Source of the DNA: Rhodovibrio salinarum DSM 9154
GTDB lineage: Bacteria > Pseudomonadota > Alphaproteobacteria > Kiloniellales > Rhodovibrionaceae
Direction: 5' to 3'
Assembly (NCBI RefSeq): GCF_000515255.1
Contig: NZ_KI911559.1
Location: forward strand, 2,211,660 to 2,243,659
Length of the DNA: 32,000 bases
Positions 1 to 32,000 of the stretch are shown here, one piece after another (position 1 is the stretch's first letter; each line of letters begins with the position of its first letter). A program made the translations under genes and the position numbers. The notes beneath the pieces are model-generated. The model saw only the letters and a program-made list of their open reading frames with translations. It had not been told where the DNA came from and ran no database searches.

Positions 1-92
1 AGCAGGAACACGGGATCCTCGCGGGCCAGCTTGACCGTCACCATGGACAACAGAAGGCTGGTATAGAACACGAAGCTGGCGGAGAGCGCCAT
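1..92 (-). CDS. Partial CDS (N-terminus only), small hydrophobic hypothetical protein
   Basis: The minus-strand ATG at 92-90 is preceded by AGGAGG (reverse complement of 97-102). The frame stays open to the window edge with high GC3. It translates to MALSASFVFYTSLLLSMVTVKLAREDPVFLL, which looks membrane-like. It is too short for the ORF track. Confidence 0.4.
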   Translation of the reverse strand, partial: MALSASFVFYTSLLLSMVTVKLAREDPVFL

Positions 93-130
93 GGCGCCTC
101 CTGGTTGCGGCGGATCGCTCGGCTCTCGCA

Positions 131-673
131 TCAGCCCGTCTTGAGATGCTCCTGCAGACGGGGCATCAGTTCGACGAAGTTGCAGGGGCCGTGCCGGCTG
201 TCGAGCTGATAGCGCAGGATGTCGTTCCAGGCATCCTTGCACGCACCGGTCGAGCCAGGCAGAGCGAACAGGTAAGTGCGTCCCGCGACGCCGCCAAGCG
301 CGCGCGACTGGATCGTCGAGGTGCCGACCTTCTGAAAGGAAATCCAGCGGAACAGTTCACCGAACCCCTCGATCTCCTTGTCGAACACGCTCCTGAACGC
401 TTCGGGCGTGACGTCGCGGCCGGTGACTCCGGTTCCCCCAGTGGAGATCACGCAGTCGATCCGCGGATCATCGATCCAGGCAAGCAGCGCCTTGGTGATC
501 GCGGCAGTCTCGTCCTTGACGATCCGGCGCTCGGCGACCTGGTGGCCGCTGTCCTCGATCAGACGTTGCAGCGTATCCCCGGAGCGGTCATCGCCCGCCG
601 TCCGGCTGTCTGAGACGGTCAGGACCGCGATGTTCACGGCCAGGAAGGGTTTGCTTTCGTCGATACCACTCAT
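131..673 (-). CDS. moaB: Molybdenum cofactor biosynthesis protein B (MoaB/MogA family)
   Basis: The 180-aa product from the internal ATG (MSGIDESKPF...) aligns by eye along its whole length with E. coli MoaB. Shared motifs are AVLTVSD, ISTGGTG, EGFGELFR, GTSTIQSRA and LPGSTGAC. The upstream 71 codons of the 251-aa ORF are Arg/Pro-rich and overlap the next gene. Confidence 0.88.
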   Translation of the reverse strand: MSGIDESKPFLAVNIAVLTVSDSRTAGDDRSGDTLQRLIEDSGHQVAERRIVKDETAAITKALLAWIDDPRIDCVISTGGTGVTGRDVTPEAFRSVFDKEIEGFGELFRWISFQKVGTSTIQSRALGGVAGRTYLFALPGSTGACKDAWNDILRYQLDSRHGPCNFVELMPRLQEHLKTG

Positions 674-2520
674 TTTTGCGCGACCTCGGCTGACGACGGG
701 TCCCGGGACTCGTAGCGTGGCCAGTCGCCCGCGGCAATGGCCTGCAGCGACGGAATCTCCTGGCCCAGCCGGTGACGGTAGATCCAGAAGTTGGTCAGCA
801 CCCGTTCGACGAACTGGCGTGTTTCGCGCGACGGCAGGGTCTCGATGAACATCAGCGGGTCCTGCGTATCGGTCCGCTTTTGCCACTTCAGCAGGTTGCC
901 GGGGCCACCGTTGTAGGCAACCGTGATCGCGAACAGGTTATCGGCGATGAAGTCGTAGTCGCTGAGATAGCCGATGTAACGCTGCGCCAGGTCCAGGTTC
1001 AGTCCCGGCTGATTGAGTTCGCCCTGGCCGCGGTAGCGGAAGTTCTCCCGACGCGCGATATAGGTGGCGGTCGTTGGCATCAATTGCAGCAGCCCGCGTG
1101 CGCCGGCGCCGGAGCGTGCATCTGGGTCGAAGGCGCTTTCCTGGCGCATGAAGGCGTAGAGCAGCGCCCGGTCGATCCGAAAGCCGGTCGCTGGCTGCCA
1201 CGGCGGGATCGGGTACAGCGCGGCGTTGACGGTCGCCGACGGCCAGCCGTTGTCCGGATCGCGTGCCAGCCGGGTGCCGAGCCTGAGCGCCATTGCCGGC
1301 AATCCGCCACGTTCGGCGATCGTCAACAGGGCGGCGGCGGTGTTGGGGTCCGCCCAGCCGTCGACGCCCAGAAGCTCCCGGCGCGCCAATTCGCGCTGGC
1401 CGACTTGCATCAGCGCGATCGCCCGGCGCACTGCGGGACGCTGGACCACCCTGCGCACCGTGGCGGCGGCGGCGCCCGGCGCGTCGAACTCCAGACGCGG
1501 CGCGATTCCCAGGGCCGCGTGCGCGATCAGGCCGTAGAAGGTGCGTGGCTGCGCCGCGGCCCGGCGTAGCCAGGTGCTCACCTCTGCTGGCTGGTGTAGG
1601 CGCAGCAGCGCCCGAGCGGCCCAGTAGGCGCCGGCGGCCCGCTTTTCTGGCCGTGTGGCCGCATTGTTGGCCAAACGGCGGAAGTTGTGGGCGGCTGCCT
1701 CCAGATCGCCCTGGCGCCAGGCCGCCAGGCCGGCGATCCAGTGAGCCTGCGGTACGTCGGCGCCCGACCGGCGCGCAGCCGGAAGAACGAGGCCAGCGGC
1801 CTTATCGCTTCGGCCATAATACAGCCAAGCGGCGGCGATCTGGGTCAGGGCGGCATCGCGTTCGACAGTGTCGAGCAGGTCGCGGATGTCCTCCCGCTCC
1901 AGGTACGCCTCGGTGATCGACAGGCGGGTGCGCATGACGTTCCGGCGTACCTGCGCCAGGACGCGGCGGACGGCACGTCGCTCGCCGGCGTCGCGTGCCC
2001 GTGGCGAGGTATAGCCTTGCCGGACCCAGCCGCTGCTGCCGACCCCCGATAGATCTGCCACGCTGTAGCGCGGTACTTGCACGGACCCGCCGCCGGCCGG
2101 TCGGCGGGCGATGGCCAGCTTGTAGATTTTGCGCGCCTGCGGATGATCGGCGTAGTGCGCCATCCAGGCCCGGGATTCGGCGAACGGAGTCCAGTAGTCG
2201 CTGGGATGCAGGTAGCGCTGCGCGAGGACGTGACCGAGCAGTACGTCATCGTCCAGCTGCGCGATCAGTCGGTCGGCCGTATCCCAGTTACCCGGTTCGC
2301 CAGCGGCGAAGATGCGTTGATAGAGGGCAACGTCGTGGGCGCTGAGCACCCGTGGCAAGGCGAGCGTTGTGCTTGGCGCCTCTGGCGCGATTTGTGGCAA
2401 GGCGGCGGTCTGGACGCGTTCGCCCGCTTGCGCCGGTCCGATCTGTAGCGTGATCGCAACCGCCAATCCGGCTGCTGCCCATACCTGCCGTTTGATCCGC
2501 ACTCCGATACCGGTCGCCAA
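670..2520 (-). CDS. Soluble lytic murein transglycosylase (Slt family) with N-terminal signal peptide
   Basis: The C-terminal SLT catalytic motifs are present: RQESAFDPDARSGAGARGLLQLMPTTA and AYNGGPGN. The long helical N-terminal part is typical of Slt70-like enzymes. The signal peptide reads MATGIGVRIKRQVWAAAGLAVAITLQIGPAQA. Its stop overlaps the moaB start (ATGA at 670-673). Confidence 0.85.
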   Translation of the reverse strand: MATGIGVRIKRQVWAAAGLAVAITLQIGPAQAGERVQTAALPQIAPEAPSTTLALPRVLSAHDVALYQRIFAAGEPGNWDTADRLIAQLDDDVLLGHVLAQRYLHPSDYWTPFAESRAWMAHYADHPQARKIYKLAIARRPAGGGSVQVPRYSVADLSGVGSSGWVRQGYTSPRARDAGERRAVRRVLAQVRRNVMRTRLSITEAYLEREDIRDLLDTVERDAALTQIAAAWLYYGRSDKAAGLVLPAARRSGADVPQAHWIAGLAAWRQGDLEAAAHNFRRLANNAATRPEKRAAGAYWAARALLRLHQPAEVSTWLRRAAAQPRTFYGLIAHAALGIAPRLEFDAPGAAAATVRRVVQRPAVRRAIALMQVGQRELARRELLGVDGWADPNTAAALLTIAERGGLPAMALRLGTRLARDPDNGWPSATVNAALYPIPPWQPATGFRIDRALLYAFMRQESAFDPDARSGAGARGLLQLMPTTATYIARRENFRYRGQGELNQPGLNLDLAQRYIGYLSDYDFIADNLFAITVAYNGGPGNLLKWQKRTDTQDPLMFIETLPSRETRQFVERVLTNFWIYRHRLGQEIPSLQAIAAGDWPRYESRDPSSAEVAQK

Positions 2521-2734
2521 GCCAATCCCCCGCGTCTTGTGTCCGGAGTCGTCCGGATCCCACCGAACCCGGAATGAATCAGAAAAGACCGCAGGCTTTT
2601 AGGAAAAAGTTAAAGCGTAAGCACAAGACCGTGTTTCTAACCGGTTTTCATGCGATTGCGCCGCTGTGGGGGGAGCTACGGCCAGTGATCGGGGCTGTCG
2701 CGGGGCTAGAATGAAAACGTGCGCCCCGCACGGC

Positions 2735-3754
2735 CTACACTGTCGGATCCGTGCCCGCGTCAAATGCGGTCTTGAACGACAGCAGATCCCGCCAGGCCTG
2801 ACGCTTGGCGGCGGGTTGGCGCAGCAGGTAGGCCGGGTGCAGGGTCACCAGCGCGGGCACCGGGGTCCCCATTTCCGGGTTCTGGTAACTGAACCACCGT
2901 CCGCGCAGCTTCAGAACGCCCTCCGTCTTGCTGAGCAGTGTCTTGGCCGAGCTGCCGCCGGACAGGATCAGGTAGTCCGGCTGCTTGAGGGCGATGTGCC
3001 GTTCCACGAACGGAAGGCAGGCCGCGACCTCCGCCGGGGTCGGCGTCCGATTGCCGGGCGGGCGCCAGAACAGGACGTTGGAGATGTAGACGTTGTCCGC
3101 CCGGGAAAAGCCGATCCAGGACAGCATCCGGTCCAGCAGTTGACCGGAGACCCCAACAAACGGCTTGCCTTGACGGTCCTCGTCCGCGCCTGGAGCTTCG
3201 CCCACGATCATCACCCGCGCTTCCGGGTTGCCGTCGGCGAACACCAGATTGGTTGCGGTTTGCTTCAGCGCGCATCCATCGTACTCGGCCAACGCGTCGC
3301 GCAATGCCTCGAGCGTGGTCGCCTGGGCGGCCAGGTCGCGGGCGGTTGCCAGCGTCTGTTCGGCGGTTTTCAGTTCGCCGCCCTTGGGCCGCCAGACCGG
3401 CGGCATCTCGCCACGCTTCCGCCCCGCCGTCCCGGGCTGCTGGGCGGGAGCTGCCGCCGGCTGACCGGCTGGCTGGCGTGGTTCGGTCGCCGGTTTCGAC
3501 GTCGCCGACGGTTGTTGGCTGGGCGGCGCAGTCGACGGGGAAGGTGTGGAGGACGTTCCCGTGGCGGCTTGCTGCTGCCGGGCGGCGGCGCGCGCGGCTT
3601 TGGCCTCCCGCGCGGCGGCGTAGCGGTCGACCGGCGTGTCCAGGATCGCCTCATCCGCGCCAGCCGTGATCAACCAGTCAAGCGCCGCGCGTGCCGCCGC
3701 GTGCGGCACATCGCCGTCTGGGGAAGGGGGCTCGTCGTGCGGGGGTTGGCTCAT
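2735..3754 (-). CDS. Family 4 uracil-DNA glycosylase with Pro/Ala-rich N-terminal extension
   Basis: Motif A is [27 protein letters not shown] and motif B is [12 protein letters not shown]. The start is placed at the ATG at 3754 ([10 protein letters not shown]...). The ORF remains open up to 3949, so the start is uncertain. Confidence 0.82.
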
Positions 3755-3983
3755 GGCGCCTTCAGATATAGCACCCATGGGGAGTGTGTGCAGTGCCGCG
3801 CTGGCGTTGTTCGCCTCGCGCCGTTGGGGATAGACTGCCGGCGCGCGCGACGCCATATCGCATATGGTGTGGCGCGCCTGCCACCCGCCGAGGCTGTGCA
3901 CGACCCGCCCGCGCAGATCAGTCACGAATGCCGCCCGCGTTACGGTCACTCAGCCGGCGGGGTTGGCCCAGGAGATCGACGTT

Positions 3984-5747
3984 TTGACCCAGTCGAGTGC
4001 GAAGCGAACCGGCCGTCTGGCCGCGGTCAGTCTGACCGCCTTGTTGACCGCCAGCTGTGCCAGTCAGGCGCAGCGTCCGATCACCGAGGCGGGCAATGGA
4101 CAGCCGTTCGCCACGGCCCAGCCGGTTGGCGAGGCCGCCGCGGCGGAAAACGGTACGGCTTATGGGTCCTACCTCGCCGGTCTCTACGCCAATGGCCAGC
4201 GCGACCTCGGCGCGGCGGCGGACTTCATGTCGCAGGCCCTGGACGCCGATCCGGACAACCCCCGTCTGCTGCATAACACCTTCATGCTAATGGCCGGCGA
4301 GGGGAACATGGACCGTGCCCGCGCGCTGGCCGAGCGCTTGCTGGCGAGCAACCCGAGTCATGGTCCGGCCCGCGTGCTGGTCACGGTGGAGGCGCTGCGT
4401 GCAGGCAACTACGAGAACGCCGAAGAGTTGTTGCGCAAGCTGCCGGCGCAGGGGCTGGCCGCGCTGGTGCGCCCGATGCTCTCCGCCTGGGCGCAGGTGG
4501 GGCGCGGCAATACCCAGGCCGCGTTGGACCGCCTGAAAGCCCTGGAGCCGATCGAGGGGTTTGGTGCGTTGCGCCAGGCCCACATCGCGCTGATCAACGA
4601 CTTGGCTGGCGACACCGAAGCCGCGGCGCGGGCGTTTGACGCGATCGGTACCGAACGGGCCGCACAGTCGCTGCGCCTGGCGTGGCTGCTTGGGAATTTC
4701 CATGCCCGAAACGGCGATCTCGACGCGGCGCGTGCCCTCTATCAAGCCTATATGGCTCGCAACCCGGATAGTGCGGTCATGGAGATCGCGCTCGACCGTC
4801 TGAACGCAGGCGAAACGCCGGCGCCGCTGATCGCCAATGCGCGCGAGGGGGCAGCCGAAGCGCTGTTCAACCTGTCGGGGCTGTTGAACCAGGAGGGGGC
4901 AAGCGATCTCGCGCTGGTTTACGACCGCATGGCATTGCGCCTGCGCCCGGACTTCCCGATCGGCCATATCCTGCTGGGCGAGGTGCTGTCGGCGCAGAAC
5001 CGGCTGGAGGCGGCCGTCGAGGTCTACCGTCAGGTCCCAACGGACTCGCCCTACCATTACATCGCCCAGTTGCGCGTGGCCGATGGGCTGAATGCGCTTG
5101 GCCGCAAGGACCAGGCGATCGACATCCTGGAAGCGCAGGCCGAGGCGCATCCCGAGCGCTTCGAACCGCTGTATCGGCTGGGCAACCTCTACCGCGCGGA
5201 TGAGGAATTCGCGCAGGCGGATAAGGCGTATGCCCGGGCGCTGGATCGGATTCCGACGTTGGAGAGCCGGCACTGGACGGTGCTGTACTTCCGCGGCATC
5301 GCGCTTGAACGCACCGACCAATGGGCGGCAGCGGAGCGCCACTTCAAACAAGCGCTGGAGCTGCAACCCGAGCAGCCATACGTGATGAACTATCTGGCGT
5401 ACTCCTGGGTCGAGCAGCAGCAGAACCTGGACCGCGCTCAGGAAATGCTGCGCCGGGCCGTCGAGCTCCGGCCCGAAGATGGCTACATCGTCGACAGTCT
5501 GGGATGGGTCTATTACCGCTTGGGCAAGTACGATCAGGCCGTGGACAGGCTGGAGCGGGCGGTCGAGTTGCGTCCGGCCGATCCTACGATCAACGATCAT
5601 CTGGGCGACGCCTACTGGAAGGTCGGCCGCAAGCAGGAGGCACGGTTCCAGTGGCAGCGCGCGCTCACCCTCGAGCCGGATGCCGAGCAGGTGCCGACCA
5701 TCGAGGCTAAACTGGAAAACGGCTTGAAGGCCGGCGACAACGGTTAG
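3984..5747 (+). CDS. Tetratricopeptide-repeat lipoprotein
   Basis: Multiple TPR units are visible, for example AERHFKQALELQPEQPYVMNYLAYSW and YDQAVDRLERAVELRPADPTINDHLGDAYW. A TTG at 3984 lies 9 nt after GGAG and yields a classic lipoprotein signal ending in the lipobox LTAS-C. The ORF is open from the ATG at 3864, but that start has no RBS and no signal-like N-terminus. Confidence 0.8.
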   Translation: MTQSSAKRTGRLAAVSLTALLTASCASQAQRPITEAGNGQPFATAQPVGEAAAAENGTAYGSYLAGLYANGQRDLGAAADFMSQALDADPDNPRLLHNTFMLMAGEGNMDRARALAERLLASNPSHGPARVLVTVEALRAGNYENAEELLRKLPAQGLAALVRPMLSAWAQVGRGNTQAALDRLKALEPIEGFGALRQAHIALINDLAGDTEAAARAFDAIGTERAAQSLRLAWLLGNFHARNGDLDAARALYQAYMARNPDSAVMEIALDRLNAGETPAPLIANAREGAAEALFNLSGLLNQEGASDLALVYDRMALRLRPDFPIGHILLGEVLSAQNRLEAAVEVYRQVPTDSPYHYIAQLRVADGLNALGRKDQAIDILEAQAEAHPERFEPLYRLGNLYRADEEFAQADKAYARALDRIPTLESRHWTVLYFRGIALERTDQWAAAERHFKQALELQPEQPYVMNYLAYSWVEQQQNLDRAQEMLRRAVELRPEDGYIVDSLGWVYYRLGKYDQAVDRLERAVELRPADPTINDHLGDAYWKVGRKQEARFQWQRALTLEPDAEQVPTIEAKLENGLKAGDNG

Positions 5748-5790
5748 CCCGCCCAGCATCTCCTACGACACGCGTATCGAGCCTGCCCGC

Positions 5791-6690
5791 ATGACCGAGT
5801 CCGCCGCCGTTCAGCGCCACGCCCGCGCCAAGGTCAACCTGAGTTTGCGCGTTACCGGTAAGCGCGCGGACGGCTATCACGAGCTGGACGGCCTGACCGC
5901 GTTCGCGCAGGCGGGCGACCTTGTGACCGTCTGGGACAGCGACGCTCTGAGCCTGGAGATCGTCGGCCCTTACGCGGGGGCGCTCTCCCAGGGGGCGGGG
6001 CAGGCGTCCGGCGAGCCTGCGACCGAGAACTTGGTGCTCCGCGCCGCCCGGGCGTTGGCGACGGCGACCGGCCGCCCAGCCAGGGCGCGGATTCTGCTGG
6101 ATAAGCAGTTGCCGGTGGCCGGTGGTTTGGGCGGTGGTTCGGCCGATGCGGCGGCGACGTTGCATGCGCTGTGCCAGCTCTGGGGCGTCGACCCCGGCCC
6201 GGCGCGCTTGGCGGAGATTGGCCTGCAGTTGGGCGCGGATGTGCCGGTCTGTTTGCACGGCTATGCGGCCTTCGTTTCTGGCATCGGAGAGCGGTTGGGC
6301 CCGGCGCCGCACCTGCCAGAGGCGCACGTGGTGCTGGCCAATCCAGGGGTGGAGCTGTCGACGGCCGCGGTGTTCAAGGCGCTTGAGGGGCAAGTCTCGG
6401 GTCCGGTCGCACGCTGGGACGCGCCGCCGCGCGACGCGGCCGCGTTGGCCGATTACCTGGCACGCGACGGCAATGATTTGGAAGCGCCGGCCCGCCGGCT
6501 GCGTCCGGAAATCGATGCGGTGCTGACCGCGCTTGCCGCCCGGCCGGGCTGTCTGATCGCGCGGATGTCGGGCAGTGGGGCGACCTGCTTCGGCCTCTTT
6601 GCCGAGGCGGCCAGCGCCGAGGCGGCGGCCGCCCAACTTGCCGCCGATCGCCCCGACTGGTGGTTGCGCGCGGCCCGTTTGATCGGTTGA
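5791..6690 (+). CDS. ispE: 4-diphosphocytidyl-2-C-methyl-D-erythritol kinase
   Basis: The N-terminal motif is AKVNLSLRVTGKRADGYHEL. The GHMP-kinase motif is PVAGGLGGGSADAAATL and the C-terminal motif is ARMSGSGATCFGLF. The length of 299 aa is typical. Confidence 0.92.
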   Translation: MTESAAVQRHARAKVNLSLRVTGKRADGYHELDGLTAFAQAGDLVTVWDSDALSLEIVGPYAGALSQGAGQASGEPATENLVLRAARALATATGRPARARILLDKQLPVAGGLGGGSADAAATLHALCQLWGVDPGPARLAEIGLQLGADVPVCLHGYAAFVSGIGERLGPAPHLPEAHVVLANPGVELSTAAVFKALEGQVSGPVARWDAPPRDAAALADYLARDGNDLEAPARRLRPEIDAVLTALAARPGCLIARMSGSGATCFGLFAEAASAEAAAAQLAADRPDWWLRAARLIG

Positions 6691-6790
6691 GCGGGTAGGC
6701 AGGCGACGACGGGCCAAATCGCGCGGGCACCGACCCGATTCCCTAGGTTGCAAGCGCCTCGCGACGACGCTATCGTCCGCGCGCGCCTGC

Positions 6791-6865
6791 TGGGGCGTAG
6801 CCAAGCGGTAAGGCACCGGTTTTTGGTACCGGCATTCCCAGGTTCGAATCCTGGCGCCCCAGCCA
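6791..6865 (+). tRNA. tRNA-Gln (anticodon UUG), CCA encoded
   Basis: A cloverleaf can be folded by hand. The acceptor stem is TGGGGCG/CGCCCCA. The anticodon stem is CCGGT/ACCGG around the loop TTTTGGT, giving anticodon TTG. The T-arm is CAGGTTCGAATCCTG. It is nearly colinear with E. coli tRNA-Gln. Confidence 0.92.
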
Positions 6866-7048
6866 CGCCCGAGTAACCCCCTGAAATTCCAAGCTTCTCG
6901 CCAAGCGTTAACCCTCGAGGGCCGCGGTTTTCCGCGATTCCCGGCGATTGTGCCACACGGCTGTGCCACTGGGGTGTGCGCTCGGAACGTGCCACCCGCG
7001 CTGGGAATCCCGGCCAAACCGGTCCTCGTGTGCGCGAGGAGCCACGCC

Positions 7049-9067
7049 GTGGCGAGACACGCTCACGTCTATCGCCGGCAAGCTGTCTACTGGTGGCGCC
7101 GGCGGATCCCGAAACACCTGCGCCAACTTTTTTCGACCTCGGAGATCCGCGTCTCTTTGCGAGCCCATATGGCCGGGGAGGCGGCGACCCGGGCGGCAAG
7201 GCTCCGGGTGATCACCGACCTCGCTTTCCAGGACCTGGAGCGAGCCGTGACGACCGGACTGACCCTGCCAGACCAGACATTCGACCAGCTGGTAAACCAG
7301 CTGGTGCAGGACGAGCTCGATCGCTGCGAGCGCGAGCGCGAGCTCGCGGGCCCACGCACCGAGGCCGACATCCAGCAGGCCGTCCTCGACCATCAGCGCC
7401 AGCGCGCCCGCCTGCAGCAGGCGTTGCGGTACAACGTTTACGCGGACCTTGAAGACCAGCTCGCACCAGCCATCGAAGCCGTCCAGGACGTCGCAACGGA
7501 GTCCGATCTGGCCGTCTTGCAGCGGCGCGCCGCCCGGGGACTGATGGACGCGGCGGAGATCAACGAAGCGCGCGAACAGGGCATTTACAGCAGGGAGGGG
7601 CGTGTCTCGGCCGTGGCCGCGAACGGTCCACACCTCAGTGCGCCCGTTTCCGGACCGCTGGACGGCGCGAGCTTTCAGACGCAGCGCGAACCGTCGCAGC
7701 CGAGCCAGCCGGCAGCGCCAGCGCCGGCAAGAACATCAGCGAGGAACGACGACAACGTCCTGACTTTGAAGCGCGATCGACCGTCGAGGTCGGGTTCGAC
7801 CTCGCCGTACGCGCCTGGACGCCCAAGGCGCCGTGGGGCCAATGTTGGCGCAAGCCCAACCGGTCCGCGTATTAGCGAGATCAAAGAAGCGTTCTTTGCT
7901 AAACAGACTAAGAATATGAAGCGCCACTATCGGGTCGCAATCGATTTGCTTCAGGACGGACTCGATGATGCGCTTATCTCTGATATCACACGTTCTACTG
8001 TTGTCGACGTGATTGTTCTGATTTCCCAGCTGCCCAAGGTCCACGGAAAGAGCGCGAAAGAGACTCTGCGGTTGCGCGAGCTCGTCGCTGTGACGAACGC
8101 CGAAGAGACGGCGGCCATCGAAGCGGCGGTACAGAGTGCACGGGATAACGGTGGTGATCGCAAGACGATCGCTCGTGCTCATCTTGAAGCCCGGACTGAG
8201 CGGCTCAAAGCGCAACAGTCGCTGCACAACCACCGTGCGAGGATCAACAGTTTTCTGACGTGGTGTCACAAGGAAGGCTATCTGCCGCAAGCCCTCCACA
8301 TCGATATCGACGACATCCCGCGCCAGGTCCGGGATGATGCGAGGAATCGGGATCAGAAGAAAGGTGCCCGTATGTGTTGGGGAAGGGATAAATTACAAGC
8401 ATTGCTGACCAGCAGCATCATGACTGACCCAAACAAAGACTTTGGCGATCCGATGTTCTGGGCGATCTTGGCCGGGCCTCATCAGGCGCCGCGTATGGAG
8501 GAATTTCTGCAGCTGGGCCCTGACGACATTGAGGTCCGAGAGCAGGTTCCGGTCATGCTGATCCGGCCGGGGCTCGGCGGGCATGCGAAGACCGATGCGG
8601 CCCGGCGCGTCGTTCCTATTCACCCTATTCTCATTGCGGCTGGGTTCCTCGAGTTGGTCGAGCAACGCCGAAGGGAGAAGTCGCATTGGCTGTTCCCGAT
8701 GTTGGACCATGGACATGACGGGCGCTTCAGCTCGATTTTCACCAAGCGTTTTTCCCGCTACCGCGAAGATGAAGGGCTTTACGATCCGGAGCGCGATTAC
8801 CACTCGTTCCGGAGTGATTTTCAGGAAACGCTTGAAGACGCCGACGTACCACCAAACGCGCGTAAGCGTATGATGGGTCACCGCGTCGAGGATATCACGG
8901 AAGGCAAGTATCGGAAGCGCGACTATCCGATCACCCGGAAGGCCGAATATATCAACCTCATTGACTATGGAATCGAGGTTGAGCGCGTGGATGGTATCCC
9001 GGTGGTAAAGCTTCGGGACACGGCACAGCCGTCGGGGCCTATGCCTGCCGACGAGGTCATGTCGTAG
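7049..9067 (+). CDS. int: Tyrosine-type site-specific recombinase / island integrase with long N-terminal region
   Basis: The C-terminal catalytic signature is present: Arg box APRMEEFLQL, Lys region GGHAKTDAARRVVPIHP, HxxR in DYHSFRSDF, and MMGH...GKYRKRDY. The N-terminal motif VYRRQAVYWWRRRIPKHL is typical of this integrase subgroup. The start is placed at the GTG at 7049, 8 nt after AGGAG. The ORF is open from 6950. Confidence 0.85.
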   Translation: MARHAHVYRRQAVYWWRRRIPKHLRQLFSTSEIRVSLRAHMAGEAATRAARLRVITDLAFQDLERAVTTGLTLPDQTFDQLVNQLVQDELDRCERERELAGPRTEADIQQAVLDHQRQRARLQQALRYNVYADLEDQLAPAIEAVQDVATESDLAVLQRRAARGLMDAAEINEAREQGIYSREGRVSAVAANGPHLSAPVSGPLDGASFQTQREPSQPSQPAAPAPARTSARNDDNVLTLKRDRPSRSGSTSPYAPGRPRRRGANVGASPTGPRISEIKEAFFAKQTKNMKRHYRVAIDLLQDGLDDALISDITRSTVVDVIVLISQLPKVHGKSAKETLRLRELVAVTNAEETAAIEAAVQSARDNGGDRKTIARAHLEARTERLKAQQSLHNHRARINSFLTWCHKEGYLPQALHIDIDDIPRQVRDDARNRDQKKGARMCWGRDKLQALLTSSIMTDPNKDFGDPMFWAILAGPHQAPRMEEFLQLGPDDIEVREQVPVMLIRPGLGGHAKTDAARRVVPIHPILIAAGFLELVEQRRREKSHWLFPMLDHGHDGRFSSIFTKRFSRYREDEGLYDPERDYHSFRSDFQETLEDADVPPNARKRMMGHRVEDITEGKYRKRDYPITRKAEYINLIDYGIEVERVDGIPVVKLRDTAQPSGPMPADEVMS

Positions 9068-9097
9068 CTTCTGAGGTGATTTACTCGGCGGCGAGAA

Positions 9098-9138
9098 GGT
9101 TGGATGGGTAACATGGATTCCCATCCGACCTTTTGTTT
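9098..9138 (+). terminator. Rho-independent terminator downstream of the integrase
   Basis: An 11-bp stem pairs GGTTGGATGGG (9098-9108) with CCCATCCGACC (9120-9130), including one G-U pair. The loop is 11 nt and is followed by TTTTGTTT. The structure begins 31 nt after the integrase stop. Confidence 0.65.
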
Positions 9139-9350
9139 CGCTCTGTAACCCACTGCAATCCGGCGACCTTTTCAGCCGCTTGCTGCGTTTTTTAATGCAA
9201 TCTTGTGTCACCCCCCAGGCCAAGCGAGATCGTAGGCCCTCGGGCATTAGCCACGCGCCGGTTTTGCGCGTTTGGCTGAGGATGCTGGGCCGCAACACCA
9301 GCACGCTCTTAAAGCCTGGACGGCCGCCGCTGAAGTCGATACCAAGGAAA

Positions 9351-9400
9351 GCCGGCAAACTTGCCGGCTGAGCATTGAAGCCGGGTTCGTTGATCGAACC
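9351..9400 (+). repeat. Two short inverted repeats in the brxA upstream region
   Basis: The first repeat is GCCGGCAA-ac-TTGCCGGC at 9351-9368. The second is GGTTCG-ttgat-CGAACC at 9384-9400. They lie 30-80 nt upstream of the brxA ATG. No T-tract follows either one. Confidence 0.5.
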
Positions 9401-9429
9401 AACGTCCGATAGGGCAGTAAGCGCGTAGC

Positions 9430-10224
9430 ATGGGGCATGCCGAACCCGTATTCTTCCGGGGCTTACAAGACCGCGATGAGAGCGGTTTGCGGCGCCATGC
9501 CGGCGGAACCCATACCAGCCGGACGATTATGGTGCGGGAGCTCAGCCGCGTGCTTGAACTCCCTGCGCCGCCAGAAGACCGGGCAGGCTACGCGCATGCG
9601 ATCGTCGAGGAGAACCTGCTCGGCAAAGAAACGCATGCCACGCGCCGCCTGACCAACACGCGTCTTGGCGAACTCTATCTCCTGAATCCCGAGGTCCCGG
9701 CATTCAGGTTTATGCGCACGCTGGCACACCGGGAGCCTAAGGCAGTTCCGCTCCTTGCGCTTTTGCTTGCCCTGGGTCGTGATCCGCTTCTGCGTGCGAG
9801 CGCTCAGGTGGTGCTATCCCTGGACGAGGGTCAGGAGCTCTCGCGTGCCGCGCTACAGAAGGCCATTAAAGATGGTGCCGAAGACCGTCTGAAGCCTGAG
9901 ATTCAGGAGAAGGTTGCCCGCAACGTCGCGAGTTCCTGGACGCAGTCAGGCCACCTGACCGGCCGGACCTTCAAGACCCGTCGCTTGGTAGAGCCGCAAC
10001 CCGCCGCCGTTGTCATGGCCCTTTGGCTTGCGACTCAGGCGGGGTTCAGTGATACGGAGGCGCTCACCAGCGGTTGGACGATGGCGCTCGATTGCGGCTA
10101 TCGCCGCGCGCTCGACCTGGCGACTGCGGCAAAGCGTCTTCGGCTCCTCGATGTCTACGTCGCAGAGAACGTTGTCAGTCTGGACTTTGGACCACTCGAG
10201 AGACTTTCTGGCGGGCATAAATGA
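9430..10224 (+). CDS. brxA: BREX protein BrxA (DUF1819-like)
   Basis: It is the first gene of the operon and its stop overlaps the brxB start (ATGA). The pattern IVEENLLGKETHATRRLTNTRLGELY followed by a helical C-terminal half resembles DUF1819/BrxA. The identity rests mainly on position plus this loose motif match. Confidence 0.65.
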   Translation: MGHAEPVFFRGLQDRDESGLRRHAGGTHTSRTIMVRELSRVLELPAPPEDRAGYAHAIVEENLLGKETHATRRLTNTRLGELYLLNPEVPAFRFMRTLAHREPKAVPLLALLLALGRDPLLRASAQVVLSLDEGQELSRAALQKAIKDGAEDRLKPEIQEKVARNVASSWTQSGHLTGRTFKTRRLVEPQPAAVVMALWLATQAGFSDTEALTSGWTMALDCGYRRALDLATAAKRLRLLDVYVAENVVSLDFGPLERLSGGHK

Positions 10225-10778
10225 GCCGGTTGGACGACCTCGCAAAGCGCTACCGCCGCAACATCGAGTTGCCGTGGGACCGGTCAATTGCTGGGGCACA
10301 GCGGGTGATCACGTTGGTCTACGATAAAGACCTCGAACGTGCGCTGCGTGGCCGGATGGCGCTGTTCGAGACGGCTACGCAAAGGACTGGCGCACACTGG
10401 GCGCTGATCGATATCTCCGACTGCTTTCCCAGATGGTTGGCGAAAAACCGTTATTGCCAACATTATTTCGAGTATCCAGAAGATCTTGAGATCAAGCTAG
10501 AATCAAGCTTCGCGAAGTTCGTGTCGCAGGAGATCGAGGCGGGTCTGCAGCGCGATGACGTCGACGAGGACACGGTCGTTGGCCTGCTCGGGGTTGGTAC
10601 GCTGTTCGGTTTTGCACGGGTGTCGATCGTTCTGAACAAAGTCGAACCGGCGATCCGCGGCCGTTTGCTGGTCTTCTTCCCGGGGCAGTACGAAGACAAC
10701 ACTTATCGCCTGTTCAATGCTCGAGACGGATGGAATTATTTGGCCACGCCGATAACGCTTGGGGCCGAGGAGTACTAA
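10221..10778 (+). CDS. brxB: BREX protein BrxB (DUF1788-like)
   Basis: A 185-aa protein in the canonical second position, beginning LAKRYRRNIELPWDRSIAGAQRVITLVYDKDLER. It is translationally coupled on both sides, by ATGA at 10221 and TAATG at 10776-10780. Confidence 0.75.
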   Translation: MSRLDDLAKRYRRNIELPWDRSIAGAQRVITLVYDKDLERALRGRMALFETATQRTGAHWALIDISDCFPRWLAKNRYCQHYFEYPEDLEIKLESSFAKFVSQEIEAGLQRDDVDEDTVVGLLGVGTLFGFARVSIVLNKVEPAIRGRLLVFFPGQYEDNTYRLFNARDGWNYLATPITLGAEEY

Positions 10779-13700
10779 TGACGGAACTGAAGGATGTCCT
10801 GGAAAGGGATCCGACCCAGCAGCGTCTGGCCAATAACGGGCAGGCGCGGCTGGTGGCAGAGGAAAGTCATCAGCAAGTTCAACAAGAACTACGGGAAGAG
10901 CTGAAGAGCTTCGTCTGCGAAGGTCAGTACAAAGATGGGATCATCCGAATCCTGCAGAGCGTCGTGAACGGCGGCACGAACTTGCCCTGCGCCTGGGTGT
11001 CCGGGTTTTACGGCAGCGGTAAGTCGCATCTCATGAAGATGCTTTGGCATTTTTGGTTGAACACCGAGTTCGACGATGGTCAGACAGCGCGAGATCTCGT
11101 TCCCGAGCTGCCGGAAGATGTCTCGGTTTTGCTGCGGGAAGTAGATACGCTGGGCAAGAGGACCGGCGGGCTGGTCGCAGCCGCCGGATCGATGCCGAGC
11201 GGCGACACCGAGGCCGTGCGCATTACGGTCCTCTCCATCATCTTCCAGGGAGCCGGCCTCCCGGTGGAATATGCCCAGGGGTCTTTCTATTTGTGGCTCC
11301 ACCGCAAGGGCAAGCTTGAGGCGATCAAGTCTGCGGTCGCGAGCCGCGGTGAGGACTTCGACCAGGAATTGGAGGACCTCTATGCGAGTCCGGTCCTAGC
11401 CGAAGCGATAGCGGAAGAGATGCCGGATGTAGCGGGCAGCGCGCAGGAGGCGCGTAGCCTGATCCGGACCAAGTTCCCTCGGCCAAAAGGCGACATCACG
11501 ACACAGGAGTTCCTTGATCTTAGCCGGGCGGCGCTCAAGTCGGCTGGTCGCGACGGGCAAATCCCGCAGACCCTGGTCGTCCTGGACGAGGTCCAGCAGT
11601 ACATCGGTGAGTCGCAGGATCGCTCCGTCCAGATCAGTGAGGTGGCAGAAGCGCTGTCGAAACAGATGCAGGGCCGGGTCATGCTGGTCGGGGCCGGCCA
11701 GACTGCCCTGAACGCAGCGCCGAACCTGCAACGGCTGATCGCCAGGTTCACCGTGTTGGTCGCGCTGCGCGACGTCGATGTCGAAAAGGTCACCCGGAAG
11801 GTCCTGCTGCGCAAGAAAGCCTCCGCAGTCGGCGAAGTCCGGCAGGTTCTGGACACCTACGCGGCGGAAGTGTCCCGGCAATTGAGCGGAACGAAGATCA
11901 AGGAGCGCGTCGAAGACCGGGAGACGATCGTCGACGACTATCCGGTCTTGCCAGTGCGCCGGCGCTTCTTCGAGGAGTGCTTCAGGCAGTTGGACGAAAC
12001 CGGAACCCGGGCTCAGCTGCGTTCCCAACTGAGCATCCTGCACACGGCTCTCTACAAGCGCGCGGACCGGCAGCTCGGCGTCGTCATTCCAGCCGACGAG
12101 TTGTACGACGCGCTTGCCTCGGTCCTGGTGTCGACCGGCGTCCTTCTCCGCGACATCGACGAGCGGATCAAGAAGGCTCGTCAGGAAGATGGGGAATTAG
12201 CGGGGCGCATCTGTGCCGTGGTGTTCCTAATTAACAGCCTCAGGCGCGACGAGGGTTTGGACATCGGCGTGCGCGCCAACAAGGAGCACATTGCCGATCT
12301 GCTAGTGGATGACCTGAGCGCCGACAACGGCAAGCTGCGCAGCGACGTGGCCGAAACGTTGGAGAAGCTCAAGAATGGCGGCACCTTGATGCCGATGCAG
12401 GACGAGTACCGCCTGCAGACGCGTGAAGGTGCTGAATGGGACCGGGAGTTTCGCCAGCACTCGGGGGCAATCAATAGTGATCCCACCGAGCGCATAGAAG
12501 AGCGCCACCGCCGGATTTACGCGGCCTTCGACCAGCACCTCCGCAAGGTCGAACAGGGTATGCGCCACGGGGCGTCGAAACTCCAGCGCAGACTTGTCTT
12601 GCACACGCGTGAGGAGCCGCCAGAGGAAACGGACGCCATACCCGTCTGGGCGCGCGACGGCTGGAACGTTCAAGAGGCCAAGGTCCGAGACGACGCCCGG
12701 TCGGCAGGGAACGACAGCCCGACGGTGTTCGCGTTTATTCCGCGCCACCACGTGGAGTCACTCAAAGAAGCGATCGCGACGAAGCTTGCCGCGCAGAAGA
12801 CGCTGGATCGCAAGGGGCATCCGACCACGGCGGAGGGTCAGGATGCTCGGAAGAGCATGGAGAGCCGCCGAGACACGGCCGACCGCGAGGCCGGCCGCTT
12901 GATCAGCGAGATCGTCGGCAATACGCAAATCTTCCAAGGCGGCGGCAACGAGATCCACGGGCTCAGCCTGCACGAACAGATCGAACAGGCGGCTGAGGAT
13001 TCGCTGGACCGCAAGTACCCGCGGTTCAAGGAGGCCGACTCCGCGCACTGGGACAAAGCGTTCAAGCGCGCACGCGAGGGCGCCGACAACCCCTTGGAAC
13101 CGGTCGGCCATACGGGCGACGTGGACCGCCATTCGGTTTGCCAGGAGGTGCTGACGACCGTGGGCGCGGGCAAGGCCGGCACCGAGATTAGGAGACAATT
13201 GCAGGCCGAACCGCTGGGCTGGCCACGAGAGGCGATCGACACGGCGCTTCTTGCTCTGCTCCGCCGCGAATTCCTGACCGCTTGGCTAAACCACGAGGTG
13301 GCGACCCCGAATCAGCTGGATCACACCAAGATCGCCAAAGCGGTGTTTTACCGCACCAGCGTCACGCTGGGCATGAAGGACAAGCTCGCCCTAGTGAAGT
13401 TCTTTCAGAGGGTTGGCGTTGAGTGCGACCGCGACACCCTCGTGGCCCACTCCGGGAACTTCCTGGAGGAGGTCCGCCGCCGGGCCAAGGAAGCCGGCGG
13501 CGACCCGCCGCTGCCCAAGCCGCTGGATGCGCGGATCGTCGATGACCTAGAGCGTCTCTCCGGTAACGAGCGACTGGCAGAAATCCTCAACAAGTCGCAA
13601 GAGCTTGGCCAGCTGATCGACCGTGCCGGGACGTTGATAGAGCTCAAGCAGAAGCGTTTGCCGGCCTGGCAAACTCTCGAGCGGTTGATGGCTCATGCCG

Positions 13701-14230
13701 CGGGTCTCGAAACGGCCCAGGAGCCTCTGAGCGAGGCCGCGGCGATTCGCGACAACCGCCTGCTTCTCGAACGCGAAGACTACCTCTCAGGCCCCAAAGC
13801 GAGGCTGGCGGATTGTCTGCGCCAGCGGGTGGACGAACTGTACGGCCGTCACCTCGATACGGTTGAGAGGGCCATCGCAGACCTTGCGGAGCAGCCGCAG
13901 TGGCAACAGCTCACGGCCGAGCAGCAGGACGAGATCCTGCGTACGGTCAGGCTGATCCGCCCGGAAAAGCCGGATGTTGGGTCTGAAGACGCTCTGCTCG
14001 CCAACCTGCCGCGCTATCAAGCCGAAACGGTCGAGGCCGAAATCAGCGCTGTTCCAGAACGCGCCCGAAAGGCGCTGGAGAGCGCTGCGCGGAAGCTCGA
14101 GCCCACTGTGCGGCCCCTCAAGCTGGAGCGAGAGACGCTGCGCACGCAGGAAGAGGTGGACGACTGGGTCGAACGCACGCGCCGGCGCCTGGCGGAGGAA
14201 ATCGCGCAAGGCCCGGTTTTGGTGCAGTAA
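10778..14230 (+). CDS. brxC: BREX P-loop ATPase BrxC/PglY
   Basis: A 1150-aa protein with Walker A in GFYGSGKSHLMKM and a Walker B-like LVVLDEVQQY, followed by a long helical C-terminal region. The start at the ATG at 10778 lies behind GAGGAG. The track ORF from 10730 overlaps brxB. Confidence 0.88.
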   Translation: MTELKDVLERDPTQQRLANNGQARLVAEESHQQVQQELREELKSFVCEGQYKDGIIRILQSVVNGGTNLPCAWVSGFYGSGKSHLMKMLWHFWLNTEFDDGQTARDLVPELPEDVSVLLREVDTLGKRTGGLVAAAGSMPSGDTEAVRITVLSIIFQGAGLPVEYAQGSFYLWLHRKGKLEAIKSAVASRGEDFDQELEDLYASPVLAEAIAEEMPDVAGSAQEARSLIRTKFPRPKGDITTQEFLDLSRAALKSAGRDGQIPQTLVVLDEVQQYIGESQDRSVQISEVAEALSKQMQGRVMLVGAGQTALNAAPNLQRLIARFTVLVALRDVDVEKVTRKVLLRKKASAVGEVRQVLDTYAAEVSRQLSGTKIKERVEDRETIVDDYPVLPVRRRFFEECFRQLDETGTRAQLRSQLSILHTALYKRADRQLGVVIPADELYDALASVLVSTGVLLRDIDERIKKARQEDGELAGRICAVVFLINSLRRDEGLDIGVRANKEHIADLLVDDLSADNGKLRSDVAETLEKLKNGGTLMPMQDEYRLQTREGAEWDREFRQHSGAINSDPTERIEERHRRIYAAFDQHLRKVEQGMRHGASKLQRRLVLHTREEPPEETDAIPVWARDGWNVQEAKVRDDARSAGNDSPTVFAFIPRHHVESLKEAIATKLAAQKTLDRKGHPTTAEGQDARKSMESRRDTADREAGRLISEIVGNTQIFQGGGNEIHGLSLHEQIEQAAEDSLDRKYPRFKEADSAHWDKAFKRAREGADNPLEPVGHTGDVDRHSVCQEVLTTVGAGKAGTEIRRQLQAEPLGWPREAIDTALLALLRREFLTAWLNHEVATPNQLDHTKIAKAVFYRTSVTLGMKDKLALVKFFQRVGVECDRDTLVAHSGNFLEEVRRRAKEAGGDPPLPKPLDARIVDDLERLSGNERLAEILNKSQELGQLIDRAGTLIELKQKRLPAWQTLERLMAHAAGLETAQEPLSEAAAIRDNRLLLEREDYLSGPKARLADCLRQRVDELYGRHLDTVERAIADLAEQPQWQQLTAEQQDEILRTVRLIRPEKPDVGSEDALLANLPRYQAETVEAEISAVPERARKALESAARKLEPTVRPLKLERETLRTQEEVDDWVERTRRRLAEEIAQGPVLVQ

Positions 14231-14293
14231 CCCCCATCCAAGCTCCCGCCCTAGAAGCCGATACCCGATGCGCACGTAAAGGCCGAAACGATC

Positions 14294-17200
14294 ATGCAGA
14301 CGTTGACGAGAGAGCTGCGCCGCACCCTTGAAAACACTGTGCGAGAGGCCCGCGACACGGCGGAGGAGGGGGCCCGGAAAGCGCTCGATCAGCTCGGCGT
14401 GGCGGACAAGGAGGTGCCAGGGCACCTGAACGACGCCCAGCGGAAGCTGCGCAACCGCCTGCGGGCCCACGCCCGGCAGCTTGGCGACCGCCGCCGTCCG
14501 GACCGCAGTCAGGACGTTGGTCGTCTGGTAAGCGAGATCGCCTATGCCCACTGGCACCGGATGCTGTTCGCCCGGTTCCTGGCCGAGGCGGGTCTTCTGA
14601 TCGAGCCCGAGCACGAGCTGCCGCTGTCCTTGGAGGATGTCCGCGAACTGGCGCGCGAGACCGGTGAGGACTGGCTGGACCTCGCCGCGTCCTATGCCGA
14701 GCGGATGCTCCCGCAGATCTTCCGGTCCAACGACCCGGCCCTGGCGGTGACCATGCCGCGCGAGGTGCGCTCGCACCTAGAGGACTTGCTCAAGCAGTTG
14801 CCGGCGACCGTCTTCTGCGCGGATGACAGCCTGGGCTGGGTCTATCAGTTCTGGCAAGCCGACGAGAAGAAGCGGGTGAACGAGAGCCAGGTGAAGATCG
14901 GAGCCGACGAGCTGCCGGCGGTCACCCAGCTATTCACCGAGGACTACATGGTCCTCTTCCTGCTGCACAACACGCTGGGCGCTTGGTGGGCCGGCAAGGT
15001 GCTTGCGGCCGATCCGGAGCTCGCGCGCACGGCCCCGGACGAGGATGCGCTGCGCCAGGCATGTGGGCTGCCGGGGGTTGCGTGGACCTACCTGCGGTTC
15101 GTTCGCGACGAGCCCAATGAAGAGACTGGCGGAGAGGCCGGACCTTGGCGCCCGGCGGCCGGCACCTTCCCGGGCTGGCCGACAGCAGCGAAAGACGTCA
15201 CGCTGCTGGACCCCTGTATGGGCTCGGGCCACTTCCTCGTGTTCGCGCTGCCAATCCTGGTCGCGATGCGGCAGGCGGAAGAGGGGCTGTGTCTTGAGGC
15301 CGCGGTCACGTCGGTCCTGCGAGACAATCTGTTTGGCTTGGAGATCGACCAGCGCTGTACGCAAATCGCTGCGTTCAATCTGGCATTGGCAGCTTGGCGA
15401 ATGATCGAAGAGGTCACTGTTCTGCCGCCGCTCAACCTGGCCTGTTCGGGCTTGTCGATTAGCGTGTCGAAGCAGGAATGGATGAAGTTGGCCGACCGCG
15501 CGGTTCGTCAGGCGGATCCAGCGGCGAAGCAGGACATGTTTGGCAGCGAGCGGACGCTGCTGAACAGCGAGATCGATACGCGCATGCGTTACGGGCTAGA
15601 GCGCATGTATGACACCTTCGCGCAAGCCCCAACGCTTGGAAGTCTGATCGACCCAAGCAAGGTTGGGGAAGACATATTTGCTGCAGATTATGAGTCCTTT
15701 GCGCCTGTGGTGTCGCAAGCATTGGCCGATGGGAGTCACGATGTTGCAGAAATGGCGGTCGCCGCTCACGGATTGGCTAAAGCGGCAGAAATACTGTCGA
15801 AAAAATATGCCATGGTATCAACAAATGTTCCGTTTTTGAATCGCCAGAATCAAGGTAATGATCTTCGCACATTTTCAGAGATACGTTATGATATAGCCAA
15901 AGCGGAGTTGTCTACAACCTTTTATATAAGGGCTTCGGAGCTTACAGAAACGGATGGTGTTGAGGCGATAGTATTGCCGTCTAACTGGATGTACCAACCC
16001 GCTTATAGAAAATTCCGTGAATATGTTCTCGAAAATCATACAATAAAAGCCCTTGCACAATTGGGCTCCGGAGCGTTCGATGGGATCAGTGGAGAAAGGG
16101 TTCAGGCCTCTCTCGTTATCACAAGCATAAACAAGCAAAATCAAAACGGAACGTTTTTGGTATTTGATGCATCAGAAGAAAAGGACTCTTCTGAAAAACG
16201 AACTACATTGCTAAAAGATAATCTGAAGTTTCAGATCCAAAACAAACAAAAAACCAACCCAGATAAACGTATTATTATTTCTCAAATAGATTTTAATGAA
16301 CTATTGTTGGACCATGCGGACAGTTTGACTGGCACACGCACTGGCGATCGGCATCGATTGGTGAGATGTTTTTGGGAGTTGCCACGGAAAAAGACTTCCT
16401 GGGAACCATTTTTCGGTAGTCCAGAGGGGAATAGATATTACTCCGGGCGCGAGTATTTAGTGTATTGGCCCGAGAGCGAAGGCGGTATTCACGAGCTTAA
16501 TGAGAAAGGTATTGCTAGCATTCAGGGAGAAAATGCGTGGGGAAGGTATGGTATTTGCATCCGGCTTATGGGGGATTTGGACGCGACAATTTATACCGGA
16601 GAAATTTTTGATAACAACATTGGGGTTGTCTGGGCGAAAAATAAAGAAGAGCTACCAGCAATTTGGTCATACATTAAATCGGATTCATATACGCAAGCTC
16701 TTCGAAAAATAGACTCCAAGCTTAATCTTACAACATCTACTTTACTGAAGGTTCCTTTTGATTCATCATATTGGCGGGCGGTAGCCGCGGCAAAATATCC
16801 GGATGGTTTGCCGGCGCCGTATTCAGAAGATCCGTCGCAGTGGCTGTTTTGCGGGGATCCGAAGGGGGCGGAAGATCCCTTGCAAGTGGCCGTAGCTCGC
16901 CTTCTCGGTTACCGATGGCCTCGGCAAACAGGCGCCAGCTTTAAGGACTGCCCTGCAATCGATGAGCCGGACGGTCTTGAGAGTCACGCCGATGCAGACG
17001 GGATCGTATGCCTGAATGCCGTTCAGGGAGAGCAGTCTGCTAGCGACCGCCTGCGGAAACTCTTGCGCGATGCTTACGGTGATGCCTGGAGCCCTGGAAG
17101 CCTTGACGAACTGTTAGACACGCATGGGCAGGGCGCGAACGATCTCCATACTTACTTGCGCGACAAGTTCTTCGTCCGGCATCTGAGGTTGTTCCAGCAG

Positions 17201-17812
17201 CGGCCGTTCGTCTGGCACGTCTGGGACGGGCGTAAGGATGGCTTTCATGCGCTTGTGAATTACCACCGGCTCGCAGGTTCGGACGGGCTCGGAGGTCGGA
17301 CACTGGACAAGCTGGTATTCACGTACCTCCGCGAATGGATCGATCGGCAGCAGGGCGAGGTCGACGCTGGCGAGCCGGGCGCAGAAGCGCGCTTCGCTGC
17401 CGCCCGGCACCTGTCCGACGAGCTGAAGAAGATTCGCGACGGCGAGCCTCCGTATGACCTCTTCATCCGCTGGAAGCCGCTCCACCGGCAGCCGATCGGC
17501 TGGGAGCCAGACGTCAACGACGGCGTGCGCTTGAACATCCGGCCATTCATGACCGCGCGTCCCCGGGAGGCAAGTCGCAAAAACGAGTGCATCCTGCGCG
17601 AGCGGCCCAACATCAAGTTAGACAAGGCCGACCGCGGTAAGGAGCCGACACGGCCGCGGGAAGATTGCCCGTGGTTCTACAGCTGGGATGGAGAGACTAT
17701 GGACTTTATGGGCGGTGAAGATTTCGACGGCAAGCGCTGGAACGCCCTGCATTACACGCGCGCAGCCAAACAGGCCGCCCGCGACCGCAAGGCCAACCGG
17801 GCCGCTGAATGA
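14294..17812 (+). CDS. pglX: BREX N6-adenine DNA methyltransferase PglX
   Basis: A 1172-aa protein. The SAM-binding motif I is LLDPCMGSGHFLV. The motif IV variant is STNVPF. The size and the position between brxC and pglZ are canonical for type 1 BREX. Confidence 0.9.
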   Translation: MQTLTRELRRTLENTVREARDTAEEGARKALDQLGVADKEVPGHLNDAQRKLRNRLRAHARQLGDRRRPDRSQDVGRLVSEIAYAHWHRMLFARFLAEAGLLIEPEHELPLSLEDVRELARETGEDWLDLAASYAERMLPQIFRSNDPALAVTMPREVRSHLEDLLKQLPATVFCADDSLGWVYQFWQADEKKRVNESQVKIGADELPAVTQLFTEDYMVLFLLHNTLGAWWAGKVLAADPELARTAPDEDALRQACGLPGVAWTYLRFVRDEPNEETGGEAGPWRPAAGTFPGWPTAAKDVTLLDPCMGSGHFLVFALPILVAMRQAEEGLCLEAAVTSVLRDNLFGLEIDQRCTQIAAFNLALAAWRMIEEVTVLPPLNLACSGLSISVSKQEWMKLADRAVRQADPAAKQDMFGSERTLLNSEIDTRMRYGLERMYDTFAQAPTLGSLIDPSKVGEDIFAADYESFAPVVSQALADGSHDVAEMAVAAHGLAKAAEILSKKYAMVSTNVPFLNRQNQGNDLRTFSEIRYDIAKAELSTTFYIRASELTETDGVEAIVLPSNWMYQPAYRKFREYVLENHTIKALAQLGSGAFDGISGERVQASLVITSINKQNQNGTFLVFDASEEKDSSEKRTTLLKDNLKFQIQNKQKTNPDKRIIISQIDFNELLLDHADSLTGTRTGDRHRLVRCFWELPRKKTSWEPFFGSPEGNRYYSGREYLVYWPESEGGIHELNEKGIASIQGENAWGRYGICIRLMGDLDATIYTGEIFDNNIGVVWAKNKEELPAIWSYIKSDSYTQALRKIDSKLNLTTSTLLKVPFDSSYWRAVAAAKYPDGLPAPYSEDPSQWLFCGDPKGAEDPLQVAVARLLGYRWPRQTGASFKDCPAIDEPDGLESHADADGIVCLNAVQGEQSASDRLRKLLRDAYGDAWSPGSLDELLDTHGQGANDLHTYLRDKFFVRHLRLFQQRPFVWHVWDGRKDGFHALVNYHRLAGSDGLGGRTLDKLVFTYLREWIDRQQGEVDAGEPGAEARFAAARHLSDELKKIRDGEPPYDLFIRWKPLHRQPIGWEPDVNDGVRLNIRPFMTARPREASRKNECILRERPNIKLDKADRGKEPTRPREDCPWFYSWDGETMDFMGGEDFDGKRWNALHYTRAAKQAARDRKANRAAE

Positions 17813-17879
17813 TGGTCGCTGTGATCCGTCTTCAAAAGCACATTTCGAACCTTCGGGCGTCGCGCCTACATGGTGAACG

Positions 17880-20243
17880 ATGTTGGAACGCGGCATGACT
17901 GAGCAGCCCGCTACGCTCCTGTCGGAACTCGCCCGGCGCTTGGCTCATGCGGCCGAGGTCCCGGAGGGTGAGGTGGAGCCCGCGGCCGTGCTGTGGCCGG
18001 ATTACGAGGCGCAGTGGCAGCCCGTGATCGCGGAATTGCGAGAGCACGTACCGTGGCTGTATCAGCTGGGCGATTACGATCGCGACGGCGTGGCCGAGAC
18101 CCTGACCGGACCGATAATATGGCTGAAGTGCGCGGTGGCGCGGGTGTTGAACGAGGTCTCGCCGCCCGCCGGGACGGTTCCGGTGATCTACCTGCCCGGG
18201 GTCAGCCGGGCGACGCTGCGTGACGCCGCGGGTTGCCCTCAGTGGCTTCAACCGATGGTCGAGCTGTGCTACCGCGGCAACGTCTGGCATCAGCGCAACG
18301 GACGCGACTGGACTGTCCAGGCCTTCCTGGAAGGCGAGCTGCGCCTTGATCTCGCGGGCGACAAGCGCACCCGCAAGGCGTTGACCACGCAGCTCGCCCG
18401 CGTGGCGCGTGAGCCGCTGACCACATTCGAGGGTCGCCGAGTCGACGGCGACCTGCTGCTTAGCCTCGACGTGCGCGATCCGGACGACGAGGTGCTGCGC
18501 TGGATGTGCGACCCCGACGGCTTCAGGAGGGCGTGCGACGGGGCCCATTGGAGCGCGCTGCGGGATCTTTGGCTGAAAGATTTCGCGTTCGATCCGGAGA
18601 CGGACGGGGTCGAGGGCGCCGCGGAGCAGTTGCTGTCACAGACATCCGGGCGGTGGCAGACGGTCTGGCAGCGGTTCTGCGGCAGCCCGAAACAGTACCC
18701 CCAGATGGCGAACGTCCTGAACATGCCGATCAAAGACCTGTTCCCCAACCAACGGAACCGCCATCCGGGCCTGAACGAGAAAGACGAAGGCCGGCTTCAA
18801 ACGGAGCTCGAAAACGCGGTCGACCTTGAGCATACAGACGCCTGTGAAAAGGTGATCGCCCTCCGCAAAGCGCACGCCGAGCGGATGGACGCGCCATGGA
18901 TCGAATTGGGCGAGAGCCCATTGGCCGACGCATTGGAGCCCCTTGGCCGTCTTGCCGAGGGCGCCCGCCAGCGGGTTGGCGGCACCACACTGGCGGCAAT
19001 CGCTGACGCCTACGCGGAAACGCACTGGCAGTGCGATCGCGCGGCGCGAGATGCGCTTTCCAAGGCGCAGGCGCAGCCCGGTAGAGTCACTGGTCGGGTT
19101 ATCGCCCGCGTCGTCCAGGCCCTCTACCGGCCGTGGCTCGACCAGTCGGCGCGTGCCATGCAAGCCCTGCTAGACGGTGGGGCGCATATGGTGGCAGCGC
19201 GGTCCGCCGGCGCTGAGCCGGAACCTGGCACCTGCGTGCTTTTCATCGACGGGCTTCGGTATGATGTCGGTGTGTTGCTGCAAGAGCGGCTGGCATCGGT
19301 GAACTTGCAGGCTTCTCTCGCGCACCGGCTGGCGCCCCTGCCTACAGTGACTGCAACAGCGAAGGCTGTGGCTGCGCCTATCACTCTCGACGGTCTGGGC
19401 GTGGGCGACGACGCGTCGAGCTTCAGTCCGCAGGTCTTGGCCGATGGGCGCCCTTTGGACCAGCATCAGCTACGCAAGCTTCTGACTCGGCAAGGCGTGA
19501 CCTTGGTGGATCGCGATGACCCAAAGGGACCCGAAGGCGCTGGCCGGGTTGGCTGGTGCGAGACCGGGAAACTCGACAGCCTGGGCCACAGCCTCGGCGC
19601 GAGCCTGGTTCGGGAGATTCCAAATAGCGTAGACGAGGCTGTTGGTCTCGTGCAGACCTTGCTGGAGGCCGGGTGGCGAAAGGTGCGGATCGTCACCGAC
19701 CACGGCTGGCTGCTGGTTCCGGAGTCCTTGCAGAAAGTGGATCTCCCGAAGTCGACAGTTGACGACAAATGGGCACGCTGCGCCGCCGTCAAGCCGGGCG
19801 CCCAGCCGGGTGCGACGGTTTATCCGTGGTACTGGGACCCGCACACCAAGATCGCGAGCCCGCCCGGCGCTGGATCGTACTACGGCGGCGTTGCGTACGC
19901 CCACGGCGGCATAAGTCTGCAGGAGTGTGTCGTGCCTGAACTGGAGGTGTCGGCGGGCGAAGTAGCCGTCACAGTCAAGATCGCAAGCCACACCTGGCAA
20001 AATCTACGTTTCCGGGCACAGGTCGAGACGACCGCGTCCAGGCTGAAGGTGGACGTACGCCGCAAGCGGACCGCTCCCGAGACCAGCTTCGTGCAGACCG
20101 TCAAACCGCTCCGGGATAATGGCGAGGCCAGCCTGGTGGTCGCAGACGAGGAAGCGCTTGGCGAAGCAGCCTTTATTGTCGTCCTCGATCCTGACGGTCG
20201 GGTTGTTGCGTCCGAGCAGACCACGATCGGGGGAGACGCATGA
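17880..20243 (+). CDS. pglZ: BREX alkaline-phosphatase-superfamily protein PglZ
   Basis: A 787-aa protein with a PglZ-domain-like core: CVLFIDGLRYDVG, TATAKAV, GKLDSLGH and RIVTDHGWLL. Its stop overlaps the brxL start (ATGA at 20240-20243). An alternative start is the ATG at 17895. Confidence 0.88.
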   Translation: MLERGMTEQPATLLSELARRLAHAAEVPEGEVEPAAVLWPDYEAQWQPVIAELREHVPWLYQLGDYDRDGVAETLTGPIIWLKCAVARVLNEVSPPAGTVPVIYLPGVSRATLRDAAGCPQWLQPMVELCYRGNVWHQRNGRDWTVQAFLEGELRLDLAGDKRTRKALTTQLARVAREPLTTFEGRRVDGDLLLSLDVRDPDDEVLRWMCDPDGFRRACDGAHWSALRDLWLKDFAFDPETDGVEGAAEQLLSQTSGRWQTVWQRFCGSPKQYPQMANVLNMPIKDLFPNQRNRHPGLNEKDEGRLQTELENAVDLEHTDACEKVIALRKAHAERMDAPWIELGESPLADALEPLGRLAEGARQRVGGTTLAAIADAYAETHWQCDRAARDALSKAQAQPGRVTGRVIARVVQALYRPWLDQSARAMQALLDGGAHMVAARSAGAEPEPGTCVLFIDGLRYDVGVLLQERLASVNLQASLAHRLAPLPTVTATAKAVAAPITLDGLGVGDDASSFSPQVLADGRPLDQHQLRKLLTRQGVTLVDRDDPKGPEGAGRVGWCETGKLDSLGHSLGASLVREIPNSVDEAVGLVQTLLEAGWRKVRIVTDHGWLLVPESLQKVDLPKSTVDDKWARCAAVKPGAQPGATVYPWYWDPHTKIASPPGAGSYYGGVAYAHGGISLQECVVPELEVSAGEVAVTVKIASHTWQNLRFRAQVETTASRLKVDVRRKRTAPETSFVQTVKPLRDNGEASLVVADEEALGEAAFIVVLDPDGRVVASEQTTIGGDA

Positions 20244-22303
20244 GCGCCGCACCAGAAACGAAGGAAATGGACCCGCTGGACAGGGCCGCCGCGGACGCCT
20301 TCGACGGGTTTCTGGTGCGCAAGGACCTCGTGCGCAGCTACGCCCAGCAGTACCCGGTGCCGGCCTATGTGGTGGAGTTCCTGCTTGGCCGTTACTGCGC
20401 CAGCGTGGATCCCGAAGAAATCGCCGAAGGCCTGGAAATCGTCGAGAAGCAGCTCAAGGACCGCACCGTCCGGACCGGCAACGAGGAGCTGTTCAAGGCG
20501 CTAGCGCGCGACCGCGGGTCGGTGAAAATCATCGACGTGGTCAAGGCGCGGCTGGACGCCAAGAACGACTGTTACGTGGCCGAGCTTCCGAGCTTGAAAT
20601 TGCGCGAAGTTCGAATCGACGACGAGACGGTCCAGGACAACGAGCGTATCCTCACCGACGGCTTCTACGCCGAGGTGACGCTGTCCTACGACGCTGTCGT
20701 GGCGAAGCAGGCAAACGGGCGCCCGTTCGGGATTGACGCGTTACGCCCAATCCAGATGTCCAAGTCGGATGCGCTCAATGTGCTCGCGCGGGGCCGGCGT
20801 GGTTTCACCACATCGCAATGGATCGACTTCCTGATCCGCTCCACCGGAATTGAACCGGACAGCCTTTCGGAGCGAGCAAAGATCGTCGCACTCCTGCGAA
20901 TGGTCCCGTTCGTCGAGCCCAACTACAACATGGTCGAGTTGGGGCCCCGCGGGACTGGCAAAAGTCACCTGTTCCAGCAGGTCTCGCCGTACGCCCATCT
21001 CATTTCTGGCGGCAAGGCGACCGTCGCTAAGATGTTCGTAAACAACAACAGCGGCGAACGTGGGCTTGTGTGCCGCCACGACGTGGTGTGCTTCGACGAG
21101 GTGGCCGGTATCTCCTTCGACCAGAAGGACGGTGTGAATATCCTGAAAGGCTACATGGCTTCCGGTCAGTTTAGCCGGGGCAAAGAGAACATTCGCGCGG
21201 ACGGCTGCATCGTTATGGTCGGCAACCTCGATCTGGACTTGGAGCAGCAGCAGCGGGTTGGCCATTTGCTCCAGCCTTTGCCGCCCGAGATGCGCCACGA
21301 CACGGCTTTCATGGATCGCATCCATGCTTACGTGCCTGGATGGGATTTTCCCAAGCTGAACCCGTCCGATAACCTGACCTATCACTTTGGCCTAGTGAGC
21401 GACTTCCTCAGCGAGTGCTGGTCGCGACTGCGGAGTGAGAACCGAACGACCGACTTTCAGCGTGCGCACCTGGGCGGCGCCCTGAGCGGCCGCGACATCG
21501 AGGGTGTCCGAAAAACCTTCAACGGACTCGCCAAGCTGCTCTATCCGGATCCCGAAATGGAAATGTCCGACGAGGATCTGGAGTGGGCGCTTCGGATAGC
21601 GCTGGAGTGCCGGCGCCGTGTGAAGGAGCAGCAGAAGCGTGTATTTAAGAGTGAGTTCCGGAACACGCACTTCAGTTACACGCTGGACTTAGACGGTGCC
21701 GAGAATTTCGTTGCGGTGCCTGAACTCTACAGCGACGAAGCGATCGAAGCAGATCCGCTTCCTCCGGGGCAGGTATGGGCTGTGGGCGCAGCCAGCGAGA
21801 CGGAGCCTGGCCTTTATCGGATCGAAGTCACCTGTGGTCCCGGAAGCGGGGTTAAAATACTTAACCAACCGACGCCCCCTGCATTGCGCGAGAGCGTGAA
21901 GGTAGGCGAGCAGAACCTTTATGCCCGCGCGCGCGAGGTCGTTGGGGACCGTAACCCCCGCGAACAGGAATTTTCAGTCCAGATGCGTGCGATGGATAAT
22001 GATCGGACAGGTGCTGGGCTCGGTCTGCCTGTTCTGGTCGCGCTCTGCGGGGCTCTGATTGGTAAGAACAGCCGTGGCGGTACGATCATCGTGGGGTCCC
22101 TGAATCTCGGTGGATCCATTGAAATGGTGCCAAATCCTGTTCGTATCGCCGAACTCGCTGTCGATCGTCAGGCAGATACACTTCTCATGCCGGTTAACGC
22201 GCGGAAGCAACTCATGGACCTGCCTGACGATCTATGGACACGCGTCAGGATTGAATTCTTCAAAGATGCACCGGATGCGGTATTCAAAGCCCTGGAGGCG
22301 TAG
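20240..22303 (+). CDS. brxL: BREX Lon-like protease/ATPase BrxL
   Basis: A 687-aa protein with Walker A in GPRGTGKSHLF and Walker B in VVCFDEV. The C-terminal Lon-protease-like domain contains GAGLGLPVLVALCGALIGK and GSLNLGGSI. It occupies the last position of the operon. Confidence 0.88.
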   Translation: MSAAPETKEMDPLDRAAADAFDGFLVRKDLVRSYAQQYPVPAYVVEFLLGRYCASVDPEEIAEGLEIVEKQLKDRTVRTGNEELFKALARDRGSVKIIDVVKARLDAKNDCYVAELPSLKLREVRIDDETVQDNERILTDGFYAEVTLSYDAVVAKQANGRPFGIDALRPIQMSKSDALNVLARGRRGFTTSQWIDFLIRSTGIEPDSLSERAKIVALLRMVPFVEPNYNMVELGPRGTGKSHLFQQVSPYAHLISGGKATVAKMFVNNNSGERGLVCRHDVVCFDEVAGISFDQKDGVNILKGYMASGQFSRGKENIRADGCIVMVGNLDLDLEQQQRVGHLLQPLPPEMRHDTAFMDRIHAYVPGWDFPKLNPSDNLTYHFGLVSDFLSECWSRLRSENRTTDFQRAHLGGALSGRDIEGVRKTFNGLAKLLYPDPEMEMSDEDLEWALRIALECRRRVKEQQKRVFKSEFRNTHFSYTLDLDGAENFVAVPELYSDEAIEADPLPPGQVWAVGAASETEPGLYRIEVTCGPGSGVKILNQPTPPALRESVKVGEQNLYARAREVVGDRNPREQEFSVQMRAMDNDRTGAGLGLPVLVALCGALIGKNSRGGTIIVGSLNLGGSIEMVPNPVRIAELAVDRQADTLLMPVNARKQLMDLPDDLWTRVRIEFFKDAPDAVFKALEA

Positions 22304-22414
22304 CTTTTATTCCAGTATAGTTTGAGCGAGAACCATGAAGTCGTAGGGCATTGTTAAAATACCAATCAACGGAACCATTCCGGCATCCGCAGGCCTCCGA
22401 ACCAAAGACCGCAC

Positions 22415-24217
22415 TCATCCTGAGTCCACATATTCCGTAGCAGCCTCCCCGGCTCCGGCCGCTTGGCCAAGGACGGTCTGGATACGCTCGCGAAGAGCAT
22501 CGCGGCGTTTTTCGAAGAAGTTATCGAACTCGGTCACGTCCGAAGGTAGGTCGACGAGGTCGTGCCGTGCGCAGTAGCCCTCGAACTGTCGCTCATCGGC
22601 GAAATGCGCCCGGGCCCACACTAACGGCGGTTTGGCCTGCTTCTCCTCGTTGATGTGCCCTTCGAGCAGCTGGAGGTTGGGTAGGCGGTTAACCCGGGCG
22701 CGAAGCTCCGGAATTTCCTCTTCGGAGATGCCGGCGCGTCGCAGGCGGGCAGGCGTGGCCAGCGCCCGCGGGAACACATGATCAATGTGGAACTGGTTCC
22801 GGAGATCGACGAACGGGTAGCACAGGGAGAGAAGCGCGAAGACTCGCCGATCCCCGTAATCCATGTCCAGAAGTTCCTCGATCTCATCCCGCTCGAAGCT
22901 CAGAGACTTGCCGCGCCTAGCCATCACAGTCCCAAGCTCTTGGGCGGGGAACGCATCGGTACCCTCGTTTGTTATCGTCGCCCGCAACGCGGTCAGCAAG
23001 GTATCCAGGCCACTTCCCCAGATCCCCGACGCCTTGAGCAACGAGCGCACCAGCCAGCCCCGGATGGCTTCTCGATCGTCGCGATACGCACTCTGGGTCA
23101 GGAAGCGCTCGTCTGCACCCTTGCGGTAGAGATAGTAGGCGATCGGCAGGATGGCGCTGTGCGCCCGGATGGTCTGGCCGTTGAAGCCGAAGCTCTCGAC
23201 GAGACGCACGGTCAAAAGCAGGGCGTCGCGGATGCCGTCCCAGGCTGCCTCCAGCTTCGCCATGTTGGCGTGGTTGAAGTTCTCGACTTTGAAGCCGACG
23301 CTACCGATGTCGGTCAGCATCAGCCCGGCCTTCAGGATGAGATCGTGGGTGAACGCGAACCGGTCGCCGATCTGGTTCATCTCATCGACGAGCGTATGAA
23401 TCTCGCGCCGGGCGTCCTTGTTTCGCCACTGGGCAACCGCGATGCTGAGCAGCAGGTCTGAGTACGACAGCGCCGTGCCACCACTGTTCATACGGATGAA
23501 TATGTTCAGGACCTTATCGAGGTCCTGGCTCGTCTCCTCGTAGTACGCGATCGATTTTTCGGTATGTATCACACGGTAAAGGCGGTCCAGAATGCGGTAG
23601 GCACGCCGAAGGTTCCGATCGCCAAGTCCCTGATCCTGCAAGGCCTCCATCATGGCCGGGCCGTCTGACATCTTCAGGATGCGGCTCACCGGAAACCACG
23701 CTTGGTTCTCCGGGTCACCTTCCTGGCGCGTCCGCGCCTCGTTGTCGGAGAGGAAGCGGAAGGCGTAGGCTTCCCCTTGTTCGCCTTCGCCCTCTTCAGC
23801 GAGCAGGTTCAGGTGCAGTTGACGCCGTGGGAACGCGTCGGGGTTTGTCCACCATCTCCGCGGCTCTTTCAGCGCGAGCGACCCGCGGAGCGCGATGTTG
23901 AGCGCCGTCATGCGCTGCTGACCATCCAGAACGGCCGTCAGCTGTTGATTCGGCAACAAGCCGAGCTCGGGGCAGTGCGGGTTGTCCCGTTCGTGATAGT
24001 CCCGGACGAAGTCGTAGAATTTGAACTCGTCGCTATTTTCTGGCTCTACTCGCCAGAACAAGAACGTACCAAATGGATAGCCCTGCATTATGCTATCGAA
24101 GAAACGGGAGATTTGCTCTGGTGACCACACAAACTCCCGCTGGATAGCTGGCAGGACGTACTTGTGTTTTTCGATGTGGTCGAGGACCTGGGCGATTGTT
24201 CCGCCAGTCTGATAAAT
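22415..24217 (-). CDS. GmrSD-family type IV restriction enzyme (DUF262 N-terminal, DUF1524/His-Me C-terminal), BrxU-like
   Basis: The DUF262 signature is YVLPAIQREFVWSPEQISRFFDSIMQGYPFG. The C-terminal nuclease motifs are FHIDHVFPRA and NLQLLEGHINEEK. The track ORF starts at the GTG at 24130, which cuts through the signature. The frame is open to the stop at 24233-24235, and the only start-like codon behind the SD (GAGGGAGAGAG) is the ATT at 24217-24215. Confidence 0.85.
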   Translation of the reverse strand: MYQTGGTIAQVLDHIEKHKYVLPAIQREFVWSPEQISRFFDSIMQGYPFGTFLFWRVEPENSDEFKFYDFVRDYHERDNPHCPELGLLPNQQLTAVLDGQQRMTALNIALRGSLALKEPRRWWTNPDAFPRRQLHLNLLAEEGEGEQGEAYAFRFLSDNEARTRQEGDPENQAWFPVSRILKMSDGPAMMEALQDQGLGDRNLRRAYRILDRLYRVIHTEKSIAYYEETSQDLDKVLNIFIRMNSGGTALSYSDLLLSIAVAQWRNKDARREIHTLVDEMNQIGDRFAFTHDLILKAGLMLTDIGSVGFKVENFNHANMAKLEAAWDGIRDALLLTVRLVESFGFNGQTIRAHSAILPIAYYLYRKGADERFLTQSAYRDDREAIRGWLVRSLLKASGIWGSGLDTLLTALRATITNEGTDAFPAQELGTVMARRGKSLSFERDEIEELLDMDYGDRRVFALLSLCYPFVDLRNQFHIDHVFPRALATPARLRRAGISEEEIPELRARVNRLPNLQLLEGHINEEKQAKPPLVWARAHFADERQFEGYCARHDLVDLPSDVTEFDNFFEKRRDALRERIQTVLGQAAGAGEAATEYVDSG

Positions 24218-24383
24218 GGTTCTCTCTCCCTCTTAGCTACGCGCGAAACGCGGCTCGCCGAGTGATCTGTCCAAGGCTTTACACCACAACCTTTACGACT
24301 CCTTCAAGCGGAGCGCACTCGTACACATCTCTGGGTATCGATGCCCATGCCGACCATTCCGTGTTAAAGTTCCGGAGTTTATA

Positions 24384-24419
24384 TCTCTCCCGTCTGACAG
24401 CCATTGCTGACGGGAGAGA
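24384..24419 (+). repeat. Perfect 11-bp inverted repeat overlapping the SD of the decayed regulator gene
   Basis: TCTCTCCCGTC (24384-24394) pairs with GACGGGAGAGA (24409-24419) across a 14-nt spacer. The right arm contains the GGAG that precedes the ATG at 24424. Confidence 0.6.
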
Positions 24420-24423
24420 GACG

Positions 24424-24853
24424 ATGGAGCGGCGAGATCAGGAGCCCGGCGGGCCCAACGCCAACTTCGACGCGGTGACGGCCACGCTTGCCGGCTGCCG
24501 GCAAGAGTTGAGCACGCGGCTGCGGGCCACGATGGCCGCCCGGGGAGGGACGCAGAAAGACCTCGTCGCGGCAATCTGGCTTGCGGAAGGACTTAATCAG
24601 CGTCGACGTGCGCGCCCGCCAGCTGTCGCGCATCCGACGGGATGGCGCGCCGGGTCGCCGCGTTTGGGATGGCCGAGACGGATCTGCTGCCGGGAATCGA
24701 TCGGCGCCGCGCTAGAGACGGGACACGAGACGAGTTCCGGCTTGAGAGCGTCGCGGGTGCCCCCGACCGGGTGCGGACTCATCTTCGCCGGGAACTGCGG
24801 ACCCGGTTGGCGCTGGACATCGCAGCCATGCTGACGGATGAGGCGACCTCGTG
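24424..24853 (+). pseudogene. Probable twice-frameshifted XRE-type HTH regulator remnant
   Basis: High-GC3 coding signal hops between frames. It runs in frame 1 over 24424-~24575 (…LRATMAARGGTQKDLVAAI). It runs in frame 2 over ~24598-24650 (SVDVRARQLSRIRRDG). It runs in frame 3 over 24642-24853 (MARRVAAFGMAETDLLPG…). Joined together these read like a helix-turn-helix core. Confidence 0.35.
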
Positions 24854-25214
24854 ACCAACAGAACTGGAAAAGTGACAAGGCCGGCCGTCGCCAGATTGAT
24901 GATTTCACCGGGAAGTTTCCGCGTTTCTAAATAGTTATCGCTTTTGTAATTCACCAGAACCACTCTATTACCACAAGTGACGTCATGTTTCTTCTGATCA
25001 AAGGGATCTGAGATTTGGCTGGTTGGGAAAAAACCCAGCTCCGTATATTTATGTCCGCCTATGCTTTTGGCGAATGAGCATGCTGGTGGCATAAGGCGGG
25101 CTGGCGGCCCATAGCGGTGCCAGGCAGGCCGGCCAGTGCCGGATCGATCGTTTCGGGCGCCGCCGGATGGTAACCCAGGGAGTTGTGCGACCGGCACCTG
25201 TTTTAGTGCTGACG

Positions 25215-25343
25215 TCAGCGTGCGATCAGGACCTCCGCTTCGATTAGGGTATAGAAGATTTCCCCGTTGAGCGGCTCGTCCCGTAGTATGTCGTTGAAGC
25301 CCTCGCAGAAGCCGTTCTGCCAAGGGGTGCCAGCCCAATTATT
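25215..25343 (-). pseudogene. C-terminal stub of an IS (rve/DDE integrase-core) transposase
   Basis: The minus-strand translation is WAGTPWQNGFCEGFNDILRDEPLNGEIFYTLIEAEVLIAR*. It matches the conserved P-W-Q/E-N-G-x-x-E-x-F-N…LRDE-LN…F block near the C-terminus of IS3-like transposases. No upstream catalytic part is present, and the stop comes before the usual W-x-x-x-YN-x-x-RPH tail. Confidence 0.6.
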
Positions 25344-25465
25344 TCGTGCCGACGTTGAGACGACGGAGCCACATCCGCACGGCTGTATGGGCTCCCGGTT
25401 GCGTACCTCAGGGCTGGTTCGCGTCGGGGCACGACGCGCGGCGTGTAAAACGTTACCTTGTGGCT

Positions 25466-25648
25466 ATGACCGATTCGTTCGACACCACACCCGGAGCCCG
25501 GGCCGGAACGCCTGGCCCGGACCGAACCGGCCCGCGATGCGCGATGTGCGCAAGCGATCGCGGCATCGTCGAGGTCCATGGCCATCTGCAGTGCATCGCC
25601 TGCGGTAACAATGTCGATCCATGCTGCGCCGGCGCGCCGCTCGCCTAG
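25466..25648 (+). CDS. Small zinc-ribbon protein (60 aa), hypothetical
   Basis: The product is MTDSFDTTPGARAGTPGPDRTGPRCAMCASDRGIVEVHGHLQCIACGNNVDPCCAGAPLA. It has CxxC-x14-CxxC spacing and high GC3 (about three quarters of codons by hand count). It ends 60 nt before the first gene of the SMC-like operon on the same strand. Confidence 0.45.
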   Translation: MTDSFDTTPGARAGTPGPDRTGPRCAMCASDRGIVEVHGHLQCIACGNNVDPCCAGAPLA

Positions 25649-25707
25649 CTCGCAGGCCTGTATCGGTAGCGGGCGCGGACGGATCGCCCCCACATCGCGG
25701 GTGTCGA

Positions 25708-27294
25708 ATGACAACACCGACGCACCACGGACAGAAAACCCGGATTCCGATGACGGGCGCCGAGGCGAGCAACGGCACGGACACGCTGTTCGGCAAGCTG
25801 CCGGACCGGTTGTTTCAGCTCTTCGCGGGGCGCAACCGCCACTTCTTCGCCGACCTGCTGGAGTTCCTCGACGACGAGGTGTTCGGCTACGCCGGCGAGG
25901 TCATCCGCAAGACCGACGTGCTCGCTAGCATCGGCGAATTCATCGCCCGGTCGTACCGGGACATCGACCTCTCCGACGAGCCCGTCGAGAGTGACCCCTC
26001 CGCCCGCGAGCGCCGCGACGCGGACCAGAACCGCTACCGGGCGTTCGCCCGCCTGGTGGAGACCGGCTGGCTCACTGTCCACCGCGACCGCTACCGGCCG
26101 ATCGTCGATTTCGACCCGGACGCACGGCTGCTCCTGCAGACGCTTCTGGACATCAAGAACGAGCGCGTCCGGTCGTACGGCGGCGAGGTCGTCAAGGTGA
26201 AAGCGCTGCTCGACAGCGCGATGGCGGACCCGCACACGCAGTCGGAGAACGTGCGCAATGCCGCGCGGTCGGCGCGCGGCTTCATGAACCACCTACGCAC
26301 GGTTACCGGGCGGATGCGGAAGATCGAGGACGCACTGATCCGCCAGACCAACGTGCGCGACCTCTTCGGCGTGTATTTCCAGCAGCACGTCACCGAACAC
26401 GTCATCGCCGACTACAAGCGCTTGAACACGCGCGAGAACCCCTTCCGGTTCCGGATGCAGATCCTGGATACCGTCCAGGACGTCGTGGGCGATCCGGTGT
26501 ACCTGACCCCGTGGGCCGAGGCCTATGCCCGCGAGGGGCGGGCGCGCGACACCGAGGAGGGCGAGGCGCACGTCGTCCAGGACCTGCAGGACATCGTACG
26601 GGTGTTCGAGGCACTAGACGACAATATGCAAATCATCCAGGACACCCAGGCGCGCATCGAGCGGCGGATACGCAACGCCATCCAGTTCCGTGATCGCATA
26701 GAAGACGCGCGCACGGGCAACGTCTTGGCCAGCATGAAGGCGCTGGCACAGGCTGAACTGCCCGACGACGCCCTGGTCCGCGTCCGGCACGGCTTCCTGC
26801 ACACTGAGCTGCCCGTCGGGCCCGAGCATTTGTACCAGCAGGCCCGCAAGCACGGGCCGGCGGAACGCGACGCCATCCGCGACCCGGAGCCGGATCCCGC
26901 GGAGGACGCCTACGAGCAGGCCCTCGAGCTGTTCCAGGCGCGGGCGCAGGTGACCAGCGAGAAGCTCGCCGCCTACGCCGAGGCGGCTCTGGGAGAACGC
27001 GACTGGGTGCGCGGTTCGGAGTTGAGCCCGGTCGGCCTCGACGACTTCTTTGCGTTCGAGCGCCTGAGCGAGATCAACGTCGCCTTCGACGGGCTATTCG
27101 CCGAGCACTACGAGGTCGAGTTCACCGGCGAGCGCGCCCAGAACGTCTGGTTGACGTTCCCCGATTTCATCCTGCGCCGCCGGCGGGTCTACGAACATGC
27201 CACCCCGCCGGCCGGAACGGATCACGTGTCGGCGGTGACGACGCGACCCCCATCTCCTGTCGCGTCCGAGGGAGACCACCAAAGATGGAACTGA
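25708..27294 (+). CDS. jetA: Wadjet/Mks kleisin-like subunit (JetA/MksF position)
   Basis: A ~528-aa helical protein that is the first gene of a four-gene operon. Its stop overlaps the next gene by 10 nt. Size and position fit JetA, and the N-terminal segment LFQLFAGRNRHFFADLLEFLDDEVFG loosely resembles it. The start could be the ATG at 25708 or at 25750. The 25621 start was rejected. Confidence 0.6.
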   Translation: MTTPTHHGQKTRIPMTGAEASNGTDTLFGKLPDRLFQLFAGRNRHFFADLLEFLDDEVFGYAGEVIRKTDVLASIGEFIARSYRDIDLSDEPVESDPSARERRDADQNRYRAFARLVETGWLTVHRDRYRPIVDFDPDARLLLQTLLDIKNERVRSYGGEVVKVKALLDSAMADPHTQSENVRNAARSARGFMNHLRTVTGRMRKIEDALIRQTNVRDLFGVYFQQHVTEHVIADYKRLNTRENPFRFRMQILDTVQDVVGDPVYLTPWAEAYAREGRARDTEEGEAHVVQDLQDIVRVFEALDDNMQIIQDTQARIERRIRNAIQFRDRIEDARTGNVLASMKALAQAELPDDALVRVRHGFLHTELPVGPEHLYQQARKHGPAERDAIRDPEPDPAEDAYEQALELFQARAQVTSEKLAAYAEAALGERDWVRGSELSPVGLDDFFAFERLSEINVAFDGLFAEHYEVEFTGERAQNVWLTFPDFILRRRRVYEHATPPAGTDHVSAVTTRPPSPVASEGDHQRWN

Positions 27295-28166
27295 CCGAGC
27301 TCCGCAACCTCCTCGACGATCCCAAGAATCGCGGCCGCCACGCGACCGGCGAAGACGACATCCGGCAGGCGCTGCAGGCGCTGATGATGCACCAGGTCGT
27401 CTACCGCGATTGGCCGCTTTCCGGCGGCCCGTTCAACACGGTGCACCGCCACCGCAGCTTCTTCGACCGGTATGTCTCGGCGATGGGCGCAGAGCTCGTG
27501 TTCGAGCACCGCTTGGGCATGATCGCCATGCGGCCGGCGACGACGCAGTATGGCTGGAAGCAGACTCGACTGAAGAAGGACGAGACGCTGGTGCTGCTCG
27601 CGCTCCGGTACCTCTACGACGAGGGCATGGCGAACAGCCAGATGACCGAGGACGGGCGGATCGAGACCACGACCGACCATGTTCACGACCTCATCAGCAC
27701 CGGGGTCGGCGAAACGCCGCCAGACGAGAGCCGGCTGATGGAGATCCTGCACGGCTTCCATCGCAAAGGGCTCGTGCGCCTGGGCAAGCGCGACAGCGTC
27801 GAACGGCTCACACCGCTCACCGTGCTGCCCGGCGTGCGGGTCATCGTGTCCGACGTCTATGTGCAGGCCGTGGCGGACTGGATCGACCAGGGTGCGCCCG
27901 AAGACACCGACGGCTTCTTCCAGCACGTAACCCGGCGTGTGGCCGGCAACCAAACGGGCGACGACGAGACGGGCGACGATGAGACGGGCGGCGACGGCGC
28001 AGCGGACGCCGAAGCCGAGGCGGACGCCGGCACGGCACCGGTCTGCGACGACACCGCGACCGGGCCAGACGAGACCGCGGATCCGGCGGTGGAGCCCGGC
28101 ACCGACACCGCGCCGTCGGTCGACGCCGACGCGTCCGGCCAGCAAACTGGGCAAGCCCCGAACTGA
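27285..28166 (+). CDS. jetB: Wadjet/Mks small subunit (JetB/MksE-like, DUF4194-like) with acidic C-terminal tail
   Basis: The ~210-aa core (…LVLLALRYLYDEG…ILHGFHRKGLVRLGKRD…LTVLPGVRVIV…) has the layout expected of DUF4194/MksE. It is followed by a ~75-aa Asp/Glu/Thr/Ala/Gly-rich tail. A GGAGA lies 9 nt before the ATG. Confidence 0.62.
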   Translation: MELTELRNLLDDPKNRGRHATGEDDIRQALQALMMHQVVYRDWPLSGGPFNTVHRHRSFFDRYVSAMGAELVFEHRLGMIAMRPATTQYGWKQTRLKKDETLVLLALRYLYDEGMANSQMTEDGRIETTTDHVHDLISTGVGETPPDESRLMEILHGFHRKGLVRLGKRDSVERLTPLTVLPGVRVIVSDVYVQAVADWIDQGAPEDTDGFFQHVTRRVAGNQTGDDETGDDETGGDGAADAEAEADAGTAPVCDDTATGPDETADPAVEPGTDTAPSVDADASGQQTGQAPN

Positions 28167-28178
28167 CGCGAGGCGTAC

Positions 28179-31100
28179 ATGCACAAGCTCGAGCGCATCT
28201 CCCTGCACAACTGGAGCATGATCGACGCCGAGGACATCGAGATCGACGGCGCGACCTGTTTCATCGGGCCGACCGGGGCGGGCAAGTCTTCCATCGTCGA
28301 CGCCATCCAGACGGTCATCACGGGCAACAACCAGCGCCGGCTCAAACTGAACGCCGCCGTCGAGGGGCGCGACCGGCGCAACGTCCGGGACTACTGCCTG
28401 GGGATGATCGACGACCTGCCGCGGAACCTCGCGCACAAGGACAACCCGGACGGCCTCCGGGCGCACTGCGAGAGCACGCTGGTCCTGACGTTCCGGGACA
28501 CGGAGACGGCCGTGCCGACGGCCGTCGGCCTGATGCTCCGCGCCAACATCGACGACCGCGACGCACGCGAGACGGCGCGCTTCATCGCCGACGGCCTCAG
28601 TTTCCGGCTGAGCGACTACATCACCGAGGGCGAAGACGGTCGGCAGAGGGTTCTCGCCCACAGCGAGACCCTCGACCGGATGGGACGGGGGCGCAACGTC
28701 TACCTGACAACCCACAACACCTCGGCGATCCGCTTCGTCGAGGAGTACCTGCGCACCATGCGCCGGCGCGGCGCCCAGCCGGACCCGGACCAGTTCCTCA
28801 CAGCGTTCAGGAACATGGTGGCTTTCGAACCCGTGGACGATGCCACCAAGTTCGTGCGCCGCTACGTGCTGCCGTACGAGCGCCTCGACGTCGAGCACAT
28901 CCGCAACACGATCGAGCACTGGCGCGGACTCAACCAGCTGGTCGACAACCTCGAGGCGGAGATCGGCGAGCTACACCAGCTGCAGAAGCGCTACAACGCC
29001 TGGGGCGAGGCGACCGTCGAGCAGAACACCCAGGCCTTCTTGGCCGCCCACGCTGAGCGACGCCGGCTGGACGAGGACCTGGCCGCCAAGGATGCCGCCT
29101 ACCGGGAAACGGAGGAGAAGCTGCGCGCCGAGGAGCAGGCGCAGAGCAACCACGAGGCAGCGATCCAGCGCGCCCAGGATGAGCTCGACCAACAGCGGAC
29201 CTACCAGTCCAACAGCCCCGAGGCCGCCAAGCGGAAGAGCGCGGAGGACCGGATCGACCGGGCCCGGCGGGATATCGGCGACGTCCAGGGCCGGATCGCC
29301 CGGCGCGCCCAGGACGTCGGCCGCATCGCGAACCTGGAGCAGCTCAAGGACTACCTGGCGCAGCGCTATGTGCCCGCGATCGAGGCGGCGCGCGCGGTGG
29401 CCAAGGCGGCCACGGGCTCCGACGGGCCGGACGGAACGGAAGTCGACCGGCTCGAACGCCAGGCCTTGGACGTGCTGAACGCCTACGACCCGCTCGACCG
29501 TCAGCGGGAGGCTACAGAGCGCGATCTCGCCGAGGCGAAGCGCGAGCAGGAGACACTGCAGGCCCAGATCGACAGTGCCGGCGGGCAGGCCTTCCTGACC
29601 CCGGAAGTCGCCGAGTTCCGGCGAACGCTCGAGGATCATGGCATCACGGTGACACCGCTGCCCGACATCTGCGAGATCACCGACGAGACCTGGGCGCAAG
29701 CCGCCGAACAGATCCTGGGCCCGCACCGGGAAGCGCTGATTGTCGAGGACGGCCGGACCCGCGAGGCGTTCGACATCCTGTACCGGAACCGCGGGCGGTT
29801 CCACACCTGCCGGTTGGTCGCCGCCGAGCGCCTCCGGCGCAACCCGCCGCGCGTGCGCGACGGCGCCGTGGCCGAGGTCGTGACGACCGACCACGACATC
29901 GCCCGGGCGTTCATCGACCAGCACCTCGGCAACGTCATCCGGGTGACGCACGAGGCAGAGCTGGAACGCCACGAGCGCGCCATCATGCCCAATGGCAAGA
30001 TGCAGGGCGGCGCGGCGCTCCGGGTCTACAAGGATCTTCAGCCCATCCTGGGCAAGACCGCCCAGGAGAACGCCTTGCGGGCGGCGCGGGAGCGCGTGGA
30101 CACGTTGTCGGGCCGGATCTACACGCTCCGTCGCACCCAGAAGCTGCTCAAGAGCGGTATCAACACCCTCACCCGCCTGGCGGACGATCCGGAGAATCCC
30201 GGCGCAGGCGCGGCACCTCAGCTGGCGGATCTACTGCGCGAGCTGGATACGGCAGAGGGCGAGCTGAGTTCCGCCCAGACCGCCTATGACAACGTCGACG
30301 ACCCCGAGCTCCGCCGTATCGGCGAGGAGATCAAGCGTCTTCAGAAGGAGATCAAGGCCTACCAGGCCGAGCTGGAGGAGACGGTCAAGCCCAACATCAA
30401 GGGCTACTACAAGACCCTCAACCAGCTGTCGAGCGAACGCGGCCGCTTCGAGGAACAGCGCAGCAAGCGGCTCGAACAGGAGCAGACAGCCGAGGCCAAG
30501 GAGAGCGAGCTGGCGAAACTGATCCATCAGCTCGAGGCGCCGGAGACGATTGCGCAGGCGCGCCAGCTGCTGGAAACGCGGCTGTTCCACCACCCGGGTC
30601 AGGAGCGGGCGACGCTCGCCACTGTCCGGGACGAGGCCGACCGGCAGGCCGACGACGCGCGCACCCGGATCAAGCAACGCCGCGACCGTGCGGACCGGGA
30701 TTTCCGGAAGTATTACGAGACATACCGCGGCAACAACCCGCTGGAGACGGACTACGACGATCCCGTCGAACGGCTCGTCTGGATCATCCGGGAGGCCCAC
30801 AAGCTGGAGCGCGACGAGCTCAACCCTTACCGGGAGCAGGTGCGCGAGGCGCGTGCGGAGATCGAGCGCGCCCTACGCGAAGACCTACTGACCAAGCTGG
30901 CGGACAAGTTCCAGAAGGTGGAGAGCCAGAAAAACGTCCTGAACCGGCGCCTGCGCAAGCGGACGTTCAACGGCATGACCTACTGGTTCAGCCACGCCAC
31001 CGACCCGAACCTCTCCAAGCTGTACCATATCGCCAAGCGCATCGCGGAACAGCCCGACCGCGGGGCGAGCATCGTCGACAACACCGAGCACGACCCTGAA

Positions 31101-31742
31101 ATCGCCGAGGCTATGGAGCAGGTCGAGGCAATCCTCAGCCGGGACGAGGACACCTCGTACCTGGAGGACTACCGCAACTACTTCACCTTCGAGCTCTGGA
31201 TGCAGCCCGAGCACGGCGGCGATCCGATCCCGTGGAGCAAGCGCAGCCAGACCGCCTCGGGCGGTCAGCGGCAGGCGCCTTTCTACGTCGCCATCGCGGC
31301 CTCCATGGCGGCGGCATACTACCCGCACAGCCGCCAGGACCGCCCCGAGGGCATGGGGCTCGTGCTGTTCGACGAGGCGTTCAACCGCTTGGACGTGCCC
31401 ACGACGCAGAAACTGATGAGCTTCTTCGAGAGCCTGAGCCTGCAGGTCCTCGCCGCCGCGCCCGAAGCCCAGCGGCCGACCTTCTTGGAGGTTGCCGATA
31501 CACTGGTCTCCGTGAACAAGCGGCCGAACACCGCGCAGATGCGCATCCAGTCGAAAGGGGTGCAGCAGCACGCGCGCGACAGCATCGCGCGGGCCAACCC
31601 GCAGCATCTCGGTGTCGAGGGCTTCCGTCAGCCACAGGATGGCGCCACGCAGGCCTCGACCGACGACGCCCGGGTGGATGAGGCCGGCGAGCCGGCCGGA
31701 ACAGCCGATCGGGCCGCGCCCCAGGACACCGCCGCGGAGTAG
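28179..31742 (+). CDS. jetC: SMC-like ABC ATPase (JetC/MksB-like)
   Basis: A 1187-aa protein. The N-terminal head carries Walker A in FIGPTGAGKSSIVDAIQ, followed by RNVRDYCLG. A ~700-aa Glu/Arg/Gln/Leu-rich coiled-coil middle follows. The C-terminal head carries the signature-like SGGQRQAPFYVAIAASM and Walker B/D-loop LVLFDEAFNRLD. Confidence 0.85.
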   Translation: MHKLERISLHNWSMIDAEDIEIDGATCFIGPTGAGKSSIVDAIQTVITGNNQRRLKLNAAVEGRDRRNVRDYCLGMIDDLPRNLAHKDNPDGLRAHCESTLVLTFRDTETAVPTAVGLMLRANIDDRDARETARFIADGLSFRLSDYITEGEDGRQRVLAHSETLDRMGRGRNVYLTTHNTSAIRFVEEYLRTMRRRGAQPDPDQFLTAFRNMVAFEPVDDATKFVRRYVLPYERLDVEHIRNTIEHWRGLNQLVDNLEAEIGELHQLQKRYNAWGEATVEQNTQAFLAAHAERRRLDEDLAAKDAAYRETEEKLRAEEQAQSNHEAAIQRAQDELDQQRTYQSNSPEAAKRKSAEDRIDRARRDIGDVQGRIARRAQDVGRIANLEQLKDYLAQRYVPAIEAARAVAKAATGSDGPDGTEVDRLERQALDVLNAYDPLDRQREATERDLAEAKREQETLQAQIDSAGGQAFLTPEVAEFRRTLEDHGITVTPLPDICEITDETWAQAAEQILGPHREALIVEDGRTREAFDILYRNRGRFHTCRLVAAERLRRNPPRVRDGAVAEVVTTDHDIARAFIDQHLGNVIRVTHEAELERHERAIMPNGKMQGGAALRVYKDLQPILGKTAQENALRAARERVDTLSGRIYTLRRTQKLLKSGINTLTRLADDPENPGAGAAPQLADLLRELDTAEGELSSAQTAYDNVDDPELRRIGEEIKRLQKEIKAYQAELEETVKPNIKGYYKTLNQLSSERGRFEEQRSKRLEQEQTAEAKESELAKLIHQLEAPETIAQARQLLETRLFHHPGQERATLATVRDEADRQADDARTRIKQRRDRADRDFRKYYETYRGNNPLETDYDDPVERLVWIIREAHKLERDELNPYREQVREARAEIERALREDLLTKLADKFQKVESQKNVLNRRLRKRTFNGMTYWFSHATDPNLSKLYHIAKRIAEQPDRGASIVDNTEHDPEIAEAMEQVEAILSRDEDTSYLEDYRNYFTFELWMQPEHGGDPIPWSKRSQTASGGQRQAPFYVAIAASMAAAYYPHSRQDRPEGMGLVLFDEAFNRLDVPTTQKLMSFFESLSLQVLAAAPEAQRPTFLEVADTLVSVNKRPNTAQMRIQSKGVQQHARDSIARANPQHLGVEGFRQPQDGATQASTDDARVDEAGEPAGTADRAAPQDTAAE

Positions 31743-31744
31743 TC

Positions 31745-32000
31745 ATGTCCGCCAAGGCCGCCCGCGAAACCCTGAACAAGCTGGTCGACCTCGCGGAACG
31801 CAAGGCTCCGGAGGCGCGCACGCGCGCCATCCAGCAGCGCCTGCCCGAACGCTTCGAGAGCGCGGATGCCCGCGAGGCATTCGAGAGCCTGATGCGCCAG
31901 GCGCACGACCTCGGCGCGGTGACCGTGACCCGTCGCAAAGGCGAAGCCGCGCACTTGCTCGACCGCGTCTACCTGCGCGATCTCGACCGGCTCTACGCGC
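31745..32000 (+). CDS. Partial CDS, fourth gene of the SMC-like operon (JetD/MksG position)
   Basis: The ATG at 31745 lies 6 nt after GGAG and 2 nt after the jetC stop. The frame is open with high GC3 to the window edge (MSAKAARETLNKLVDLAERKAPEARTRAIQQ…). The assignment rests on position only, and no Toprim motif is visible yet. Confidence 0.4.
   Translation, partial: MSAKAARETLNKLVDLAERKAPEARTRAIQQRLPERFESADAREAFESLMRQAHDLGAVTVTRRKGEAAHLLDRVYLRDLDRLYA

What the first reader, a model, noticed from the sequence alone, without database searches (positions are those of the whole stretch)
15790..16770. Sharply bounded low-GC mosaic block inside pglX, covering motif IV and the presumed specificity region
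Seen: hand counts on 60-nt lines give 70% GC at 14401-14460 and 57% at 15721-15780. GC then drops to 37% at 15781-15840 and 32% at 16201-16260. It returns to 60% at 16801-16860. The reading frame runs uninterrupted through the block, which covers residues ~500-825 (…YAMVSTNVPFLNRQ… to …LLKVPFDSSYW). Codon usage switches from GC3-rich to AT3-rich. Known: in gamma-class and type IIL/IIG-like methyltransferases the target-recognition region follows the catalytic motifs. BREX specificity resides in PglX. Inference: the central catalytic and target-recognition module of PglX was replaced by recombination with a donor of much lower GC. That would be a domain swap re-targeting the BREX recognition motif, recent enough not to have ameliorated.
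Basis: partly seen in the sequence, partly recalled or inferred. Interest (0 to 1): 0.78.

Follow-up and report, generated by a model that had tools for sequence, protein, structure and literature searches.

The report
AT-rich swappable specificity cassette in PglX
The low-GC block is real and is the DNA-reading module of the BREX methyltransferase PglX, but almost every relative of this gene has a low-GC dip at the same place, so it marks a routinely exchanged cassette and not a datable recent import.

Summary
The lowest-GC 981-nt stretch of the 32-kb window is 15789-16769 (GC 0.409 against 0.646 elsewhere, z = -6). It lies in frame inside pglX (14294-17812) of a complete type 1 BREX operon.

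The block (aa 499-826) aligns to E. coli BrxX residues ~498-838. That span is the methyltransferase half after motif IV, the hinge and the whole target-recognition domain.

The swap idea holds for the gene family. Relatives with 93-100% identical flanking DNA fall to ~45% identity between aa ~505 and ~825. Flank and cassette identity are uncorrelated across 20,100 pairs.

The "recent import from a much lower-GC donor" reading is not supported:
- 70 of 80 homologous loci from many phyla have a significant GC3 dip over this region, including the nearest relatives, whose cassettes are only 27-33% identical to this one.
- No donor exists in the databases searched (best 40-46% identity), and the nearest cassette relatives checked lie on high-GC contigs.

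This is an orphan allele of a known kind of variable module. The dip scales with host GC and is absent in four hosts whose BREX regions are at or below 0.38 GC. I found no paper noting it, and its cause is unresolved.

The parts
14294..17812 (+). pglX (brxX): BREX-1 N6-adenine methyltransferase and specificity factor, 1172 aa
   Evidence: ORF. PADLOC PglX model PDLC02528 matches residues 1-1166 with 1443 bits. Pfam N6_Mtase and Eco57I. Motif I is LDPCMGSGHF at aa 305-314. phmmer hits PDB 8c45 and 9ewz at E 1e-43 to 1e-45. The Foldseek top hits are the same structures at E 1e-31.
15788..16771 (+). Core low-GC block, aa 499-826: the exchangeable specificity cassette. It comprises motif IV NVPF (aa 511-514), the rest of the methyltransferase domain, the hinge and the target-recognition domain.
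   Evidence: Maximum-likelihood breakpoints and the window-wide GC minimum. GC3 0.38. Aligns to BrxX 498-838. Only 34% mean identity to homologues against 61-66% in the outer N- and C-terminal segments. Same boundaries as the swap junctions in L093/L094 and L059/L060.
15623..15787 (+). Left shoulder, aa 444-498: conserved protein sequence with intermediate GC3 (~0.46). Possibly the outer part of an imported tract.
   Evidence: The GC3 two-breakpoint fit gives aa 444-941. GC1 and GC2 are host-like and GC3 is 0.46. The nearest relatives are the same as for the outer gene.
16772..17116 (+). Right shoulder, aa 827-941: start of the C-terminal domain (spacer-helix region), with intermediate GC3 (~0.58)
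   Evidence: The family-mean GC3 profile has the same shoulders.
9430..14230 (+). brxA (9430-10224), brxB (10221-10778) and brxC (10730-14230), upstream in the same operon
   Evidence: Full-length PADLOC BrxA, BrxB and BrxC matches.
17880..22303 (+). pglZ (17880-20243) and brxL (20240-22303), which complete the six-gene BREX-1 set
   Evidence: PADLOC PglZ at 809 bits and BrxL at 941 bits. Pfam BrxL_ATPase and BrxL_N.
6791..9067 (+). tRNA-Gln (6791-6865) followed by a DUF6538/tyrosine-integrase gene (6950-9067): probable left end of the defence island that carries BREX
   Evidence: ARAGORN. Pfam DUF6538 and Phage_integrase.

Best explanation
The block is the specificity cassette of PglX: the part of the methyltransferase domain after catalytic motif IV, the hinge, and the whole target-recognition domain. 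These are the parts that contact the 6-bp BREX motif. In this gene family the cassette exists as many deeply diverged alleles (~25-45% identical). They are moved between otherwise conserved pglX backbones by homologous recombination in the conserved sequences on either side: TNVP[YF] at motif IV on the left and KVPFD..W on the right. Tracts sometimes reach further into the flanks.

The window carries one such allele, with no close relative in the databases searched. By homology with E. coli BrxX it sets which 6-bp motif is methylated on the host and targeted on phage DNA. A different cassette therefore re-targets both functions together.

Low GC is a standing property of this cassette in hosts of mid to high GC. 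It is not a timestamp of a recent event here. The window's allele sits at the extreme of that distribution.

Shown: the anatomy, the homology, the family-wide dip and the cassette exchange in relatives. Inferred: that this particular copy arrived by such an exchange (tract perhaps aa 444-941), and what motif it reads.
For: - Block coordinates and codon shift.
- Complete BREX-1 operon.
- The block aligns to BrxX 498-838. Domain limits and DNA contacts come from PMC11842806 and PMC11341690.
- The block is the family's variable region: 34% mean identity against 61-66% in the outer N- and C-terminal segments. It still keeps invariant residues V560, R575, D685, W694, E695, G718, G753, G769 and F822.
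- Flank and cassette identity are uncoupled: Spearman -0.02 over 20,100 pairs, and 92-97% flank identity goes with 25-48% cassette identity.
- Junctions at nucleotide level: L093/L094 at aa ~505 and ~825, L059/L060 at ~512 and ~850. L029/L030 have a narrower swap (aa 572-800). L091/L020 share aa 333-1050 at ~90% DNA identity against ~70% elsewhere.
- The dip is family-wide. In 79 of 80 loci the cassette's GC is below its flanks' (the exception is +0.006). Mean change is -0.094 in GC and -0.20 in GC3.
- 70 of 80 loci have a significant low-GC3 segment. Median limits are aa 501 and 850; the strongest cases run from 510-524 to 811-821.
- The cassette holds the lowest-GC 900-nt stretch of the locus in 56 of 69 loci, though it is 8% of locus length.
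- Distant PglX genes show the dip too: Deinococcus, Azospirillum, Acinetobacter and E. coli plasmids.
Against: - No backbone relative closer than ~70% identity exists, so an exchange in this lineage is inferred from the family and not observed.
- The cause of the family-wide AT-richness is unresolved. If cassettes only circulated among high-GC hosts they should have become GC-rich.
- The shoulders (aa 444-499 and 827-941) have lowered GC3 but the same nearest relatives as the outer gene. That does not fit a simple import from a distant donor.
- The recognition motif and methylation activity were not measured.
- The structure model is only moderate overall: mean pLDDT 66 and pTM 0.37, though 70-89 over most of the block.
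Confidence: 0.72

Rival explanations
1. One reading: one recent recombination in this genome replaced the module with DNA from a donor of much lower GC (~40%), too recently for the composition to have drifted toward the host's.
For: - All three codon positions are shifted (GC1 0.46, GC2 0.39, GC3 0.38), as expected for sequence long resident in a ~40% GC genome.
- The fraction of the AT-codon amino acids F, Y, M, I, N and K is 0.29, the highest of 81 cassettes.
- The dip (-0.24 in GC, -0.43 in GC3) is at the extreme of the family.
- The shoulders differ from the host only at synonymous sites, as expected if conserved donor flanks came in with the cassette.
Against: - 70 of 80 relatives, including the nearest ones, carry unrelated cassettes with the same dip at the same limits.
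- In L093/L094 both alternative alleles in a near-identical backbone are low in GC3, so low GC does not mark the newcomer.
- No donor or close relative was found in 5.8 billion clusters, 1.84 billion representatives, plasmids, phages or viral contigs.
- The top hit of each cassette search was fetched. They sit on contigs of 0.67 and 0.59 GC.
- The shoulders' closest relatives are the same high-GC clade as the rest of the gene.
Confidence: 0.2
2. A region-specific steady state with no low-GC donor. Cassette alleles are too diverged to pair in homologous recombination or repair. They would therefore escape whatever keeps GC3 high in these genomes (GC-biased gene conversion or codon selection) and drift toward the AT-biased mutational equilibrium, while the recombining conserved flanks stay GC-rich.
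For: - The dip scales with host GC and disappears in four hosts whose BREX regions are at or below 0.38 GC. Regression slope is 0.46. The cassette is flat in L. plantarum, L. salivarius, B. mycoides and Fusobacterium, and never clearly GC-richer than its flanks.
- The dip persists in cassettes that are as diverged as their backbones, for example L029/L033 and L071/L077.
- In the one usable trio the cassette shows no excess of AT-to-GC changes (36 against 65 GC-to-AT). Its GC-to-AT rate per site is higher than in the flanks (0.30 against 0.21).
Against: - There is only one trio, the counts are small, and parsimony inflates GC-to-AT counts in GC-rich sequence.
- It does not explain why GC1 and GC2 and amino-acid composition are so strongly shifted in this window.
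- GC-biased gene conversion in bacteria is itself debated (my own knowledge, not tested here).
- It does not exclude exchange, which is shown directly in relatives.
Confidence: 0.3
3. Assembly chimera: two pglX alleles from different organisms were joined through the conserved flanks during assembly.
For: The junctions lie in conserved sequence where mis-joins are possible. The origin of the window is unknown.
Against: - The same architecture occurs in complete replicons of cultured isolates: Azospirillum lipoferum 4B p1, Deinococcus sp. NW-56 plasmid and A. argentinense CP032331.
- It also occurs in 70 of 80 independent assemblies.
- GC3 changes through graded shoulders, not one abrupt join.
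- The frame and the invariant residues are intact.
Confidence: 0.03
4. The AT-rich stretch is kept for a role at the DNA or RNA level, such as an internal promoter, a silencer target, a translation pause, or phase variation by repeats or inversions.
For: The dip is positionally conserved across phyla.
Against: - No excess of promoter-like sites: 3 found against 1.8 ± 1.4 in shuffles. Terminator-like sites are not enriched either: 1 against 3.8.
- No simple-sequence tracts in the block.
- No inverted or direct repeats or silent cassettes in 9000-24500.
- No alternative ORF over 89 aa in the block.
- The sequence itself is not conserved between cassettes; third-position identity is 0.15-0.4.
Confidence: 0.04

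Closest known systems
PglX/BrxX of type 1 BREX (E. coli HS BrxX, PDB 9EWZ; Salmonella PglX, PDB 8C45)
   Same: - Six-gene operon and collinear domain order.
- Motif I GSG, and a motif IV at the same position.
- The TRD ends at the same aligned position.
[quoted passage not shown]
   Different: - Only ~20-25% identical.
- This clade has N-V-P-[YF] in place of NPPY.
- The two structure papers and the BREX survey hold no occurrence of "GC content", and the two structure papers describe engineered TRD changes, not natural cassette exchange.
- The variable unit here begins at motif IV, so it includes the second half of the methyltransferase domain as well as the TRD.
MmeI-family type IIL/IIG enzymes
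   Same: One polypeptide carries a gamma-class methyltransferase followed by a TRD that reads the motif. The structure papers call the fold and DNA-binding mode of BrxX MmeI-like. PADLOC REase_MTase_IIG matches residues 300-824. MmeI 5hr4 is a weak structural hit.
   Different: There is no nuclease domain. PglX has extra N- and C-terminal domains. It works inside BREX, not as a stand-alone restriction enzyme.
Exchange of target-recognition domains in type I restriction-modification HsdS subunits ("domain movement" and TRD shuffling)
   Same: Deeply diverged specificity modules lie between conserved segments that serve as recombination sites, giving new specificities on a constant backbone. I recall from my own knowledge, not tested here, that hsdS variable regions tend to be AT-richer than their surroundings.
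   Different: It is a different protein and architecture: HsdS has two TRDs and no catalytic part. Here the exchanged unit includes catalytic motifs IV-VIII. No repeats or inversions are involved in this window.
Phase-variable pglX (switching by invertible or simple-sequence repeats, mentioned in PMC11341690)
   Same: Variation concentrates on pglX and not on the other BREX genes.
   Different: There is no simple-sequence tract, inverted repeat, silent cassette or adjacent invertase acting on pglX here. Variation is between lineages, by allelic replacement.

Membership tests
Type 1 BREX system | Six genes brxA, brxB, brxC, pglX, pglZ and brxL, co-oriented | tested here: met
   Full-length PADLOC matches to all six, in order, 9430-22303 on the + strand. 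Pfam BrxB, PglZ and BrxL.
PglX/BrxX methyltransferase | Gamma-class N6-adenine methyltransferase motifs: motif I (D/E)PxxGSG, then motif IV NPP[YF] | tested here: met
   LDPCMGSGHF at aa 305-314 and TNVPF at aa 510-514. Motif IV is a variant, N-V-P-[YF], invariant in 27 clade members. It aligns to NPPY of 8c45 and 9ewz.
PglX/BrxX methyltransferase | Full-length homology and fold: N-terminal domain, methyltransferase domain, TRD, C-terminal domain | tested here: met
   PDLC02528 matches residues 1-1166. phmmer hits 8c45 and 9ewz in three collinear stretches. The Foldseek top six hits are PglX/BrxX at E 1e-28 to 1e-31. TM is only 0.31-0.40, and the model has mean pLDDT 66.
PglX/BrxX methyltransferase | Methylates the fifth adenine of a 6-bp non-palindromic motif, and the cassette sets the motif | not testable with these tools
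   This needs a methylome (SMRT or ONT sequencing) or biochemistry. It is inferred from homology to BrxX.
Recombinationally exchanged specificity cassette | Near-identical backbones carry unrelated cassettes with sharp junctions, and cassettes are shared across diverged backbones | tested here: met
   Met in relatives: L093/L094, L059/L060, L029/L030 and L091/L020. Family-wide uncoupling of flank and cassette identity.
Recombinationally exchanged specificity cassette | Exchange demonstrated in the window's own lineage | tested here: inconclusive
   The closest backbone is only ~69-71% identical in the N-terminal part, so there is no sister allele to compare.
Recently acquired foreign DNA (composition not yet drifted to the host's) | Atypical composition at all three codon positions relative to the host | tested here: met
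   GC1/GC2/GC3 are 0.46/0.39/0.38 against 0.70/0.45/0.83. Observed GC is 0.409 against 0.562 expected from host codon usage.
Recently acquired foreign DNA (composition not yet drifted to the host's) | The feature is absent from relatives, or a donor lineage can be identified | tested here: not met
   A dip over the same region is significant in 70 of 80 relatives, including the nearest. No donor: best identity 40-46%, and nothing in plasmids, phages or viral contigs.
Phase-variable pglX | Simple-sequence tract, or inverted repeats with silent cassettes and a recombinase acting on pglX | tested here: not met
   No such repeats. The only recombinase gene is the island integrase next to tRNA-Gln.

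The most novel reading that the evidence does not exclude
The AT-rich cassette is not imported low-GC DNA. It is kept at a lower GC equilibrium because its alleles are too diverged to take part in homologous recombination or repair, while the conserved flanks, where crossovers occur, stay at GC3 0.8-1.0. PglX, and perhaps other specificity modules, would then be a natural within-gene experiment showing that recombination-linked processes and not mutation alone maintain high GC in bacteria. A sharp intragenic GC3 dip would also become a sequence-only marker for exchangeable specificity modules.
Probability: 0.25. Interest if true: 0.7.

Novelty: new member of a known kind. Interest (0 to 1): 0.4.

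Why it matters
For this genome, the BREX system probably recognises a motif that cannot be predicted from any characterised relative, because the cassette is at most 46% identical to anything known. A methylome would add a new cassette-motif pair to the small set used to engineer PglX specificity.

For the field, the exchangeable unit starts at motif IV and ends at the last residue of the TRD. It therefore includes the methyltransferase-domain loop that reads the sixth base. This may explain why loop-only grafts failed in E. coli BrxX (PMC11842806), and it suggests natural junctions for chimeras.

The compositional dip is strong and general enough to serve as a simple locator of the specificity module in pglX genes of mid- to high-GC hosts. 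It holds the lowest-GC 900-nt stretch in 56 of 69 loci. It is also a caution against reading a local GC dip as proof of a recent transfer.

Tried and rejected
- **Donor search.** I tried the block protein against 5.8 billion clusters and an exhaustive HMMER scan of 1.84 billion representatives. I also tried block DNA against plasmids, block protein against phages and viral contigs. Nothing exceeded 40-51% identity over partial matches. The top hit of each protein search was fetched (L081, L082); both are fragmented pglX genes on high-GC contigs.
- **Source genome.** The genome-contig scan returned no copy of the window's own genome; the best match was 58%.
- **First pass over the 80 loci.** It picked brxC instead of pglX in about half of them. 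I redid it with BLAST-guided ORF choice.
- **Shoulder phylogeny.** The shoulders' nearest relatives are the same as for the outer gene, so there is no incongruence to report.
- **Three-taxon polarised substitution test.** Only one usable trio (L007/L009/L010) was available, with small counts. It is suggestive and not decisive.
- **Shufflon, phase variation, internal promoter or hidden ORF.** All negative.
- **Literature.** The two PglX/BrxX structure papers, the 2026 BREX survey and three full-text searches turned up no mention of a GC dip in pglX. This is absence in the held library only.
- **Structure model.** The full-length model is moderate (pLDDT 66). I used it only to confirm fold membership, not domain geometry.
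Full report
**1.

pglX is the ORF 14294-17812 (+), 1172 aa. In 120-nt windows, GC is 0.55-0.73 up to ~15720. It is 0.31-0.50 from 15780 to 16800 and back to ~0.62 by 16800-16920.

A scan of all 981-nt stretches of the window puts the minimum at 15789-16769. That stretch has GC 0.409, against mean 0.646, sd 0.039 and minimum 0.561 outside the block (z = -6). A two-breakpoint likelihood fit on the gene gives 15788-16771, aa 499-826.

| Segment (aa) | GC1 | GC2 | GC3 |
|---|---|---|---|
| 1-443 | 0.70 | 0.45 | 0.83 |
| 500-826 | 0.46 | 0.39 | 0.38 |
| 942-1172 | 0.67 | 0.45 | 0.79 |

With the window's own codon usage, the block's amino acids would give GC 0.562 and GC3 0.80. Observed values are 0.409 and 0.38. 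The drop is therefore part amino-acid composition and mostly codon choice. The fraction of the AT-codon amino acids F, Y, M, I, N and K is 0.30 in the block against about 0.15-0.21 in the outer segments.

One refinement concerns the edges. On GC3 the transition is stepped. Shoulders at aa 444-499 (GC3 0.46) and 827-941 (GC3 0.58) keep host-like GC1, GC2 and amino acids.

**2. What the block encodes.**

The gene sits in a complete type 1 BREX operon. All six products give full-length PADLOC matches (Pfam).

| Gene | Coordinates |
|---|---|
| brxA | 9430-10224 |
| brxB | 10221-10778 |
| brxC | 10730-14230 |
| pglX | 14294-17812 |
| pglZ | 17880-20243 |
| brxL | 20240-22303 |

The operon lies in a defence island that begins at tRNA-Gln (6791-6865) and an integrase gene (6950-9067). 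The island continues with a GmrSD-like gene and Wadjet jetABC.

PglX has motif I LDPCMGSGHF (aa 305-314) and motif IV TNVPF (aa 510-514). phmmer aligns it collinearly to the solved Salmonella PglX (8c45) and E. coli BrxX (9ewz, 8zek) structures. Window NVPF falls on their NPPY, and window KVPFD (aa ~821-825) falls on BrxX ~835.

In E. coli BrxX the methyltransferase domain is residues 211-650 and the TRD is 651-837. The TRD reads bases 1-4 of the motif, and the methyltransferase-domain loop 587-601 reads base 6 (PMC11842806). Salmonella PglX gives the same picture (PMC11341690).

The block therefore equals the second half of the methyltransferase domain from motif IV onward, the hinge and the entire TRD. 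Those are the parts that touch the recognition sequence.

An AlphaFold model built on a 27-sequence alignment is moderate overall (pLDDT 66) but reaches 70-89 over most of the block. Its best structural matches are the PglX/BrxX entries at E ~1e-31.

**3. The block is the family's variable region and has no close relative.**

The best full-length homologues are 53-58% identical. Split by segment, mean identity is as follows.

| Segment (aa) | Mean identity | Maximum |
|---|---|---|
| 1-440 | 66% | 71% |
| 496-826 | 34% | 43% |
| 942-1172 | 61% | 65% |

The block is still homologous throughout. In a 27-sequence alignment it keeps invariant residues V560, R575, D685, W694, E695, G718, G753, G769 and F822.

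Searching with the block alone found only 38-51% identity over partial matches in 5.8 billion clusters. An exhaustive HMMER scan of 1.84 billion representatives found at most 40%. The best within the family set is 46%, in L035. There was no match in plasmid DNA, and only ~22-25% identity in phage records. None of the viral contigs encodes a relative.

I fetched the top hit of each of the two protein searches. They lie on contigs of 0.67 and 0.59 GC. No low-GC donor lineage is visible.

**4. The dip is a property of the gene family, not of this genome.**

A scan of one genome per species returned 80 homologous loci from Alpha-, Beta-, Gamma- and Deltaproteobacteria, Verrucomicrobiota, Acidobacteriota, Planctomycetota, Cyanobacteria and others. 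After choosing the correct ORF in each, I compared the aligned cassette with its own gene.

- Cassette GC is below flank GC in 79 of 80 loci; the one exception is +0.006.
- The mean change is -0.094 in GC and -0.20 in GC3.
- The window (-0.24 and -0.43) is at the extreme, next to its closest relative L001 (-0.23 and -0.46).

Profiles in 20-codon bins show L001, L003, L002 and L031 dropping from GC3 ~0.9 to 0.3-0.5 at aa ~520 and returning at ~820. Their cassettes are only 27-33% identical to the window's.

Per-locus breakpoint fits find a significant low-GC3 segment in 70 of 80 loci. The median limits are aa 501 and 850. The strongest cases run from 510-524 to 811-821. In 56 of 69 loci of at least 9 kb, the lowest-GC 900-nt stretch lies in the cassette, which is 8% of the locus.

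Distant PglX genes behave the same way.

| Host (replicon) | GC3 outside the cassette | GC3 in the cassette |
|---|---|---|
| Deinococcus sp. NW-56 (plasmid) | ~0.9 | 0.3-0.5 |
| Azospirillum lipoferum 4B (p1) | ~0.9 | 0.4-0.6 |
| Acinetobacter (plasmid) | ~0.5 | ~0.2 |
| E. coli (IncY plasmid) | ~0.5 | ~0.3 |

The profile is flat in L. plantarum, L. salivarius, B. mycoides and Fusobacterium, whose BREX regions are at or below 0.38 GC. Cassette GC regresses on flank GC with slope 0.46.

**5. The cassette is exchanged by recombination in relatives.**

Over 20,100 pairs among 201 family members, flank identity and cassette identity are uncorrelated (Spearman -0.02). Pairs with 92-97% identical flanks have 25-48% identical cassettes. 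A few pairs share a cassette across diverged backbones, for example 0.77 flank identity against 0.91 cassette identity.

At the DNA level:

| Pair | Pattern |
|---|---|
| L093 / L094 (a metagenome contig and Azospirillum argentinense CP032331) | 93-100% identical outside aa ~505-825, ~45% inside; third-position identity 0.15-0.4; both alleles low in GC3 |
| L059 / L060 | Same pattern, aa ~512-850 |
| L029 / L030 | Narrower exchange, aa ~572-800 |
| L091 / L020 | Share aa 333-1050 at ~90% DNA identity, against ~70% elsewhere |

The junctions coincide with conserved patches: TNVP[YF] on the left and KVPFD..W on the right. They also coincide with the window's block limits.

**6.

That inference was that the low GC marks a recent event in this genome with a much lower-GC donor. 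In L093/L094 both alternative alleles are low-GC, so low GC does not identify the newcomer.

Some features of the window still fit a lower-GC history for this allele. It has the strongest AT-type amino-acid bias of 81 cassettes, and its shoulders are shifted only at synonymous sites. However, the shoulders' nearest relatives are the same high-GC clade as the rest of the gene. With no backbone relative above ~70% identity, the event cannot be dated or even observed directly.

**7. Why the cassette is AT-rich everywhere remains open.**

There are two readings.

- **(a) Mobile pool.** Cassettes belong to a widely circulating gene pool that is AT-richer than its hosts, as acquired DNA generally is (my own knowledge). 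They are replaced faster than their composition drifts toward the host's.
- **(b) Local steady state.** Cassettes are too diverged to pair in homologous recombination. They would escape the recombination-linked or selective forces that keep GC3 high, and settle at a lower equilibrium.

Three observations lean toward (b).

- The cassette's GC is at or below its flanks', so the shift runs one way.
- The dip disappears in the four low-GC hosts sampled.
- It persists in cassettes as diverged as their backbones.

One three-taxon test showed no excess of AT-to-GC changes in the cassette (36 AT-to-GC against 65 GC-to-AT; flanks 59 against 148). The counts are small and parsimony is biased in GC-rich sequence. 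I rate (b) at about 0.25-0.3.

**8. Other readings checked and rejected.**

- No repeats, silent cassettes or simple-sequence tracts that could drive phase variation.
- No excess of promoter-like sites and no competing ORF.
- An assembly chimera is unlikely. The same architecture occurs in closed replicons of isolates and in most independent assemblies.

**9. Novelty and interest.**

This is a new, orphan allele of a known kind of variable module: the PglX/BrxX specificity region, whose variability and role in specificity are published. I did not find the family-wide compositional dip or the natural junctions at motif IV and the TRD end described in the held literature. Both are useful and modestly surprising, but they are not a new kind of system. 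Interest is 0.4.

Noticed in passing
window 6791-9067: tRNA-Gln is followed directly by a 705-aa DUF6538 + tyrosine-integrase gene. GC falls from ~0.69 to ~0.57 here, so this is probably the left boundary of an integrated defence island.
   Followed up: partly
window 22415-31742: More defence genes lie downstream of BREX: a GmrSD-like gene on the minus strand (PADLOC HEC-05, 703 bits), an unassigned 212-aa ORF (24196-24834), and Wadjet jetA (25621-27294), jetB (27285-28166) and jetC (28179-31742). jetD would lie beyond the window.
   Followed up: partly
window 10730-10790: The brxC ORF as listed starts 49 nt inside brxB, and the PADLOC BrxC match begins at residue 21. The true start codon may lie further downstream.
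   Followed up: no
window 15823-15834 (aa 511-514) and alignment A1: Motif IV of this PglX clade is N-V-P-[YF]. N511, V512 and P513 are invariant in 27 sequences. The E. coli and Salmonella enzymes have the canonical NPPY.
   Followed up: partly
L091, L093, L094 (positions 1-1500 and after ~5000); L092 (after ~5000); L084; L086: Relatives carry different genes beside pglX. L091, L093 and L094 have an AAA_21/DUF2813 ATPase plus DUF4276 upstream. Downstream there is an AIPR gene (L092, L094) or an SMC_N-like gene (L091). Deinococcus (L084) has a UvrD helicase before pglX and HNH plus DarT after it. The E. coli IncY plasmid (L086) has DUF262 between brxC and pglX. The pglX neighbourhood seems to be a hotspot for embedded accessory defence genes.
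   Followed up: no
L001, L003, L043 (pglX conserved parts against the locus flanks): The conserved parts of pglX are GC-richer than the neighbouring ~8 kb: 0.72 against 0.63 in L001, and 0.75 against 0.63 in L043. The gene may therefore combine an elevated-GC backbone with a depressed-GC cassette.
   Followed up: no
L081, L082: The nearest relatives of the block come from assemblies in which pglX is split into several short called genes. These are probably frameshifted long-read assemblies or pseudogenes.
   Followed up: no
window 16319-16570 (aa ~676-760): Inside the block a sub-segment has higher GC (0.47-0.52, GC3 ~0.5) than its neighbours (GC 0.30-0.39). The L029/L030 pair shows that sub-cassette exchanges occur (aa 572-800), so the block may itself be mosaic.
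   Followed up: partly

Follow-up and report, generated by a model that had tools for sequence, protein, structure and literature searches.

A four-gene operon at the 3' end of the analyzed DNA, a stretch of 32,000 nucleotides from Rhodovibrio salinarum DSM 9154 (NZ_KI911559.1:2211660-2243659; hereafter, the window), very probably constitutes an intact type I Wadjet (JetABCD, also MksBEFG) anti-plasmid system, as judged from profile matches and predicted folds. By analogy with characterized systems, small circular plasmids are most likely cut by this SMC motor and its nuclease. The first-pass annotation of the window had proposed the Wadjet/MksBEFG architecture, left the subtype unassigned and allowed for a divergent variant. 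Profiles for JetA, JetB, JetC and JetD all matched, in agreement with the proposed architecture; the best models were JetA1, JetB1, JetC1 and JetD1, which assigns the locus to type I. The suggestion of a divergent variant did not hold up, as the end-to-end fit to the type I profiles and the retention of the operon in relatives indicate ordinary type I divergence.

The ORF listing contains four tightly packed genes on the plus strand at positions 25708/25750..32000+, as noted previously. The kleisin gene jetA occupies positions 25750..27294 (plus strand, stop at 27294) and has three candidate ATG starts, at 25621, 25708 and 25750. The 528-aa gene described at first is present as an ORF, but its start at 25708 probably lies 14 codons upstream of the true one, since JetA homologs align from query residue ~27 onward and the gene as annotated on the source contig begins at ATG 25750, yielding 514 aa. 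The gene jetB, coding for the KITE subunit (27285..28166, plus strand, 293 aa), overlaps jetA by 10 nt (-10 nt) and is followed, after a gap of 12 nt, by jetC, coding for the SMC-type ABC ATPase (28179..31742, plus strand, 1187 aa); both have the lengths reported earlier. The spacing between the jetC stop and the jetD ATG at 31745 is 2 nt, again as reported; the window holds the first 85 codons of jetD (31745..32000, plus strand), and the remaining 911 nt including the stop codon lie beyond it. The order jetA-jetB-jetC-jetD is kept in the related loci L005, L006 and L007/L008, with JetC identities of 36-70%.

The type I PADLOC models matched the four proteins with E-values from 1e-58 to 2.5e-258 and with end-to-end alignments; values down to the latter are far beyond chance. 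JetA, whose profile check had been proposed by the first-pass annotation together with those of the other subunits, was recognized both by Pfam JetA PF18982 (5.6e-77; 259.6 bits, with the cut-off at 26.2; aligned to positions 14-434 of the 434-position profile) and by PADLOC JetA1 PDLC00466 (4.9e-145). Its homologs comprise 488 cluster representatives (clustering at 50% identity, matches at E<=1e-3). According to the PADLOC descriptions, JetA belongs to DUF5716/PF18982 in type I, to DUF2397 in type II and to DUF3375 in type III. Neither Pfam DUF3375 nor DUF2397 matched at E<=1 in the profile search of the window proteins, and no match to a JetA2 or JetA3 model was found among the PADLOC models at the same threshold. 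JetB matched Pfam DUF4194 (1e-17; 64.8 bits, with the cut-off at 32.7) and PADLOC JetB1 PDLC00475 (1e-58, covering 2-205 of 210 positions), as had been anticipated. All matches of JetA (11/11) and JetB (16/16) were to type I models. For the two other subunits the type I models scored far above the rest: JetC1 2.5e-258 versus JetC2 3.7e-20, and JetD1 9.9e-88 versus JetD2 2.3e-12 and JetD3 9.1e-7. NCBIfam contains no model naming JetA, JetB or JetD.

These results make it very unlikely that the locus belongs to type II, type III or a new, fourth Wadjet type. Such an assignment could draw on the weaker JetD2 and JetD3 matches, on the JetB (DUF4194) and JetD (DUF2220) families being common to types I and III according to the PADLOC descriptions, and on the missing link at the sequence level to type I proteins of solved structure: with phmmer, neither JetA nor JetB nor JetD retrieved a PDB chain, and a 44-sequence profile of JetD did not do so either. 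Against it stand the exclusively type I matches of JetA and JetB, the margin of JetC1 and JetD1 over the type II and III models and the end-to-end type I alignments. Moreover, JetB is a single KITE with a core of ordinary size, whereas type II JetB is described as a tandem KITE. We therefore regard the system as type I.

The ATPase motifs pointed out by the first-pass annotation are all present in JetC: the Walker A motif GPTGAGKSS at residues 30-38, the signature SGGQRQ at 1027-1032 (SGGQ at 1027-1030) and the Walker B motif LVLFDEAF at 1061-1068, with DE at 1065-1066. The residues of the three motifs are invariant in four of the four aligned JetC sequences. PADLOC JetC1 (PDLC00506) extends over residues 1-1153, and Pfam AAA_29 and SbcC_Walker_B scored above their cut-offs, which bears out the SbcC-like profile expected for this protein. 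Stretches rich in E, K, R, Q, A and L at ~250-470 and ~650-920, consistent with coiled-coil arms, flank a hinge-like middle, where SMC_hinge matched marginally (493-589; 22.0 bits, just short of the cut-off of 22.5).

An ABC ATPase head of this kind is also found in other SMC-like defense systems, and JetC has weak matches to LmuB (2.6e-8, 1.6e-6), AriA, GajA, Old and Rad50 through it. That JetC belongs to a Lamassu LmuB-type or a Rad50/SbcC-like ATPase module is nevertheless hardly conceivable: the matches are local, confined to the P-loop or a short coiled coil, and lie 250 orders of magnitude below JetC1, while the partners are JetA, JetB and JetD and not LmuA or LmuC. A Lamassu or other SMC module was excluded on the ground that the neighboring genes found encode kleisin, KITE and Toprim proteins.

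To complete the fourth gene of the Wadjet operon, we took jetD from the source contig (NCBI GCA_016583505.1, NRRE01000027.1), whose locus L001 is 100% identical to the last 1001 nt of the window. The whole JetD has 388 aa (L001:13567-14733). In a full-protein Pfam search its domains DUF3322, JetD_C and DUF2399 each scored above the cut-off, and PADLOC JetD1 matched over the full length; the completed gene thus carries the DUF3322 and DUF2220/DUF2399 Toprim domains that the first-pass annotation had proposed to look for. A weak Phd/YefM antitoxin match to the JetD N-terminus (6.2e-5, below cut-off) is spurious, the full protein being JetD from end to end.

Since PDB sequence searches were unproductive for JetA, JetB and JetD, the link to solved structures was made by predicted fold. 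The AlphaFold (AF2) model of JetD has a pLDDT of 94.8, and its best Foldseek matches were Corynebacterium glutamicum MksG (8b7f, 7.9e-11), Pseudomonas aeruginosa JetD (7til, 2.4e-9) and Topo VI-A (1d3y, 1.9e-4). Identity to MksG and P. aeruginosa JetD is 18-19%, and TM-scores over the whole chain range from 0.34 to 0.40. None of the acidic Toprim residues E255, D304 and D306 (Glu and DxD) varies among 44 homologs, so that the Toprim assignment of gene 4 rests on predicted fold and catalytic residues as well as on profiles. These residues correspond in kind to E. coli JetD E248, which is experimentally required, and to MksG E236/D279, which bind Mg2+ and are needed for cleavage (Weiss et al. 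2023, PMC10123090). A fourth gene without a Toprim domain, combined with failure of the first two genes in profile searches, had been named as pointing away from Wadjet; neither was observed.

The presence of JetD also bears on the reading of the locus as a chromosome-organizing MksBEF/MukBEF-like condensin with an incidental fourth gene. The SMC-kleisin-KITE plan is common to JetABC and MksBEF/MukBEF (review), and JetC weakly matches SMC_prok_B (1.7e-14; 52.6 bits, far below the cut-off of 567). [quoted passage not shown] Taken together, this makes a condensin extremely unlikely.

The Wadjet locus can be compared with three characterized systems. It shares with the type I JetABCD of E. coli GF4-3 (Liu et al. 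2022; Roisne-Hamelin et al. 2023, bioRxiv 10.1101/2022.10.04.510915, 10.1101/2023.11.03.565488) the order jetA-jetB-jetC-jetD, a kleisin, a single KITE, an SMC ATPase and an aCAP+Toprim nuclease, and membership in the type I profiles; the Toprim catalytic Glu is E248 there and E255 here. It differs from that system in the acidic low-complexity C-terminal tails of JetB and JetC, in a JetB without a literal IFDR motif, and in the identity of JetA, JetB and JetD to solved PDB chains, which is too low for phmmer. The fold of JetD from P. aeruginosa PA14 JetABCD/MksBEFG (Deep et al. 2022; PDB 7til, 8dk1) matches that of JetD here over the full length (392 aligned columns), and the PA14 JetC head (8dk1_C) was retrieved by a weak match in the PDB chain sequence search (5.3e-7), with Walker A, signature and Walker B aligned to those of JetC here. 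In spite of this, P. aeruginosa JetD is only 18% identical with a whole-chain TM-score of 0.39-0.40, and the low score may stem from the two domains being placed differently relative to each other. C. glutamicum MksG (PDB 8b7f), at 19% identity, matches JetD best in structure, and its Mg2+-binding E236 and D279 have the invariant E255 and D304/D306 as counterparts here; its host is an actinobacterium, whereas the relatives of the Rhodovibrio locus are mostly found in Alphaproteobacteria. With MukBEF/MksBEF condensins the system has in common the SMC-kleisin-KITE plan and, by homology, presumably the dimer-of-dimers organization, but those complexes lack a Toprim nuclease partner and organize chromosomes instead of cleaving plasmids.

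The locus has a single peculiarity: JetB and JetC each end in a variable, acidic tail of low complexity. In JetB, the DUF4194 core (~3-204) is followed by a tail of about 90 aa (~205-293) with 23 D/E versus 2 K/R, and the length of the protein varies between 243 and 293 aa among relatives, the variation residing in the tail; JetC ends with a short tail of about 45 aa (~1141-1187). In the type I systems of E. coli and P. aeruginosa, the N-terminal IFDR motif of JetB binds the aCAP domain of JetD. No literal IFDR is apparent at the JetB N-terminus here; the clade instead conserves ELxELRxLLD at residues 2-12, which may or may not be an equivalent motif. Since JetD has only 18-19% identity and TM-scores of 0.34-0.40 to its solved counterparts, and no sequence link to the PDB, details of the JetB IFDR and JetC-JetD contacts are not transferable to this system. 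One could imagine that the acidic disordered tails mimic DNA and so act in autoinhibition, or that they recruit partners, and/or that JetB contacts JetD through an N-terminal motif other than IFDR; either feature, if true, would define a mechanistic type I sub-variant with altered control of nuclease activation. We consider this unlikely. The locus is an ordinary type I Wadjet, with nothing pointing to a new principle.

Gene content and order, domain and fold assignments and conservation of catalytic motifs were determined here, while complex assembly, loop extrusion, size sensing and cleavage are taken from the literature, by homology to the E. coli GF4-3, P. aeruginosa PA14 and C. glutamicum systems. 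On that basis, JetC (SMC ATPase), JetA (kleisin) and JetB (KITE) would form a dimer of SMC motor units, which would load on DNA and extrude it with ATP. On a small closed circle, both motors would use up the DNA and stall once no more than a short, sharply bent stretch is left. This bent DNA would be bound by a JetD dimer, with its CAP-like arm and Toprim domain, and the dimer's putative Mg2+-binding acidic site (E255, D304, D306) would cut both strands, linearizing the plasmid. The chromosome and linear DNA would be spared, since they cannot be fully extruded.

Upstream of jetA, we observed a tRNA-Gln gene, an integrase gene, a type I BREX system, a GmrSD-like (GmrSD/HEC-05) gene and an IS remnant; the locus thus sits in a tRNA-linked defense island adjoining BREX. 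The Rfam scan of the window identified tRNA only. A 100-codon ORF with a CxxC...CxxC pattern just upstream of jetA (25346..25648) is likely not a gene, as it is not conserved in related loci outside the source sequence. The IS3-family remnant (25076..25383) lies 0.3-0.6 kb upstream of jetA, and consensus scans for promoters and terminators, covering the DNA upstream of jetA and that downstream of jetD, yielded nothing above the shuffled expectation, with no sigma-70-like promoter in 24100..25800. Both observations would fit a decaying or silent, non-functional copy whose regulation was disrupted by the upstream IS. We find this improbable: the four reading frames are intact and of full length relative to their profiles, the catalytic and ATPase motifs are kept, and the promoter scan, a crude consensus search in a genome with 65% GC, carries little weight.

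With a working type I Wadjet, the organism is predicted to resist transformation by small circular plasmids. The locus also documents a compact tRNA-Gln defense island in which type I Wadjet occurs together with type I BREX and a GmrSD-type enzyme. A review puts the share of bacterial genomes with Wadjet at roughly 5-10%, and another source gives ~5% of species. The NCBI annotation already labels relatives as Wadjet JetA and JetD proteins, and the scan of genome contigs identified a single relative, in an uncultured Limimonas sp. MAG. Given its sequence distance from all solved Wadjet proteins, the clade is a reasonable additional sampling point for comparative structural work.

The four co-directional forward-strand genes proposed in the first-pass annotation at the right end of the window were confirmed in the ORF list and the raw sequence: jetB (27285..28166, 293 aa) shares 10 nt with the end of jetA (27294), jetC (28179..31742, 1187 aa) follows after a 12-nt gap, and jetD, whose ATG at 31745 lies 2 nt past the jetC stop, runs off the window end. 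The jetA start originally placed at 25708 (528 aa) is less likely than the ATG at 25750 (514 aa), since homologues found by the homologue search align from about residue 27 of the 528-aa version and ATG 25750 is also the start in the gene call of the source contig. Just upstream of jetA, a 100-codon ORF (25346..25648, forward strand) features a zinc-ribbon-like CxxC...CxxC pattern; it is absent from the gene calls of the source contig, related Wadjet loci lack a counterpart, and it is probably not a gene.

The window was placed on contig NRRE01000027.1 (GCA_016583505.1, 237 kb) by an exact-sequence match of the JetC protein. Over the last 1001 nt of the window, the locus fetched from this contig (L001) shows 100% identity; window positions equal L001 positions plus 18178. 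The complete jetD gene (L001:13567-14733, forward strand) encodes 388 aa with DUF3322, JetD_C (PF09983) and DUF2399, all above curated cut-offs. A database search yielded 173 JetD homologues, several of which, in Afipia, Bradyrhizobium, Falsiroseomonas, Telmatospirillum and Inquilinus, are named by NCBI [quoted passage not shown]. An alignment of 44 sequences shows no variation at E255 (within TIENLASF) or at D304 and D306 (within HWGDID), the Toprim Glu plus DxD pattern; cleavage requires the equivalent acidic residues E248 in E. coli JetD and E236/D279 in MksG (PMC10123090). The AlphaFold model built from this alignment (mean pLDDT 94.8, pTM 0.86) has as top PDB matches Corynebacterium glutamicum MksG (8b7f_A, 7.9e-11), Pseudomonas aeruginosa JetD (7til_A, 2.4e-9) and topoisomerase VI-A (1d3y, 1.9e-4). 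The Toprim domain sought in the fourth gene beyond position 32000 is thus present by profile, by the three acidic residues and by predicted fold.

The three upstream proteins also belong to the expected families. JetA matches Pfam JetA (PF18982) at 5.6e-77 with 259.6 bits (cut-off 26.2) over profile positions 14-434 of 434, JetB matches DUF4194 (1e-17) and JetC matches AAA_29 and SbcC_Walker_B, all above cut-offs. The PADLOC type I models JetA1 (4.9e-145), JetB1 (1e-58) and JetC1 (2.5e-258) are each aligned nearly end to end, and JetD1 (9.9e-88) covers the full length of JetD, compared with 2.3e-12 for JetD2 and 9.1e-7 for JetD3. The strongest JetC2 match of JetC is 3.7e-20; for genes 1-3, neither type II/III JetA or JetB models of PADLOC nor Pfam DUF3375 and DUF2397 gave any match at E<=1, and NCBIfam holds no specific model for these proteins. 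The JetC ATPase motifs reported earlier are in place (GPTGAGKSS, 30-38; SGGQRQ, 1027-1032; LVLFDEAF, 1061-1068), and stretches rich in E, K, R, Q, A and L (about 250-470 and 650-920) lie on either side of residues 493-589, where SMC_hinge matches marginally (22.0 bits; cut-off 22.5). The JetA family is a populous one: clustering at 50% identity leaves 488 representatives with E<=1e-3, of which 83 reach E<=1e-30, and relatives carried by large plasmids or chromids already bear the annotation Wadjet JetA family protein. The Wadjet reading is therefore supported by all four profiles, and the subtype, previously left unassigned, is type I by profile matching. A fourth gene lacking Toprim, with the first two failing the JetA/JetB profiles, had been named as the outcome that would point away from Wadjet; the JetD domains, fold and invariant residues and the JetA and JetB matches show the opposite.

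The possibility of a divergent variant had also been raised. Distance from the solved Wadjet proteins is indeed large: JetA, JetB and JetD retrieved no PDB chain with phmmer, the 44-sequence profile likewise found none for JetD, JetC reached only the P. aeruginosa JetC head (5.3e-7), and JetD is only 18-19% identical to C. glutamicum MksG and P. aeruginosa JetD, which explains why the N-termini were not recognized at first. However, this distance is ordinary within-type diversity. PADLOC needs a large number of separate type I models for each subunit, and in every set one model fits the locus very well. Three related loci (two metagenomic contigs and Afipia birgiae) keep the order jetA-jetB-jetC-jetD, with sizes of 481-520, 243-272, 1154-1183 and 388-392 aa, respectively. 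Two features are peculiar. At the JetB N-terminus, where studied type I systems have the JetD-binding element IFDR, the literal motif is absent and ELxELRxLLD is conserved in the clade of this locus. JetB ends in an acidic low-complexity tail (about residues 205-293, 27897..28163; 23 D/E versus 2 K/R) containing the repeat GDDETGDDETGGDG; its length differs in every relative examined, the R. salinarum copy being the longest, and it has the appearance of a variable, disordered appendage. JetC has a shorter acidic low-complexity tail (about residues 1141-1187, 31599..31739).

The locus itself displays the gene content, gene order, domains, fold and motif conservation; all kinetics and function are taken from characterised type I systems. 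By this analogy, JetABC would form a dimer of SMC motor units extruding DNA with ATP; on small closed circles these would consume the whole of the DNA and come to a halt at a sharply bent remainder, which a JetD dimer would bind, kink and cleave, while chromosomes and linear DNA would escape cleavage.

The setting, a tRNA-linked defence island, fits a defensive role. A tRNA-Gln(ttg) gene (6791..6865) is directly followed by a 705-aa ORF (6950..9067) that carries DUF6538 and matches Phage_integrase (tyrosine integrase) weakly (1.2e-5, below cut-off). Housekeeping-type genes (SLT transglycosylase, TPR protein, GHMP kinase) lie to the left of this pair and defence genes to the right, and 6791..9067 resembles a genomic island's integration end. 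PADLOC identifies a complete type I BREX system at 9430..22303 (BrxA from 9430, BrxB from 10221, BrxC from 10730, PglX from 14294, PglZ from 17880 and BrxL at 20240..22303), with E-values from 6.8e-70 for BrxB and 1.3e-73 for BrxA to a reported 0 for BrxC and PglX. The listed BrxC start overlaps BrxB by 49 nt, and the true start is probably about 20 codons downstream. Within pglX, GC content falls to 0.456 (16001..17000) versus about 0.58-0.70 around it, and PglX has about 45 residues more than its PADLOC model; the low-GC stretch may correspond to a part of the methyltransferase that recognises the target and was exchanged horizontally.

Between BREX and Wadjet lies a type IV restriction-like GmrSD-family gene (22415..24130, reverse strand; Pfam GmrSD_N; PADLOC HEC-05, 7.2e-212), which resembles BrxU-type accessory enzymes of BREX systems. 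Its true start lies upstream of the listed 571-aa ORF, since the model is aligned only from profile position 50 onwards and the gene as called on the source contig has 600 aa; the gene probably extends to 24217. The 1.6-kb spacer between this gene and jetABCD holds an IS remnant (25076..25383, reverse strand; rve_3 fragment) 0.3-0.6 kb upstream of jetA. About 8 kb beyond jetD lies a full IS3-family transposase gene (L001 21651..22819), whose 3' part shares 78% identity with this remnant and is inverted relative to it. These inverted related copies bracket jetABCD together with a divergent AddA/AddB-like helicase-nuclease pair, hinting at past mobilisation as a module. The pair (L001 15082..21314, window-equivalent 33260..39492, reverse strand), just downstream of jetD, encodes proteins of 1125 aa (UvrD-helicase/UvrD_C) and 952 aa (PD-(D/E)XK): the former resembles alphaproteobacterial AddA, with 269 versus 861 bits, far under the equivalog cut-off, and the latter gives no AddB match. 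The pair represents a second, divergent AddAB or else an uncharacterised module of the defence island.
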